A stretch of DNA of 63,235 nt, the filler included. It is 4 parts of 4 records of this genome, joined end to end, with 100 filler letters (N's around TTAATTAATTAA, not from the genome) between each part and the next. Parts side by side here need not be neighbours in the genome. Positions count along the whole stretch, not along the records: positions 48,582 to 63,235 come from SRR31156797_30357; 3 more parts are not named here. One strand, given 5' to 3'. The position numbers and the translations under genes were made by a program. This document shows, piece after piece, positions 1-63,235 of this stretch. A model generated the notes under the pieces. The model did not search any database and was not told where the DNA came from. It saw only the letters and a list, made by a program, of their open reading frames with translations. How positions within the stretch are numbered: position 1 is the stretch's first letter; each line of letters opens with the position of its first letter.

Positions 1-49
1 CTCAAAAGCGTACCGGTGCCGATTTCAGGCCTTGGGGATGTCATGGCGC

Positions 50-874
50 TTACCTGAGGGTAACACCGGAAAGGCCTCTGTTGAGGCTTTTTTCAAGCAC
101 ACCGGCATCCATCTGGGCGTAAACGGTATTGAGCATGGCCCTGACTTCTTTGTCGGCCCGGTTATCATGTCCTGCGATGCGTTGGCCGATGATCCTGTAA
201 AAGATTTCAGCCTCTTTTACCTTGACCTCGCAGGCGGCAAGGTCGGTATCCCGCAACTTTTCCACCTTCATGATTTCATAGAGAACGCAAAGGCCGTAAG
301 TGCGGTCAATGATGTCGGTCAGTTCCCGCCGGGCCGTGAGGGGAAGGGTATTGCTGTTTCCGGAGATCTGCTTCAAGGCCTGGTCCGCAGCTTTTTCCAG
401 GGTGGGCCGGGCCTTGTAGAAATCCTTGTCCCTCCGGGTAAAGGTGGGGCGGATGCCTTCAAAAAGCGCGGCTATTTTCTGCCCCGCCTCCGGGCTCTCC
501 CCCAACCGGTCCATCTCGTCCCTGATGTTGAGCACCACCACGTGCTGCAATCCCTTGGCCAGGACCTGCATGTTCACCTTTGGCTTTTCGCCTGCGGCAC
601 ACCGGTCCATTGCCGCCCTGATATCTGCGTCATAGGTGAGCTTGTGCCTGGCATCGGTTTCCCTGACTAGGGGAGCCAGAATCTCATACCTGGCCTTGAT
701 GGTTTCCCAATCAACGTTTTTCTGTTTTCTTAAGTGTTCAATACTCACCTGGGCATCGGCCATCTCTTTGATGCTGTCCGGGCTGATGCCGGCCCAGGAC
801 GGGAGCACCACTCCCAGTATCCATCCCACTGCGATCAGTACACAAATCTTCATTTTCATCCGTTTAAAACCCAT
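50..874 (-). CDS. Secreted helical hypothetical protein, weakly resembling FEA1-like iron-assimilation proteins
   Basis: ORF with AAGGAGAA RBS before ATG 874 and a signal peptide ending ..VLPSWA. Family guess rests only on recalled motifs (FEGIRPT..RRD, EAEIFYRII). Confidence 0.6.
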   Translation of the reverse strand: MGFKRMKMKICVLIAVGWILGVVLPSWAGISPDSIKEMADAQVSIEHLRKQKNVDWETIKARYEILAPLVRETDARHKLTYDADIRAAMDRCAAGEKPKVNMQVLAKGLQHVVVLNIRDEMDRLGESPEAGQKIAALFEGIRPTFTRRDKDFYKARPTLEKAADQALKQISGNSNTLPLTARRELTDIIDRTYGLCVLYEIMKVEKLRDTDLAACEVKVKEAEIFYRIIGQRIAGHDNRADKEVRAMLNTVYAQMDAGVLEKSLNRGLSGVTLR

Positions 875-884
875 GGTCTTCTCC

Positions 885-2936
885 TTATAAATTGAAAACA
901 ATCAGATAATGCCGGTTGATATAGAAAAGGGTCAGGTACACCCCCGCTCCAAAGGTAACAAGCCCTGCAGATATTCCATACAGGACAGTTAAAGTGCTTC
1001 CAGGTATCCGATGCTTAACCTTGCCTGCAAGGACGGTTCCGCCCATGCCGCTCAAGACGGCGGCAGCAGTGAATCCGGCAACCAGGGCAGCCATTTCCCC
1101 TGCGGAAAGAAATTGTTCATGGATGATCCATGCAGCAAGAAAATTGATCCCCCCAAGCAGGACCAGGGCGATCCCTCCCTGCCGGAGGGTTTTCCCGGAA
1201 ATTCCAAAGGGCCTGAGAAAGAGACAGGCCAGTACGGCACAGATCAGCACGGCTGCAAAAACACCGGCCAGACGGACCCTGAGGATATTCCGGGAACATC
1301 GTTTAATCTGGGATGCCAGTGTCTTTGTGAGCCCCGGCTGATGAATTTCTGCATGGGCCAGGGCCGCCGTGTAGGCGGTCCGTGCTGTGGCATATTCCCC
1401 GGCCGAATAATAGATATCACCAATATCCATGGGGACGGATGCCGCCTCCGGAGACGTTGGATACTCCCGGCTGAGCCGCTCAAGAACGGCCACGGACCGG
1501 TTCATATCAAGATCTTTATACTGCATTCCCAGCCAGTGAAGGACCTGGGGCGCGATGACAGCGTTGGGGAAGGTGTCAAAAACGGCTTCCACCTCTTTGA
1601 GTACCTTCTGCAGTTCACCGGGCCGGCTGCGGGTCCCGGGAATCCGGGTCTTTTTAATCCGCTCAAACCGGGCCAGGGGCTGGAAATCAAAATCAGACCT
1701 TGCCTCCAGAAACCTGATCCGCTGCCGGGCCAGGGGCACCAGTCCCGATGCGGGCTCTTCTTTGAGAAGTTTTTTGTACCAGTCCAGGGCCGATGGAAAG
1801 TCAAAGCGCTTTTCATCATGGATCAGGGCCACAGCAAAATAGGCATCGTCGATCTGGAAATGGCCTTTATTGTTTGTGATAAATGTTTTGTAGGCCGCCA
1901 CGGCCGCGTCATAGGCGCCTTGATCCGCCAGTTTCCGGCAATCGTCGCAGGAGATTTTCTCCTTGAGCGGCGGTTCTTTCAGGACAATTTTTTCTTTGGT
2001 ATCAAGCAGTACCGCATGGATGGACTGGGCATTCACATCAATGCGGACCGCCCTGTCATCCCCACTGTCCATGGGCAGCCCCAGGTAGGCCACGCCGTCA
2101 ATCCTCTGGTGGCGGACAGCCGGGGCCGGCACCAGGACAAAGGCAATTTTTCCGCCGGGGTGGATGTTGTTATGGCGGACAATGGCCCGGTGGAGGGCAG
2201 TGCCGTCAAGTTCGTTGTCAATATCGGGCATTTCCATGGCCGCTCTCTTTGGGAGCAGCACTCCCTGCAGGCCGGTGACAGGCTTAAGCCCCAGGCCGGA
2301 CGGCCCGGGTTGCCGGTTCAACACCCACAGCTGAAGCTCTCCCCAGTTCAGGGCCCATGGCGGGACCGGACCGGCGACCCTGTTTTTTTCAAACTGGGGC
2401 CTGTCAACACCAAACACCGGCACATAGGGGCGGACCTGCTGATACGGGTCTTCTGTCTGCCCTGGAACTTTGCCTGTATCTAAGATAAAATCCGGAATTT
2501 CCGACATGACCATGCGGCCGATCTCTTTTTTGCCCCCCTGGGATAGCAGCAGAAAGGAAAACGGGGTATTGGCCTCGGGCTGGGTCTGAAACTGAAATCT
2601 GCGCTCCGGGCTGCCGATCCAATAGGTATACCGGGTGCCGGGCATCAGATTGGGAAGAATCACCTGGTGGCGGAAGGACTTAGACAGGGTTTCAAGGGCG
2701 GTCAAAGGCGTTTCCGGGCCGGCAGCCGGCCGGTAAAAAACCTTTCCCCGGACCGCATCCTCAGTGGTCCAGGCGATAACTGCCTGGCGCCGTTCCACCC
2801 GGACCACCTCAATTCCCCGGGCCTGGGGTGCCGCCGTCTCCCTGCAGCCGGAAAGCCCCACCGCCAGCAAGGCCGCGATAAAGAGAAGTGTTAGTATCCG
2901 CCTTAGGGCGTTTGCTTTTTTCTTTTTGGTGATCAT
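885..2936 (-). CDS. Lipoprotein: FN3/purple acid phosphatase N-domain, degenerate metallophosphoesterase, TPR repeats and about 4 C-terminal TM helices
   Basis: Lipobox LSGC; WTT..HQVILPNLMPGTRYTY FN3 signature; PFSF/PDFILDTG phosphatase scaffold; YbgF/BamD-like TPRs (DDAYF, YPTSPEA); hydrophobic C-terminus. Confidence 0.7.
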   Translation of the reverse strand: MITKKKKANALRRILTLLFIAALLAVGLSGCRETAAPQARGIEVVRVERRQAVIAWTTEDAVRGKVFYRPAAGPETPLTALETLSKSFRHQVILPNLMPGTRYTYWIGSPERRFQFQTQPEANTPFSFLLLSQGGKKEIGRMVMSEIPDFILDTGKVPGQTEDPYQQVRPYVPVFGVDRPQFEKNRVAGPVPPWALNWGELQLWVLNRQPGPSGLGLKPVTGLQGVLLPKRAAMEMPDIDNELDGTALHRAIVRHNNIHPGGKIAFVLVPAPAVRHQRIDGVAYLGLPMDSGDDRAVRIDVNAQSIHAVLLDTKEKIVLKEPPLKEKISCDDCRKLADQGAYDAAVAAYKTFITNNKGHFQIDDAYFAVALIHDEKRFDFPSALDWYKKLLKEEPASGLVPLARQRIRFLEARSDFDFQPLARFERIKKTRIPGTRSRPGELQKVLKEVEAVFDTFPNAVIAPQVLHWLGMQYKDLDMNRSVAVLERLSREYPTSPEAASVPMDIGDIYYSAGEYATARTAYTAALAHAEIHQPGLTKTLASQIKRCSRNILRVRLAGVFAAVLICAVLACLFLRPFGISGKTLRQGGIALVLLGGINFLAAWIIHEQFLSAGEMAALVAGFTAAAVLSGMGGTVLAGKVKHRIPGSTLTVLYGISAGLVTFGAGVYLTLFYINRHYLIVFNL

Positions 2937-3113
2937 TGTGGATAAGCCTGCCAATTTTTCATTTATAATTGCCTGTTACATCCGCCTGGGGTGATTTTAT
3001 CCTTTCAGCAAATTTTAATAGCCAACTACATTAAGGCAGCCTGGTTAGCATTGAATTAGTCTCTCAATAAAATCCTTAAATTTTTAAACAGGCTCCAAGG
3101 GGTAAGGCCAACC

Positions 3114-3168
3114 CTAACAGATATTTCACAATTTTCTATTCAAGACCTAAAACGCCGCTATTACGGGA
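3114..3168 (+). promoter_or_regulatory. 11-bp-phased direct repeats, putative PhoB/PhoP-type (OmpR family) binding array
   Basis: CTAACA(3114), TTCACA(3125), CTATT(3136), CTAAA(3147), CTATT(3158) start exactly 11 bp apart upstream of a phosphatase gene. Confidence 0.45.
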
Positions 3169-3231
3169 CGTGTATGTTCGACTTGGCAGCAGTTTTCAAT
3201 ATTAATTGCAGGGAAAAATTAAGGAGAAGAG

Positions 3232-5819
3232 ATGAAAACATTAAGTAAGTTGGTTCTGACTCTCTGCCTGGTGACGTTTTTAACACCACCGGCATGGTCA
3301 GCTACGTATGAATTTCCGTCAGCACAGGAACTGGACAATATGGAAGAATATGTCAGTGACGGAAACTGGGATGCAGGAAGCTCGGATCTTGAAATCGGAT
3401 ACGAGAAACCTGATGGCACAGATCAAAAACAACAGATAGTTGGGTTAAGGTTTCCCAATGTTGTGATTCCGGAAGGTGAAATTATCATCAACGCCTATAT
3501 CCAGTTCACAACGGATGAAAACAAAAACGACAACCCGTTTTTAGCTACAATATACGGCGAAGCCATTGCTGATGCACCGGTCTTTGAAGAGAAAGCTAAT
3601 TCTGTTTCCTCACGGACGAAAACCATTGACAAGGTGTATTGGAGCAACCCTGCAGAGTGGACAAGCGAAGGAGAACGGGGTGAAGCCCAGCAGACGCCTG
3701 ACCTTTTGCCCATCATTTCAGAGATTACCGACAATGGCTGGACCAACGGCAATGCCATGGTATTTATCATCGAAGCCACAGGGACAAGGACTGCCGTATC
3801 ATATAAGAAGGCGGCGGAATTAGGTATAGGGTATGAAAACTTCGCTCCTACCCTGGTCATCGTGACAGACGTTTCGACGGTGTCTTATCAGCCGCTTGCT
3901 TCCGATGATGATGCAGAAGAAGGGGATGATGGCGCCGGCGTTCTGGACATTGACAGCTCTGACCTTGAAATTACCATGGATCATGAAGATGATCCGAGCA
4001 GGAATCAGACTATTGGTCTAAGGTTCAGGAATGTATCTATCCCCCAGGGCGCACAAGTCCTCAACGCTTATATCCAGTTTAATGTAGATGAAAACGATAA
4101 AAACGTCGATCCTTTTAAAGTCACCATAACAGGTGAAGATAATTCCTTTCCTGAAGAGTTTAAAAATACTGCCTACAACATCTCCGGCAGAGACAGGACC
4201 AGCACCACTGTTAACTGGGAAGATATTCCAGCGTGGACTGTTACACATGCAATGGGCATAGATCAGCGGACTCCCGATCTGACCACCATTGTACAGGAAA
4301 TTGTAGACAGAGAGGACTGGGTGGGTGGAAACAACATGGCACTCATTCTTGAAGGTACAGGTCAGAGATCCGCAGAATCCTTTGACGGTGCAGGAGATAA
4401 TACTGAGCAAAGACCCACTTTGGTTATCAAGTTTGTGGGACAGGAAGAATTGATTGTTCCGTCTGTTGAAAAGGTAAGGGCCATGTGGAATGATGATCCT
4501 GCCACCACCATGGTTGTCGGCTGGAATCAGCTGGATGGGGAAAGCCCTGTTTTAAAATGGGGGCCCACAGACCATGAGCGGAATGCAGGGGCATACCCGA
4601 ATACGCTTGACCCGTACAAAGAAAACACCGTTCTTGACATGCACACCTATTTTGCAAAATTCACCGGCCTGACTCCGGATACCTATTACTATTTTGTAAT
4701 CCAGGACAGCGAAGGCATAAGTGAACGGTTCTATTTCCTGACCGCCCCTGATACAAAACAGCCCTTTACCTGTATTATCGGCGGGGATACCAAAAACTCC
4801 GGTACGGCCTATGCTGCGGCCCAGCTTTCAAACGAGATGGTTTCAAAACTTCGGCCCCTTTTTGTCCAGTTCAACGGTGATTACTGCAGTGATAACGGAA
4901 CAAATCCAAGCTACTGGGATGCCTGGCTGGATAACTGGTCAGAACAGACCACCACCGATGACGGCCGTCTGATTCCCCATATCGCGGTGCACGGCAATCA
5001 TGAAAACGGCAACTATGAAGTGCTTCATCAGCTTTTTGACACCCCTGCAACAAATGGAGACCCCTACGATTACTATGCCCTGACCTTTGCCGATAAGCTT
5101 CTGAAAACATTTGTCTTGAACTCTGAGCTGCAGAACGGAGATACCTGGGCCGCTGCATTTGCCCGTCAGAACAACTGGCTTGCCGCTGAACTGGAAGCCA
5201 GTGCTGATGTGGATTTCCTGGTCTCGGGTTATCACAAACCCTTACGGCCCCACACTTCAGGCAAATCGGAAAATCCGACCCTCATTGCTTCATGGGCAGA
5301 GCTGTTCTACAACTATGGAATGGATATTTCCACGGATGCGGATTCCCATATGTTCAAGTATACATTCCCCCTTGCTCCCTGCAGTGACGATGACCCCGAA
5401 TGTTTTGAGAGTTTCAAAAAGGATGAAGAGTTCGGCACCTTTTACTTTGGCGAAGGCAGCTGGGGGGCAGGACCGAGAGCCAATGATGATGATAAACCCT
5501 GGACCATTTACAGCGGCTCTTTCTACCAGTTCAAGTGGCTGCATGTTTACCCGGCTGCCGGGGAGGAACCGGCCCACATCGATATCCGGACAATTGTTAC
5601 GGCCTCATTGGATGATGAAGGCGCCCTGGTTGATCATGTGGACGGTGTCGGCAATCTTACCGAAGAAAACAAATACACAGCCATTCCGGAAAATATAAAC
5701 ATCCTGGATGTGCCTTTTTTCGGTACGGAAATGAAAATACCCTTTACCCTTAATGACTATGACGCAGCGCTTCCCGAAGCACCGGAGAAGCTGGCAGGTG
5801 TTGAAACCTCTTATACGGA
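3232..5819 (+). CDS. Secreted purple-acid-phosphatase-like metallophosphoesterase with two N-terminal beta-repeat domains and FN3 (3' truncated by contig end)
   Basis: AAGGAGA RBS; signal peptide; duplicated SSDLE..Q..GLRF.NV.IP.G.....AYIQF domain; GLTPDTYYYF FN3; metal motifs GGD, NGD, GNHE, YHKP, DSH. Confidence 0.8.
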
Positions 5820-5919
5820 NNNNNNNNNNNNNNNNNNNNNNNNNNNNNNNNNNNNNNNNNNNNTTAATTAATTAANNNNNNNNNNNNNNNNNNNNNNNNN
5901 NNNNNNNNNNNNNNNNNNN
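5820..5919. other. Artificial contig linker
   Basis: N-run with central TTAATTAATTAA (stops in all six frames). Confidence 0.98.
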
Positions 5920-6030
5920 ATCGACCCCAAAAAGGTTACCCGTATCGCTCTCCAGAACTCCGCTTCCGTGTCCAGCCTCCTGCTGACCACCGAATGCGCC
6001 ATCACTGACGCAGTCGAAGACGAAGAATAG
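5920..6030 (+). CDS. groL: Chaperonin GroEL, 3' end only (absent from the ORF track)
   Basis: Translates [36 protein letters not shown], the GroEL C-terminal IDPxKVTRxALQNAxS..LLTTE motif. Confidence 0.92.
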
Positions 6031-6052
6031 TTCTGTAGCTACAGATAAATAG

Positions 6053-6088
6053 AAAGGCCCGGAAGCTTATGCTTCCGGGCCTTTTTTT
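6053..6088 (+). terminator. Intrinsic terminator after groL
   Basis: AAAGGCCCGGAAGC-TTAT-GCTTCCGGGCCTTT followed by T-run. Confidence 0.9.
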
Positions 6089-6229
6089 ATGCTAAACTGA
6101 AATTAGTACGGAATGTAACACAAAAGGATATTGTGCCATCCAAAAAAGTTGGCATTGGTGTCCATTGTGGGCACGCATAAAAATGCTCCGATTTGCTAAC
6201 CACCTGAAACATGGGGAAAACAATTTTAG

Positions 6230-6245
6230 CGGCATGAAATATGCT
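6230..6245 (+). promoter_or_regulatory. Putative sigma54 (-24/-12) promoter
   Basis: CGGCATG-AAAT-ATGCT with GG(6231-32)-N10-GC(6243-44); palindrome TGCCA-N11-TGGCA at 6134-6154 upstream. Confidence 0.55.
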
Positions 6246-6286
6246 TTTAATAGATTGTTCATTTCACAATAGTTCAGGAAACTCCC

Positions 6287-6412
6287 ATGACAGATCTTTT
6301 TATAAAAATGTTACAGGCATTTGGTAATGAAGTTGGCATTAAAAGCCTTGAGCCGGATGAAATAAACAGTAAAAACGCAAATACTGAAGAAGGAGCGACA
6401 TCATGGGTATAA
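6287..6412 (+). pseudogene. Probable truncated type III secretion chaperone (CesT/SicP-like N-terminus), 41 aa
   Basis: AGGA RBS; MTDLFIKMLQAFGNEVGIKSLEPDE resembles the class I chaperone start (LL..FG...G...L.PDE); overlaps the start of the next gene. Confidence 0.45.
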
Positions 6413-8550
6413 CAATTAGTAATATTCAACGGCAGGCGCAGGGCGGATATGCCCGTATGAATACAAACACAGGACAAATTGTGTCCGGCCAAAAAGGAAG
6501 ATTCGGACGCGTTGTGGCATGGTTCCGCGCCAAGTTGTCCCCCGGTCAATTCGCTGCCGAAAACTCTTCCGTTATGAATGCCTTTGTGCGGGCCATCGCC
6601 GATGACAGCAAATACGGTCCGGCATTTGCGATCATGGCTGCAAAAGACCTTGCCAATCGCTTCGAACAGCACAAGCCGCTGTCTGACCGGACCATTAATA
6701 GAGTGCTCGATCAGCTGAACACAACTAAGGAACAGAACAACAGCTCGAACCAACTGAAAGCAGAGAGTTTTTCCAGCATTGCAATACGTGATACCCCCAG
6801 CTACTTTTGTACGCTGTGGGCCTATTCCGCAGAGAACTACAACCTGCCCACTGACTCTTCTTCCGTAAATACCAGCCAGCTTTCCGCAAATATTCGTAGC
6901 GCTATTCTGAAAGCAGGCGAAGACGGCAAAAGAATGGTGACCATTGAAGAGGCAAAACAAATAGCGCAGGAGCACATCGGCAAGTTTACGGAAACTCTGG
7001 CCACCGAAATAACACTGGTCAAGTCGTCGGACCTGTCTGATGACTACAAGAAAACCGTGACATCCCTTTTGATGGATGACCCCGAAGTAAAAGAGGGCAG
7101 CGGAGCCAAGTATGCCAACGGACTGCGTATTCGTCAGCTAGAAAACAACGGCGCAGTGAAAGAGATTATTGACACCTCTGCCCGCGAAAAAGGTTTGGGC
7201 GACATACAGGATGTACTTGATACCGGAAAGCTTCAGGACAAGATTACCATGGTGACTTCCGGCGGGAATGAAATTTTGAGCGTGGAGGAAATGCGCGGCA
7301 AAGTGCGTGAACAGGCCGAAGCCTTTATGACGCAAAAAAAGGCCGTGTTGGACCATGTTGATTCCTTGAATCTTGATGCAACAACCACAGCTAACATGCG
7401 GAACATGGTTGCCGGTAGCCCGTTTATTAAATCCAGTCAGCAGGTGGATGTTATTCTGGAAGTATCCCGTGCCTACGCAACCTTCAGTGAGAGTGTTGCG
7501 GGAGGCGAAGACATTGCAGGTGCGTTTACCAAGTTCCAGCAGGCATTCGATGCAGCCTACAATCCGTTGATGAGCGCTGGAATTGGTGCAGATGATGTGG
7601 TGCCGTACATAACTAGCGGCTTACAGATCTGGCTGGATTCGCAGGGAGATAAATCTTTGCCCTCCTTGCGTAGCGCCTACGACGCGTTAACTGGCGAACA
7701 AGGCATGCGCTTTGCCGACAGCCTTGCCTTTATTCGCGATCAACACGGCACCAATCCGCAGGTTAACGGTGTGGCCGTACGCGCGCAGAACCTGCGCTCC
7801 ATGCTGGCTTCCGAACTTTCACAAAAGCTGGACATTGAACCTACTGAGAATGCTATTCATGTAGGACATGGCAACAACATAAACAGCACCAACGATGTTC
7901 CTGATTCTGTGTACACCATGCTGCGAGATCTCGGGGCCGATGTGCCTCTGCCGGACCCTGTCGGGCGATCCAGTGAAGGAGCCTTCGGGGCACGATTCAC
8001 AACAAAATACCTGACAGATCTGAACACTGAATTTGGCAAGGACAGGATTTGGAACGGTTACGTTAGTGATACCATGAAGGCTGACTTCGGACGTGCCACC
8101 TTTACCGTAGGCGATACGCAAATAAGTGAGCCCGGTTCCGCGAAAGAGAGGGCAGTGGAAAACTATACTGCGTTCTTCGGGAATGACGAGGGCGGTGCTA
8201 AAGCTGTCTCTGCTGTAACGCATCAGGGGCTTTTCGCGCCGATACTCGAAGCTATGCCCACAGGACTTGGTCCCATACCAGGTGCCATTGTATTTGAACA
8301 GAACAGCAATAAGTCCGCATACACTATCTCCCGTATGGAGGATGGTGGATATCAGGTGCAGGGGACACTGAACGCCAAGCTTAACTATTTGATTGATGAA
8401 AACGGCATGGTCACGTTTAACCCCGACCAGAGTGAATTTAGCGCAAATATAACCTTTAATATATCACGTGAAAGCATTGATAGCGGCACCCCGCAGGCAG
8501 AGCTTGCCGGCCCAGTAGTATATAGCTACGCTTGTACTCCTCCGGAATAA
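6403..8550 (+). CDS. Hypothetical 715-aa protein, putative type III secreted effector with an SptP-like chaperone-binding domain
   Basis: AAGGAG RBS; no signal peptide; RVVAWF...FVRAI...KYG...KPLSDRTI resembles the SptP SicP-binding motif (FLHAL..KYG...KPLTQR). Confidence 0.55.
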   Translation: MGITISNIQRQAQGGYARMNTNTGQIVSGQKGRFGRVVAWFRAKLSPGQFAAENSSVMNAFVRAIADDSKYGPAFAIMAAKDLANRFEQHKPLSDRTINRVLDQLNTTKEQNNSSNQLKAESFSSIAIRDTPSYFCTLWAYSAENYNLPTDSSSVNTSQLSANIRSAILKAGEDGKRMVTIEEAKQIAQEHIGKFTETLATEITLVKSSDLSDDYKKTVTSLLMDDPEVKEGSGAKYANGLRIRQLENNGAVKEIIDTSAREKGLGDIQDVLDTGKLQDKITMVTSGGNEILSVEEMRGKVREQAEAFMTQKKAVLDHVDSLNLDATTTANMRNMVAGSPFIKSSQQVDVILEVSRAYATFSESVAGGEDIAGAFTKFQQAFDAAYNPLMSAGIGADDVVPYITSGLQIWLDSQGDKSLPSLRSAYDALTGEQGMRFADSLAFIRDQHGTNPQVNGVAVRAQNLRSMLASELSQKLDIEPTENAIHVGHGNNINSTNDVPDSVYTMLRDLGADVPLPDPVGRSSEGAFGARFTTKYLTDLNTEFGKDRIWNGYVSDTMKADFGRATFTVGDTQISEPGSAKERAVENYTAFFGNDEGGAKAVSAVTHQGLFAPILEAMPTGLGPIPGAIVFEQNSNKSAYTISRMEDGGYQVQGTLNAKLNYLIDENGMVTFNPDQSEFSANITFNISRESIDSGTPQAELAGPVVYSYACTPPE

Positions 8551-8675
8551 GGAAATGCTATAACCGAAAGAGATACGGTAAAGGTGCTACTAACCGACTT
8601 GCGGTCTCCAGGTGCGAAAAATGAGCTGCTTCGTGACGGGAAAAACTGTCACCCCGGGCATTCCCCACTGAACAT

Positions 8676-8710
8676 AAAAAAGGCCGCGTTTCCAATGGAA
8701 ACGCGGCCTT
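8676..8710 (-). terminator. Intrinsic terminator after purL
   Basis: AGGCCGCGTTTCCA-A-TGGAAACGCGGCCT with an A-run on the plus strand. Confidence 0.85.
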
Positions 8711-8732
8711 CAATTCTTATTTTACTATCAGG

Positions 8733-11711
8733 CTACCAGTTCAAGGTTTCCTTGAAAGCAGTAGCGAGATCTTCAACCTTGCTGCGGACAATACCGTCGG
8801 AGCCTTCCATGAGGCCGAAGGAATTGCCGCCTACAGTCATACCGATACGCTGGCAGATCTGTCCGGCAAAGAGCTCTTCGAACTTGCCTGCGTTCTCAGG
8901 TGCCACAGTAACCGCAAAACGGGATGCGGACTCACTGTAGAGTACAGACAGGGTGGACATGCCGTACTCAGTAGGTACGGAGCGAAGGTCAACTTCACAA
9001 CCGATACGTCCACCAAGGGACATCTCAGCAAGAGCCACACCCAGACCACCGTCGGAAAGGTCGTGGCAGGAGCTTACCAAACGCTGACGCATTGCCTGGT
9101 TAAGGGTCATGTAGCGGGCTTTGGCGGTAAGTGCTTCAACATGGGGTACTTTGTCATGAACAAAGTTAAGCTGGGAAGCAATCTCAGAACCACCCATTTC
9201 ATCACGGGTCAGACCGAGCACGTAGATGAATTCACCGGGCTTCTTGAAGTCGGAAGTCACGCACATATTAATGTCCGGTACAATACCAACTGCGGAGAAG
9301 AGTACTGTCGGCGGGATGGAGATTTTCACGCCGCCGCCCTTGTAGTCGTTCTTCATGGAGTCCTTACCGGAAATGCAGGGCACTCCGAAAGCACGGCAGA
9401 AGTGAGAAAGGGCCTGGTTGGCACGAACAAGCTGAGCCAGTTTGTAATGACCGTCAGGAGTAGATTCGGACTGGACCGGATCGCACCAGCAGAAGTTATC
9501 GATACCGGCCATGTGGCTAATGTCACCACCGACCGCAACTGCGTTACGAATAGCTTCATCAACGGCGTTAGCCATCATCCAGTAGGTATCGAGATCGGAG
9601 AATTTCGGGCAGATACCGTGGGATACGACCAGACCTTTGTCATCGTCAAAGTCGGGGCGCAGCACACCTGCATCAGCGGGACCGTCTTCCTCTTCACCAA
9701 CCAGAGGCTTGACCACACTGCGGCCCTGTACTTCGTGGTCGTACTGACGGATCACATATTCCTTACTGCAGATGTTCAGACGTCCGAGCATATCTTTGAG
9801 CAGTTCGGAGTGATCTGCAACTTCCGGTTCTCCGGTAAATTCAATTTCAGGACGTTCCCAAACAGCTTTAAGCTGCATCTGGGGCACGCCGTCATGCAGG
9901 AAATCCATGCGCAGGCAAGCAACAGGCTTTTCACCGTAACGGATGTTATAGAGGCCGCTGTCGGTGTAGGTACCAAGCGCGGTAGCTTCAACGTCCATTT
10001 CATCGGCCAGAGCCATGAACTCGTCCAGCTTTTCCGGAGGTACAGCAAGAGTCATACGCTCCTGTGCTTCGGAAACAAGGATTTCCCAAGGCTTGAGACC
10101 GTCATATTTGAGCGGAGCCTTTGCGAGGTCGAGATCACAACCGCCGCTGTCTTCAGCCATTTCACCTACGGAGGAGGACAGACCGCCCGCGCCGTTGTCG
10201 GTGATGGCATTGTACAGGCCCATGTCACGGGCACGCATCAGGCAGTCGTACATCTTACGCTGAGTGATGGGGTCACCGATCTGCACCGCAGTTGCCGGGG
10301 AACCTTCATGCAATTCTTCGGAAGAGAAGGTTGCGCCGTGGATGCCGTCCTTACCGATACGTCCACCGGTCATGACAATGATATCACCTGGCATAGCCTG
10401 CTTTTCGTAGCTCAGGCGACCAGCGGATTCAACAGGCATAGTCCCCACGGTTCCGCAATAAACCAGCGGCTTACCAAGGTAGCGTTCATCAAAAACAATG
10501 GAGCCGTTTACAGTGGGAATACCGGATTTGTTACCGCCGTGCTCAACACCTTCACGCACGCCTTCAAATACGCGGCGAGGATGCAGCAGGCGCGGGGGCA
10601 GTTCACCTTCGTGAAAGGGAGAAGCAAAGCAGAATACGTCAGTGTTACAGAGCAGGTTTGCTCCCAGTCCGGTCCCCATGGGGTCACGGTTAACGCCGAC
10701 AATCCCGGTCAGTGCTCCACCGTAGGGGTCAAGAGCGGAAGGACTGTTGTGAGTCTCCATTTTAACGCAGACATTGAGCTTGTCGTTAAATTTGATAACA
10801 CCTGCGTTATCCTTGAACACTGACAGGCAGAAATCATCATCGCCCTTTTCAGCACGGATTTCTTTGGTAGTGTTCATAATGCAGGTTTTGTAGAGGCTGT
10901 CTACTGTGGAGGAAACTCCGGTTTCCTTATTCTCGTACTCAATCTTGGAGCTGAAAATTTTATGCTTGCAGTGTTCGGACCAGGTCTGAGCTAAAGCTTC
11001 AAGCTCAGCATCGGTAGGCAGGGCAGTAAGTCCCATTTCCTCACGCTGCTTAACCACTTCAGGATCAGCATAGTAATTGCGGATGCAGTGGAATTCCTCA
11101 AGACTCAAAGCCAGAGTGTTTTCACGGCTGAAAGCCATCATCTCGTCATCGGACATAGCAGCGAGATCAATAATCGCAACCTCGTCGCTGGCCTTACCGG
11201 TAACCCGGGCAGCCTTGGCTTCGAAGCCCGGAGACTTGACCCACTCATCTGCGGAACGAATTTCGTAACGCTGGATAAGCTCGTTAGCCAGCAGGTCTTT
11301 AGCAATATGGCTGACCTGCTCCAGACCGAGGTCTTCGGCAAAAAGGTACTGGGTAGAGGTGTAGACTTTTACCGCCTCAACATCAGCAGGTTCGGTAACC
11401 AGAATGACTGATTCTTTAGCGGTGCGGCCTTCGTTATCGGTAACGCCGGGACGGAAGCCCACTTCAAGGTTCCAGGCGAAATCCTTGGCCAGCGGCTCCA
11501 GCGAAGGAGTATGCAGGACCGGATCGTGCAGCACGCCCAGCTCCAGAACCTTTTCGATTTCGTCTTTTTCAAGACCTTCTACAGTATATACCTTGATGGT
11601 CCGGACTTCACCGGCCTCAATACCGAGTTCTTCTTTGATCTTATTGGAAACTTTATGTCCGTGAACATCACGTACATGGTCTTTAAGTGCGACCTCGACA
11701 CGCCAGAGCAT
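8733..11711 (-). CDS. purL: Phosphoribosylformylglycinamidine synthase PurL with fused N-terminal PurS-like region and no glutaminase domain
   Basis: WSEHCKH, KMETHNSPS, DNGAGGL, SEAQERM, HDLSDGGL, SESASR motifs. Confidence 0.95.
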   Translation of the reverse strand: MLWRVEVALKDHVRDVHGHKVSNKIKEELGIEAGEVRTIKVYTVEGLEKDEIEKVLELGVLHDPVLHTPSLEPLAKDFAWNLEVGFRPGVTDNEGRTAKESVILVTEPADVEAVKVYTSTQYLFAEDLGLEQVSHIAKDLLANELIQRYEIRSADEWVKSPGFEAKAARVTGKASDEVAIIDLAAMSDDEMMAFSRENTLALSLEEFHCIRNYYADPEVVKQREEMGLTALPTDAELEALAQTWSEHCKHKIFSSKIEYENKETGVSSTVDSLYKTCIMNTTKEIRAEKGDDDFCLSVFKDNAGVIKFNDKLNVCVKMETHNSPSALDPYGGALTGIVGVNRDPMGTGLGANLLCNTDVFCFASPFHEGELPPRLLHPRRVFEGVREGVEHGGNKSGIPTVNGSIVFDERYLGKPLVYCGTVGTMPVESAGRLSYEKQAMPGDIIVMTGGRIGKDGIHGATFSSEELHEGSPATAVQIGDPITQRKMYDCLMRARDMGLYNAITDNGAGGLSSSVGEMAEDSGGCDLDLAKAPLKYDGLKPWEILVSEAQERMTLAVPPEKLDEFMALADEMDVEATALGTYTDSGLYNIRYGEKPVACLRMDFLHDGVPQMQLKAVWERPEIEFTGEPEVADHSELLKDMLGRLNICSKEYVIRQYDHEVQGRSVVKPLVGEEEDGPADAGVLRPDFDDDKGLVVSHGICPKFSDLDTYWMMANAVDEAIRNAVAVGGDISHMAGIDNFCWCDPVQSESTPDGHYKLAQLVRANQALSHFCRAFGVPCISGKDSMKNDYKGGGVKISIPPTVLFSAVGIVPDINMCVTSDFKKPGEFIYVLGLTRDEMGGSEIASQLNFVHDKVPHVEALTAKARYMTLNQAMRQRLVSSCHDLSDGGLGVALAEMSLGGRIGCEVDLRSVPTEYGMSTLSVLYSESASRFAVTVAPENAGKFEELFAGQICQRIGMTVGGNSFGLMEGSDGIVRSKVEDLATAFKETLNW

Positions 11712-11743
11712 GGCTATCTCCTCTTAATGATTAAAGTCCGGAC

Positions 11744-14227
11744 CTATTTGGCCCAGACAAGTACATTTCCGCCCAAATCCTTGGCTTCATATGTAGCTTT
11801 GTCAGCGCGGTTCAACATGCTGGCGGAAGTATCCCCTTCCTCTAGCACAGTAAGCCCGCCACTGATTGTGACCTTACCAGAAAATTTCTTCTCCACACGG
11901 AGTCTGATCCTGTTACCAATCTTTTCAAGCGCTTCAGCCCGGACCTCAGTGACAATAACCCCGAACTCATCCCCACCGTAACGGCAAGGAAAATCCATTC
12001 CAGAGCGGAGTTCATTGCGCAGGATTTCTCCAACTCCTTTGAGTACTTCATCACCAACCTGATGTCCTTCGGTGTCGTTAACAGCCTTGAAACCATCCAG
12101 ATCAAAGAAAAGCAACCCTACCGGACGTCCGGTCCGTTTGCTGCGGTTAATTTCACGGGCCATCAGGGTATTAAACTGAGTGTGGTTGAAAAGATCGGTC
12201 AGGCCGTCAAATATAGCCTGCCGTTTAAGTTTATCCTCAAGCCTGCGGATAGCTGTCAGATCACGGGCAACAATAAGATTCTTCTCCCCTGATCCAGCCA
12301 GTTTGCTGACAACAAACTCAAATGGCCTTCCGGCCGTATCGGTCCTTTTCAAAAGGACTTCAACCACAGTCTTCTCCCGCTCGAACATATCCGGTCCCCA
12401 GCGACCTGTAAAAGTTTCACTGGGAGTAGCAATATCGAAAATATTACGACCTAAAAATATCTTTGAAAAACGGGAAGACGCATAAGTAATGTTCCCGCGC
12501 ATATCCACTGTAAGCACCACATCACGCATGGAATCAACAAGCCCTTCGAGAAAATCACGCTGCTTGAGCGCCTGAATCTGACTCTCGGACATTTCCCTGA
12601 TGTCTTCCATAACCAGAGAAATCAGGTGCTCATCGCCACGAGTCTGCTTGTAAGCGGAAACGTAAAGACACGCGTCACGGGGCATTCCCCCGGTCCTGAG
12701 ACTTACGCATATAATTTTGCTGAAAGATTTTTTAGCTTCATCATCTATAAATGTCTTCCAGCTGGCCCCCAACTCGGCACCGACACCGAGCTTGAAAAGA
12801 TCATTGAAATTTTTAGTTCCAGAGATTGAAGCCCCTCCAAGCAAACGGACCATCTCCTCATTCATATCAATCAGGTCACCCTGAATATCCAAACTAGCAA
12901 CGCCCAAAGGCAAAGTTTCCAGAGTCTCGGCACGCCCCTCAATAAGGTGCTGCTTGGCACAATAATGCTCGTAAGCCTGACCGATAAACCGGAAATAAAG
13001 TTTAAGATTCTTCCTATCTCCGGAACTGATATTCTTGGAGTTGAATCTAAACCTGCCGAACAGAATCTTCCGGCTGATAATATCTTCCCCATCGCCACGT
13101 TTCTGCCACGGGATTTCATCTACAGCACAATTCTTTGTCACCAATTCAAGACCGCTGCCATCAATACGGTAAAATTTATATTTGTCCGTATGCGGCGACT
13201 TAAGAGCCAGTTCCCAGCTGACAATATCCCAGCTCAATTTGAGATGTCTGCCGATTATCCGGGCAATGGAATCAATCCCACCCTCAGCAGTAAGAAGCTC
13301 CAGACTTAAAAAGTAACTGGACTGCAAACTCTTTATGGAATGGTTATAGAAATTGGTATCCCCGCCATCCTCGGACATACCGAGAATCTTAAGCATAGAT
13401 TGAAATTTGGTACGGCAGACTTCCCTGAAATCCTCAATGGCTTCCTCATCCATATCAAGGGAGCGTTGTAACTGAACCTCAAATTGCAGGACGTTAAATG
13501 GAGCGGAGCTACTGCCCAACTCGAGTTCAGCCCATCTGGTAGCCAGAATCACAGCTTGTGTAGGCAAGTCAAAACTGTCTATATCATCAATGGCATGATG
13601 ATGCTGAAGAGAAGGACATTTGAGAGTGTCCATCTTCCAACGGGTTAACAGCAGCTGGCTGAGAGCACCATGATTCATGCCCCATATTTCATTTTCAGTA
13701 GCAGACTGACCGGGATTTGAACGGGTTACCGTTTTTTTTGAAATTTCATCCGGCAACTCTCCCGGAGCTGCACAACGCAGAAAAAAAAGGGAAATATCTT
13801 TGAGCAGGCAGCAGAGATAGACTTTATCAGCCTGCTCCGGACAGATACGGGTGGCAATAAGCTGAGCTGAAATAGCTCCCCAAACAGTAAGCATCCAGTC
13901 ATTATAGATTTTGTAGCCGTCCAATTCCATATGGTTGCAGATATGCTTTTGATAAGTAACCGTGACTGCCAAATTGAGCAGTTCACGAGTTCCAAGCACA
14001 ACAGCAGCCCTTTTAAAATCTGTAATTTCCTGGGAAAGGCCGTAAAAGGGAGAATTGACGAGATTGAGAATAGTGGTTGATAGAGCAGGATCCATACTGA
14101 TGATTTTGCCCAGCACGGCAAAGTCCGGTTCAGGCTTGCAGGCCTCCTGCATCAACTGAAGCATGACCGGAGGAAAGCTGAGTTTCATCATCAATCGTGG
14201 TGATTCAAGAATATCATCCAGACTCAT
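11744..14227 (-). CDS. HDOD and PAS-like sensor diguanylate cyclase
   Basis: N-terminal HDOD (DPALSTTILNLVNSPFYG); C-terminal DGLT..DLDGFKAVND..GH..GD..RYGGDEF. Confidence 0.9.
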   Translation of the reverse strand: MSLDDILESPRLMMKLSFPPVMLQLMQEACKPEPDFAVLGKIISMDPALSTTILNLVNSPFYGLSQEITDFKRAAVVLGTRELLNLAVTVTYQKHICNHMELDGYKIYNDWMLTVWGAISAQLIATRICPEQADKVYLCCLLKDISLFFLRCAAPGELPDEISKKTVTRSNPGQSATENEIWGMNHGALSQLLLTRWKMDTLKCPSLQHHHAIDDIDSFDLPTQAVILATRWAELELGSSSAPFNVLQFEVQLQRSLDMDEEAIEDFREVCRTKFQSMLKILGMSEDGGDTNFYNHSIKSLQSSYFLSLELLTAEGGIDSIARIIGRHLKLSWDIVSWELALKSPHTDKYKFYRIDGSGLELVTKNCAVDEIPWQKRGDGEDIISRKILFGRFRFNSKNISSGDRKNLKLYFRFIGQAYEHYCAKQHLIEGRAETLETLPLGVASLDIQGDLIDMNEEMVRLLGGASISGTKNFNDLFKLGVGAELGASWKTFIDDEAKKSFSKIICVSLRTGGMPRDACLYVSAYKQTRGDEHLISLVMEDIREMSESQIQALKQRDFLEGLVDSMRDVVLTVDMRGNITYASSRFSKIFLGRNIFDIATPSETFTGRWGPDMFEREKTVVEVLLKRTDTAGRPFEFVVSKLAGSGEKNLIVARDLTAIRRLEDKLKRQAIFDGLTDLFNHTQFNTLMAREINRSKRTGRPVGLLFFDLDGFKAVNDTEGHQVGDEVLKGVGEILRNELRSGMDFPCRYGGDEFGVIVTEVRAEALEKIGNRIRLRVEKKFSGKVTISGGLTVLEEGDTSASMLNRADKATYEAKDLGGNVLVWAK

Positions 14228-14255
14228 AGCTACAGCTCCTCTCCTTTAGTCTCAC

Positions 14256-15224
14256 CTATTTTTTCCGGGTCAACACGAAATCAGCGGACTGTTTGAGCAC
14301 CTGCTTTTCCTCACCTTCAGGAAGCAGGTCTAAACATGACTTGGCTTTTTCCACATATTCCGCAGCGTAGGTTCTGGTTCTGGTTCCCAGTCCGTGTTTC
14401 CTGATTTCGGCAAGCACACGGTCGCGCTTTTCATCCGGCAGGGTACGATTTTTAATTTCAGCAAGCAGCAACTCTGCTTCTTTTTCTTGTAGCATTTCAA
14501 GATAAAGAATCAAAGGTAAAGTAATTTTACCTTCCTTGAGGTCACCGCCTTCAGGCTTGCCAGTATCGTCAGATGGCGATTCATAATCAAGTGCGTCGTC
14601 AACAAGCTGAAAAGCAATGCCCATATTCAGGCCAAAGTTACCAACCGCATCTTCCATCGCGCGGTCATCGGAAGCCAAGATAGCACCAAGACGACAGGAA
14701 GTTTCAATCAAGCGGGCAGTCTTACCGATGATGATGTCCATGTAGGTATCACGATCCATCAGCGGCTCAGAAATGTGCGCAATTTCAAGAATCTCGCCTT
14801 CAACAGTTGCCATAATGCCGGAGGCAAGCACGGAACTGATCCGGGGCTTACCGTAATCAGCACCTATCTTATTGGCCAAAGCCAGCAAGACATCCCCGGC
14901 AAGAATAGTTTCGGTAGTACCGAAAACCAGATGGGAAGCTTCTACGCCACGGCGCAGATCAGCATCATCTAAAATATCGTCATGGAGGAGGGTCGCGGCA
15001 TGGAGGAGTTCCAATGAACCGGCCAGAGGATATATATCATCTTTCCCATAGCCCAGTCCCCGGGCAGAAAGAATTGTCAGCACCGGGCGAATCCTCTTTC
15101 CCGGAGCAAGCAGCACGTGTCTGGCTACATCCTTTACCAGCCCCTCAAGCTTAGCGGTTTCCTCATCGAGAAAACCGTTGATAAGAGGCAGTTCCTTTTT
15201 AAAGTAGGTTAATAACTCAATCAT
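14256..15224 (-). CDS. Polyprenyl diphosphate synthase (IspB/HepT-like)
   Basis: GKRIRP, LLHDDILD, RRG, KTA, FQLVDD motifs. Confidence 0.92.
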   Translation of the reverse strand: MIELLTYFKKELPLINGFLDEETAKLEGLVKDVARHVLLAPGKRIRPVLTILSARGLGYGKDDIYPLAGSLELLHAATLLHDDILDDADLRRGVEASHLVFGTTETILAGDVLLALANKIGADYGKPRISSVLASGIMATVEGEILEIAHISEPLMDRDTYMDIIIGKTARLIETSCRLGAILASDDRAMEDAVGNFGLNMGIAFQLVDDALDYESPSDDTGKPEGGDLKEGKITLPLILYLEMLQEKEAELLLAEIKNRTLPDEKRDRVLAEIRKHGLGTRTRTYAAEYVEKAKSCLDLLPEGEEKQVLKQSADFVLTRKK

Positions 15225-15275
15225 CCGCGTATGAATTACCCCGGTTGCGAAAGAACAAGAACAGTTTCTGGGAAA

Positions 15276-15983
15276 TCACCTGACCAAAGCTGAGCAGACC
15301 CGCCCCAGCTCGGCAAGGGCACCGCGCAAATCCCAATCGTTACTATTTCTTGATCCTACAAGGTTCGAAACAGTCCGCACCTGACATAGCCCCACCCCGA
15401 CAAGGGCGCACACATACGCAGCCGCAAAACCTTCCATATTTTCTAAATCCGCTCCATACTCTTTTGTATATGCAGCGGCCCCCTCAGCCGTAGCGGTCAC
15501 CCCGCTCACGGTCAAAGACACAGCTTCGGGCAGTTTTTCAAATCGGTCAAGTCCTGATTCAAAAAGACTTTTTCCAGAACAAAGTTCGACTTCATTCCAG
15601 ATTGACTGACCGTCAATCTCCGCAAGGCTGAATCCCAGTCCTTTCGGATCGACATGGTCACCCTTTTTCAGCCCGTATTCGGGCCAAATTTCCTTTCTTA
15701 CCACACAGGCGGAACAAAGGGGAAATCTGTCAGCATTGAATGTTCCGGCAATTCCGGCCAGCACAACCACACCCACATCATTTCCGGCCAATGCCCGCCC
15801 GAGGGCGAAAGATATATTTATTACCCCAATTCCGGTTACCAGCAACAACCCGGGACGATTGCCGAACATGAACTCCACAGGCCTGCCCTGGTCCAGCCGG
15901 GGCAGCTTGCAGACTCCGCCCAGTGCAGCCTTCATTTCCTTGGCTGTTGCCGTTGCAAAAAGAATCGGTTTCATCAACTTCAA
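15276..15983 (-). CDS. mqnB: Futalosine hydrolase
   Basis: PNP-family fold with TGIG, AGIAG, ENMEG, RTVSN.VG.R...W motifs; quinone-biosynthesis neighbours. Confidence 0.85.
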   Translation of the reverse strand: MKLMKPILFATATAKEMKAALGGVCKLPRLDQGRPVEFMFGNRPGLLLVTGIGVINISFALGRALAGNDVGVVVLAGIAGTFNADRFPLCSACVVRKEIWPEYGLKKGDHVDPKGLGFSLAEIDGQSIWNEVELCSGKSLFESGLDRFEKLPEAVSLTVSGVTATAEGAAAYTKEYGADLENMEGFAAAYVCALVGVGLCQVRTVSNLVGSRNSNDWDLRGALAELGRVCSALVR

Positions 15984-15988
15984 GGGGA

Positions 15989-17299
15989 CTAAAGTCTCCA
16001 GTGCCTGATGCCGGCTTCTTCAAGTTCCTTGCGGTCATAGAAGCACTTAACATCGATGATCAGAGCATTTTCAGGATTTCTGAACCAGCTCTTGATAGTT
16101 TCAAGGCCAAGGTCGCGATATTTATCGTGGGAAACAGCTAGAACAACTGCTTCAAGATCCTTGAACTCATCAAAAGAAGAAGTCGTGATGTTGTATTCCT
16201 CAACAGCTTCTTCAGGATCAGCATAAGCATCGTGAATAAGCACGTCCACGCCGAAAGATTCCAGTTCGTCCACTACGTCAACAACCTTAGTGTTACGCAG
16301 ATCGGGAACATTCTCCTTAAAGGTCAGGCCGAGAATACCGACTTTGGCTCCCTTAACCTTACTGTCGCCGTTGATCATCTGCTTGATGGTAGTGTCGGCG
16401 ATAAATTTACCCACGGAGTCGTTGATCTTGCGGCCCGCAAGGATCACCTGCGGATGATGGCCGATTTCTTCAGCCTTGGTAGTCAGGTAGTAAGGGTCGA
16501 CACCGATGCAGTGCCCACCGACCAGACCGGGACGGAAAGGCAGGAAGTTCCACTTGGTTCCTGCTGCTTCCAAAACATCGAGGGTATCAATGCCCATTTT
16601 ATCAAAAATCATGGAAAGTTCGTTCATGAGCGCGATGTTCAGGTCACGCTGTGTGTTCTCAATAACCTTGGCGGCCTCGGCAACCTTGATGCAGGATGCA
16701 CGATGAGTTCCGGCGGTAATAATGGAAGAGTAAAGTTTATCCAGCAGTTCAGCCACTTCAGCGTCATTACCGGCAACGACCTTGACAATGGTCTGCAGAG
16801 TGTGCTCGCGATCACCGGGGTTGATACGCTCGGGAGAGTAGCCTACGCCAAAATCCTTGCCGTATTTGAGGCCGGATCTCTCTTCAAGGATGGGAACGCA
16901 GATATCTTCAGTAAGTCCGGGGTAAACAGTGGATTCGTATACGACAACTGAACCGGCAGACATATTCTCACCGACCATAGTGGAAGAACTGACAACAGGC
17001 TTCAGGTCGGGGTTGCGGGCTTCATCAATGGGAGTAGGCACAGCAACAATGATTATGCCGCAATCTTTGAGCAGGGATGCGTCAGTGCTGAATTCAACAT
17101 AGTTGTGGAAATCATTTTCCAGCACTTCAGCGGTACGGTCATACCCTTCGCGCAATTCTTTTACACGCTGTTCAGAAATATCAAGCCCCAGCACCTTGAA
17201 TTTACGGCCAAGAGCAACTGCGAGAGGCAGGCCGACGTAACCAAGGCCGACCACCGCAATAGTAGTTTTCTTTTCTTCAATGTCAGAGAATTTAATCAT
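15989..17299 (-). CDS. UDP-N-acetylhexosamine 6-dehydrogenase (TviB/WbpO-like nucleotide sugar dehydrogenase)
   Basis: GLGYVG, ESTVYPG, YSPERINPG, GGHCIGVDP, TFKENVPDLRN. Confidence 0.9.
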   Translation of the reverse strand: MIKFSDIEEKKTTIAVVGLGYVGLPLAVALGRKFKVLGLDISEQRVKELREGYDRTAEVLENDFHNYVEFSTDASLLKDCGIIIVAVPTPIDEARNPDLKPVVSSSTMVGENMSAGSVVVYESTVYPGLTEDICVPILEERSGLKYGKDFGVGYSPERINPGDREHTLQTIVKVVAGNDAEVAELLDKLYSSIITAGTHRASCIKVAEAAKVIENTQRDLNIALMNELSMIFDKMGIDTLDVLEAAGTKWNFLPFRPGLVGGHCIGVDPYYLTTKAEEIGHHPQVILAGRKINDSVGKFIADTTIKQMINGDSKVKGAKVGILGLTFKENVPDLRNTKVVDVVDELESFGVDVLIHDAYADPEEAVEEYNITTSSFDEFKDLEAVVLAVSHDKYRDLGLETIKSWFRNPENALIIDVKCFYDRKELEEAGIRHWRL

Positions 17300-17440
17300 A
17301 ACTCATTATCCTTTATTGCTTAGATAACAAAATAAGCCTTTAAAACACTTACATAATAATTCCGGCCTGAAAATTTAATACACGAACTCTGTTTCGTAAG
17401 GGTAGACATAATTAACCAGCGCATATACATAACTACCATT

Positions 17441-17650
17441 ATGCATATCGATTGGTCCTTTCTTCTGTCCGCCCTTGGTCTGGCCTTCATTATTGAAGGG
17501 ATTCCCTATTTTGTCTTTTCTGAGCGCATGCCCAGAATCCTTATTTCAATTATTGAGAGAGGACCGAGGCAGTTACGCATCCTCGGATTAATTGCCATGA
17601 TATTCGGCTTACTACTCATCTCTTTCGGTCAGTCACTGACCGATTTATAG
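17441..17650 (+). CDS. DUF2065-family small membrane protein
   Basis: ALGLAFIIEGIPYF..LRILG pattern. Confidence 0.75.
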   Translation: MHIDWSFLLSALGLAFIIEGIPYFVFSERMPRILISIIERGPRQLRILGLIAMIFGLLLISFGQSLTDL

Positions 17651-17652
17651 CG

Positions 17653-18384
17653 CTACTCTTCAGTTTTTTCCGCCACGTGTATGTAAACAATCCCTGAAAG
17701 CAAAGGGATAAACATCACACGTCCAAAACCTGCTTCACGCAATTCCTCAGCAAGAGCCCGCTCATCCGGGAAAGCCCGGATAGTATCCGCCAGATAGGAA
17801 TAAGCTCCGGAATCACCGGAAACTACCTTACCCAGCAGAGGCAGCACCTTGTTGAGGTAAAAATTATAAACACCCTTCCAGATTTTCTTGCTTCCGGAAC
17901 CGAATTCCAAAATGCAGAACCTAGCTCCGGGCTTGAGGGTACGCAAAACTTCTTTGTAGCAATCCTCGCGGGGAAGAATGTTTCTGATGCCAAAAGAAAT
18001 TGTGGCCCCGTCCAGGCAACAATCCGGTAAAGGCAGAACTCTTCCGTCAGCCTGAACAGCAGCAATACTCTCACTGCGTCTGACGTGTTTGCCTTCCAGT
18101 TTTTTTGCCTTACCGCAAGCAAGCATCTGGTGGGTAAAGTCCATGCCCAGAACTTTCACATCCGGATACTGGCGCAAAAGTTCCACAGAGACATCGAGGG
18201 TACCGGCAGCCAAATCAAGCACCAGCCCATCTTTGCCGGGACGGACCAGTTTGACCTGACGGTAGCGCCAGTAAATATCCTGCCCGGCACTTAAAAAATG
18301 GTTCAGAAAATCATACCATCCGGCAATTCTTCCGAACATATCCCGAACTTTTTTACCGTGCTCCTGATGGGATACTTGCGCCAT
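17653..18384 (-). CDS. ubiE: Menaquinone biosynthesis methyltransferase (UbiE/MenG)
   Basis: MFGRIA..YD..NH.LS.GQD..WR, LDLAAGT, SFGIRN, AYSYL..TI..FP. Confidence 0.92.
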   Translation of the reverse strand: MAQVSHQEHGKKVRDMFGRIAGWYDFLNHFLSAGQDIYWRYRQVKLVRPGKDGLVLDLAAGTLDVSVELLRQYPDVKVLGMDFTHQMLACGKAKKLEGKHVRRSESIAAVQADGRVLPLPDCCLDGATISFGIRNILPREDCYKEVLRTLKPGARFCILEFGSGSKKIWKGVYNFYLNKVLPLLGKVVSGDSGAYSYLADTIRAFPDERALAEELREAGFGRVMFIPLLSGIVYIHVAEKTEE

Positions 18385-18582
18385 CTATCGAGCATCTCCC
18401 TTGCCGTCCACATGATGCTTTTCGGCAAGCTTGTTTTCCTGCTCCACAACGGACGCCACAACGTCAGCGTGGATAGCATTGAAATGCTCAGAAAAATTGG
18501 AGGGGGAAATTCTTCCGACCTCAATAAATTTTACTACGATTTCCTTAGCGACCTGCAAAGCCTGCTTCTGAATCTTATCCAT
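18385..18582 (-). CDS. Small hypothetical protein
   Basis: AAGGA RBS; KEIVVKFIEVGRISP; stop abuts the ubiE start. Confidence 0.75.
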   Translation of the reverse strand: MDKIQKQALQVAKEIVVKFIEVGRISPSNFSEHFNAIHADVVASVVEQENKLAEKHHVDGKGDAR

Positions 18583-18600
18583 GGTGTATATCCTTAATTG

Positions 18601-18760
18601 GGCTTGAAAAACCCCGCCCGGTGGGAAATGGCCACGACCTCCACAGGTAGGGCGCCGGGCGGGTAAAAAGAAGAAAACCTGTTAAGCACCCTTCTTTTGT
18701 GAGGCTCTTTAGCATGAGACCTCCAAATAGTCGACCCGCTAGGCGGCTGATTTTTTGAGT
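18601..18760 (-). ncRNA. Candidate structured RNA or leader of unknown family
   Basis: Four consecutive hairpins, the last CCCGCCCGG...CCGGGCGGG followed by G and T5. Confidence 0.3.
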
Positions 18761-18769
18761 ATCTAAACT

Positions 18770-18807
18770 AAATCGGTCCGGCAGACATGTGTCTGCCGGA
18801 CCGATTT
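18770..18807. terminator. Perfect 18-bp inverted repeat, terminator of the acidic protein gene
   Basis: AAATCGGTCCGGCAGACA-TG-TGTCTGCCGGACCGATTT. Confidence 0.8.
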
Positions 18808-18828
18808 TAAAAACATTATTTTAAAATG

Positions 18829-20913
18829 CTAGCCTTCTAGCTCACGGGCAAGAGCCGCAATTTCTTCGCGGATAATCCGTGCCGCTTCAGCCGGAACTGC
18901 TCGTTCAAGCTTATCTGCAAGCAATTCTTCAACTGAAGCCTTGAAAGATTCTTCAAGTTCACCCTTCATATCGTCAATCTTCTCAACCAGACGCGGAGCG
19001 AGATAATCTTCAATATCCTCGGTCAAACGACTCTTGATGCGATAAAAGGCCGGAGAATCCGGATCAAGCTCTTTTTCAAGAGACTTGCTGACAACTTCAG
19101 CCACGTCAGGCAGGGCTTCAATTTTTTCCTCAATTCCGGACATACGCGGTTCAAGATCTGGAGCTTCATCAAGACGTGCTTCAAGGGCTGCAATACGCGG
19201 ATCGTGATCAGGTGCCTCATCAAGACGGGACTCTAGAGCAGCCACACGCGGTTCATGATCAGGAACTTCTTCAAAACGGGACTCGAGGGTCGCCATACGC
19301 AACTCAAATTCAGGAGACTCATCAAGTTTGCTTTCAATAGCGGTAATGCGCTCTTCCGCATCAGCCCGAACTTCACGCAATCCAAGCTGAACCTGATCGT
19401 TAATTTTGTCGCCCAATTCATCGGCAGCAGCAGCGGCAATGGCCACAACTGCAGCGGAATCAGGACGAAGGGCTTCGCTGAGCTGCTGATTTACTGCAGA
19501 CTCAACACCACTACCCTGCATAACCTTCTCCTCAAGCAAACGCATACTTTCCGCAAAAGCGGTCATGTTTGACTCAAGGGTATCAACCTGTGAAATGCGC
19601 TCAGTTGCGGATTCAAGAGCTTCTTCCAGCACTGCAATCCTTTCAGTCGCATCATTAAGTGAAATTTCAAGAGCTTCTGCACGCTTGGCAGCAGAAGCAG
19701 CCTTTTGTTCAAGCTCTTCGATGACCGCACCCTGTTCACCGGAATCCGCTGCAACTTCGACATCTTCAGCTTCTAACTCCGCATCAAGGTCGGAAAAATC
19801 TATTTCTGCATCTTCAAGCAATTCGCCGAGATCAAGGTCATCGTCGTCGATATCGATATCGAGTTCTTCGTCAGCAACCATCTCAAGGTCAGCAGCAATA
19901 TCAATATCCCCGGCAACAAGTTCAGCTTCGTCAACTTCGCTTTCCTCTACGGCAACCTCTTCTACAACAGGCTCTACAACCTCAGCTTCAGTAACTTCAA
20001 CTTCGGAAGTTGCCTCGAGAATCGGCTCCTCGGCCGCTTCTTCAACAACATCATCAAGCAGATCAAGACCTTCTTCCTGAAGCTCTACAACCTCCTCGTG
20101 GTCATCGGACAGCAAACCTTCAATGTCTTCATCCGCAAGAACATCCTCGCCAAGCTCACCTAGCTCAACTTTGTCCTCCACTTCACCAAGAAGTCCGTCA
20201 AGCTCATCATCTTCGTCCATGCCGGAATCCTCCAGCAGGGAATCCAGATTCTCAACTTCAGAATCTTCATCGAACAAAGAATCAATATCCTCGGTATCAT
20301 CTTCGGCTACAGTAGTGTCACCACCAAGATCGTCAATAAGACCATCAAGGCCGTCAGCATCAAGTTCGCCATCTTCAACACCGTCGGCAGCAAGGAGTTC
20401 AGCCTCACCGAGATCAAAATCAATATCATCTCCGGCATCAGCTTCAACCGGAGATTCGGAAATTTCTGTTGCTTCTTCAGCAACTTCGCCGAGATCAAGT
20501 ATATCGTCGGCTTCTTCAACAACGTCATCAAGTTCAAGGAGGTCGTCCCCGGTATCAACAACATCGTCAAGCAGGAGAGCGTCATCTTCAGCTCCCACAA
20601 CGTCGTCAAGCACAAGGGTATCATCGTCCCCTGTATCGACAACGTCATCAAGCTCGATCAAATCATCACCGGAAGCCTCTTCCACAACGTCATCAAGCAC
20701 CAGCATATCGTCGTCAGCACTTTCATCGACAACATCATCCAGCACAAGAAGATCGTCTGAATCATCCATGATCAATTCAGGCTCTTCAATTTCAAGGTCT
20801 TCAGAAAAAAGGTCTTCGAGTTCCTGCTCAAAGCTGGCATCAACCTCTTCAGCAACATCATTAAGGTCGAGAACCTCTTCCGCGCCTTTATTATCCGGTG
20901 AATCCGGGGTCAT
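18829..20913 (-). CDS. Very acidic low-complexity/coiled-coil protein with a PopZ/RomR-like C-terminal helix
   Basis: GAGG RBS; D/E-rich; LxLDDVV repeats; 17-aa repeats; ends ERAVPAEAARIIREEIAAL. Confidence 0.75.
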   Translation of the reverse strand: MTPDSPDNKGAEEVLDLNDVAEEVDASFEQELEDLFSEDLEIEEPELIMDDSDDLLVLDDVVDESADDDMLVLDDVVEEASGDDLIELDDVVDTGDDDTLVLDDVVGAEDDALLLDDVVDTGDDLLELDDVVEEADDILDLGEVAEEATEISESPVEADAGDDIDFDLGEAELLAADGVEDGELDADGLDGLIDDLGGDTTVAEDDTEDIDSLFDEDSEVENLDSLLEDSGMDEDDELDGLLGEVEDKVELGELGEDVLADEDIEGLLSDDHEEVVELQEEGLDLLDDVVEEAAEEPILEATSEVEVTEAEVVEPVVEEVAVEESEVDEAELVAGDIDIAADLEMVADEELDIDIDDDDLDLGELLEDAEIDFSDLDAELEAEDVEVAADSGEQGAVIEELEQKAASAAKRAEALEISLNDATERIAVLEEALESATERISQVDTLESNMTAFAESMRLLEEKVMQGSGVESAVNQQLSEALRPDSAAVVAIAAAAADELGDKINDQVQLGLREVRADAEERITAIESKLDESPEFELRMATLESRFEEVPDHEPRVAALESRLDEAPDHDPRIAALEARLDEAPDLEPRMSGIEEKIEALPDVAEVVSKSLEKELDPDSPAFYRIKSRLTEDIEDYLAPRLVEKIDDMKGELEESFKASVEELLADKLERAVPAEAARIIREEIAALARELEG
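19105..19327 (-). repeat. About four 51-bp (17-aa) intragenic tandem repeats
   Basis: LDESPEFELRMATLESR / FEEVPDHEPRVAALESR / LDEAPDHDPRIAALEAR / LDEAPDLEPRMSGIEEK. Confidence 0.8.
20475..20760 (-). repeat. About seven 12-15-aa acidic repeats (DD.L.LDDVV)
   Basis: Seen in translation and as recurring (a)acgtcatcaag on the plus strand. Confidence 0.8.
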
Positions 20914-20937
20914 AGACTACCCTCTTAAAAAAAATTT

Positions 20938-20966
20938 AAAAAAAAGGGGGCGGGCAGCCCCCTTTT
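20938..20966 (-). terminator. Intrinsic terminator after cytochrome c3
   Basis: AAAAGGGGGC..GCCCCCTTTT with a long A-run on the plus strand. Confidence 0.8.
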
Positions 20967-20985
20967 CATTACACATCAAGAAAAC

Positions 20986-21393
20986 TTATTTCTTTTTCTT
21001 GGGGTGGCAGTCGCCGCACTTGGTGGGGCCAGTTGCCTTTTTAGCTTTCTTCAGAGCCTTGTGACAGCCTACACAGCTCATGTCAGACTTTGCGTGGAAA
21101 GCGGAGTAGAAAGAAGTAGGCTTCTTTTTACCTTTTTTGCTGGTGTCTACGTGACAACCTTCTGCGGAACACTTTTTAACTTCAGCTTTGCCGTCCCACT
21201 TGTGGTGGCACTTGGCACAGTCGATGGCTGCGTGTCCTTTGTGAGAAAAGTCCACCGGAGCTTTGGTCATTTTAGCGCCAGCAGGAGCTTTCAGAACCAT
21301 GTCGCCGGGTGCATCAACAGCGTACAGGCTGGGAAGTGCAAATGCGCAAACCAGAGCAGCTGTTACCATGCTGATAAGCAGGGTCTTTTTCAT
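20986..21393 (-). CDS. cycA: Type I tetraheme cytochrome c3
   Basis: Signal peptide; FSHKGH; CAKCH, CSAEGCH, CVGCH, CGDCH; resembles the D. (Maridesulfovibrio) salexigens c3 sequence as recalled. Confidence 0.95.
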   Translation of the reverse strand: MKKTLLISMVTAALVCAFALPSLYAVDAPGDMVLKAPAGAKMTKAPVDFSHKGHAAIDCAKCHHKWDGKAEVKKCSAEGCHVDTSKKGKKKPTSFYSAFHAKSDMSCVGCHKALKKAKKATGPTKCGDCHPKKKK

Positions 21394-21531
21394 CCTCAGT
21401 TCCTCCTTAAAATAACGTTAACCTAATTACAGTCTTCTTGTGGATTTAATTTAGATAAAAAACCATGTCAAGCATGGTAAAAAAATCCACTGATTAAAAT
21501 TAGCGGTATCAGATAGTTATACTGCACGAAA

Positions 21532-22290
21532 TCAGATGTCGTACTTGTTGGCATAACCACGCGGAGTAAGCATTTTCCCTGCAACTTCTCTTGTAGAAGA
21601 ATTACCAACAATCAGAACAGTTTGCATATCAACATCACTAACATCCAAAGTATCCAAAGTAACTACCCGCACCTGCTGCCCATCGCGGTAGGCACGATTC
21701 ACAATGCCCAAAGGAGTTATCCCTTCACGATATTTTTTTAAAATTTCAACAGCTTCACCAAGATGACCGGCCCTCTTTTTCGAGCGAGGATTGTAAATTG
21801 CAATCACAAAATCAGCAGAAGCCGCGGCCTCCAACCTTTTTTCAATCTTTTCCCACGGGGTGAGCAGGTCGCTGAGGCTTATGGAAGCAAAATCGTGCAT
21901 CAGCGGTGCGCCCAACAGGGCCGCAGCCGCAGTAAAAGCCGGGATACCTGGAACTACTTCAAAAACAACTTTATCAAACAGCTCTCCGGCTTCAAGCAAT
22001 TCCATAACCAAACCGGCCATGGCGTAAACTCCAGGATCACCGCTGCAAACCATAACTACATTACGTCCAGAAACAGCAGCTTCCACAGCCTTGCGACAGC
22101 GCTCCACCTCGGCCATCATACCTGTAGAAAGGACCTCCCTGCCCTCAAGCAGCTCCTGCGGGACCAACTTCACGTATCCTGTGTAGCCAACCACAGCGTC
22201 CGCACTCTCTATGGCCTGTCTAGCCTGTGGGGCCAACAGACATTCATCACCCGGGCCAAGCCCAATCACTTTTATACAACCTTTATTCAT
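21532..22290 (-). CDS. cobJ: Precorrin-3B C17-methyltransferase (CbiH/CobJ)
   Basis: GLGPG, SGDPGVY, GAPLMHDF, LSDLLTPW, YNPRS, TPRGY; ATG 22290 overlaps the cbiG stop (ATGA). Confidence 0.93.
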   Translation of the reverse strand: MNKGCIKVIGLGPGDECLLAPQARQAIESADAVVGYTGYVKLVPQELLEGREVLSTGMMAEVERCRKAVEAAVSGRNVVMVCSGDPGVYAMAGLVMELLEAGELFDKVVFEVVPGIPAFTAAAALLGAPLMHDFASISLSDLLTPWEKIEKRLEAAASADFVIAIYNPRSKKRAGHLGEAVEILKKYREGITPLGIVNRAYRDGQQVRVVTLDTLDVSDVDMQTVLIVGNSSTREVAGKMLTPRGYANKYDI

Positions 22291-23312
22291 ATTCTCTTTG
22301 CTATAGCTGCGGTCACCCGCGCACTTTTGGTTTTGGGAACCAGAACTTCCGTAGCATTTGCCAGCTTCATTGCCGCGGCTTCGCATACACCGCCGACTCC
22401 CATATGTTTCATCACCATACCCGAAGGATTGGCGACCTCAATCTCATCAAGTTCCGCTGCACTGAAAAAATTTAAATCCAGCCCTAAAATTATCCCTGCT
22501 TCCAGTAGTCCCACTTCATCGCTCTTCGCATCAATTGAGCCCATACTAAAAATGGACTCAAAAGCAATGCCATTATCCCCAACAACACTTCGAATCAGCT
22601 CCAGAATCTCACCTGCAGGCACCCCGCGTCTGCACCCAACACCTAGCGTAAGACAGCGCGGATAAAGGGCTAAGACTCGCTCCGGCAACTCATGAATTCG
22701 CCAATCCACAGCAACACCACAACGGGACTCGAACAATACCGCAATATCATCCACCACATAAAAATAATCACTCAATCCCGATATGTCCAAAAAACCGCCA
22801 GGATCATAGACCGGAACTTTTTCCCCATCCAAAATTGCGGCATTGATATGTTTAATTAAACCAATATCACCAATTATCAGCCCCTGATCACGAGCCAAAA
22901 GATCCATGGAAGGCACTCCCGCGCAATCTGTCGCTGTAGTAATAACTGGAGTGGACCCGATTTTATCGCCGACCATGCGGGCCAATTCATTCGCTCCGCC
23001 CAAATGCCCGGAAACCAGACTAATGGCAAAATCACCAGCTTGGTCAACAACAACCACAGCGGGGTCTTCAGCCTTGCTCTTCAAGTATGGAGCAATCATA
23101 CGCACCACAATTCCTGATGCGGCCACAAAAATATGGCTATCGTATTTGAAAAATTTATCGGTAACGATATATTTGAGGGAAGTGAAAGAAATATCGGATT
23201 CTACGGCGTAACGTTGAAGCACGTAGCAGTCAGCATGCAACGAATCTGCAATTTTGCGAGCAGTCTCAGCCCCTCTCTGGGTGAGAGCATATATTGCGGT
23301 ACAATTTTCCAT
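22287..23312 (-). CDS. cbiG: Cobalt-precorrin-5A hydrolase
   Basis: GIVVR, DPAVVV, SGHLGGAN, VITTATD, GVGCRRG, GVCEAAA. Confidence 0.92.
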   Translation of the reverse strand: MENCTAIYALTQRGAETARKIADSLHADCYVLQRYAVESDISFTSLKYIVTDKFFKYDSHIFVAASGIVVRMIAPYLKSKAEDPAVVVVDQAGDFAISLVSGHLGGANELARMVGDKIGSTPVITTATDCAGVPSMDLLARDQGLIIGDIGLIKHINAAILDGEKVPVYDPGGFLDISGLSDYFYVVDDIAVLFESRCGVAVDWRIHELPERVLALYPRCLTLGVGCRRGVPAGEILELIRSVVGDNGIAFESIFSMGSIDAKSDEVGLLEAGIILGLDLNFFSAAELDEIEVANPSGMVMKHMGVGGVCEAAAMKLANATEVLVPKTKSARVTAAIAKRI

Positions 23313-23330
23313 GAGAAATCCCACTGTAAC

Positions 23331-23363
23331 AAAAAAACGGGAGGAGTTTCCTCCCCCCGCTTT
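23331..23363 (-). terminator. Intrinsic terminator downstream of hemL
   Basis: Minus strand GCGGGGGGAG-GAAA-CTCCTCCCGT-TTTTTT. Confidence 0.7.
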
Positions 23364-23399
23364 AATACTTCATAAATAAAACGGCTTTTCCAAATTGGT

Positions 23400-23496
23400 G
23401 CGGCGAAGCCCTACTAAAAAAGTTTGGGATTCTTAATCCCTCTACAAAGGGTTTAAGGCCCCCGGCAGGGTGCCCCGCAAGGCCGTCGGAGACATC
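23400..23496 (-). repeat. Probable REP-like palindromic intergenic element
   Basis: Starts right after the hemL stop; nested hairpins CTTAAACCCT..AGGGATTAAG and GGGCTTCGCC; resembles interspersed elements recalled from Desulfovibrionaceae. Confidence 0.4.
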
Positions 23497-24765
23497 TTAG
23501 CCTTTAAAGCTTTTAACAGCTTCCAGAGTGGCTTCGTAGTCTGCTTCGCTGTGTGCGAAAGAGGTGAAAGTGCACTCGAAGCTGGACGGTGCGAGGTTCA
23601 CGCCCTGCTCACGCATGTGGCGGTAGAACTTGGAATAAAGCTCAGCATCACCTGTTTTTGCGGACTCGAAATCAGTTACTTCCTGATCAGTGAAGAACAG
23701 GGTGAAGATGGATGCAACGTGGTTCAAGCTAACCTTGAAACCGTTGGCTTCCAGAGCGGCTTTCATATCCTGCGCCAACTTGAGGGTGCGTGCTTCAAGC
23801 GCATCATAATCCTGCTGCTGCAAAGAACGCAGAGTAGCAACACCTGCTGCCATGGCAACCGGGTTACCGGAAAGGGTTCCGGCCTGATAGACATCACCGC
23901 AGGGAGAAATACGGCTCATGTATTCTTTTTTACCGCCGTAGCAGCCTACGGGGAACCCGCCACCAATGATCTTACCAAGAGTGGTAAGATCAGGGATAAC
24001 GTTAAAACGAGGACCAACGCCGCCGGAAGTTACACGGAATCCGGTGATAACTTCGTCAAAAATCAGCAATGCGCCGTGCTCGTCGCAAAGAGCACGCAGA
24101 CCTTCAAGGAATCCTTCCTTAGGCAGGACGAGTCCCATATTACCTGCCACAGGCTCAACAATAATCGCAGCGATGTTCTTACCTTCTTTTTCAAAGACAG
24201 CCTTAACAGCATCAAGGTCGTTGTAGGGAGCAAGCAGGGTATCTTTTACTGTTCCTTCGGGAACACCGGGAGTACCGGGAATGGAAAAAGTAGCCAAGCC
24301 GGAACCTGCGCTGGCGAGAAAGCAGTCACTATGACCGTGATAGCAGCCCTCGAACTTGAGGACCTTGTCACGGCCGGTAACGCCACGGGCGAGGCGCAGT
24401 GCGGACATGGTTGCTTCGGTACCGGAATTGACCATACGTACCATCTCGATGGAGGGAACCATTTTGATGATCTCTTCCGCCAGCTCGATTTCACCGGGAC
24501 AGGGTGCGCCGTAACTTGCGCCCATGTCTACAGCCTTGTGAGCGGCTTCTTTGATAGCTTCATAGCCGTGACCGAGCATCATCGGGCCCCAGCTCATGAC
24601 GTAGTCGATAAGTTCCTGTCCATCCACAGACCACATGCGGCTGCCTTCGGCCTTTTCGATGAAAAGAGGATCGCAGCCAACGGATTTGCAGGCACGGACG
24701 GGGCTGTTAACACCGCCGGGCAGCAGTTCCTGTGCCTTATTAAAAAGTTCAGATGATGAAGCCAT
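23497..24765 (-). CDS. hemL: Glutamate-1-semialdehyde 2,1-aminomutase
   Basis: [41 protein letters not shown]. Confidence 0.97.
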
Positions 24766-24812
24766 GAGAAACTCCTTATGAAATTTGATGCGCTTCGCGC
24801 TTTTAGATGAAT

Positions 24813-25298
24813 TTATTTCTTTTCAAAGTAGACCATGGAGGTCTTTTTCAGCTCTTTAAGGCTGCGCAGGGTGCAGTGATCGGTAATTCCGGTCTGCTCT
24901 TCCAGTTCAGCAACAACATTCTTACAATCGTCCGGACCTTTGCCGTGGATCATTGTATAGAGGTTGTACGGCCAGTCTTCGTAAGTGAGGCGCAGGTAGC
25001 AGTGGCTGATTTCCGGACGGGCAGCCATGAATTCGCCGACCTTTTCCGGTTCCTGATCTTCAGTGACCCGCCATGCGACCATGGCATTCGCGCCGTATCC
25101 GGCCTTCTGGTGACGCAGGGTCGCGCCGAAACGACGGATAATCTTATCATCCTTAAGACGACTTAGGAGATCAAGTACTTCCTGTTCGGAACAGCCTACC
25201 TGCTCGGCAATATCTGCGTATGGAGTTGCACTCCAGGAAAGATTGGTTCCCGCCAGTGCCAAAATATTATGCTCAAGTTCAGTAAATTTTTTAGCCAT
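24813..25298 (-). CDS. ahbB: Siroheme decarboxylase subunit beta (Lrp/AsnC-like)
   Basis: [15 protein letters not shown]...[16 protein letters not shown]; ahbB-hemL-cbiG-cbiH-c3 order as in Desulfovibrio. Confidence 0.9.
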
Positions 25299-25415
25299 AT
25301 CCCATCCTTGGTCTTTTCTTTAGTCAGCCCTTGATACCCGCATATTGTTTCATCCTCAAGTGCTGAGATCGAAATATTTGTTTTACCGCTCCCGCCAAAA
25401 AAAGAGACATTATTT

Positions 25416-25431
25416 TCTGACTTAAGTCATA
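25416..25431. promoter_or_regulatory. CRP/FNR-family (HcpR-like) palindrome upstream of nrfHA
   Basis: Perfect palindrome TGAC-TTAA-GTCA at 25418-25429. Confidence 0.45.
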
Positions 25432-25565
25432 GATTAAAAATCACAGATATGAGATATTGGCAGTAGTGCAATCTTTTTATTTCCAAACAAGGAGGAAATT
25501 AAAGCAACAAAACTTTATGGAATAAGATTAATGAGGCCTAAGTAAACTTGTAGAGAGAGGTGCCT

Positions 25566-26096
25566 ATGAACTTTAACTCGGTTCTACGGTTCTGTGCTCT
25601 GGCAAGTGTAACAGTAGCCGTGGTAATGGGGGTGTATTTGGTCCAAGAGTCCAAGGCCACATCCTACATGTCCAATGAATCCACAGCCTGTATCAACTGC
25701 CACGTCATGGAGAGCTATTACGCTTCATGGCAGCACAGTTCTCACGCTCAACGCGCCACCTGTGTTGAGTGCCATTTGCCGACAGAGAACTACGTCGACA
25801 AATACGCGTCAAAGACCCGCGACGGATGGAATCACTCTGTCGCTTTCACATTGAATACATACGGAAAACGCATGCTCATCACAGAGGATGGCGCCCGTCG
25901 TGTTCAGGAAAACTGCATCAAATGTCATTCCAGTTTTTCCAAAACACTCATCAAAAATGTCGACCGCTACCATGCATTTGACAGTGAGTCATTGGGGAAA
26001 AGGAAATGCTGGGATTGTCACCGCTACGTCCCGCACGGAAAAGTGCGCAGTATTGATGCCGCACCTGTAAGACTTGGCGCAAAGTGGACTCAATAA
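25566..26096 (+). CDS. nrfH: Cytochrome c nitrite reductase small subunit
   Basis: N-terminal TM helix; CINCH, CVECH, CIKCH, CWDCH..PHG. Confidence 0.92.
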   Translation: MNFNSVLRFCALASVTVAVVMGVYLVQESKATSYMSNESTACINCHVMESYYASWQHSSHAQRATCVECHLPTENYVDKYASKTRDGWNHSVAFTLNTYGKRMLITEDGARRVQENCIKCHSSFSKTLIKNVDRYHAFDSESLGKRKCWDCHRYVPHGKVRSIDAAPVRLGAKWTQ

Positions 26097-26121
26097 TATT
26101 TTGGAGATGAATGGGGGAACA

Positions 26122-27633
26122 ATGAAGAAAAATACTATTATACTAGTGGGGGCTCTGATTGCGATAGCCTTCATGACGTACATGCTGCTTTCAATCAACA
26201 CCAAGAAAACTGAACAAGTTCTGCTGAACACAGCTCCTGTTATTAAAGAGAAAGGAGTGGAAGCCAAAAGTGACATCTGGGGTAAGGAATACCCCCGCCA
26301 ATATGATACCTGGAAAAAAACCAAAGACAGTAACAAGATTGAAGATCTGGTGGAAAAATATCCCCAGTTGGCAATTCTTTGGTCTGGCTACGGTTTTGCC
26401 AAAGACTATAATGCGCCCCGCGGACACTTCAACGCTCTGCAAAGCAACATCAATACCCTGCGTACCGGAGCCCCTACCGGCCCCAATGACGGCCCGATGC
26501 CCATGGCATGCTGGTCCTGCAAATCCTCTGATGTTCCGCGCATTATGGAAAGAGACGGTGAACTTCAATACTTCACCGGAAAATGGGCAAGAATGGGTAA
26601 CGAGATCGTAAACCCCATCGGCTGTGCAGACTGCCACAACAGTCAAACAAGTCAGCTCGAAATTTCAAGACCATATCTAAAACGCGGCTTAGAAGCGAGC
26701 GGCAGAAAACTGGAAGATCTTACTTTTCAGGATATGCGTTCTCTGGCCTGCGCCCAGTGCCACTCTGAATATTACTTCAAAAAAACCCCTTACACCGACG
26801 AAGCCGGCAACAAACAGATTGCTGCTGTAGTAACCTTCCCATGGGCTAAGGGCCTCGCAGCCGAAAACATGGAAGAATACTACAATGAATACGGATTCAA
26901 AGACTGGACTCACGGCCTGAGTAAGACTCCCATGCTTAAAGCCCAGCACCCCGGTTATGAAATATTCACTACCGGTATCCACTACAAGCGCGGCCTTTCC
27001 TGCGCAGACTGCCACATGCCTTACACTCAAGAAGGCAGCGTAAAATTCTCTGACCACCAGATTCAGAGTCCTCTCAACAACATCGCAAACTCCTGCTTGA
27101 CCTGCCACCGCCAAAGCGAAGAAGAGTTCAAGCAGATTGTAGAAGAAAAACTGCAGCGCAAGAATCAGCTGAACGTCATCGCCATGACAAACCTTGCCAA
27201 GGCCCACCTCACAGCCAAGAAGGCATGGGAAGTAGGTGCAACCGAAGCTGAAATGAAAAAGCCCATCAATACCATTCGTTCCGCACAATGGCTTTGGGAT
27301 TACTCCATTGCCAGCCACGGTTCTTTCTTCCATGCTCCCGGCGAAACCCTGCGCCTCCTTGGTGTTGCAAACAACAAAGCCATGCAGGCCCGTCTGGAAC
27401 TTCAGGACATCCTTGCCAAGCACGGTGTGACCAACTACGAAGTGCCTGACTTCTCCACAAAGGAAAAAGCTCAGAAGCTTGCTGGAGTACCCTTTGATAA
27501 GCTCGTTAAAGACAAAATGAGATTCAAGAAGGGAATGGTTGTCGAATGGTATGATGAAGCTGTGAAAGCAGGACGTTTAGATAAAAACTGGTGGAAGATT
27601 CTGCCGGACAACACTGCTTACCCGCAGAACTAA
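26122..27633 (+). CDS. nrfA: Ammonia-forming cytochrome c nitrite reductase catalytic subunit
   Basis: CWSCK active-site heme plus four CxxCH; PRGH, KAQH, ASHG motifs. Confidence 0.96.
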   Translation: MKKNTIILVGALIAIAFMTYMLLSINTKKTEQVLLNTAPVIKEKGVEAKSDIWGKEYPRQYDTWKKTKDSNKIEDLVEKYPQLAILWSGYGFAKDYNAPRGHFNALQSNINTLRTGAPTGPNDGPMPMACWSCKSSDVPRIMERDGELQYFTGKWARMGNEIVNPIGCADCHNSQTSQLEISRPYLKRGLEASGRKLEDLTFQDMRSLACAQCHSEYYFKKTPYTDEAGNKQIAAVVTFPWAKGLAAENMEEYYNEYGFKDWTHGLSKTPMLKAQHPGYEIFTTGIHYKRGLSCADCHMPYTQEGSVKFSDHQIQSPLNNIANSCLTCHRQSEEEFKQIVEEKLQRKNQLNVIAMTNLAKAHLTAKKAWEVGATEAEMKKPINTIRSAQWLWDYSIASHGSFFHAPGETLRLLGVANNKAMQARLELQDILAKHGVTNYEVPDFSTKEKAQKLAGVPFDKLVKDKMRFKKGMVVEWYDEAVKAGRLDKNWWKILPDNTAYPQN

Positions 27634-27690
27634 ACTGCTCCTGTAACGTCACAACCAACAACTAATTGATTGTAATTAGGAATACACGCT

Positions 27691-27719
27691 GCCCCCGGAC
27701 GAAAGTCCGGGGGCTTTTT
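27691..27719 (+). terminator. Intrinsic terminator after nrfA
   Basis: GCCCCCGGAC-GAAA-GTCCGGGGGC-TTTTT. Confidence 0.9.
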
Positions 27720-27818
27720 ATTTCTGCAATTATCCGCAGCTTTTAAAAATAACTAAAAAAATGTATACAAAGTCCAACCAATCACCCAGATATCACCCAC
27801 CCTAAAAGGATACCTCGC

Positions 27819-28445
27819 ATGCCGTTTACCATATGGATATCTTTTGTCGCTGTTTCTATCATCTTCAGTATTTCACCCGGAGCTGGTGCAGTTGTATCCA
27901 TGAGTACTTCAATGAAGTACGGAACAAAGAAAACTTTATACATGATAGCCGGACTTCAGCATGCGTTGCTTATCCACTTAATCTGTGTAGCGGCAGGACT
28001 TGGGGCACTGCTTGCTTCCTCTGTCTTCTTTTTTGAAGTTCTGAAATATGCCGGGGCAGGCTACCTTGTATGGCTGGGTATAAAAAAATGGCGGGAACTG
28101 GCTGTATTGCCACAGGAAAGCGGCTTAATCCATGAAACTTCAGCTGCTGCCCTTTTTAAAACCGGAACGATGGTAAATCTGAGCAATCCTAAATCAATTA
28201 TCTTCCTTGCTGCCTTTCTTCCACAATTCATCGACCCGACAGCCCCAGCCTTGACGCAATATATTATATTAGGAGCAACAACTCTTTTAGTCGATACTCT
28301 TGTCATGGTCGGCTATATGTGTGTAGCCGGAACAGCCCGTAATCTATTCTCCACGCCCAAAAGAGTACTCATGCAAAACCGCATCTTCGGGACTCTATTT
28401 GTGGGTGCCGGACTAGCCCTTGCTACGGCGAAAAAGACAACATAA
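27819..28445 (+). CDS. rhtB: LysE/RhtB-family amino acid efflux protein
   Basis: SPGAG, GLGALL, KYAGAGYLVWLG, NLSNPKSIIFL. Confidence 0.8.
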   Translation: MPFTIWISFVAVSIIFSISPGAGAVVSMSTSMKYGTKKTLYMIAGLQHALLIHLICVAAGLGALLASSVFFFEVLKYAGAGYLVWLGIKKWRELAVLPQESGLIHETSAAALFKTGTMVNLSNPKSIIFLAAFLPQFIDPTAPALTQYIILGATTLLVDTLVMVGYMCVAGTARNLFSTPKRVLMQNRIFGTLFVGAGLALATAKKTT

Positions 28446-28494
28446 CAGGATGATCAAAAACGCTCTTCCATGACCGTTGCCTACTGAGAATTAA

Positions 28495-28863
28495 TCAAGG
28501 CAATTCGCTCAGAGCCTGTTCCAACATTGCTTCGGCCGCTTCCAGCACATCCGCTATCTCCTGCGGAGTGGCATTATCAAGATGAATTCCGCAAGCCACC
28601 GACACAGTGCAATTGCATGCTGTTGCCAGCGCATATGAAATTTTGCGGGCCAGCTGGTCCTCTTTATGTCCGCAAACGGTCAGCAGAGAAACCGAGCAGT
28701 CAACCTTTTCCAGATCCCTCAACCCAGCATGAGGGACGGCCAAAGCAACAGCACCGATATGCGGTTCATCCCCCCCATAAAGGCTGATGTTAAAATCTTT
28801 GCCCATGCGCTCAACAGTCATTGTTAAGTTGAAGCGGGGAGTTGTTTTTTCAATACGGATCAT
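28495..28863 (-). CDS. LpdD-like small protein (prenylated-flavin chaperone-like family)
   Basis: GG..PHIGAV..A, GHKE..LA, V.CGIH.D pattern; AAGGA RBS. Confidence 0.6.
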   Translation of the reverse strand: MIRIEKTTPRFNLTMTVERMGKDFNISLYGGDEPHIGAVALAVPHAGLRDLEKVDCSVSLLTVCGHKEDQLARKISYALATACNCTVSVACGIHLDNATPQEIADVLEAAEAMLEQALSELP

Positions 28864-29051
28864 AAGGCTGTCCTTTTTTGAAATTCTCAAAACAACATAA
28901 CGATATACGGTAGACCTGCTCCATGCAATTTTTCTTTTTCACTATCGATAAACACCTTTCATTTTTGAACAGGTTGCCAAATTTTCCTGCGAGGGGTAAC
29001 TTGAATTTGATCTTAAATTCACGCTGATTACAATTTCCAAGGAGATAATAA

Positions 29052-30041
29052 ATGAAAATTGCAGTTATCGGAGCCGGGGCATGGGGAACCACCCTTGCGA
29101 ATACTCTGGCTAAAAAAGGACATGACACCCACCTCTGGGTCCGCGAAAAAGAGCTTTGCGACGAGATAAGCAAAACCGGGTACAACTCAGTATTTCTGCC
29201 TGATTTCAAACTTTGCCCGGACCTGAAATGCAGCAGCGATCCGCAACAGGTTATGCAGGGAGCTGACTATTTTCTGCTTGTGGTACCAAGCCAGTTCCTG
29301 CGCAGTGCCCTTGCTGATATGAAGCAGTACTTCCCGCAAAATCCGGCTGTAGTCTGCGCCAGCAAAGGCATTGAACTGAACACCGGGGCTCCCATGTCAG
29401 AGGTGGTCCATGAATCATTGGAGGGTCTTAATCCCAGATTCGCACATCTCTCCGGACCGACCTTCGCTTACGAGCTCAGTGCCGAGCTTCCGACCTCCAT
29501 CGTGCTCGGCTGTGAAGAGGAAAAGTTGGCCACAGAAATACAGGACATTTTCTCTACTCCGTATTTACGAATCTACACCAACCCCGATTACCGGGGAGTA
29601 GAGCTGGGCGGTGCCATAAAAAACATCATGGCCATTGCCGCAGGTATGGCCGACGGGTTGAAATTCGGGCATAATACACGTGCAGCCCTGATTACCCGTG
29701 GAATTGCCGAGATGAGCAGACTGGGTGAGGCCATGGGCGCACAGACTTCGACCTTCATGGGACTTTCAGGCATGGGCGACCTTGTGCTGACCTGTACCGG
29801 GGACCTTTCCCGCAACAGGCAGGTCGGCCTCAAACTCGGACAGGGGATGAAGCTGGGCGAAATCCTGAAAATGCGCATGGTGGCTGAGGGAGTGAAAACA
29901 ACCGAATCGGTTCACTTTCTGGCTCAAAAACTGGGTGTGGAGCTACCCATAACCGAACAGGTTTACAAAATTCTTTACGAAGACAAAGATCCCGCCACAG
30001 CGGTACGCGACCTGATGACTCGCGACCTCAAGGCGGAATAA
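29052..30041 (+). CDS. gpsA: NAD(P)H-dependent glycerol-3-phosphate dehydrogenase
   Basis: GAGAWG, SKGIE, SGPTFA, GAIKN, GDLVLTC..SRN, EGVKT. Confidence 0.96.
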   Translation: MKIAVIGAGAWGTTLANTLAKKGHDTHLWVREKELCDEISKTGYNSVFLPDFKLCPDLKCSSDPQQVMQGADYFLLVVPSQFLRSALADMKQYFPQNPAVVCASKGIELNTGAPMSEVVHESLEGLNPRFAHLSGPTFAYELSAELPTSIVLGCEEEKLATEIQDIFSTPYLRIYTNPDYRGVELGGAIKNIMAIAAGMADGLKFGHNTRAALITRGIAEMSRLGEAMGAQTSTFMGLSGMGDLVLTCTGDLSRNRQVGLKLGQGMKLGEILKMRMVAEGVKTTESVHFLAQKLGVELPITEQVYKILYEDKDPATAVRDLMTRDLKAE

Positions 30042-30056
30042 CCAAAGGAGTGTTGA

Positions 30057-30335
30057 ATGAAAAAAATTCTTTTGCTGACCGCGGCCTTATTGATGCTCGG
30101 TGGATGCGGATCATGGCATAACCCGAACATTGCCGACCCGGCCAAGGAAAAGGAGATTTTCAAACGCGACCGGGAGTTCTGCGAAAATCAGAACCAACAA
30201 AATGTTCCTGTAGGCGCACAAACAGACGACGCACCGCCGGAACCGACCACCTACGAAGCCGAGTTTTCCGAAAACTATGCATATGAAACTACATTTGAAA
30301 AATGCATGAAAAGACGCGGCTGGATTAAAAAATAA
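30057..30335 (+). CDS. Small lipoprotein
   Basis: AAGGAG RBS; lipobox LGGC; D..FC / CM..RGW cysteine pair. Confidence 0.75.
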   Translation: MKKILLLTAALLMLGGCGSWHNPNIADPAKEKEIFKRDREFCENQNQQNVPVGAQTDDAPPEPTTYEAEFSENYAYETTFEKCMKRRGWIKK

Positions 30336-30342
30336 AAACATT

Positions 30343-30378
30343 AAAAATCCCCTTCGTAAGATAACGGAGGGGATTTTT
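30343..30378 (+). terminator. Intrinsic terminator
   Basis: AAAATCCCCTTCGT..ACGGAGGGGATTTTT. Confidence 0.75.
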
Positions 30379-30409
30379 GCTTCCGCGTAACAGCTTGCTA
30401 TGATAAATA

Positions 30410-31243
30410 TTGAATATGCCTTGTAGAACTAAACGTCGACTTTTCAAGCAAGCGATCATCTTGCTGACCATACTTGTCCTCCTCCTGCCTCAGGTAACAA
30501 AAGCAGAGGAATCCCCTTTGCTGGTTTCCGGACAAATGGATTGGAGACCTTTCCTCATGAAAAACGATGCAGGAAAAGTCTACGGCCTGATGTATGAAAT
30601 ATTAGAAAAAGCAGCCCATGCAAATGGCTACACTCTGGAATACCGGGACATGCCTTGGAAAAGGGCTGTTGTTTCACTTGAAAAAGGCAGACTGGACATT
30701 ATCTGCGGCATCTTCTGGAATAAAAACCGAGCAAAGAATTTTATATTCTCTCCTCCTATCTTACGCAATGAATTGCATATCTTTACTAACAAGCCTTTCA
30801 AGCTTGAAAGGCTAATAGACCTGCAAGGTAAAACAGGAGATTATATAAGAGGCGGCAGTTATGGAGAAGCTTTTGACAAATTCATAGCATCCGGAAAGGC
30901 CCATTTCAACGCAGTAACTGACGACAAGACCGCCATAAACAGACTTGTAAGAGAATATTCCGATTTTTTCATCGGCACCTATATCGATACCACCATCAAA
31001 CTTTCTAAACGCGGACTAGCGCAATCCATCATAACCCTGCCCTATATAGTTGATACGGTGAATGTATACTTTGCCTATCCAAAAAAATCCAAAAAGAAAC
31101 ATTCATATGAACAGATAAACCGCACTCTTGGACAAATGCAGGCCAGCGGAGAAATAGCGGAACTCATTAATATATATTTCAGTGAAACAGAGATCAATCC
31201 CCGTAGAGTCATTTTTAGACCAGAAGAACTGCGTGGACACTAA
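30410..31243 (+). CDS. Periplasmic substrate-binding protein, family 3
   Basis: Signal peptide; WRPF, PWKRA...G..D, RG.SYG..F motifs. Confidence 0.8.
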   Translation: MNMPCRTKRRLFKQAIILLTILVLLLPQVTKAEESPLLVSGQMDWRPFLMKNDAGKVYGLMYEILEKAAHANGYTLEYRDMPWKRAVVSLEKGRLDIICGIFWNKNRAKNFIFSPPILRNELHIFTNKPFKLERLIDLQGKTGDYIRGGSYGEAFDKFIASGKAHFNAVTDDKTAINRLVREYSDFFIGTYIDTTIKLSKRGLAQSIITLPYIVDTVNVYFAYPKKSKKKHSYEQINRTLGQMQASGEIAELINIYFSETEINPRRVIFRPEELRGH

Positions 31244-32199
31244 AGCGGCTGACGCTTAGCCCTGTACTTTTCAATCAAGGTAATGGCCCGTCCGGTAAGC
31301 TCGTTAAACTCAGGTTTGGTAATCTGGTCGTCCGCTTTGACCGCTTCTCCCTTATGGTAAAGCCCTTTGGTAATAAGAGAAGAAAAAAGGATAACCGGCA
31401 GGCTAGAAAGATCTGCATGCTCCTTGATATTTCGAGTTAAAGTATAGCCGTCCATCTGGGGCATCTCAATATCTGAGACCACAATATCAATTACGTTATG
31501 AATTGAGCCACCGTCATCCTTGGCTTCAGCATTAATTTCTTTAAGCGCTTCCAAGGCTTCCTGTCCGTTTGTGTAGAGCTTGACCTCAAAATTAGCGGAT
31601 TCAAAATTTTTATTAAGCAAAGCGCGCACGGAAACAGAGTCGTCCACCAGAACTGCGGTCATTTTTTCCGGAGCAGTATAGACCTTACCATCGCTTCGCT
31701 CAGCCATTTCAGGATCAAGCTCACCCAAAATACGCTCAAGATCGATCATAAGAACAAAACGATCCTCAAGATGTACGGTCCCGGTAATGCAGTTGCTATC
31801 CAGATCCGCTATATATTTGTTGGGGGTCTTCAGATCTTGCCAGCCAATACGATGAATCTGGGTTACCCCGGTAACCAGAAACCCTGTTATTACGTTATTT
31901 ATCTCGGTAACCACAATAAGTTCATAATCGGACTCCTTGCGTTCAATGCCAAGCCAGACAGCCAGATCAATAACCGGAAGAATGATATCGCGTAGGGACA
32001 TGGTCCCCAGATAACTGGGATGGGGCGCACCTTCAGCAGCCTCAAGCCCTTTAGGGGCCTCGACAACTTCAAGCACTTTTGCCACATTTATACCGAAATA
32101 ATCACGCTCATTAGCGCCTCCGCCAATCTCATCTATGAAAAATTCTATAATTTCGAACTCATTCGTCCCGGTATCCAGCAATATTTCATTATCCAGCAT
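31240..32199 (-). CDS. cheV: Chemotaxis protein CheV (CheW plus receiver domain)
   Basis: TGTNE.E, FGINVAKV.E, VDDS, SDIEMPQMDG, FSSL. Confidence 0.9.
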   Translation of the reverse strand: MLDNEILLDTGTNEFEIIEFFIDEIGGGANERDYFGINVAKVLEVVEAPKGLEAAEGAPHPSYLGTMSLRDIILPVIDLAVWLGIERKESDYELIVVTEINNVITGFLVTGVTQIHRIGWQDLKTPNKYIADLDSNCITGTVHLEDRFVLMIDLERILGELDPEMAERSDGKVYTAPEKMTAVLVDDSVSVRALLNKNFESANFEVKLYTNGQEALEALKEINAEAKDDGGSIHNVIDIVVSDIEMPQMDGYTLTRNIKEHADLSSLPVILFSSLITKGLYHKGEAVKADDQITKPEFNELTGRAITLIEKYRAKRQPL

Positions 32200-32407
32200 A
32201 TGGTGACTCCCTCAAAAATCAGTCCCGAATCCTGCTCAATATCCGCGTAGACTTCTATTGTAAATGCCCGCACGTACTATTTCAAGGTATTACCCTTTTT
32301 TTGAAAATAAATACACAAATTCTTGATCTTCACGAAACGCCAATTCAATTAAAGCGCCTTGTGATTGCTAGGGCATACTTATTGATATACAACTGATTCA
32401 GCCTACC

Positions 32408-33070
32408 GTGTATACAACTAAAGGGGTACTTATGTTAAAAAAATCCGGCCTTGTAAAACTATTATGTTTCTGTCTGTTCATATTTTTATACGGCTGCGCC
32501 GCTCATGAAACCAAGCCGGCTGTACCTATAACTGTATTCAACCCTAGCCCTGGATCATTTAATATTCAGGTTATACTTTTCGATCTCAAAGGAAACGGAC
32601 TCCCGCAAAAAGTTGAATCCGGGGTCGTTCCTATAGAGCAGAACTTAATTCAAGCTCTTGCAGGAATCGGCTACAGCTACGATCCTGATGGGAATGCTAA
32701 TTACCAGATTGAAGCACGCATCGGTTCCATTTCGCCAAAACTTGCCGCCACAGGGGAATCCCAGCGGGTCGGATTTGCTTATGAAGGATTCTACGGCGAT
32801 CCCTTTTTCGCTGATTACCCGGTATTGATTAATGAATGGACCCCGGAAATACAGCGTATCCGCAGCGGCCCCAACACCTGTTTCATCACTATGCAAATTC
32901 TGATCAAAGAATCAAAAGCCGGGCGAGACTCCGTTGTATATCATGGAACCCCGCGGCCCATGGAAGTTCCGTATGAACTGGGGTGTCCTTTTTCAAAATG
33001 TGGACAGGGGACCAATCAGGCACTCACTGCTTACCTGTTGGATATTTTTTCCAGATCAGCTCACAATTAA
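32408..33070 (+). CDS. Hypothetical lipoprotein
   Basis: Lipobox LYGC; true start may be ATG 32432. Confidence 0.65.
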   Translation: MYTTKGVLMLKKSGLVKLLCFCLFIFLYGCAAHETKPAVPITVFNPSPGSFNIQVILFDLKGNGLPQKVESGVVPIEQNLIQALAGIGYSYDPDGNANYQIEARIGSISPKLAATGESQRVGFAYEGFYGDPFFADYPVLINEWTPEIQRIRSGPNTCFITMQILIKESKAGRDSVVYHGTPRPMEVPYELGCPFSKCGQGTNQALTAYLLDIFSRSAHN

Positions 33071-33261
33071 GCCAATATACAAACTTGCAAGAATCTAAAC
33101 AGATCAATATACTCGCCCCTCTTTAAGGAAAAAGGAATCCCCTATGCGGGGGGACGAGGAATCTGTGCTGCTGCCGTTTTTTTTCGAACAGCCGCCACGT
33201 TCCCGGACAAAAAAGAACTAAAATTCAAGCTCTTGAATTAAGGAATAAGGGAAGGTAAGGA

Positions 33262-34944
33262 GTGGAGATTAATCGCCCGTGGCTGGATCACTATGATTCG
33301 GATGTGCCTCAAACTGTGGATTTTGTATATCGGCCGTTATTTGAATATCTGGACCTGACAGCTGAAAAATGGCCCAAGCGCAAAGCCATTGAATTTCAGA
33401 ACTGGTCAATTACCTACGGCAAGCTGCAGCGCGAAGTAGAAATCATGGCTGCCAACCTACGCAAGCTAGGAATTGAACCGGGAGACCGGATCGCCATCAT
33501 GCTGCCCAACACCCCGCAGATGATCATGACCTACTTTGCCATTCTCAAGGCCGGAGGCGTCGTCACCCTGACCAACCCGCTGTACATGGAAACTGAGATA
33601 GTCCATCAACTCAGCGATTCCGGGGCCAAGATGCTGATCACCATCGACCTGCTCTGGTCCAAGATCGAAAAGCTGCGTGACAAACTTCCGGTACGCAAAT
33701 ATCTGGTCACCAGAATTTCCGACACACTTAAATTTCCCCTGAACGGTCTCTACAAACTTAAATGTATGCGGGAAAAGAATTCTCCCAAAGTACCTTACAA
33801 TGATTCCTCAGTGCTCAAATGGAACATCCTCAGAGCAGGCAAGGAACGTTACAGTGCCTCCAACATAAGACCCGAAGACACCGCCCTGCTGCAATATACA
33901 GGCGGAACTACCGGACTGTCCAAGGGTTGCAACCTAACCCACGCCAACCTCGGAGCAAACGTGCAGCAGGCCCATGCCATGCTCAGCACCCTTGGAGATG
34001 AAAAAGAGATTGTTATGGGCATCCTGCCCTATTTCCACATCTATGGCCTGACAGTCTGCCTGAACTTCCCGACCATGCTCGGTGCGACGATGGTACCCTT
34101 CCCACGCTACGTGCCTCTGGATGTACTCAAAACCATGCACAAGCTGAAGCCAACCCTTTTCCCGGGTGCCCCGGCCCTGTACATTTCCCTGCTGCAGCAG
34201 AAGGAAGTGGAAAAGTACGATGTGAAGTCAGTCAAATACTGTCTGTCCGGTTCTTCCCCCATGCCGGTGGAAGGAATCAAGGAATTCAAAGAAGTTTTCG
34301 GAGCGACTATCATTGAAGGATTCGGCCTTACCGAGGCCTCCCCGGTCACCCACCTCAACCCGCTGAACGGCAAGAAGAAGCCCGGTTCCATCGGCATGCC
34401 TTTGCCTTCCACAGATGCTGCCATCGTGGACATGGAGGTGGGCAGCGTCCAACTTCCTCCCGGAAAAATGGGTGAGCTTGTCATCCGCGGACCGCAGGTA
34501 ATGAAAGGCTATTACAACAAGCCTGATGAAACCGCGGGAACTTTGCGCAACGGCTGGCTCTACACCGGGGACATCGCCTACATGGATGAGGAAGGCTACT
34601 TCTACATTGTGGACCGCAAAAAGGATATGATCATCTCCAGCGGCTACAATATCTACCCTCGCGAAGTGGATGAAGTTCTCTACAAACATCCCAAGATTCA
34701 GGAAGCCGTTACCGTCGGCCTGCCCCACAAGACTCGTGGCGAAATTATCAAGGTCTACATTGTACTCAAAGAAGGCCAGAGCATGGACCGCGCTGAGGTT
34801 ATTGCCTACTGCCGCGATAAGCTTGCTGGATACAAGGTTCCCCGTCAGGTTGAATTCCGCAGTGATCTGCCTAAGACCATGGTCGGAAAAGTCCTGCGTC
34901 GCGCCCTGCGTGAAGAAGAAGCTAAGAAGAAAAAAAAGAAATAG
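33262..34944 (+). CDS. fadD: Long-chain fatty acid-CoA ligase
   Basis: QYTGGTTG..KG, EGFGLTEASP, TGD, DRKKD, VGKVLRR; AAGG RBS, GTG start. Confidence 0.85.
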   Translation: MEINRPWLDHYDSDVPQTVDFVYRPLFEYLDLTAEKWPKRKAIEFQNWSITYGKLQREVEIMAANLRKLGIEPGDRIAIMLPNTPQMIMTYFAILKAGGVVTLTNPLYMETEIVHQLSDSGAKMLITIDLLWSKIEKLRDKLPVRKYLVTRISDTLKFPLNGLYKLKCMREKNSPKVPYNDSSVLKWNILRAGKERYSASNIRPEDTALLQYTGGTTGLSKGCNLTHANLGANVQQAHAMLSTLGDEKEIVMGILPYFHIYGLTVCLNFPTMLGATMVPFPRYVPLDVLKTMHKLKPTLFPGAPALYISLLQQKEVEKYDVKSVKYCLSGSSPMPVEGIKEFKEVFGATIIEGFGLTEASPVTHLNPLNGKKKPGSIGMPLPSTDAAIVDMEVGSVQLPPGKMGELVIRGPQVMKGYYNKPDETAGTLRNGWLYTGDIAYMDEEGYFYIVDRKKDMIISSGYNIYPREVDEVLYKHPKIQEAVTVGLPHKTRGEIIKVYIVLKEGQSMDRAEVIAYCRDKLAGYKVPRQVEFRSDLPKTMVGKVLRRALREEEAKKKKKK

Positions 34945-34969
34945 CTTATTTCAAAAGATACCAACACCT

Positions 34970-35008
34970 AGAGCCTGCCTGTAATCATTACGGGCAGGCT
35001 TTCTTTTT
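34970..35008 (+). terminator. Intrinsic terminator
   Basis: AGCCTGCCTGTAA..TTACGGGCAGGCT followed by T-rich tail. Confidence 0.8.
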
Positions 35009-35109
35009 CTCAATTTGACAGCCATTTAATTACGGCGCATATTTACTAATAATTACAGATAACTATATCAATCTTGACACAATTCAACGCTCATTTTGCG
35101 AGGACTGAC

Positions 35110-35625
35110 ATGCAGGATAAACTCAAGACCGTCATCATGCAAAAAGGAATTCCCGGAACAATCACCCTGCTGCAAAAAGGTGTTTTTATCCATACGACTT
35201 CCGGCCTGAGTGTGCGGAAATTCATGGTCAATGAAATCGGTCTCAGTCCCGAGTATGCCGAGACAAGAGTTCGGGCGATTTTCGTAAACGGCTCTCCGGT
35301 GGATGATATTGACGGGGTCAAGATCAAGGAAGGTGACGAGGTTTCCCTTTCCGGTGCCCTGCCGGGAATCAGTGGTATCGCCATGTGCCGGGACACCCCA
35401 ATCGGAGCTTTCCGCAGCGACATCAGCGCCAAAACTTCCGACGCAGTAAGTTCCGGCGACGCAAAAATTTTTCTCAAGCTCTTCAACCTCATAGCGCAGG
35501 AGGCAGGTCCGACCCTGCTGAAAAAAGGTGTTATCGTGCAGGCTGAAGATGTGCAGAAAATTCTAAAAAACGGCGCGCCGAGAGGACTACCACCAGAAGG
35601 TGGTCCCATCCTGCTCAAAATATAA
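35110..35625 (+). CDS. Hypothetical protein with an internal ThiS/MoaD-like segment
   Basis: GAGGA RBS before ATG 35110; IFVNG..VDD....IKEGDEVSL. Confidence 0.6.
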   Translation: MQDKLKTVIMQKGIPGTITLLQKGVFIHTTSGLSVRKFMVNEIGLSPEYAETRVRAIFVNGSPVDDIDGVKIKEGDEVSLSGALPGISGIAMCRDTPIGAFRSDISAKTSDAVSSGDAKIFLKLFNLIAQEAGPTLLKKGVIVQAEDVQKILKNGAPRGLPPEGGPILLKI

Positions 35626-35704
35626 AAAGGTGGCCTTTGTTATTCCGATAATATACAAGCAGCAAAAAACGAAACAACCTCTAACCTGCTTTCGGAATCT
35701 CATA

Positions 35705-36343
35705 ATGAAAAAACTACTCTTAATATTCATTCTATCCTTATTAACTCTCACTGGATGCGCAGTAGGCAATAAATACGACTTAGCTACTGCGGTACCTGAA
35801 GTTTCGCACTCCTCAAATCAGGAAATTGCTCTGGGGGTACAGGATAAACGAAAATTTATTATTAACGGCGATAAAACTGAAACTTTCGTAGGTCTCCAGC
35901 GTGGCGGATTCGGTAACCCTTTCGATGTCACAACCCAAAGCGGCAAACCTCTTGCTGAAGATATTTTAACTGCCCTTGCTGCTGGAATGGAAAAACAAGG
36001 TTATAAAGTCAGTAGAGTAACCATATCCCCACTAACTAAGACAGCTACAGCTAAATCCAAATTATCTGCAGAACATAAAAACCGCTCCATACTTGTGTCT
36101 ATCCTCAATTGGAAATCTGATACAATGACCAATGTAGCCATGCATTACGATATTAAAGCTACAGTTTTCAATGAGTCCGGTTCACGAATGGCTGAGACCT
36201 CATTACATGGCTCAGACAACTTGGGCGGCAACTTTATGAATCCTCCTAAACACGCAATGAAAGTCGTTCCTGAAGCTTTGGAAGAACAGCTTGGCCGGAT
36301 AATTAATTCTCCCGCAATTTCGGATGCCCTGAACAAGGATTAA
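35705..36343 (+). CDS. Hypothetical lipoprotein
   Basis: MKKLLL..LTGC lipobox; VQDKR, RGGFGNPF. Confidence 0.75.
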   Translation: MKKLLLIFILSLLTLTGCAVGNKYDLATAVPEVSHSSNQEIALGVQDKRKFIINGDKTETFVGLQRGGFGNPFDVTTQSGKPLAEDILTALAAGMEKQGYKVSRVTISPLTKTATAKSKLSAEHKNRSILVSILNWKSDTMTNVAMHYDIKATVFNESGSRMAETSLHGSDNLGGNFMNPPKHAMKVVPEALEEQLGRIINSPAISDALNKD

Positions 36344-36378
36344 TTTCCCTCCCCAAACATAAAACCAAGACGGTTAAT

Positions 36379-36411
36379 AAAAAAGGGTTAGTCTCATATG
36401 AGACTAACCCT
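36379..36411. terminator. Inverted repeat / probable bidirectional terminator at contig end
   Basis: AGGGTTAGTCTCA-TA-TGAGACTAACCCT preceded by an A-run. Confidence 0.65.
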
Positions 36412-36511
36412 NNNNNNNNNNNNNNNNNNNNNNNNNNNNNNNNNNNNNNNNNNNNTTAATTAATTAANNNNNNNNNNNNNNNNNNNNNNNNNNNNNNNNN
36501 NNNNNNNNNNN
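36412..36511. other. Artificial contig linker
   Basis: N-run with TTAATTAATTAA. Confidence 0.98.
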
Positions 36512-38042
36512 TACGTTCCGTAATATCCTGAATAAAGGCGATAAAATACTCCTCCCCTTCATAACTCAAGGATTTGGCGGAGATCCCCACGGGGAATTGT
36601 GTTCCGTCTTTCCGTTTCCATATGGATTCAAATGTCATCTGGCCTTTACGTCTCAGTTCTTCGCGAAAAGTCGGCCAGGCATCTTGACCATAAAAAGGAT
36701 CAAAGTCGAAAACCGACAGATTGAGCAGCTCCTCCTGGCTGTATCCCAAAAGATTACATGTTTGCTCATTCACATAGACCATGGCAGCAGTGTCCGAGCG
36801 TAACCACTCGATGGCATCCGGCGCATTGTCAAAGGCAAACTTGGTAAAAGCCAGCTCCCGGGTGCGCTGTTTAACACGCTCTTCCAGCTCTTTATTGAAA
36901 CGAAGCAATTCCTCATCAAAGCGCTTTTTCCTGACAGTGCTCCAGATGCTCTCGGTTAAAATGGAAAGCATGTCGATATCGTATTGGTTATAGTCTTCCG
37001 GTTTATTGCCAACCCCGATGACCGCCACGATTTTCTCATTCTCAAAAATCGGCACGGCCAGTTCCCGCACAACTGGGACATGCCCGTGAGGGAGTCCTTT
37101 TTTGTGTGGGAGCCCCACGTAATCATTGTGAAAAACCGGCCGGCGCTGGCGGATGCAGTCCACCCAGACGCCTGCCTTTTCAATGGGGTAATGCCCGTCG
37201 GCCTCTTCCATAGAACAGACTTTAAGCGTGTCAAGGGACCAGTACTGCAAAGAGAGGGTTTTTTGATCGGGATTTACAAAATGAAAATAACCGATTGCAC
37301 TTTCGGTTAACGAAACCCCATCCTCCAGCCCGGCAGCAATAATTTCATCTTGTGACGACTGCTCCATCAACCGGGTCAATCGCAGAGAGGCTCTGCGCGC
37401 GTCCTCCACCTTTTTGCGGTCGGTAACATCATGCCCCTCAGCGATGAGGAAGGTGACATTCCCCATATGGTCATAAAAAGGCTTTATTGAAAAATCAACA
37501 TAACAACGCTTCCCCTCTGACGTAAGGTGATCTGCCTCAAATTGGTAAGGTTCGCCGCTTGAAGCCTTTTCAATTGCTTTGCGTAATCTTTGCTGCAAGT
37601 TGGGTGGATGGGACCACCATTTTGTTTCCCAAAATGGCTTGCCAAGCACATCGGATTTACATAATCCGGAAACATCAAGCGCGGCTTTATTTAGATCGAC
37701 TATGGTTCCATCGGTTTCCAACAATCCCACCAATTGGAAAGTCTGATCGAATATCGCTCTTGTTTTCTGTTCACTCGTGCGAAGCGCCTGTTCAGACTTA
37801 GATAAGTCTGCAAGGTTTCGATTGATCAAGTGATATAGCAAAATTGCTGTCGCTAGGACATAAAACCAGCCCTTGGCTGTTTGCACCAACAGTAATGTAT
37901 CTGTTCCGGTAACGAAAAATGATGCCAGCCGGTCCGAAAAAAGAATCCATAACACCCCTATAAAGCAATAAATCCCTGCTATTCTGACAGCTGGATGTTT
38001 TTTCATTTTCATGTCGCTTTCTATTTTTTTTTCGGTTTGCAT
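36512..38042 (-). CDS. Membrane PAS-GAF-PAS sensor, probably a kinase or cyclase (3' truncated)
   Basis: Two TM helices (WILFSD, QTAKGWF); PAS (LGKPFWET.WW..EG.DVT); GAF; LEERV..RT.EL coiled coil; second PAS. Confidence 0.85.
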
Positions 38043-38160
38043 GGCATTCTCATCTGGATGGAAGAGTTGAGTATAAAAAGACGAACTCAAAACAAGGGCT
38101 TGAGACAGGCTATATGCGTCTATGGAAATTTGTGTGCATTTCAGCTACAGGATCAAGAAA

Positions 38161-38307
38161 TTAGTAGCGGCTCTCGGCAAGGCTCTCCATCCTGGTAGCG
38201 ATATTCACCCTGTCCCTGTGGATCCGTTCTGTTTTTCAAAGGACGTCGCCGAGGTTGATCTCGATTCGGAATCTAACCATAGGTGTTTCAGGAAATGCTT
38301 CATTAAG
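38161..38307 (-). pseudogene. Decayed class III adenylate/guanylate cyclase fragment
   Basis: LNEAFPETPMVRFRIEINLGDVL*KTERIHRDRVNIATRMESLAE versus consensus FRIGINLGDV....IYGDGVNIAARLESLAE; internal TGA at 38236-38238. Confidence 0.75.
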
Positions 38308-38342
38308 AAAGCCGGGCGGCGTCTTGTCACTGTGACGACGTG

Positions 38343-38465
38343 ACGTCCGGCAATCCGGCTATTGTTCAGAGACAGGTTTCTTTAGAAGAGATTCAACAGG
38401 CGAATATCAAGAGCCGTGGCTTTCCGTCCTCATCTCACGATGGATTTGGCTTTATATGGAAGAAG
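38343..38465 (-). ncRNA. c-di-GMP-I (GEMM-I) riboswitch
   Basis: Minus strand AAAGCCAAATCCATC-GTGA-GATGAGGACGGAAAGCCACGGCTCT...ATAGCCGGATTGCCG matches the GEMM-I core (GNRA loop in P2, GACGSAAAGC junction, AGCCGGRTTGCC 3' strand). Confidence 0.8.
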
Positions 38466-38838
38466 TGCTGACCTCCCAACAGGCAAAATGTGCCCATCAG
38501 GAGCAGGGCTTATACATCTTGAGGTGAATTTGCATGGGGTAACCTCCCGTATAAAGGTTTTATGTCGAGTGGTTAGACCTAATAGATATAATGACAAAAA
38601 TTGGCTTATGTCAAGGAAAATCAGATTTTCATTCAGGGATCTTTAAGCGATGCATTCCCTGAATAAGACTCCAATTTTGTATCAGTGGATTTCCAAGGCG
38701 GGTTGGGCTGTAATCAAAATGTGAAAATACCATTGGCACAAAAATCCCGAAGGACTGCATTTGCTGCCGATCTATAGGCCTGTTGGAAAATTTTCTTGTG
38801 TTTTGTGACAGGGTTCTGGGAAATGGTTGCCCTAACAG

Positions 38839-40416
38839 TTAGCCATGGTTCATGGCGGCAATGGCGGCTGGAGATTTTGACGTGCGAATCGGTTTGGCCT
38901 CAATGCCCAATTTTTTCATCCTGTACTGAAGGGTGGATCTGGGCATATCGAGCAGGCCGGCGGCACCGTGCTTTCCCCCCACAACCCAACCGCATTTTTC
39001 CAAGGCGTCTTCAATATGTTTTCTTTCCATCTCATCCTTTGTGAGGAATCCGCCCGCATCCCTTTTTTCCGTCGGTTCCAATGGCTGCAACAGCCGATGA
39101 ATATCTCCCTCCGTGATCAAATGCCCCGCCCGTTGAATCATGATCCTTTCCACCAGATTTTCAAGTTCCCGGACATTGCCCGGCCACGGGTACTGACAGA
39201 GCGCTTCGATGGCCGATGAGGAATAGCGTGTTTCGGGCTTTTGCAGCTTTTCCGAACTGTTGGTTGTGAAGCATCTCACCAGGAGAGGGATATCTCCCAT
39301 ACGGTCCCTCAGGGGAGGAATTTTCAGATGTACGGTATTGACGCGATAATAAAGATCTCTACGAAAGGTTCCGTCTCCTATCTTTAGCGGCAAATTCTGG
39401 TTTGTGGCGGCAATAATTCTGAAATCCGCCGAGATGGAAGTGCTCTCCCCCACACGCTCAAAGGCCTTATCCTCCAGCACTTGAAGGAGCTTGGCCTGGC
39501 TTTGTACGGGTAGGTCGCCTATTTCGTCCAGGAATGCGGTGCCGCCGTCGGCCATCTCAAAACGACCGATCCTTCGATTGCCGGCCCCTGTAAATGATCC
39601 CTTGGCATGTCCGAAAAGTTCGCTCTCGATGAGCGTGGGGACCAGAGCGGCGCAATTGACCTTGACAAATAGATGGTTTTTGCGCCAGCTTAAATTGTGT
39701 ATGTAACGGGCTATGTGGTCCTTGCCCGTCCCCGTTTCGCCGCTGATAAGAACGCTGGTATCCGTATCCGCCACCAGATCCACATCGCGCATGAGGGCCA
39801 CCATGGCGGCGCTGTTGTAATAAAATTTCTGACTCAACCGATCCAGTCTTTCAAGAACATACCGCTTTTCTTTCTCAAGTTTTTCATTGATATGTCTCAG
39901 TTTGTCGTAGGACAGCATGTTGTCGATGGCAATGGTGATCTGAACGGATAGTTCCTCAATGAATGAGCACAATTCCTCCAGGTTTTGAGGACACACTTTA
40001 AATGAGAAGTGAAGGGAACCTAAGATTTTTTCTCTGATAATCAAAGGGAAGGCGATGGTGGATCGCAGACCCTCTTTCCACATGGATTCGGCTGTGGTTA
40101 ATTGATCGACCTTGGACAGGTCCCTGATGATGACGGGCTTTCTCGATTCAATGACCATTCGGGCCACTGATCCTTTGGGCAAGGGTCTGCTGCTTTCACA
40201 GCTGATTCCGTCAGGCTTAATCCCTTCCGCGGTGGCAAAATAACTAAGCGAATTATTTTTTCGGTCATAGAGATGGATGCCGCAACGGTCATAGGGGAAA
40301 AGCTTTTTGAGTTCGATGGCCAATGCCTTGAAGAGCCCCTCGCGCGTGTATTGGCTCAAAATAGCATTGTTGATTCTCAAAAAAGACAAATACTTTTTAT
40401 ATGAATTCCAAGGCAT
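38839..40416 (-). CDS. GAF-domain sigma54-dependent activator (FhlA/NifA-like)
   Basis: GETGTGK, ESELFGH..GSFTGA, FLDEIGD, RDLYYR, WPGNVREL, C-terminal Fis HTH. Confidence 0.93.
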   Translation of the reverse strand: MPWNSYKKYLSFLRINNAILSQYTREGLFKALAIELKKLFPYDRCGIHLYDRKNNSLSYFATAEGIKPDGISCESSRPLPKGSVARMVIESRKPVIIRDLSKVDQLTTAESMWKEGLRSTIAFPLIIREKILGSLHFSFKVCPQNLEELCSFIEELSVQITIAIDNMLSYDKLRHINEKLEKEKRYVLERLDRLSQKFYYNSAAMVALMRDVDLVADTDTSVLISGETGTGKDHIARYIHNLSWRKNHLFVKVNCAALVPTLIESELFGHAKGSFTGAGNRRIGRFEMADGGTAFLDEIGDLPVQSQAKLLQVLEDKAFERVGESTSISADFRIIAATNQNLPLKIGDGTFRRDLYYRVNTVHLKIPPLRDRMGDIPLLVRCFTTNSSEKLQKPETRYSSSAIEALCQYPWPGNVRELENLVERIMIQRAGHLITEGDIHRLLQPLEPTEKRDAGGFLTKDEMERKHIEDALEKCGWVVGGKHGAAGLLDMPRSTLQYRMKKLGIEAKPIRTSKSPAAIAAMNHG

Positions 40417-40507
40417 TTTCGGCTCCAATTCTGTTACGGCGTGGTGGGGCGAGGCAGGGGAAAGTGCTCAATTGGATCACCATAAGCGATTATCAGAGAG
40501 GATTCAA

Positions 40508-40554
40508 GCCAAATATTCGGCACTTGCGCCTAAAACTGGGCTCAGAAATTGGGC
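40508..40554. promoter_or_regulatory. Putative activator binding sites (UAS)
   Basis: GCC-N8-GGC at 40508 and 40528 (20-bp spacing) and CTC-N8-GGC at 40541; IHF-like ATTCAATGTCTTA at 40598-40610. Confidence 0.5.
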
Positions 40555-40625
40555 ACGCCGAACTTCTTTATTTATATGAAAAACAGTTTATCCGTTAATT
40601 CAATGTCTTATGTCTTATGTAGGTG

Positions 40626-40642
40626 TTGGCACGCGTATTGCT
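40626..40642 (+). promoter_or_regulatory. Sigma54 promoter
   Basis: TTGGCACG-CGTA-TTGCT, a full consensus match next to a divergent activator gene. Confidence 0.9.
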
Positions 40643-40693
40643 ATAAGCCTATGCTGTTCAGTATGGAAACCTATTTCCTAATAGGAGGGTCTG

Positions 40694-41923
40694 ATGGAAA
40701 AACATCTGGAGGGCGTAAGGGTTATAGATTTGACGGCGTATCTGTCGGGACCTTTTGTGAGTTTGAATCTGGCGGCCATGGGAGCGGAAGTGATTAAGAT
40801 TGAACGGCCCAAAATCGGCGACCCATGCAGGTGGAATCCGCCGTTCGCCGGCCCTGACGGGGTCGGGTACCGGAGTCGGAGTGATATCGATATATCGCTG
40901 CTGTACTTGAAGCGAAATCGCGGAAAGAAAAGCATTTCACTGAACATGCGAAATGAGAAGGGGAAAAAGATTCTCGAACGACTGGTGGAAAAGGGAGACG
41001 TGGTCGTGGAGAACTTCGCCCCGGGCAGTATGGACCGCTTAGGCTTTGGCTATGAAAGGCTCAAAGAGATCAATCCCCGGATTATCTATTGTTCCATTTC
41101 GGGCTATGGGCAAGATGGGCCGTATCGGGAGCGAACCGCTTTTGACCTTACCATCCAGGGGACCAGCGGCATCATGGGCGTCACCGGTTTTCCCGAAGGG
41201 CCTCCCACACGTTGCGGGGCCTGGGTGGGAGACATGATCCCCGCCATGTACGGCCTTTCCGGCATTCTGGCGGCCCTCTATTCCCGCGAAAAAACGGGAA
41301 AGGGCGAAAGAATAGACATATCCATGCAAGATTGCTGTTTTTCCATGATCATGGATGAAGCCCTTGACTTCCATCTTGAGCAGGGGATCCCCATGAGAAC
41401 GGGAAACAGGAACCCCAGATTGGCGCCGTGGAATGCCTATCAGGCGAGGGATGGATATATCCTTATTTGCGTGGCCAACAATGTGCAATGGGAGGCCTTT
41501 GTGGACGCCGTGGGAAGAGACGATCTGAAGGAAGATCCCCGGTTTCAGAATCAAGAAGGACGTTTCAGAAACTCTGATGCAATCGAAAGGATTGTGTTCG
41601 AGTGGCTGAAAAGCTTAACCGTTGAAGAGGCGCTGGAGCGTTTGCGGGAAAAGAGGGTGGCGTGTGACGCCGTACTCGAGATCGAGGATGTTCTCCATGA
41701 CCCGCAACTGGAATTCCGCGGGATGATACAGGAATTGCATCATCCCAAAAGCGGCAGGACCGGTATCAAGACCGCAGGATTTCCCGTCCATTTCACCGAG
41801 TCCCATGCCGGGCTCACGGAATCCGCCCCTTACCCCGGCCAACATAACGAAGAAATTTATACAGGGTTGTTGGGGATTTCCGAAGAGGAGATACTCAGGT
41901 TGCAGGACGAAGAGATCATTTGA
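40694..41923 (+). CDS. Family III CoA-transferase (CaiB/BaiF)
   Basis: LEGVRVIDL..GP, GAEVIKIE, NRGKKS, ENFAPG, SGYGQDGP, GD, P..GQHN. Confidence 0.92.
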   Translation: MEKHLEGVRVIDLTAYLSGPFVSLNLAAMGAEVIKIERPKIGDPCRWNPPFAGPDGVGYRSRSDIDISLLYLKRNRGKKSISLNMRNEKGKKILERLVEKGDVVVENFAPGSMDRLGFGYERLKEINPRIIYCSISGYGQDGPYRERTAFDLTIQGTSGIMGVTGFPEGPPTRCGAWVGDMIPAMYGLSGILAALYSREKTGKGERIDISMQDCCFSMIMDEALDFHLEQGIPMRTGNRNPRLAPWNAYQARDGYILICVANNVQWEAFVDAVGRDDLKEDPRFQNQEGRFRNSDAIERIVFEWLKSLTVEEALERLREKRVACDAVLEIEDVLHDPQLEFRGMIQELHHPKSGRTGIKTAGFPVHFTESHAGLTESAPYPGQHNEEIYTGLLGISEEEILRLQDEEII

Positions 41924-42016
41924 AAGGAGGTGATAAACAAAGGGGGGATCTGATCGAGGAAAGGTCCAGGGTTCAAGTCGCCAATTACCACTTTATCTCA
42001 AGGGAGGGGATCCATC

Positions 42017-43051
42017 ATGGTAAGAAAAAAGATATGTTTGTTTTCTTTATTGATTTCTTTAATTTTCTTTGGCGGGATCATTTTGCTCCATTCCAACGCT
42101 TTGGCTGAAAAACCAATCTTGATTAAATTCAACTATGCAGGACCCAAATCACCTCCAAGCATGCACCCCCTGAGCCAGGCCATTGCATATCTCGGCAAAA
42201 AGCTGGAAGAAAATTCAAAAGGAAGATTCAAGGTGGAAATCTACTGGGGAGCGTCCCTTTATAAAGACGACCCCACCCAGTATGCAGCCCTCAGGTCCAA
42301 TGTCATCCAGATGGCCGAAGTGAGCGGGGGTAGGCTGGGCGGAGAGATTCCCGAGACCTTTCTGATGGAGTTTCCGTTCATTTTCAGTGACATGAACCAT
42401 GTTTACCGCTTTATGGATGGCGCTGGGAAAAAGCTCTTTGAGCCCCTCTATCTCAAAAAGGGGTATAAGCTCATGGGGTTCTGGCCATACGGTTTTCAGA
42501 ATTTTGTCTGCAGCAAGGGATTTCTTACCGCACCCGGGGACTTCAAGGGAGTGAAACTGCGAATCAGACCGTCGAAAATTGTGGCGGCCCAGATGGAAGC
42601 ACTGGGCGCCAGCGCTCAGCCCATACCCTACATGGAGACCTACAATGCCCTTCAGCTAAAGACGGTGGACGGGGCCGAGTGCCCCCTTGCGGTTATCCAG
42701 GCGGTTAAATGGCACGAAACCGGGGATTTTATCACCATTTCCAGGCACAGTCTCCTCTTTGCGGCCATCATCGTCAATCCCAAATTTTACAATGGCCTGC
42801 CGAAAGACCTTAAAAAAGTTTTTGACGACACCTTCGCGGAAGCCACCAAATTTGAACACGACGTTCAGGAAAATATAGAATACAAAATGCCCTGGATCAT
42901 GATGTCGGAAATACCGGAACTCCAGTTTAAATGGTTGACCGAAAAAGAGCGGGGGGCGCTCAAGGAAAAGACCAAACCGGTCCAGGAAAAATTCGGGCGA
43001 AAAATACCACAGGAATTTTTTGAGGCGGTGGAGGTCACCCGTACCCAATAA
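42017..43051 (+). CDS. dctP: TRAP transporter substrate-binding protein
   Basis: Signal peptide; PFIF, DFKG.KLRI, LGASA.P....E.Y.AL...VDGAE. Confidence 0.9.
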   Translation: MVRKKICLFSLLISLIFFGGIILLHSNALAEKPILIKFNYAGPKSPPSMHPLSQAIAYLGKKLEENSKGRFKVEIYWGASLYKDDPTQYAALRSNVIQMAEVSGGRLGGEIPETFLMEFPFIFSDMNHVYRFMDGAGKKLFEPLYLKKGYKLMGFWPYGFQNFVCSKGFLTAPGDFKGVKLRIRPSKIVAAQMEALGASAQPIPYMETYNALQLKTVDGAECPLAVIQAVKWHETGDFITISRHSLLFAAIIVNPKFYNGLPKDLKKVFDDTFAEATKFEHDVQENIEYKMPWIMMSEIPELQFKWLTEKERGALKEKTKPVQEKFGRKIPQEFFEAVEVTRTQ

Positions 43052-43125
43052 GGAGAAATCATATTTTAATCCAATCAGGCCTCTTGGGCCTGATTGGAAG
43101 GAATCTTTACGCCGAGTTGACAGAT

Positions 43126-43629
43126 ATGAAAATAGGTGAAGCTATTTACGTGTTTGAGAAGTGGGCCGTCATTGTACTCCTTGGCTTTACGGTGACTCTC
43201 AGTTTTATTCAAGTCATCTTAAGGTATTTTTTTAACGCCGGTTTTGCATGGGTCCCCGAGATTGTCGTGTTCTCCTTTATCAGCATGACGCTGTTGGGCG
43301 CCAGCACGGGCATCAGAAACGGGGTACATATCGGCGTGGATGTCATCGTCATACTTCTGCCCCTCCAATTCCAGAAATTCTCCGATATTTTCACCAAGTT
43401 ATGTGGGGCCGCGCTCTTCCTCTTCATGAGCTATCTCACCTTTAAATTCGTTTTGTATTTTCGTGAGATGGGGCAACTTTCAATCATCACCGAAATCCCC
43501 ATCTGGATGATGATCGCCTATATGCCCGTGGCCTTTCTCTTCATGGCGTTCCATTATACGGAGCTTTTATGGGAGGCATGTCGCAAAGACAAGGCCGATT
43601 TCGTGCGGTTCAAGAAAGAACATCTTTAG
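43126..43629 (+). CDS. dctQ: TRAP transporter small permease
   Basis: QVILRY.F..GFAW..E, GAS.G.R.G.HIGVD; four TM helices; start uncertain (TTG 43084 possible). Confidence 0.88.
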   Translation: MKIGEAIYVFEKWAVIVLLGFTVTLSFIQVILRYFFNAGFAWVPEIVVFSFISMTLLGASTGIRNGVHIGVDVIVILLPLQFQKFSDIFTKLCGAALFLFMSYLTFKFVLYFREMGQLSIITEIPIWMMIAYMPVAFLFMAFHYTELLWEACRKDKADFVRFKKEHL

Positions 43630-43695
43630 TGAATGCAACCCTTGCGGTTGAAGCTGAAAAAGCAAGATGATCATTTATTTGAGGTAGTTTGATTC

Positions 43696-44997
43696 ATGGA
43701 AAATCCGATTGTTCTCATCAGTTCGCTCATGACAATCCTTTTTGTTCTCATGTTCTTCGGAGTTCCCATAGCTGTTGCCCTGGGCGTTTCCACCACCATC
43801 AATCTGATTATCTTCACGGATATGGATCTCCTCTTTATCGGGCAGAATGTCTATGCGGCCCTTGACAGTTATGCCCTTCTGGCCGTCCCTTTCTTTATCC
43901 TTGCCAGCAATATTATGGCCCAGGCGGGGATTGCCAGGCGGCTTCTGGTTTTTTCCGAGGCCATTACCGCCGGTATCACCGGGGGCTTGGGAATGGCGGG
44001 GGTCCTGGCCTGTGCCATCTTTGCGGCCATCTCCGGGTCAAGCGTGGCAACCGTTGTCTCCATCGGTACAATCGTCCTTCCGGGCATGTTGAAAGAAGGC
44101 TATGACAAGAAATTCGCCACTGCCCTGATCTCCTGCTCCGGTTCTTTGGGTATCCTCATTCCACCCAGCATATTGATGATCATCTTCGGGGTTCTGGCCG
44201 ATGTTTCCATCGGGAAACTTTTTGCCGCCGGCATGCTTCCCGGAATCATGTTAACGATTTTTCTCATGATTTACGTGCATATCATTTCAAGAAAAAGGAA
44301 ATATCCCAAATCGCCCTCCCTTTCCTTAAAGGAAAGATTGCATAAGATCGTCCAGAACGGCTCGGCATTGATCGTTCCCATCATGATATTGGGCGGCATT
44401 TACGGGGGCGTTGTGACCCCTACGGAGGCCGCTGTCCTGGCCATTTTCATCGGAATTGCCATGGGGTTTTTCCTCTATAAAGAGTTGAAGATCAGTCATC
44501 TTCCGGATATTTTTCTCCGTTCCGCAGAGATGTCTTCAATGATCCTGCTGATACTGGCATTCGCCTATTCCTTTGCTTTTCTGTTGTCTTTTTTCAGGGT
44601 TCCCGACCTCCTGACGCAAATCATGTTTGATGCGGGCATTAACGCCTGGATGTTTCTCCTGTTAATCAATGTTATCCTCTTTTTTGCAGGGGACTTCATG
44701 GATCCCGCATCCATCATGCTCATCTTCACCCCGCTGATTGTTTCCCTGGGGGCCGCTTTGGGAATCAACCTCATACACCTGGGCATCGTCGTCGTCATGA
44801 ACCTGGAGATCGGTTTAATTACGCCCCCAGTTGGATTTAACCTGTATGTGGGCAGTTCCTTGTCCCAGCTATCTCTCTATGATGTTATGAAGGCGGCTGT
44901 TCCCATCATGATCATCATCGGGATTGCCCTCATTCTGATTACCTATATCCCATGGATAAGTCTCATCGTGCCGAAACTCATTTTCGGATCGGTGTAG
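43696..44997 (+). CDS. dctM: TRAP transporter large permease
   Basis: LLAVPFFILA, SGSS.A, GILIPPS, TPTEAA, TPPVG. Confidence 0.92.
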   Translation: MENPIVLISSLMTILFVLMFFGVPIAVALGVSTTINLIIFTDMDLLFIGQNVYAALDSYALLAVPFFILASNIMAQAGIARRLLVFSEAITAGITGGLGMAGVLACAIFAAISGSSVATVVSIGTIVLPGMLKEGYDKKFATALISCSGSLGILIPPSILMIIFGVLADVSIGKLFAAGMLPGIMLTIFLMIYVHIISRKRKYPKSPSLSLKERLHKIVQNGSALIVPIMILGGIYGGVVTPTEAAVLAIFIGIAMGFFLYKELKISHLPDIFLRSAEMSSMILLILAFAYSFAFLLSFFRVPDLLTQIMFDAGINAWMFLLLINVILFFAGDFMDPASIMLIFTPLIVSLGAALGINLIHLGIVVVMNLEIGLITPPVGFNLYVGSSLSQLSLYDVMKAAVPIMIIIGIALILITYIPWISLIVPKLIFGSV

Positions 44998-45027
44998 CAA
45001 AACTTTATTGATAAGGAGGATGCATTT

Positions 45028-45555
45028 ATGGCGGGAATCGAACCGGATGATGTCATTCAGATCCTGAGGATCTTGGAGGAATCGACCTTTGATGAGTTGC
45101 ACCTGGAAATGGGTGAACTCAAATTGGCGGTCAGCAAACGTGGTAAAAAGGGAGGTCCGGTGGATGGATTGAAGCCCGACGATCATGATTCGATCGAATC
45201 GAGGACTGCCGAGGAGCCGCTTGTTCCGGAAAGAGTTGAAAAGCCCCATCTCCCGCAACCGTCGGATCTCGACGAAACGGGTTTTATGGCCATTAAAGCC
45301 CCCATGCTCGGGGCTTTCTACACCGCCCCCAAACCCGGGGCCCCGCCATTTGTGGCGGTGGGCCAATGGGTATCGGAAGGTGATTCCGTTTGCATCATTG
45401 AAGTCATGAAACTCTTTAATACGGTCAAGGCAAACATCAATGGCCGTATTGCCAAAATCTGTGCGGAAAATGGGCAAATGGTAGAATACCAGCAGACACT
45501 TTTTCTGGTGGAAGAGGTCGATGCCGCTGAAACGGATGAGGAGGAAAACGCGTGA
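45028..45555 (+). CDS. accB: Biotin carboxyl carrier protein
   Basis: APMLGAFY..P.P, IIEVMKLFN biotinyl-lysine motif. Confidence 0.88.
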   Translation: MAGIEPDDVIQILRILEESTFDELHLEMGELKLAVSKRGKKGGPVDGLKPDDHDSIESRTAEEPLVPERVEKPHLPQPSDLDETGFMAIKAPMLGAFYTAPKPGAPPFVAVGQWVSEGDSVCIIEVMKLFNTVKANINGRIAKICAENGQMVEYQQTLFLVEEVDAAETDEEENA

Positions 45556-46937
45556 CGAAGAACATCTCCCGCGTTTTGGTGGCCAACCGGGGTGAAATTG
45601 CTGTTCGCATTGTCCGGGCGTGCCGGGAACTCGGCATAGAATCGGTTGTTGCGGTCTCCGAAGCGGATAGCGAAAGCCTGCCGGCAAAGTTGGCCGACAG
45701 AGCCGTACGCATCGGTCCGCCGGCGCCCATGCAGAGTTATTTGAAAGTAGACGCCATTCTGGCGGCCGCCCTGGGAACGGGATCGGATGCCGTCCATCCC
45801 GGATACGGTTTCCTCGCGGAACAGCCTAAGCTTGCCGAGTTGTGCGTGGCGCACGGTCTCGTTTTTGTGGGGCCCAAGGCCGATGACATTGAGCGTATGG
45901 GAGACAAACTCTACGCACGAAAGCTGGTGGAAGGGCTCGGGATTTCAATTATTCCCGGATCAGAGCTGGTATGCCATTCTAAAGAGGCGGCGGAAGCAGC
46001 GGAGAAGGCCGGATATCCTGTTTTATTGAAAGCGGCTGCGGGCGGCGGCGGAAAGGGAATGAAAATCGTTATGAAGCCCGAAGGTCTGAGGACCGTCTTT
46101 GATGAGGCTTCGGTGGAGGCGTTGAACTCATTCGGGGACGATAGGATCTATGTGGAGCATTATATCCCCAATGCACGACACATTGAGGTTCAGATCATCG
46201 GGGATCGATTCGGAAATGTCCTGCATCTGTTTGAACGGGATTGTTCGCTTCAACGCCGCTATCAGAAAATGGTCGAAGAGGCACCCTCGCCCGCGGTGTC
46301 ACCTGAACTCAGAGAGGCGTTTTGTGAAGCAGCCGTCAGGATTGCCAAAGAGATCGGGTACGAAAATGCCGGCACCGTGGAATTTCTGTTGGACCAGGAT
46401 CAAGGTCGATTCTATTTCCTTGAAATGAATACCCGCATTCAGGTGGAGCACCCGGTGACGGAGATGATCAGCGGTATTGACCTGGTCAAGGAGCAGTTCA
46501 GGGTGGCTTCCGGGGATTCCTTCAGTGTAACCCAAGAGGAAGTCAAATTGACCGGTCACGCCATCGAGTGCCGGATAAACGCGGAATCGCCAACCGCAGG
46601 GTTTGCACCTTGCCCCGGTAGAATTGGCCAATGGAACGTGCCGGACCGGGAAGGGGTCCGGATTGATTCCCACTGCTATCCGGGATATTTCGTTCCCCCA
46701 TATTATGATTCGCTTCTTGCAAAGCTCATTGCCTGGGGAAGAGACCGTGATCAGGCCATTGGATCCATGCAGGAAGCCCTTATGGATTTTTCTGTTTCGG
46801 GTATTGATACCACGATACCTTTTCACCGTTTTATCATGAAGAACCCTGACTATCTCAAAGGGCGAATAAACACAGGTTGGATAGAAAATAACTTGGTTAA
46901 GGAGTATGAAAGAGATGAAGGAAATCAGTTTCGTTGA
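45552..46937 (+). CDS. accC: Biotin carboxylase
   Basis: ANRGEIAVR, HPGYGFLAE, GGGGKGM, ERDCS.QRR, EMNTRIQVEHPVTE, YYDSL. Confidence 0.92.
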   Translation: MTKNISRVLVANRGEIAVRIVRACRELGIESVVAVSEADSESLPAKLADRAVRIGPPAPMQSYLKVDAILAAALGTGSDAVHPGYGFLAEQPKLAELCVAHGLVFVGPKADDIERMGDKLYARKLVEGLGISIIPGSELVCHSKEAAEAAEKAGYPVLLKAAAGGGGKGMKIVMKPEGLRTVFDEASVEALNSFGDDRIYVEHYIPNARHIEVQIIGDRFGNVLHLFERDCSLQRRYQKMVEEAPSPAVSPELREAFCEAAVRIAKEIGYENAGTVEFLLDQDQGRFYFLEMNTRIQVEHPVTEMISGIDLVKEQFRVASGDSFSVTQEEVKLTGHAIECRINAESPTAGFAPCPGRIGQWNVPDREGVRIDSHCYPGYFVPPYYDSLLAKLIAWGRDRDQAIGSMQEALMDFSVSGIDTTIPFHRFIMKNPDYLKGRINTGWIENNLVKEYERDEGNQFR

Positions 46938-48384
46938 TACCACATTGAGGGATGGCCACCAGAGCCTCTGGGCAACGCGGATGAAGACAGCCCACATGTT
47001 GCCCATTGCCCCCGTAATAGACCGGGCCGGGTTTAAGGCTGTGGAATTGATGGGAACGGTCCATTTTGACGCCTGTCTCCGTTATCTGCGTGAAGACCCA
47101 TGGGAGAGGATCAGACTCCTTGCCCAGGCCATGCCGAACACCCCGTTGCGGGCCCTGATCAGGAGTAAATCGCTCACCAGTTTCAATATCGTGCCCGACG
47201 CCGTTATAAAGCTTTGGATTGAGCGGTGCGCGGCCAACGGGATCAAGCATCTGATGATATTTGATGCGTTGCACGACTGGAACAATCTTTTAAAATCGGT
47301 TGCGACGGCCAAAGCCGTGGGGATTGAAGTGGTTGTGCCTTTGGTTTACTCCTTAAGCCCAGTCCATACGGATGAATTTTATGCCCGTAAAACCGCTGAA
47401 ATGATCGAGACCTTGAACCCGGATTCGGTGATGATCAAAGATTCCATCGGACTCTTGACGCCTGATCGGACCCAGACATTGGTCCCGGTCATCAAGGGAG
47501 AGATCGGAGATCTGCCCCTTGAGATGCATTCTCACTGTACCACCGGGCTCGCCCCCTTGTGTTGTCTTGATTCGGCGGCGTTGGGCGTCGACATCATTGA
47601 CACGTGCGTCTCCCCTTTGGCCAATGGTCCATCCCACCCATCCATGGAAAACATGATCAAGAACCTGCGCAGACTCGGATATACGCCCAGGGCGGACGGG
47701 GAAGCGGTTAAGAAAATGACCGAACATTTCACATATGTAGCCAAAAGGGAGGGTAAGCCCATGGGGGCTCCCGTTGAATATGACGTCTTCCAATACATCC
47801 ACCAGGTACCCGGCGGCATGATCTCCAACCTGGAATTCATGCTTTCCGAAAGGGGGATGGAGCATCGTCTGGAAGAAGTCCTGGAAGAGGTTGGCGTCAT
47901 ACGTGAGGAATGGGGTTATCCCGTTATGATTACGCCGTTCTCCCAACTGGTGGGCACCCAGGGTGTGTTGAACGTCCTTTTAGGAGAGAGATATAAAGTC
48001 GCCACTGAGGAAGGCATAAGGTATGTGCTGGGGCATTACGGAAAAACGCCCTCGCCCGTTGATCAAAACGTGTTGGATAAGATCACAAGCCTGCCGGAGG
48101 CGAAGGGCCTCCTGGACTGGGAACAACCTCAGCCGTCCATTGAGGACTTGAGAAAAGAGATTGGACGTCCGGGAATATCAGACGACGAACTATTGCTTCG
48201 GGTTTTATTCCCGGAGGAGCATGTGGAGGCGACCATTTCAGCCGGTCCCATAAAAAAGGACTACCCGAGGGGAGATAAACCGGTTTTGGCCCTGATCCAT
48301 GAATTGACAAAGCGAAAGGATATCTCCCGCATTGATGTCCAAAAGGAAGGATTTTCCCTGAGTCTTAAGAACAATGGCCGTTGA
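46915..48384 (+). CDS. Pyruvate-carboxylase-B / OadA-like carboxyltransferase without a biotinyl domain
   Basis: DTTLRDGHQSL, EDPWER, KD..G, HSH.T.G, HQVPGGMISN, GYP...TP.SQ; AAGGAG spaced for ATG 46915. Confidence 0.88.
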   Translation: MKEISFVDTTLRDGHQSLWATRMKTAHMLPIAPVIDRAGFKAVELMGTVHFDACLRYLREDPWERIRLLAQAMPNTPLRALIRSKSLTSFNIVPDAVIKLWIERCAANGIKHLMIFDALHDWNNLLKSVATAKAVGIEVVVPLVYSLSPVHTDEFYARKTAEMIETLNPDSVMIKDSIGLLTPDRTQTLVPVIKGEIGDLPLEMHSHCTTGLAPLCCLDSAALGVDIIDTCVSPLANGPSHPSMENMIKNLRRLGYTPRADGEAVKKMTEHFTYVAKREGKPMGAPVEYDVFQYIHQVPGGMISNLEFMLSERGMEHRLEEVLEEVGVIREEWGYPVMITPFSQLVGTQGVLNVLLGERYKVATEEGIRYVLGHYGKTPSPVDQNVLDKITSLPEAKGLLDWEQPQPSIEDLRKEIGRPGISDDELLLRVLFPEEHVEATISAGPIKKDYPRGDKPVLALIHELTKRKDISRIDVQKEGFSLSLKNNGR

Positions 48385-48481
48385 ACACGGATCATTCATG
48401 GGTCGATACCACCTGAGGCCCGAGATGGGAAAACCGTAACGCCTTAAAGTTAGGGCCTCGGCAAAAAATACATCCACCATC

Positions 48482-48581
48482 NNNNNNNNNNNNNNNNNNN
48501 NNNNNNNNNNNNNNNNNNNNNNNNNTTAATTAATTAANNNNNNNNNNNNNNNNNNNNNNNNNNNNNNNNNNNNNNNNNNNN
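48482..48581. other. Artificial contig linker
   Basis: N-run with TTAATTAATTAA. Confidence 0.98.
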
Positions 48582-49731
48582 CCACTTCTCCCGGCGGCAG
48601 AGGGGCACCTGATGTATCCACCACTTCCACCGTGTGGCCGGGAATGGCTTTTCCCATGGAACCGGGTCTTATCTCCATGACTTCCGAGCAACTCCCCACT
48701 ACCAGGTTGACTTCGGTCTGTCCATAAAATTCGTTGATGGTCAATCCCATCACCTCTTTTCCCCAGGCCAGAAGTTCCTCTCCCAAAGACTCTCCGCCGC
48801 TTCCGATGGAGCGCATGGCATAATCATGACGGCGTCTGGGATCCTTCACCTGACGCATCATTTTGAGGGCCGTGGGCGGCATAAAGGCATTTCGGATGCC
48901 GTATTTGGCCAGCAGATAAAACGCTTCTTCCGGATCGAACTTTCGGGCCCTGCGGGCAAACACCGGCGTGCCGTAGTGCCAGCTGGGCAACAGCACATCC
49001 ATGAATCCCCCCATCCATGCCCAGTCCGCGGGGGTCCAGAAAAAATCATCTTCCTTGGGGAAAAAATTGTGAGGGAACTGAATCCCGGGCAGATGCCCCA
49101 GCAGTACCCGGTGGGCATGGTAAGCACCCTTTGGGGGTCCGGTGGTGCCGGAGGTGTAGCTGATGAACGCCGGATCATCGGCCCTGGTGTTCAAGGGCTG
49201 AAAGGACCGGGACCCTTTTTCAACCAGGGTTTCAAATGACAATACCCCGTCGGGCGGTTTTCCCCTGGTGAGGATAATCGCTTTGAGATGTGGCAGGTCG
49301 TCCCTGATCTCCAATATTTTCGGGAGATTCGCCTCATCGGTAATGACGGCGGCGGCCTGGCTGTTGTTCAGACGGTATTCCAGGGCCTCGGTCCCGAAAA
49401 GGGTGAACAACGGCATCACCACCGCCCCCATCTTATAGACGGCGATGTGACTGATGCCGGCCTCCGGGGACTGGGGCAACAGTATGCCCACCCGGTCCCC
49501 CGGCTCGATGCCGTTGGCCTTGAGCCCGTTGGCCAGACCGTTTGACAATCTTTTCAGGTCCCAGAAAGTGTACTTTTCAACCCCGCCCCTTTCATCCTCA
49601 AAAATCAGGGCCAGGCGATACCGCTGGTGTGCCCACTTGTCACAGATATCAAATCCGACATTGTAAAATTCCGGAATTTTCCATTCAAATGAACGGTAAA
49701 TCTCTTCATAGGTCTTGCCGGGTTTCAACAT
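48582..49731 (-). CDS. Acyl-CoA synthetase (AMP-binding), 3' truncated
   Basis: GGAGG RBS before ATG 49731; YTSGTTGPPKG, ADWAW.GG, FYGQTE, GSMGK. Confidence 0.88.
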
Positions 49732-49760
49732 TTCAACAACCTCCGGTATTTTGGAATCGG

Positions 49761-51083
49761 TCACTTGATCAGCAAGGACGGAAGCCAGGTGATGCTCTCG
49801 GGCCAGACCACGCAGATGATGAGACCCAGCTCCATGAGCCGCCAGAAGGGAAAGGCCCCCCAATACACATCCGCGGTGCTCACTTCCGGGGGCGCCACCC
49901 CCTTGAGGTAGAAGAGCGCATACCCGAATGGGGGCGTCAGAAAGGAGTCCTGCAGCATCACGGCCATGATGACGATAAACCACACCTTGTCAAACCCCAG
50001 ATCCGCCGCAATGGGGAGAAAAAGAGGGAAGCAGATGAGAATAATACCGATCCAGTCGATAAACATGCCCAGAAAAAAGAGGATCACCATCATGATGATA
50101 AACATGCCCCATTTCCCAAAGCCGCTTTCCAAAATCAGTTCCTGCACCACGTCCCCGCCGCCGGACCCCATAAAAACACTGGAAAAACAACTGGCCGTGG
50201 CCAGGATCAGAACCACCATGCTGGTGGTGCGCGCCGTGTTGATCACAGCGGAAATTAGCCCTTTCCAGGAAAATTTCCCATAGGCCACCGTCATAATAAA
50301 AGCAAGTACGGCCCCAACCCCCGCCGCTTCCGTGGGTGTGGCCACACCCATAAAAATGGAGCCCAAAACACCCATGATCAGAATCATGGGGGGGACCAGG
50401 GATTTAGCAACCATGAAGGCAATTTCACTTTTGCTAACGGCTGCCAGCTCTTCCTTTGAGATGGCCGGGCCATCCTCTGGTTTGAAATAGCATCGGATCA
50501 GGATGTACAAAATATAGAGTGTGGAGAGGATCAGCCCTGGGACTACCGCTCCCGCAAAGAGTTTCCCCACGGACACACTCCCCTGATCCGCCATGACCAC
50601 CAGCATGATGCTGGGGGGAATCAGGATACCCAGGGTTCCACCGGCACAGATGCAGCCGGAGCTGAGCTTCTTGTTATATCCGTATTTCAGCAGCACCGGC
50701 ATGGCCAGTAAGCCCATGGTCACCACCGAAGCACCGATAATGCCGGTACAGGCCCCGAACAGGGTGGAGACCACCACCACGGCCACGGCAATGCCTCCCC
50801 GAATGGGACCGAAAAGGTACCGCATGGTACTGAACAGACTTTCCGCAACCCCCGACTGATCCAGCAACTGGGCCATGAAAATGAACAGAGGGATGGCCAC
50901 CAGGATGTAATTGTCCATCACCCCGAAAGTTTGATTGATGAACATGTAGAAACAGCTCGGCCCCCATCCCAGATAACCGAATATGACGGCCAGCCCGCCT
51001 AAAACAAACGCCAGGGGATGGCCCAGAAAAAGGCCCACCAGAAGTCCTACGAACATGCCGATTGCAATAAATTCCGCGCTCAT
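49761..51083 (-). CDS. dctM: TRAP transporter large permease
   Basis: AIPLFIFM, GILIPPS, TPTEAA, FLTPPFG. Confidence 0.92.
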   Translation of the reverse strand: MSAEFIAIGMFVGLLVGLFLGHPLAFVLGGLAVIFGYLGWGPSCFYMFINQTFGVMDNYILVAIPLFIFMAQLLDQSGVAESLFSTMRYLFGPIRGGIAVAVVVVSTLFGACTGIIGASVVTMGLLAMPVLLKYGYNKKLSSGCICAGGTLGILIPPSIMLVVMADQGSVSVGKLFAGAVVPGLILSTLYILYILIRCYFKPEDGPAISKEELAAVSKSEIAFMVAKSLVPPMILIMGVLGSIFMGVATPTEAAGVGAVLAFIMTVAYGKFSWKGLISAVINTARTTSMVVLILATASCFSSVFMGSGGGDVVQELILESGFGKWGMFIIMMVILFFLGMFIDWIGIILICFPLFLPIAADLGFDKVWFIVIMAVMLQDSFLTPPFGYALFYLKGVAPPEVSTADVYWGAFPFWRLMELGLIICVVWPESITWLPSLLIK

Positions 51084-51589
51084 AGTTCCCTCCCGGTAAT
51101 GGCCTGCGTAAAACCCTTGATGATATTTGAGAGCCCCTGAATCAGAAGCAAAGCGGCAGTGACGGGAATAACCATCTTGATTTGGGGAACGATGGGAAGT
51201 TCGGCGGAGCCGCTGGTCTCATTCATGGCCCAGGAGGTTGCCGTGTAAAGATAACCCTGCTGAAGAACAATAACACAGAAAGGGAAAAAAAATACCAGGT
51301 AGGTGAAACAGTCCAGGATGCCCCGGGTTCGGGGGGAAAATTTCTGATAGATGATATCGATGCGCACATGGGCATTGTAAAGAAGGGTATAAGCGGCCAC
51401 CAGCATGAAATAGGGGCCATAAAGGTATGCCGTAATCTCAGGCGCCCAGATGTGCGGCGTATTGAATGCTTTGATGGAGATGACCTCATACACCACCACA
51501 AGGGTCAGGGGGATGATCAGCCACATGAAAATCCGGCCCGACCATTCGCTCACATTGTCGAGGCCTTTGGTGAAAGTCGCAAGCTGCAT
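51080..51589 (-). CDS. dctQ: TRAP transporter small permease
   Basis: VVYEV...F..P..WA.E, AYTL....HVRID; four TM helices. Confidence 0.88.
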   Translation of the reverse strand: MQLATFTKGLDNVSEWSGRIFMWLIIPLTLVVVYEVISIKAFNTPHIWAPEITAYLYGPYFMLVAAYTLLYNAHVRIDIIYQKFSPRTRGILDCFTYLVFFFPFCVIVLQQGYLYTATSWAMNETSGSAELPIVPQIKMVIPVTAALLLIQGLSNIIKGFTQAITGREL

Positions 51590-51638
51590 TGGAAAACCTT
51601 TCTCGTCATGAAAAGATGCGTGGAAGCGGTCATAAAAC

Positions 51639-51675
51639 AAAAAGGCCTTTGACGTTTTGCCAAAGGCCTTTTTTT
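51639..51675. terminator. Stem-loop between dctP and dctQ (partial terminator or mRNA stabiliser)
   Basis: AAAAAGGCCTTTG..CAAAGGCCTTTTT. Confidence 0.75.
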
Positions 51676-51682
51676 GCTGGGG

Positions 51683-52798
51683 TTAGTATCCCATTTTTTT
51701 CAGTTCCGCAAGAACATTGTCCACATAGGCGGGGGTTCGACCAAAACCGAAATCACCGCTCATGGTCCGCCATTCCTTATACTGCTTGAGGTAATCCATC
51801 TGGGATTTCAGAACCTCTGCATAAGCCTTGGATTCCTTGGCTTTCATGATGCAGTATTCGCCCGCCAGTTTTTCCAATTTTTCCATATCTGCCTTGGGCA
51901 GGGGATAAATCTCCGTTCCCTTGTCCTTGAATTTCTGGATGGCCCGGGCCGAATCCCCCTCGTAGAAGGCAACGGCCCTGAGAGATGCCGCCATGCACCC
52001 GTACCGCAAAATGGCCTGGTATTCCTTGGAGAGGGAGTTCCAGGCTTTCAGGTTGACCATGGTACCCACCTGGCTTGAAGGCTGAAACCAGCAGGGGACG
52101 CTCCAGTACTTGGTAATTTCCGCAAAACCCATGGTCCAGTCCACACCGGGGCTGCTGAACTCGGCGCCGTCCAGTTTACCGGTCTGAACCGCCAGGTAGA
52201 TTTCGCCGCCCGGCATTTTGATGGGGGACGCCCCCACCTGTTTCAGGATCCAGATGGTGGCACGCGACGGGGTTCTCAGTTTCAGGCCTTTGTAATCTTC
52301 AATGCTTTTGATGGGCCCGGTTTTCTCACTGGTACGAAAGCCTGATTCCATGGGGGTGGCACCCAGGGAGAAATAGGTCATGCCGTACTTTCCCCAGAGT
52401 TTCTGCATCAATTCGAGACCCCCGAAATCATACATCCAGGTAACATAATCCATGTTGGTGAAGCCGAATGGAAAGCTCCCGATAAAGTCAAATGCGGGAT
52501 CCTTGCTGGCCCAGTAGCTCGGCCAGTCCCCAGCCATCTCCACCGCACCCTTGCCGCAGGCGTCAAAGATCTCGAAGGCTTTCATGAGGGCGCCGGAGGG
52601 AAACCACTTGATGACAAAATTGCCGCCGGTCATTTCCTTGACGTACTTGATCATCTGTTTTTCGCCGTACCACAGGTTAATGGATTCAGGCCATGTGGTG
52701 ACCATTTTCCATCTGATCTTTTTTGCGAAAGCGTTGGACCCGATTGAGAGAACCATCGTCATAATGCCCAAGATTACAAACAATTTCAGCTTTTTCAT
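51683..52798 (-). CDS. dctP: TRAP substrate-binding protein (TakP-like monocarboxylate clade)
   Basis: WKMVTTWP, PFG, GLKLR, PGGEIY.A...G.LDGAEF. Confidence 0.88.
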   Translation of the reverse strand: MKKLKLFVILGIMTMVLSIGSNAFAKKIRWKMVTTWPESINLWYGEKQMIKYVKEMTGGNFVIKWFPSGALMKAFEIFDACGKGAVEMAGDWPSYWASKDPAFDFIGSFPFGFTNMDYVTWMYDFGGLELMQKLWGKYGMTYFSLGATPMESGFRTSEKTGPIKSIEDYKGLKLRTPSRATIWILKQVGASPIKMPGGEIYLAVQTGKLDGAEFSSPGVDWTMGFAEITKYWSVPCWFQPSSQVGTMVNLKAWNSLSKEYQAILRYGCMAASLRAVAFYEGDSARAIQKFKDKGTEIYPLPKADMEKLEKLAGEYCIMKAKESKAYAEVLKSQMDYLKQYKEWRTMSGDFGFGRTPAYVDNVLAELKKMGY

Positions 52799-53063
52799 TC
52801 TAACCCTCCATAAAAAGTGAGATTAATCCATTTGAACCTCAAGAAAATTTTGGCCCGATGCGCTGATTCACCCCCTTTCTTTGGTTGGAATTCTCGACTT
52901 AATTATAACGTATTAAAGGTGTTTAATGCAGGATGATGTGCTGAATTTGACCTAATTGAGACCACCGGAAGGAAGTCCTTTCCAAATGGTGTTGAATAAA
53001 GGATAAAACGGTTTTTCCCCATACAAACGGTTTCTCGTATCAAGAGTAAGAAAAACACCCATC

Positions 53064-53936
53064 TTATGTTTTTGAGGACGGCGTTCCTTTTTTTTCCGCA
53101 TAAGTGAGCACCATCCCGCCGTCAAACAGCAGATCGCCTCCCACCAGGTATTTCCCGAACCGGGAAAATCCGAAAAGAAACAGATTGGCCACCTCGATGG
53201 GAGTCATCATCTCCTTGATGCGGCTATCCCCCATCATCACGTCCCGAACCACCTCTTCCGGGGTAATTCCCCGCTGTTTGGCCTGGGCGGGAATCTGGTT
53301 GAGGGCCAGAGCGGTCTTCACAAACCCCGTACTGACCGTAAAAGAACGGATGTTCCCATCCCCTTCAGCGGAGATGGATTGGCTCAAGGCCCGAAGGCCG
53401 AATTTCATGATGTTGTAAACGGATTTATTGAGGGTACAGATATGGCCGTGAATGGAGGCCATGTTGCCGACGCCCCCTGTGCCGTCACTGCTTTTTTGCA
53501 TATGCGGAATGGTCAATTGTGAAAGGAAAAAAGGGGCGCGCAACATAATTCGCTGCATGAGATCATATTTTTCCATGGGGAAGTTTTCCACAGCATCGAT
53601 GTGCTGGATGCCGGCGATGTTGACCAGATATTTAATGACGCCCTTCTTGGCGGCTTCTTCCACGGCGCCTGCCATATCTTCGTCGCGCGTAAGATCGGTT
53701 TTGATGAAAAACATCCGGCCGCCCGCTTCACGAATCAGTTTTTCGGTTTTTTCCCCCTCCTGTTCATTGATATCCAGACCCACAACCGAAAGGCCGTTGG
53801 CCGCGGCCGCGACAGCGGTTGCCCTGCCGATCCCCATTCCGGCTCCCGTGACAATACACACATGATTCGGGTTGAAATTGTCGTCCTCAAGCATGAGGAT
53901 CTCTTCCGACCTTATCTTTGGCTCAGCGACATCCAT
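53064..53936 (-). CDS. SDR oxidoreductase, 3-hydroxybutyrate dehydrogenase-like
   Basis: TGAGMGIG, NIAGIQH, ASIHG, KSVYNIMK (YxxxK), GFVKT.L, QI. Confidence 0.8.
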   Translation of the reverse strand: MDVAEPKIRSEEILMLEDDNFNPNHVCIVTGAGMGIGRATAVAAAANGLSVVGLDINEQEGEKTEKLIREAGGRMFFIKTDLTRDEDMAGAVEEAAKKGVIKYLVNIAGIQHIDAVENFPMEKYDLMQRIMLRAPFFLSQLTIPHMQKSSDGTGGVGNMASIHGHICTLNKSVYNIMKFGLRALSQSISAEGDGNIRSFTVSTGFVKTALALNQIPAQAKQRGITPEEVVRDVMMGDSRIKEMMTPIEVANLFLFGFSRFGKYLVGGDLLFDGGMVLTYAEKKGTPSSKT

Positions 53937-54008
53937 CCTTACCTCGCGTGGAAAGTCAAAATTTATCGGGAACCCTCTATTTTCTCCATACGGTCATAAA
54001 GACTCGGA

Positions 54009-54026
54009 AATAGGTATGACCATATT
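54009..54026. promoter_or_regulatory. FadR-family operator 1, downstream of a minus-strand TTGACA (54037-54042)
   Basis: AATAGGT-ATG-ACCATATT matches the PdhR/LldR-type TGGT-N3-ACCA. Confidence 0.65.
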
Positions 54027-54139
54027 GTATCTGAATTGTCAAGTTGTTTATGCTCAAAAAAACCTATTCGATTTACTTAAAATCATTTATGTTTCCAAAA
54101 AGGCATTTTAAACGGGATCTCTTATGTTTAGACATCAGC

Positions 54140-54150
54140 TGGTAATACCA
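54140..54150. promoter_or_regulatory. FadR-family operator 2, upstream of TTGACA-17-TAGAAG (54168-54196)
   Basis: TGGT-AAT-ACCA. Confidence 0.65.
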
Positions 54151-54280
54151 AATACCCGGTTGTATCCTTGACAAATCTGCATGAACCGGTTAGAAGAACC
54201 TCTGATGAAAAAAGGTTCATGGGACGGATCCATACGGCAGGTACGCTCCTTATCTTCTCTACAAATATTCGGAAAGAAAG

Positions 54281-54994
54281 ATGTTAAAACCGATTAAACA
54301 ATCAAAACTCTCAGACAAAATTGTAGAGCAAATCCAAAACTCAATTAAAAACAGAGAACTGCAGCCAAACGATATGCTGCCGCCGGAACGGGAAATGGCC
54401 GAGATGCTCAATGTCAGTCGGCCGCCGCTGAGGGAAGCCTTGAACAAGCTGGAGGCCATGGGCCTTATTGAAATCCAGCGCGGCCGCCGGGTTATGGTGA
54501 AATCCATTGGAGAAGCCATGCTTCCCGACATGCTCGCCAAGGCCATCACCGACGATGCTGAACTGTCTATGCAATTGCTGGAGGTCAGAAAGGTTCTGGA
54601 AACTTGGGCCGCGTCCCAGGCATGTCGCTTTGCCACGGATGAGGAGATAGCCGATCTTCAGAAAATCTGCGATGAAATGTACGATGATTTTCGAAAAACC
54701 GATTTCGGACGGAGTTCCGACGCCAAATTCCATATGGCCATATACAAAGCGACCCACAACGTCGTCTTTACCCACCTGATGTCCACCATGTTCGACCTGT
54801 TGTGGCAATCCCATGAAGTTGTCAAAAACATCATATTGAACAAGAAAGAGAATCTGAAAACCCTTTTGACGCAACATTTGGCCATCATGGAAGCGATCAA
54901 AGCGCGAGATGCGAGAACCGCGCGCAAAGAAATGCTGGCGCATCTGAAAATTGTCCAAAAGGAACTCCAGGATGCTGCGGTAAAAAACCCGTAA
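54281..54994 (+). CDS. GntR/FadR-family regulator (LldR/LutR-like)
   Basis: LPPEREMAE..NVSRPPLREAL HTH; FCD domain (EVR..LE, DAKFH, HN, QH). Confidence 0.92.
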   Translation: MLKPIKQSKLSDKIVEQIQNSIKNRELQPNDMLPPEREMAEMLNVSRPPLREALNKLEAMGLIEIQRGRRVMVKSIGEAMLPDMLAKAITDDAELSMQLLEVRKVLETWAASQACRFATDEEIADLQKICDEMYDDFRKTDFGRSSDAKFHMAIYKATHNVVFTHLMSTMFDLLWQSHEVVKNIILNKKENLKTLLTQHLAIMEAIKARDARTARKEMLAHLKIVQKELQDAAVKNP

Positions 54995-55044
54995 GCGACC
55001 TTTTTTTCGCTCGGCAATCATTTTTTGTGGAAAGGGAAAGACCA

Positions 55045-56310
55045 ATGAATACCCAAAAGGTGGAACTCCTGTACGGTGAAAACAGCAAGGACTTAGAACT
55101 GCCCTTACGGATTCCATCCCTGGAGATGAAGCCCCTTAACGCACTCCCTGCGCCTGAACAGGCCGTTGCCGCCGCCCTTGACGCCCCCATCAGCAGCAAA
55201 CCCCTTAGGGAATTGGTTCACGGCAAAAAAACCGCCTGCGTGGTTATTTCCGATTTCACCCGCCCGGTACCCAATAAAATTATTCTGCCCCCCCTGCTTC
55301 GCACTCTGGAGCAACAGGGCATGGACCCGCAAGACATCACCATCCTCATCGCCACGGGCATGCACCGACCCAACCTGGGAAAAGAGTTGGAAGATCTGGT
55401 GGGCCGAACCATCATGGCGCGGTACCCCATCCAGAACCATTATTGCCGAAAATCCGAAACCTACCGAAAGATCGATGAAATCGAAGGTGCACCCATCGAG
55501 ATCAACACCTGCTATCTGGATGCGGATCTGAAAATCCTCACCGGGCTCATCGAACCCCACTTTTATGCCGGCTACTCAGGGGGCCGTAAAGCCATACTCC
55601 CGGGCATTTCCAGCTTCGAGACCATGAAATTCATGCACTCCTTTGAAATGATCAACCATCCCCGCGTCACCAACTGCCTCCTTGAGGGGAACCCCTTTCA
55701 TGAATACGGCATTCGCGTGGCGGAACTGGCCCGGCCGGATTTCATTTTGAATTTGGTCATCAATAAAAAAAGAGAGATTGCCGGCGTGTTTGCCGGGGAT
55801 TACAACCATGCACATTTGGCAGGGTGTGAACTGGTCTCAAAACACGCCGTGGTTCCGGTGGGTCAACGGGCCGACATGGTCGTCACCTCCGGTGGCGGGT
55901 TTCCCCTGGATGCCACATTTTACCAGATCAGCAAAGCCCTTATTTGCGCCCGAAACATATTAAGACCCGGGGGAACCATTGTGGTGGCCTGCGAGTGTCG
56001 GGAAGGATTGGGAAGCCCCGAGTTCTGTCATATTATGCGATCCACTTGCGATTTCCAGGCCTTTTCAGCAGGGTACGGTGATCCAGAGGATTTTGTCATT
56101 GACCAATGGTGCGCCCAGAACATCTTTCAGGCGGCGGACCATGCGGGCAAAATCCATATTTATTCTTCCGGACTTTCCCATGGGGATGTTGAAAAAATGG
56201 GGGCGCTAAAAATCGAAAATCTGCAACAGACCGTTGATGATTTATTACACACCCATCCCGAAACAGTGGTGGTCCCCGAGGGACCCTATGTGGTGGGAAG
56301 GATCGGTTGA
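55045..56310 (+). CDS. larA: Nickel-pincer-dependent lactate / 2-hydroxyacid racemase
   Basis: ISDFTRPVP, IATGMHR, EPHFYAGYSGGRK, GNP, GG.PLD..FYQ..K, C.EG.G, DQW. Confidence 0.88.
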   Translation: MNTQKVELLYGENSKDLELPLRIPSLEMKPLNALPAPEQAVAAALDAPISSKPLRELVHGKKTACVVISDFTRPVPNKIILPPLLRTLEQQGMDPQDITILIATGMHRPNLGKELEDLVGRTIMARYPIQNHYCRKSETYRKIDEIEGAPIEINTCYLDADLKILTGLIEPHFYAGYSGGRKAILPGISSFETMKFMHSFEMINHPRVTNCLLEGNPFHEYGIRVAELARPDFILNLVINKKREIAGVFAGDYNHAHLAGCELVSKHAVVPVGQRADMVVTSGGGFPLDATFYQISKALICARNILRPGGTIVVACECREGLGSPEFCHIMRSTCDFQAFSAGYGDPEDFVIDQWCAQNIFQAADHAGKIHIYSSGLSHGDVEKMGALKIENLQQTVDDLLHTHPETVVVPEGPYVVGRIG

Positions 56311-56341
56311 ACAAAGGATAAAAGGATTCCATTAACCGCAT

Positions 56342-58171
56342 ATGCCACTTTCCCATTTTCTCATAAAAAGAGCCGCCTGCCTCCTTCCGGCCCTGCTGAT
56401 TTTCATTTTTTCCGGCCCGGACGCACAAGCCTCCTGGCTTCTGGATCCAGCCAAATTTCACGCATCGGCCCACGGCCAGACGGCCTGTTCGGACTGTCAC
56501 GGGAATGTGGCGGATCAACAACTTCACCCGAAACCCGGGAATGTGAGCAAACATGAAAAGGCATTTTTTAAATCGGACCAATGCCTGGACTGCCATGACC
56601 AGGTCATGGAGGATCTGGATAACGGGGTTCACGGCTCACATAAGGTCGAGAATGCAAATGAATATCAGTACTGCCTGAAATGCCACAATCCCCACACGCA
56701 ACCCAGCCTGGGGGATAACCGAACCGGAAAATATAACCCCGACAGGCCACCCCGGGAACAGTGCGGCGCCTGCCACAAACAGGCATGGGCCCTCCCCCCC
56801 TTTTCAGATGAAGACGCCGCCTGCATGACTTGTCACCAGGCGCGAAACAATAAGGACCCCGATAATATCAAACATACCAAAGCCCTCTGCCTGCACTGCC
56901 ATGGAAACAACGGCACCGAAGCACAAATTAAAACCGGTAGACACACCCCATTGTTGGACGGCAAGACCTATGATGCCACTCCCCATGCACATATGGCCTG
57001 CACCGATTGCCACAAAAACGCCGCCGCATTCGGCCACAACCGGCAACCTGCCGTGGACTGCCGGAAGTGCCATGTGCCCCATGAAGAAAAGGTGATCCAT
57101 GACGCCCACATGGGGGTCACCTGCCAGGCTTGCCACCTTCAGGGAATTACGCCTTTCCGGGATACTGAAACGGCTGCCCTTCGATGGAAACCCAACAAAG
57201 ACCTCAAAGATCTTTCCACCCTTCATCAGATGAATATTTCCAACGGCAAGGACTCGTGCAAACGTTGCCATTTTGCGGGAAATGATCTTGGGGCCGCCTC
57301 CATGGTCCTGCCGGCCAAAAGCATATTGTGCATGCCCTGCCACACGGCCACATTTTCCCTGGACGACACCATATCCATCATGGGTTTCGTGATTTTCCTC
57401 TGCGGCATGGTCCTCTTTGTTTCGGTCCTTTTAACCGGCACCATGAACCATATTACCAGCACGCACCCCATACTTAAGCTCATACAAGCCGTGTTGGACA
57501 TGCTTCGCCCCATTTTTTCACCCAAAATCTTCAAGATCCTGCGATCCCTTTTCTGGGATGCGTTTCTGCAACGGCGCCTGTACCGCCGTTCTCCCGGGCG
57601 GTGGTTCATCCACGGGCTTATTTTCTACCCCTTCGCGATCCGATTTTTCTGGGGTCTTGCGGCATTACTGGGATCGATTTGGGCACCCCACAATTCCGCC
57701 ATTTGGCATATGATCAACAAAAACCATCCCCTGACCGCTTTTCTCTTTGATCTCACCGGAATCATGATTCTCGCAGGCGTTATCCTGGCCTGGATACGGG
57801 GCGCCCTTCAAGAACGGAATCGTGCAACGGGAACACCGCCTCAGGACCGGATCGCACTGGCCCTCATCGGCGGGATCGTAATCATCGGTTTTCTGCTGGA
57901 AGGGATGCGGATCGTCATGACCGGATATCCCGCCAACGCCGCCTGGAGCTTTTTAGGGTATGCCGTCAGCCTGTGGTTCTCACCGTCACGGGGGATCCCT
58001 GAAGTGTTCAGTTTCATGTGGTATATCCATGCGGCACTCACCGGTGCATTTATCGCCTATATCCCCTTCAGCCGGCTGCTGCACATGATTCTGGCGCCGG
58101 TGGTAATCTCCATGAATGCGGTATCGCCTGCCCATGGCGCCCATGATGAAAATCGCGAAAAAAAGACATGA
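56342..58171 (+). CDS. 11-heme cytochrome c fused to a NarI/HdrE/DsrM-type membrane cytochrome b domain
   Basis: Signal peptide; 11 CxxCH; TM region with WFIH, GFLLEG.RI, WYIH, YIPFSRLLH. Confidence 0.85.
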   Translation: MPLSHFLIKRAACLLPALLIFIFSGPDAQASWLLDPAKFHASAHGQTACSDCHGNVADQQLHPKPGNVSKHEKAFFKSDQCLDCHDQVMEDLDNGVHGSHKVENANEYQYCLKCHNPHTQPSLGDNRTGKYNPDRPPREQCGACHKQAWALPPFSDEDAACMTCHQARNNKDPDNIKHTKALCLHCHGNNGTEAQIKTGRHTPLLDGKTYDATPHAHMACTDCHKNAAAFGHNRQPAVDCRKCHVPHEEKVIHDAHMGVTCQACHLQGITPFRDTETAALRWKPNKDLKDLSTLHQMNISNGKDSCKRCHFAGNDLGAASMVLPAKSILCMPCHTATFSLDDTISIMGFVIFLCGMVLFVSVLLTGTMNHITSTHPILKLIQAVLDMLRPIFSPKIFKILRSLFWDAFLQRRLYRRSPGRWFIHGLIFYPFAIRFFWGLAALLGSIWAPHNSAIWHMINKNHPLTAFLFDLTGIMILAGVILAWIRGALQERNRATGTPPQDRIALALIGGIVIIGFLLEGMRIVMTGYPANAAWSFLGYAVSLWFSPSRGIPEVFSFMWYIHAALTGAFIAYIPFSRLLHMILAPVVISMNAVSPAHGAHDENREKKT

Positions 58172-58181
58172 AAGGGAGATA

Positions 58182-59570
58182 ATGACAACCATGGATGAAA
58201 AACTGGAAAAGGCCATTGTTGATATTGTGGGAAAAGATAACTTCACCAGGAAACTCATTGATCTCGTGTCATATGCCTGCGATGCATCGGAGCACAATTA
58301 TCGACCGCTATGCGCCGTGTTCCCGGAGACCCCGGAACAGATCTCCCACATCATGAAACTGGCCAATGGGGATAAAATTCCCGTCACGCCCCGTGGCGCC
58401 GGAACGGGGCTCTCCGGCATGGCGGTCCCCGTCAGGGGCGGCATTGTCCTGGATCTCTCCCGGATGAACCGGATTTTAAAAATCAGCATCGAGGACCGCC
58501 TGGCGGTGGTACAACCGGGAGTGATCTATGCAGACCTTGAAAAGGCCCTCGCCCTCAAAGGGTTTTTCTTCCCACCCGATCCCGCCAGCGGCAAGGTGAG
58601 CACCCTGGGCGGGAACGTTGCCACCAATGCGGGAGGGCTCAAAGGAGCCAAATACGGGACCACCCGGGACTATGTGCTGGGCCTTCAGGTGGTACTGCCG
58701 GACGGAAGGATCATGAGAACCGGTTCAAAGGCCATGAAAAGCGTTTCGGGCTATGATCTGACCCGGCTTTTCGTGGGAAGCGAGGGAACCCTGGGCATTG
58801 TCACTGAAATCATTTTCAAGATCAATCCCAGACCCACGGCCACCAGTACGGCGCTTGCCACCTTTGACAACCTGGAGGATACGGGAAATGCCATCAACCA
58901 GATCATGCACAGCGGCATCATTCCCAGCGCCCTGGAAATTCTGGGGCGGGAAACCCTTTTGGCCATCAACCAGAACACGGATCTCAATCTGCCCGAGGTG
59001 GAGGCCATGCTCCTGGTGGAGGCCGACGGCTACACGAAAGAAGAAACCGAGTACCAGATCGAAAAGGTCATCGGAATCTTTGAGGCCAATCACCCCCGGG
59101 AAGTAAAACAAGCCAAAACCGAAGCGGAGGTGAAAGACCTCTGGGCGGCCCGGAAATCCGCCTACCCGGTCCTTTCCCGGATCAGGCCCAACTCCGTGCT
59201 GGAAGACGTGACCGTCCCCATGACCCACATTGCCGAACTCTTGAAAGGCGTTCAAGATATTTCCAGGAAACACGACATCCCGATCGCCACATTCGGTCAT
59301 GCGGGCGACGGAAACCTTCACCCCCAGATTCTCTATGACGGATATGATCCCGTTCAGGTGGAAAAAAAGGAAAAGGCCATCAGGGATCTCTTTGAGCTGG
59401 CCATTGGTCTGGACGGGACCCTTACGGGCGAACACGGCATCGGTCTTTCCAAAGCACCTTTCATGACCCTGGAACATGATCCGGTGGCCATGGAGATGAT
59501 GCGCACCCTGAAAAAAACCTTTGATCCCAACAACATCCTGAATCCCGGAAAAATGGCGCTGGAGGGTTGA
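58182..59570 (+). CDS. glcD: FAD-linked 2-hydroxyacid dehydrogenase subunit (GlcD / D-LDH-like)
   Basis: PRGAGTG, FPPDPAS, TLGGN.ATNAGG, GSEGTLG, FGHAGDGNLH, GEHGIG, NPGK. Confidence 0.85.
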   Translation: MTTMDEKLEKAIVDIVGKDNFTRKLIDLVSYACDASEHNYRPLCAVFPETPEQISHIMKLANGDKIPVTPRGAGTGLSGMAVPVRGGIVLDLSRMNRILKISIEDRLAVVQPGVIYADLEKALALKGFFFPPDPASGKVSTLGGNVATNAGGLKGAKYGTTRDYVLGLQVVLPDGRIMRTGSKAMKSVSGYDLTRLFVGSEGTLGIVTEIIFKINPRPTATSTALATFDNLEDTGNAINQIMHSGIIPSALEILGRETLLAINQNTDLNLPEVEAMLLVEADGYTKEETEYQIEKVIGIFEANHPREVKQAKTEAEVKDLWAARKSAYPVLSRIRPNSVLEDVTVPMTHIAELLKGVQDISRKHDIPIATFGHAGDGNLHPQILYDGYDPVQVEKKEKAIRDLFELAIGLDGTLTGEHGIGLSKAPFMTLEHDPVAMEMMRTLKKTFDPNNILNPGKMALEG

Positions 59571-60676
59571 AAATGGACACCCAATACGAGTTTGAAAAAA
59601 AATTCCGCGAACAAATCCTGCAATGCTCCCGATGCGGGTTCTGCCAGGCGGTTTGCCCGGTCTATGGGGCCACCCTCAGGCCGGGGTTGAATGCCCGCGG
59701 CAAAATGCTCCTTTTAAAAGAAGTCATGGACGGCCATATTGAGCTGAACGATCAATTGACCGAAAGCCTGTTCCAGTGCACCACCTGCGCCGGCTGTTTT
59801 GAAAACTGCCCCAGCGGTGTCCGGGTTCCCGACATCATCAAGCAGGCCAGAAAAGATATGGTGAACGTGGGCTCATGCCACCCCGCCTTTGAAGGGATGC
59901 ACAAGGTCCTTCAAAAACAGACCAACATCTATGGGGAAGAGGAGCCCGAGGATTTCGAAAGGGAGCGGAACCAAAAAGCGGCCCATGTGTATTTCATCGG
60001 GTGTGTGGGATCCTACCGGGAGGATGAAGCCACCCTGGAAACCCTGGCGCTCCTGGATAAACTCAAGGTGGATTTCACCCTGATTGATGAAGTGTGCTGC
60101 AGCGGCGTGCTGGAGGACGTGGGGTATGACCTAAACCCGGATCTTGCCCGAAAAAACATGGACCTTATTGATGATACGGGGGCCAAAACGGTCATCACCG
60201 GCTGCCCCTACTGTTTTCGAACCTTCAACAACAAGCCCCAGTATGCCGAGCTGAAGGATAAGGGGATCAAAGTAGTTCATATTACCCAGTTTTTGCAGGA
60301 TTTCGAGTTCCCCGTCCGAACAGACCTTCGGGTGACCTACCACGACCCCTGCGACCTGGGACGACACTGCGGTATTTATGAGGAACCGCGAAACACCATC
60401 GGGAAGATTGCGCCCAACTTTATGGAAATGCCGGATAATCGTGAAGGGGCCCTCTGCTGCGGTGCCGGGGGCGGCGTCAGAGGCGCCTTTGCCAAGAACT
60501 CCATTGCCATGGCGCGCCGCAGGCTTGGGCAAGCGGAAGAAGTGGGCGCTGAAATCGTTTTGACCGAATGCAACTCCTGCGTGCATAACCTGAGTAATGC
60601 CAAACTGCGAAAGCAGAAATTCAAGATTTACAACACAACCCAGTTCATTAACCAGTTGCTGGAAGGAACAGAATAA
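59567..60676 (+). CDS. Fe-S protein with 2x[4Fe-4S] and two CCG domains (GlcF-like)
   Basis: CSRCGFC..CP, CTTCAGC..CP, IGC..VCCS..CPYC, YHDPC..CCG..CNSC; 4-nt overlap with glcD. Confidence 0.88.
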   Translation: MKMDTQYEFEKKFREQILQCSRCGFCQAVCPVYGATLRPGLNARGKMLLLKEVMDGHIELNDQLTESLFQCTTCAGCFENCPSGVRVPDIIKQARKDMVNVGSCHPAFEGMHKVLQKQTNIYGEEEPEDFERERNQKAAHVYFIGCVGSYREDEATLETLALLDKLKVDFTLIDEVCCSGVLEDVGYDLNPDLARKNMDLIDDTGAKTVITGCPYCFRTFNNKPQYAELKDKGIKVVHITQFLQDFEFPVRTDLRVTYHDPCDLGRHCGIYEEPRNTIGKIAPNFMEMPDNREGALCCGAGGGVRGAFAKNSIAMARRRLGQAEEVGAEIVLTECNSCVHNLSNAKLRKQKFKIYNTTQFINQLLEGTE

Positions 60677-60701
60677 AAAAGTCAGATTGGGAGGATAAAC
60701 A

Positions 60702-61124
60702 ATGAAAATTGAACAATACAACATGCCGGACGACCTTTATTATGAAGAGAACCACTTCTGGGTGAAAGAGGAAGGGGATCTTCTGGTCATGGGGATGGAT
60801 GATTTTGCCCAGACCATGGCCGGGGAAGTGGTTTATGTTCAGCTTCCGGACGACGGCAAAAAGCTGAAACTGGGGAAGAAATTCGCCAAGATCGAATCGG
60901 GGAAATGGCTGGGGAAAGTCTATGCACCCGTGAACGGCGTGCTCCACAGTGTCAACGAAGAGTTGGAAACCAACCCCGGACTCATCAACGACGACTGCTA
61001 CGGCAAGGGATGGCTCTACAAGATCAAGCCCAGCGACAAGAGCGAGCTGGAAAACCTGATCAAGGGAGAAGAGGCGGTTACCCAATGGGTACTGGCTGAT
61101 ATTGAAAAATATGCCGAAGAATAG
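60702..61124 (+). CDS. gcvH: Lipoyl-carrier protein, GcvH-like with an LbpA-type ESGKW motif
   Basis: GGAGG RBS; LYY..NHFWV, GMDDFAQ..AG, IESGKW (lipoyl-Lys), YAPV.G, N..L..NP..IN.D.YG.GW. Confidence 0.85.
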   Translation: MKIEQYNMPDDLYYEENHFWVKEEGDLLVMGMDDFAQTMAGEVVYVQLPDDGKKLKLGKKFAKIESGKWLGKVYAPVNGVLHSVNEELETNPGLINDDCYGKGWLYKIKPSDKSELENLIKGEEAVTQWVLADIEKYAEE

Positions 61125-61182
61125 ACTCGGGACGGAAAGCAGAGGTGACTTGGATGTTGACCTTTAACCCATCATTTTGAAT

Positions 61183-62385
61183 ATGGCTGAGAACCGGGAA
61201 TACAACGTCAGGCAACTCCTGGAGATGGGGGCCTGTACCAATTGCCAGGCATGCATTGATGTGTGCCCGGCGGTTTGTGCGGCATCCGACGGTGAACTGT
61301 CCGCCGTCTACCGCATGAAGGGCCTTCAAAAGATCCTGAAACAGCGCACCGGGCTCTTCAGGAGACTGTTCAGGAAAAAGCCCCCCACCCAGGAGGATCT
61401 GAAACACTTCAGCGATACGGTATTTCGCTGCACCCTGTGCGGGAACTGCCAGGAAATCTGTCCCGTGGGCATCCATCTGAAAGATTTGTGGCTTTCCCTG
61501 CGCCAGGACATGGTCCATTCCAAAAGCTACCCCAAGAAAATCAATATGATCCGGGATAACCTGGCGGAAGACCACAATGTGTTTGCCGAAGATAATGAAG
61601 AACGGGCCGAATGGGTGGAGGATATGCGGGATGCGCCCGATGACGGCTACATGAAGGATCAATCGGAAGTCGTCTATTTTACGGGCTGCACGGCCGCCTA
61701 TTTTCCCCTGGTTCAGAAAATCCCCATGGCCCTGGCGGAAATTTTTGACCGCAGCCGGGTGGATTTCACCCTTTTGGGGGAAGAGGAGTGGTGCTGCGGC
61801 TTTCCCATGCTGGGGGCCGGCCTGGGGGAGATGTTTCAGGAGTTCATGGAACATAACCTGGAAGCGGTTCGAGAAAAGAGCGCCAAAGAAATCGTCTTCT
61901 CCTGCCCGTCCTGCTACCACATGTGGCGGGAGCACTACCCCCGGGAATTCAGGATTTCCCATGCCACCGGATTTTTGCTGAACCTGCTCAAAAAGGGCCG
62001 GATACCCCTTCGGGAACTCCCCTTAACCGTCACCTACCACGACCCCTGCGATCTGGGACGCGGTTCCCGCGTATTTGACGAACCGAGAGAAATTATTCGG
62101 TCCATCCCGGGAGTTCAATTCGTGGAACTTCCCAATACACGGGAAAACTGCCGGTGCTGCGGCGGCGGCGGCAACCTGGAAATGGTGGATGCCAAACTCT
62201 CGGCGGAGATTTCAAAACGCAAAATCCGGGAAGTCCTGGATACGGGCGCCCAGGCCGTTGTCACCTCCTGCCAACAGTGCGTCCGCACCATGACCACCCA
62301 TGTGCGTCGAAACAAGGTGGACTTGCAGGTGCTGGATATTACCCAGCTGGTGCGGAAGGCCCTGAAACCGGAAAATTCAAAATAA
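61183..62385 (+). CDS. HdrD-like Fe-S protein (2x[4Fe-4S] and two CCG domains)
   Basis: CTNCQAC..CP, CTLCGNC..CP, FTGC..WCCG..CPSC, YHDPC..CCGGGG..CQQC. Confidence 0.88.
   Translation: MAENREYNVRQLLEMGACTNCQACIDVCPAVCAASDGELSAVYRMKGLQKILKQRTGLFRRLFRKKPPTQEDLKHFSDTVFRCTLCGNCQEICPVGIHLKDLWLSLRQDMVHSKSYPKKINMIRDNLAEDHNVFAEDNEERAEWVEDMRDAPDDGYMKDQSEVVYFTGCTAAYFPLVQKIPMALAEIFDRSRVDFTLLGEEEWCCGFPMLGAGLGEMFQEFMEHNLEAVREKSAKEIVFSCPSCYHMWREHYPREFRISHATGFLLNLLKKGRIPLRELPLTVTYHDPCDLGRGSRVFDEPREIIRSIPGVQFVELPNTRENCRCCGGGGNLEMVDAKLSAEISKRKIREVLDTGAQAVVTSCQQCVRTMTTHVRRNKVDLQVLDITQLVRKALKPENSK
62245..62295 (+). repeat. Direct repeat copy 1, inside the hdrD-like gene
   Basis: 50 of 51 nt identical to 63185-63235. 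Confidence 0.9.
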
Positions 62386-62491
62386 GCAGAAGCCAAAAAA
62401 CATGAAAACCGCCGTTTTTTGCCACCGGATTCATTTTTAATTAAGGACAATGAATGTGGTTTCGAGTGATTGCGGCAACTCGCAACATAAG

Positions 62492-62899
62492 TCAAGTTCT
62501 CGGGCTATGAAGTTTGATGGGCCAAACATCGCTAAAATTATAAAAATCTTTATCCGTAGTAAAAATTGGCATGTGGCGTCTCGTTGATATTGCACAAATA
62601 AGAAAATCCGTATTTGATCCCTGAATCCCTTTTTTTCTTGCCGTGTTAAAATATTCCGCCGCCAACTCGTAATCTTCTCGTTCCAATACAAGATCATCAA
62701 AGGCTGCGAGGTGACTTCTTAGCAGATTAAATTGATTTTTTGATTTAATTCCACTGAGGAGTTCCTGTCGTACCGGGCCTATGAGCTGAACACGCACCTC
62801 TTTTATTAATTCCCTTAATTCCTCTATGTATTCATTGTGTTGTGGCTCTTTTCGTCTCAATGCCAGAGACCAAACACAAGTGTCGATGATGATTTTCAT
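62492..62899 (-). CDS. vapC: PIN-domain toxin (VapC)
   Basis: IIDTCVW, QELL.G, TDFLI, FTTDKDF; ATGA overlap with the antitoxin. Confidence 0.9.
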   Translation of the reverse strand: MKIIIDTCVWSLALRRKEPQHNEYIEELRELIKEVRVQLIGPVRQELLSGIKSKNQFNLLRSHLAAFDDLVLEREDYELAAEYFNTARKKGIQGSNTDFLICAISTRRHMPIFTTDKDFYNFSDVWPIKLHSPRT

Positions 62900-63096
62900 T
62901 CCACAGCTCTTTGTTTCTTGTGGTCATAATCTTCATAATACTCTATTTTGTTGAAAACATTTAGTATTTCAGCCTGTTTTCTCCGTTGAATGTATTCTTC
63001 CAAGGCTTCGGTAACAACTCCCTTTTTGGTGCGATGTTTTCCGATTGCTTTTGCTTCTTCAACCAGCCGGTCGTCGATTGCGAGATTGGTGGCCAT
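62896..63096 (-). CDS. vapB: VapB-family (DUF2191-like) antitoxin
   Basis: MATNLAIDD.L..EA...G...TK...V..AL.EY; AGGAGG RBS. Confidence 0.88.
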   Translation of the reverse strand: MATNLAIDDRLVEEAKAIGKHRTKKGVVTEALEEYIQRRKQAEILNVFNKIEYYEDYDHKKQRAVE

Positions 63097-63113
63097 TATG
63101 CACCTCCTGTATT

Positions 63114-63152
63114 TTTACACATAATAATAGTGTTTTTAATGTGTAAAGTAAA
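63114..63152 (-). promoter_or_regulatory. vapBC promoter with autoregulatory palindrome
   Basis: TTTACACAT-N16-ATGTGTAAA overlapping minus-strand TTTACT-17-TATTAT. Confidence 0.65.
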
Positions 63153-63184
63153 CTGGAAATCCTTAATGAAAATCTCAAAGCACC

Positions 63185-63235
63185 GGCGCCCAGGCCGTTG
63201 TCACCTCCTGCCAGCAGTGCGTCCGCACCATGACC
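63185..63235 (+). repeat. Direct repeat copy 2 (orphan hdrD-like fragment, runs off the window end)
   Basis: Encodes GAQAVVTSCQQCVRTMT; differs from copy 1 by a synonymous CAA>CAG. Confidence 0.9.

Follow-up and report, generated by a model that had tools for sequence, protein, structure and literature searches.

A widely conserved operon that may route 2-hydroxyacid oxidation through a dedicated GcvH-type lipoyl protein to a multiheme membrane cytochrome

The window (the whole stretch of DNA analyzed, 63,235 nucleotides) carries a widely conserved, apparently undescribed operon of a sulfate-reducer-type bacterium, the layout of which suggests a protein-bound dithiol that would shuttle electrons to the membrane. 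We propose, with confidence poised midway between belief and doubt, that oxidation of a 2-hydroxyacid (lactate) may proceed via a dedicated lipoylated GcvH paralog acting as dithiol/disulfide electron carrier. Judged from sequence, this carrier role is well supported by context; the electron-transfer steps, the direction of flow, the acceptor and the lactate-to-lipoyl step are those that we infer. A literature search returned no published description of the operon, in agreement with the statement in an earlier note on this DNA that no characterized system of this composition is known. The genes concerned and their upstream neighbors are as follows.

49761–51083, minus strand: TRAP transporter DctM (tblastn, 45% identity to DctM of one of the loci compared)
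51080–51640, minus strand: TRAP transporter DctQ (Pfam DctQ, 2.6e-22)
51683–52798, minus strand: TRAP transporter DctP (Pfam DctP, 2.5e-48)
53064–53936, minus strand: short-chain dehydrogenase (SDR), 3-hydroxybutyrate-dehydrogenase-like (Pfam adh_short_C2, 1.9e-33), listed for context only
54281–54994, plus strand: GntR/FCD regulator, closest to LldR (Pfam GntR, 5.1e-20; FCD, 4.9e-26)
55027–56310, plus strand: LarA-family nickel-pincer 2-hydroxyacid racemase (Pfam Lar_N, 1e-57; LarA_C, 1e-15)
56342–58171, plus strand: 11-heme cytochrome c/NarI-DsrM-type fusion (Pfam Cytochrome_C7, 1.5e-15; Nitrate_red_gam, 2.1e-7; NCBIfam DsrM, 6.5e-5)
58116–59570 (ORF), plus strand: GlcD-family FAD-linked 2-hydroxyacid dehydrogenase (FAD_binding_4, 4.7e-46; FAD-oxidase_C, 7.2e-68)
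59567–60676, plus strand: CCG1, HdrD-like (Pfam CCG, 3e-28, two stretches; Fer4_8, 8.8e-12)
60702–61124, plus strand: GcvH-type lipoyl carrier protein, special subfamily (GCV_H, 1.4e-40)
61177–62385, plus strand: CCG2, HdrD-like (Pfam CCG, 1.2e-32, two stretches; plus a 4Fe-4S dicluster)

As can be seen, regulator, LarA, cytochrome, GlcD, CCG1, GcvH and CCG2 all run in one direction from 54281 to 62385, and the six genes from LarA to CCG2 form the tightly packed co-directional run that had been noticed earlier. Judging from the translated ORF, GlcD probably starts at the ATG at 58182 or 58191, shortly past the cytochrome stop at 58171. The further claim that gcvP/T/L and 2-oxoacid dehydrogenase genes are missing from the contig is borne out by tblastn and Pfam, searches not aimed specifically at Lpd, the L-protein. 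Queried with every ORF of an E1 α/β region and of four canonical gcvH-gcvP regions of relatives, the window gave hits to the GcvH gene and the TRAP genes alone, and the families in question are absent among the 25 listed of 60 Pfam families in the other 41 window ORFs.

In the scheme that we propose, the substrate would be taken up, probably through the neighboring TRAP system, and its L and D forms interconverted by LarA, after which GlcD would oxidize the D-2-hydroxyacid (probably D-lactate) at its FAD and pass electrons on through the Fe-S clusters of CCG1. The lipoyl disulfide of GcvH would then be reduced at the Hdr-type CCG clusters of CCG1 and the dihydrolipoyl arm re-oxidized at those of CCG2, which, presumably as the membrane cytochrome's partner in the cytoplasm, would dock at the cytoplasmic face of the NarI-type heme b domain. 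From heme b, electrons would reach menaquinone and/or the fused periplasmic 11-heme domain. The conserved core of cytochrome, GcvH and CCG2 would in this way constitute an HdrDE- or Tmc-like dihydrolipoyl-protein:quinone/cytochrome c oxidoreductase, with GlcD-CCG1 as one exchangeable donor module.

Conservation was assessed in 80 species-level loci selected on the basis of their GcvH similarity (72–99%), with assessable loci as denominators. CCG2 lies directly 3′ of GcvH in 66/67 loci and CCG1 is present in 63/72, so that the lipoyl protein gene does travel with both CCG genes, the point on which the earlier proposal had been staked. The cytochrome is found in 44/47 loci and GlcD in 46/57, and the full order cytochrome-GlcD-CCG1-GcvH is kept in 35 of the 47 loci having at least 5 kb upstream. 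Chance is a very poor explanation for an arrangement that dozens of species-level genomes share.

Operon GcvH exceeds the NCBIfam PRK01202 cut-off (139.3 against 117 bits) and carries the subfamily motif ESGKWLGK with lipoyl-lysine K68 (codon 60903–60905), which is invariant in 62/62 aligned sequences, in keeping with the earlier reading of a lipoyl carrier; Cys99 is near-invariant in the same alignment. Four of five relatives' genomes hold a separate gcvH beside gcvP, the product of which is 34–40% identical to operon GcvH, and in the 2.5-Mb genome G002 operon GcvH is the sole GcvH and GcvP is absent. On this evidence operon GcvH is a dedicated paralog, distinct from the glycine-cleavage H protein. 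With a median identity to the window protein of 80%, ahead of CCG1 (76%), GlcD (75%), CCG2 (73%) and the cytochrome (48%), it is the best-conserved member, which fits a protein with several partners. An LplA+LplB-type ligase follows CCG2 in 25/57 assessable loci, with LipS1 downstream in 9/46 and LipS2 in 7/46, a set that corresponds to the pathway described in PMC10332631 for LbpA of the sHdr system. The window itself holds no lipoate-protein ligase or LipS genes, and we infer that GcvH is lipoylated in this organism. Complex prediction lends weak support to a pairing of CCG2 with GcvH, with a score of 0.40 against 0.00 for the best control, at least 84% contact agreement between runs and a partner pLDDT of at least 87; of 80 solved complexes 58 reached the mark used, as did 2 of 110 mismatched pairs, and 7 of the 80 and both mismatches did so with scores of 0.60 or less.

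CCG1 and CCG2 are related to each other (27% identity, E 2e-50, BLASTP). CCG1 combines a 4Fe-4S dicluster (two ferredoxin-type motifs) with two complete five-Cys CCG motifs, its cysteines being either invariant across 55 sequences or conserved in no fewer than 90% of them, at a mean column identity of 81%, and the 18 cluster cysteines of CCG2 show no variation across 60 sequences. All Hdr-type cluster cysteines are kept in both, and the Hdr-like nature assigned to them earlier stands. The nearest solved relative of both is EtfD (E 9.6e-54 with the CCG2 family profile, 4.9e-23 with CCG1), described in PMC13083937 as a non-catalytic protein with Thr539 in place of the second Cys of a CC pair and with the other cluster capped by His583. 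By contrast, CCG2 has Cys206-Cys207 and Ser245 at the positions of this Cys-Thr pair and His583, and CCG1 has an intact CC pair and Tyr215 at the capping His, so that both retain the Hdr-type "open cluster" residues lost in EtfD. CCG domains also act as plain electron wires, as in EtfD. Complete CC motifs are known as well in CCG proteins without known thiol chemistry, and the Hdr-type sites are therefore consistent with, rather than diagnostic of, the carrier role.

The cytochrome comprises a signal peptide, a periplasmic heme c domain (residues ∼27–335) and a five-helix NarI/DsrM-type cytochrome b domain (∼340–595). We count exactly 11 CXXCH motifs (residues 49–334) followed by five hydrophobic segments, which together with the Nitrate_red_gam match confirms the 11-heme c/NarI-type protein reported earlier; full-length homologs have 11 motifs in 35/39 cases and 10 in the remaining four. 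His424, His563 and His581 are the only invariant His of the membrane domain across 40 aligned cytochromes, and with just three of these a NarI-like two-heme arrangement is not assured. Paired with CCG2, the protein has the layout of HdrDE/Tmc. Using this cytochrome as query, no homolog was found in genome G002; since 3/47 loci lack it too, the membrane link is not obligatory.

GlcD with a CCG subunit is a known, self-sufficient enzyme type (GlcDEF; Dld-II of Desulfovibrio) that needs no carrier, and a reading that we consider unlikely but take seriously has GlcD-CCG1 as an ordinary GlcDF/Dld-II-type D-lactate dehydrogenase delivering electrons directly to CCG2/cytochrome or another acceptor, while cytochrome-GcvH-CCG2 acts as a respiratory stand-in for dihydrolipoamide dehydrogenase and separately re-oxidizes dihydrolipoyl-GcvH from other enzymes (e.g., 2-oxoacid E1-type decarboxylases). 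The core occurs without GlcD-CCG1 in 7/47 loci, and GlcD-CCG1 without the cytochrome in 2/47. L002 and NaphS2 (L008) have an intact core, only LarA fragments and no GlcD-CCG1. In L040, 2-oxoacid dehydrogenase E1 α and β lie directly 5′ of cytochrome-GcvH-CCG2-ligase-LipS1-LipS2, and because E1 enzymes reduce lipoyl groups, the core there would be the oxidizing side, in the direction that our scheme proposes; in L006 it adjoins 2-oxoacid:ferredoxin-oxidoreductase-like subunits. Module loci such as L010, L045 and L070 hold extra GlcD+CCG pairs without GcvH. With standard potentials near −190 mV for lactate/pyruvate and near −290 mV for lipoamide, lactate-to-lipoyl transfer is uphill by some 100 mV and would depend on a high ratio of lactate to pyruvate or on an exergonic downstream pull, whereas dihydrolipoyl to quinone is downhill. 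Against this separation, GlcD-CCG1 is placed precisely between gcvH and the gene for the cytochrome in those 35/47 loci, CCG1 keeps its full, highly conserved Hdr-type motifs, and G002 has GlcD-CCG1-GcvH-CCG2-ligase in one block without GcvP; in the 20-kb stretch around it no E1 or 2-oxoacid:ferredoxin-oxidoreductase family matched in five scanned neighboring ORFs (3 upstream and 7 downstream ORFs fell outside the scan). What the E1-linked and GlcD-free loci do change is the earlier view of 2-hydroxyacid oxidation as the basis of the system: GlcD and CCG1 are usually present, but with a core that also exists without them, the lactate branch would be one of several inputs and not the defining part.

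Electrons might also run the other way, from a periplasmic reductant (H2 or formate) via the cytochrome c pool to the 11-heme domain, heme b, CCG2 and lipoyl-GcvH and on to cytoplasmic reductions, including GlcD-CCG1 as 2-oxoacid reductase. Tmc and Hmc of sulfate reducers, which share the three-layer layout, are reportedly thought to carry periplasmic electrons inward, dihydrolipoyl to pyruvate is downhill, and a true DsrK in 4/5 relatives marks these as sulfite-reducer types. The LldR-like regulator, racemase and nearby uptake transporter point instead to substrate consumption, the E1-linked variants put electrons into the lipoyl group, and such organisms would have no known need for lactate synthesis, which together make reverse flow improbable. 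Still more doubtful is a GcvH without redox shuttling, serving as a lipoyl-relay/assembly hub from which other proteins receive lipoyl groups or as a sulfane sulfur carrier with the CCG proteins acting on the sulfur adduct. Sulfane sulfur carriage is debated for LbpA, Cys99 would provide an additional thiol, and the relatives' downstream ligase, LipS1 and LipS2 genes suit a relay, which PMC10332631 presents as established, through GcvH, in Bacillus. However, the near-obligate pairing with CCG2 and cytochrome has no role in a relay, amidotransferase, DsrE, TusA and rhodanese families have no match, on a non-systematic check, among those ORFs that we annotated in the window or loci, and HdrA is absent. 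Least probable, in our estimation, is that CCG1 and CCG2 do no more than conduct electrons in the manner of EtfD/GlcF, as their kinship to the electron-transfer protein EtfD might suggest, with gcvH a passenger outside the electron path; a passenger would not have remained 72–99% identical and next to CCG2 in nearly every species-level locus, and the non-catalytic substitutions specific to EtfD are missing from both proteins.

LarA (372.6 bits against an NCBIfam Ni_dep_LarA cut-off of 460), GlcD (498 bits against 567.9 for TIGR00387 glcD) and the regulator (NCBIfam LldR, 7.4e-45, 153 bits against 311) all score below cut-off; the top solved relative of LarA is 9eid_A, "a broad-substrate spectrum lactate racemase A" (E 7.6e-92). 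The TRAP transporter (49761–52798) and the SDR lie upstream of the run and divergent from it. The transporter is likely an uptake system for an organic-acid substrate, its membership of the module being uncertain, and TRAP genes flank the module in 10/80 loci. The SDR has a cluster of homologous ORFs in five close loci, for which NCBIfam PHB_DH gives a match at 1.9e-56.

The operon comprises seven closely spaced genes on the + strand (window 54281–62385), listed here in order; the ORF list and domain searches confirmed every item of the gene run read in the earlier note, the count of 11 haem sites included.

First gene, + strand: GntR/FCD regulator, most similar to LldR (153 bits, cut-off 311)
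Second gene, + strand: putative racemase of the LarA family, Lar_N and LarA_C domains both found
Third gene, + strand: cytochrome of 609 residues, 11 CXXCH motifs (residues 49–334) and a five-helix C-terminal domain
Fourth gene, + strand: GlcD-family flavoprotein (TIGR00387 glcD, 498 against a cut-off of 567.9)
Fifth gene, + strand: CCG1, HdrD-like (two Pfam CCG domains and Fer4_8)
Sixth gene, + strand: GcvH, 140 residues (Pfam GCV_H, 1.4e-40)
Seventh gene, + strand: CCG2, HdrD-like (two Pfam CCG domains and Fer4_8)

LarA scores 372.6 with NCBIfam Ni_dep_LarA (cut-off 460), and its best relative in the PDB is a broad-substrate LarA (E 7.6e-92). Intergenic gaps between the listed ORFs measure 25–52 nt (LarA–cytochrome 31, CCG1–GcvH 25, GcvH–CCG2 52), the GlcD and CCG1 ORFs share 4 nt, and the listed GlcD ORF also runs over the end of the cytochrome gene, an internal ATG at 58182 or 58191 being more likely the true GlcD start than the listed one. 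Divergently upstream lie an SDR gene, a TRAP transporter and an acyl-CoA-ligase-like gene. Counts of promoter-like and terminator-like sites across 52800–63235 gave no signal over shuffled sequence (6 against 9.0 ± 3.3 and 12 against 15.3 ± 4.2, respectively).

GcvH returned 1941 matches at E ≤ 0.001 from a large protein collection, many of them around 80% identical and belonging to Desulfobacteraceae or Desulfobacterales bins. Scanning one genome per species then yielded 250 confirmed relatives, and the loci of the best 80 of these 250 (72–99% identical; L001–L080), which include strain NaphS2 (L008, strain-named rather than a metagenome bin) and several complete metagenome-bin chromosomes, were mapped with the window's seven proteins, only loci with enough flanking DNA being counted. 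Because the loci were picked by GcvH similarity, the counts apply to this GcvH subfamily only. The neighbourhood check suggested in the earlier note came out in favor of its proposal: gcvH is kept with the CCG genes, CCG2 lying directly downstream in 66 of 67 assessable loci (the sole exception, L064, has an opposite-strand ORF next after GcvH) and CCG1 being present in 63 of 72. The cytochrome is encoded at 44 of 47 assessable loci, GlcD at 46 of 57 and LarA, fragments included, at 18 of 41. The order cytochrome–GlcD–CCG1–GcvH is complete in 35 of the 47 loci for which 5 kb or more of upstream sequence was available; among these same 47, seven have the cytochrome directly before GcvH, two have cytochrome–CCG1–GcvH, two have GlcD–CCG1 without the cytochrome and one has CCG1 only. 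GcvH shows the highest median identity to the window of the whole set (80%), that of the cytochrome being 48%.

Judged by family, the window GcvH could be a glycine-cleavage H protein, and it does pass the NCBI GcvH models (PRK01202, 139.3 against 117; TIGR00527, 117.3 against 115.85). We rejected this role on the following grounds: a second gcvH stands directly beside gcvP in four of five relatives' genomes (G001, which is NaphS2, G003, G004 and G005), these canonical copies being only 34–40% identical to the window GcvH; in G002 (2.5 Mb) the GcvH of the present subfamily is the sole GCV_H match and a GcvP match is absent; and tblastn of the relatives' gcv-region ORFs against the window detected neither a P-protein homolog nor, GcvH itself apart, one of any other gcv-operon gene. 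The subfamily carries the motif ESGKWLGK against ESVKAVSE in the canonical copies of the same genomes. Its lysine K68 does not vary in any of the 62 aligned sequences and stands opposite the ESVKA-motif lysine of the canonical copies, which we take to be the lipoyl attachment residue. Cys99 (window 60996–60998, within CYGKGW) reaches at least 90% conservation in the same 62-sequence alignment, where the canonical H protein shown has a proline. From these features the window GcvH is predicted to be a dedicated lipoyl carrier. Genome G003 also holds, at L082 (7452–9559, minus strand), tandem ORFs of 308 and 361 residues that each end in a C-terminal GCV_H domain, with N-terminal regions lacking a Pfam match.

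When the ORFs on either side of the module in the relatives' loci were clustered, lipoylation genes emerged. A lipoate-protein ligase gene directly follows CCG2 in 25 of 57 assessable loci, its product combining LplA catalytic and LplB-like C-terminal domains (TIGR00545, 1e-40; LplB, 64 bits against a cut-off of 65), and is then followed by LipS1-like radical-SAM genes in nine of 46 loci (228.6 bits against a cut-off of 230) and by LipS2-like genes in seven of 46 (213 against 270). In the window and its closest relatives none of the three stands next to the module; LplA-family ligases occur elsewhere in all five relatives' genomes, and LipS1-like genes are found also in G001 and G005, the two closest of the five. 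As shown by Tanabe et al. (PMC10332631), a ligase/LipS1/LipS2 route serves LbpA of the sHdr system, and the ligase–LipS1–LipS2 genes after CCG2 in the relatives would represent the same route; the main text of that paper does not contain the string 'desulf'. A class V aminotransferase, closest to aspartate–glyoxylate and pyridoxamine–pyruvate types, is encoded in L010 (10865–12073) and six other loci; in L041 it lies 5′ of the cytochrome gene, and in the remaining six 3′ of ligase or LipS1 genes. These neighbors hint at glyoxylate or glycolate as a possible substrate in certain lineages.

At 27% identity, CCG1 and CCG2 are paralogs that align colinearly, and their eight ferredoxin-type cysteines and both five-cysteine CCG motifs either do not vary or are conserved at 90% or more (60 CCG2 and 55 CCG1 homologs). 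Among solved structures, M. smegmatis EtfD (9ojn_A; E 9.6e-54 when searched with the CCG2 profile) is the closest to both. This protein of the Rv0338c family of ETF:menaquinone oxidoreductases likewise links an HdrD-like module to a NarI-like haem-b membrane domain but is a single fused polypeptide fed by ETF, whereas CCG1 and CCG2 are of soluble type. According to PMC13083937, the CCG clusters of EtfD are non-catalytic and closed: Thr539 takes the place of the second cysteine of a CC pair (CT for CC) to give a linear 3Fe-4S cluster, and His583 completes, as a cap, the coordination of the other CCG cluster. HMMER alignments place CC206–207 and Ser245 of CCG2, and CC177–178 and Tyr215 of CCG1, at these positions, and because the EtfD-type substitutions are absent both window proteins retain the open pattern of heterodisulfide reductases. 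This pattern is consistent with thiol/disulfide chemistry and is not proof of it, full CCG motifs occurring also in subunits not known to handle thiols. Co-prediction of the H protein with the CCG proteins, which had been proposed as a further check, was weakly favorable for the CCG2 pair. The CCG2–GcvH complex prediction scored above its controls, at 0.40 against 0.00 for the best of them, in a range (0.60 or below) where the mark was reached by only seven of 80 solved complexes and by both of the two mismatched pairs, out of 110, that reached it at all, 58 of the 80 solved complexes doing so overall. Separate runs share at least 84% of contacts, with a partner pLDDT of at least 87, and structure prediction thereby lends weak support to a CCG2–GcvH complex.

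The cytochrome has a signal-peptide-like N-terminus and, after the haem-c domain, five hydrophobic segments that match Pfam Nitrate_red_gam (2.1e-7; 31 bits, cut-off 22.9) and, with weak scores, the NCBIfam models DsrM and QmoC. Eleven CXXCH motifs are found in 35 of 39 full-length homologs and 10 in the other four, although median identity is just 48%. Cytochromes b of the five-helix NarI type use four histidine ligands for two haems b; here, His424, His563 and His581 are the only invariant histidines in 40 sequences. The haem-c domain is inferred to lie outside and the conserved positive loops (R411, R412, R420 and R486) inside, so that His424 and His581 would be near the cytoplasmic face, where they plausibly form a bis-His haem; His563 lies near the outer face, and no conserved partner for it was found in the 40 sequences. 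In an even sample of 401 genomes of the NaphS2 phylum, 40 match the cytochrome at E ≤ 1e-30, 16 of them near full length. Many genomes of the phylum (G251, G221, G332 and others) have shorter matches that start around residue 150, 210 or 300 of the query and are relatives that join fewer haems to the same membrane domain. The cytochrome is missing at three of the 47 assessable loci, and G002 has no match to the window cytochrome as query. A conserved ORF of about 106 residues without a Pfam match is found just 5′ of the cytochrome gene in L029 (5739–6062) and L034 (4342–4659); its cluster has six members, those of L002 and L008 lying further upstream on the opposite strand.

Several families of Hdr-related complexes invite comparison. 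Like HdrDE of Methanosarcina, the module combines a protein of HdrD layout (CCG2, with two ferredoxin-type 4Fe-4S and two five-cysteine CCG motifs) with a probable NarI-type membrane cytochrome b encoded alongside it, in the presumed role of HdrE, and dithiol/disulfide exchange is proposed to take place at the CCG clusters. Unlike in HdrDE, a protein-bound lipoyl group is proposed as substrate in place of CoM-S-S-CoB, the haem-b domain continues a periplasmic cytochrome c of 11 haems in one polypeptide and has just the three invariant histidines, and the hosts are sulfate-reducer-type bacteria; with the HdrB and HdrC models the CCG proteins stay far lower (CoB_CoM_SS_B, 44 and 29 bits against 345; CoB_CoM_SS_C, 40 and 24 against 160). 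With Tmc, Hmc and DsrMK(JOP) the module shares three layers: multihaem cytochrome c in the periplasm, cytochrome b in the membrane and an HdrD-like CCG protein in the cytoplasm. It also shares a small redox-dithiol protein as proposed substrate, and GcvH would take the part that DsrC plays there. The components are nonetheless non-orthologous (the cytochrome scores 22 against 300 bits with DsrM), the cytochromes c and b are one protein here, and the carrier is lipoyl-GcvH. Candidate assignments of CCG2 as TmcB, DsrK or HmcF were rejected because its NCBIfam scores lie far under the cut-offs (82 against 735, 101 against 400 and 58 against 750 bits, respectively); true DsrK (more than 700 bits) is encoded elsewhere in four of the five relatives' genomes.

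The sHdr–LbpA systems of Hyphomicrobium and Thioalkalivibrio resemble the module in the genetic tie of a GcvH-like lipoyl protein to Hdr-like CCG proteins and, going by PMC10332631, in the linkage to an LplAB-type ligase and LipS1/LipS2, here seen in some relatives with genes that fall short of the LplB, LipS1 and LipS2 model cut-offs. They differ in that the module has fused HdrD-type proteins and a membrane cytochrome in place of an HdrB1B2C1C2 set, with no HdrA-type match among the seven operon proteins in Pfam and NCBIfam searches, and in that its hosts are anaerobic and the donor is an organic-acid dehydrogenase rather than sulfur. The window carrier, moreover, still passes the NCBI GcvH models, and is set beside LbpA by description and not by sequence, LbpA not being among the solved structures matched at E ≤ 1e-5. 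The module would work like HdrDE or like Tmc/DsrMK with DsrC, yet by the curated models it is a member of neither, nor of sHdr–LbpA.

The cytochrome, GcvH and CCG2 genes form a core that is also found with other neighbors. In L040 (3431–14713), E1 alpha (E1_dh, 5e-91) and E1 beta genes lie immediately 5′ of cytochrome–GcvH–CCG2 and ligase–LipS1–LipS2 genes lie 3′; in L006 (1723–8420), alpha and beta genes resembling 2-oxoacid:ferredoxin oxidoreductase and an NAD(P)H-type Fe-S flavoprotein gene precede the core; and further neighbors are radical-SAM and ferredoxin-like genes (L076) and the class V aminotransferase of L041. Since 2-oxoacid dehydrogenase E1 enzymes reduce lipoyl groups, the core would have to be the oxidizing side in the E1-linked variants, and electron flow out of the lipoyl group into the core is accordingly the likeliest direction. 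In L002 and NaphS2, whose GcvH proteins are 97% and 94% identical to that of the window, GlcD–CCG1 is absent but the core is intact, and the core therefore outlasts the lactate branch; with LarA remnants upstream of the cytochrome (L002 5780–6082, residues 318–418; L008 5870–6076, residues 86–124 and 390–427), that branch appears to have been lost secondarily in both. In G003, a third GcvH paralog (L081, 5390–9031; 66% identical) sits between E1 alpha/beta and an LplAB-type ligase gene, with a TRAP permease upstream and E2 and cytochrome genes absent nearby, and may serve an E1 as its free-standing lipoyl acceptor.

In the mechanism that we propose for the window operon, LarA would equilibrate the L and D forms of a 2-hydroxyacid, GlcD would oxidize the D form, and the electrons would pass through CCG1 to reduce the lipoyl disulfide of GcvH; lipoyl-GcvH would then be re-oxidized by CCG2, bound where the haem-b domain faces the cytoplasm, the electrons leaving to menaquinone or to the 11 periplasmic haems. 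Its least secure step is the transfer from lactate to the lipoyl group, which by standard potentials is some 100 mV uphill and could be feasible with a high lactate:pyruvate ratio and a strongly oxidized carrier. The rival reading takes GlcD–CCG1 to be an ordinary lactate dehydrogenase beside an independent dihydrolipoyl-oxidizing core. A GlcD-family flavoprotein gene adjoining a CCG iron-sulfur subunit gene is the arrangement known from GlcDEF glycolate oxidase and from the Desulfovibrio D-lactate dehydrogenase Dld-II (GlcD with an HdrD-like protein). Unlike those enzymes, the operon has no GlcE, the GlcF model scores only 75 bits against a cut-off of 333, and a lipoyl protein, a second CCG protein and a membrane cytochrome share the operon. 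We regard the module as a real and conserved variant of Hdr-type membrane redox complexes that is apparently undescribed, and in which lipoyl-GcvH is likely to act as a carrier.

A broader reading, which we put forward tentatively and at somewhat worse than even chances, is that lipoyl-GcvH serves as a general cytoplasmic two-electron carrier of anaerobic sulfate-reducer-type bacteria, taking electrons from exchangeable donors (GlcD–CCG1 for 2-hydroxyacids, elsewhere E1 alpha/beta or a 2-oxoacid oxidoreductase-like enzyme) and delivering them through an HdrDE/Tmc-like complex to menaquinone or periplasmic haems. Sulfate reducers and syntrophs encode a very large number of HdrD-like CCG proteins (in each of four relatives' genomes the DsrK model finds 12 to 27 matches), and for most of them we know of no disulfide substrate. 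Were the general-carrier reading true, lipoyl-GcvH would supply a class of orphan HdrD-like proteins outside methanogens with their long-missing physiological disulfide, and would be a respiratory replacement for dihydrolipoamide dehydrogenase. Should lipoyl-GcvH be the substrate here, electrons would travel from cytoplasmic dehydrogenases to membrane and periplasm on a carrier of a new kind. The wiring of lactate-type substrates to multihaem cytochromes would then be accounted for, with a bearing on hydrogen/formate cycling or interspecies electron transfer, and the role of lipoate would widen past 2-oxoacid and glycine cleavage and sHdr sulfur oxidation. The full-text literature, supplements aside, yielded no description of a GcvH linked to both a membrane cytochrome and HdrD-like proteins; judged by title and abstract, papers combining lipoate-binding protein, heterodisulfide reductase and sulfate-reducing concern sulfur oxidizers or unrelated matters, and the terms 'HdrD' and 'lactate' are absent from two papers on lipoylation.

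Several further genes of the window deserve mention. At 45552–48384, a biotin carboxylase and a PYC_OADA/HMGL-like carboxyltransferase make up a two-subunit pyruvate-carboxylase-like pair, which adjoins a second TRAP system (42017–44997) and a family III CoA-transferase (40694–41923) and lies, in window coordinates, a few kb from the operon. One of the 41 other window ORFs matches Pfam Cytochrom_C552 (NrfA-type, 9.4e-166). Directly after the operon, on the minus strand, stands a VapC-family PIN toxin gene (62492–62899; NCBIfam 84 bits, cut-off 80), a position that in close relatives is taken by hopanoid genes, namely one for an HpnG-like phosphorylase and a 692-residue ORF that, by reading of the sequence rather than by domain scan, is a squalene-hopene cyclase candidate.
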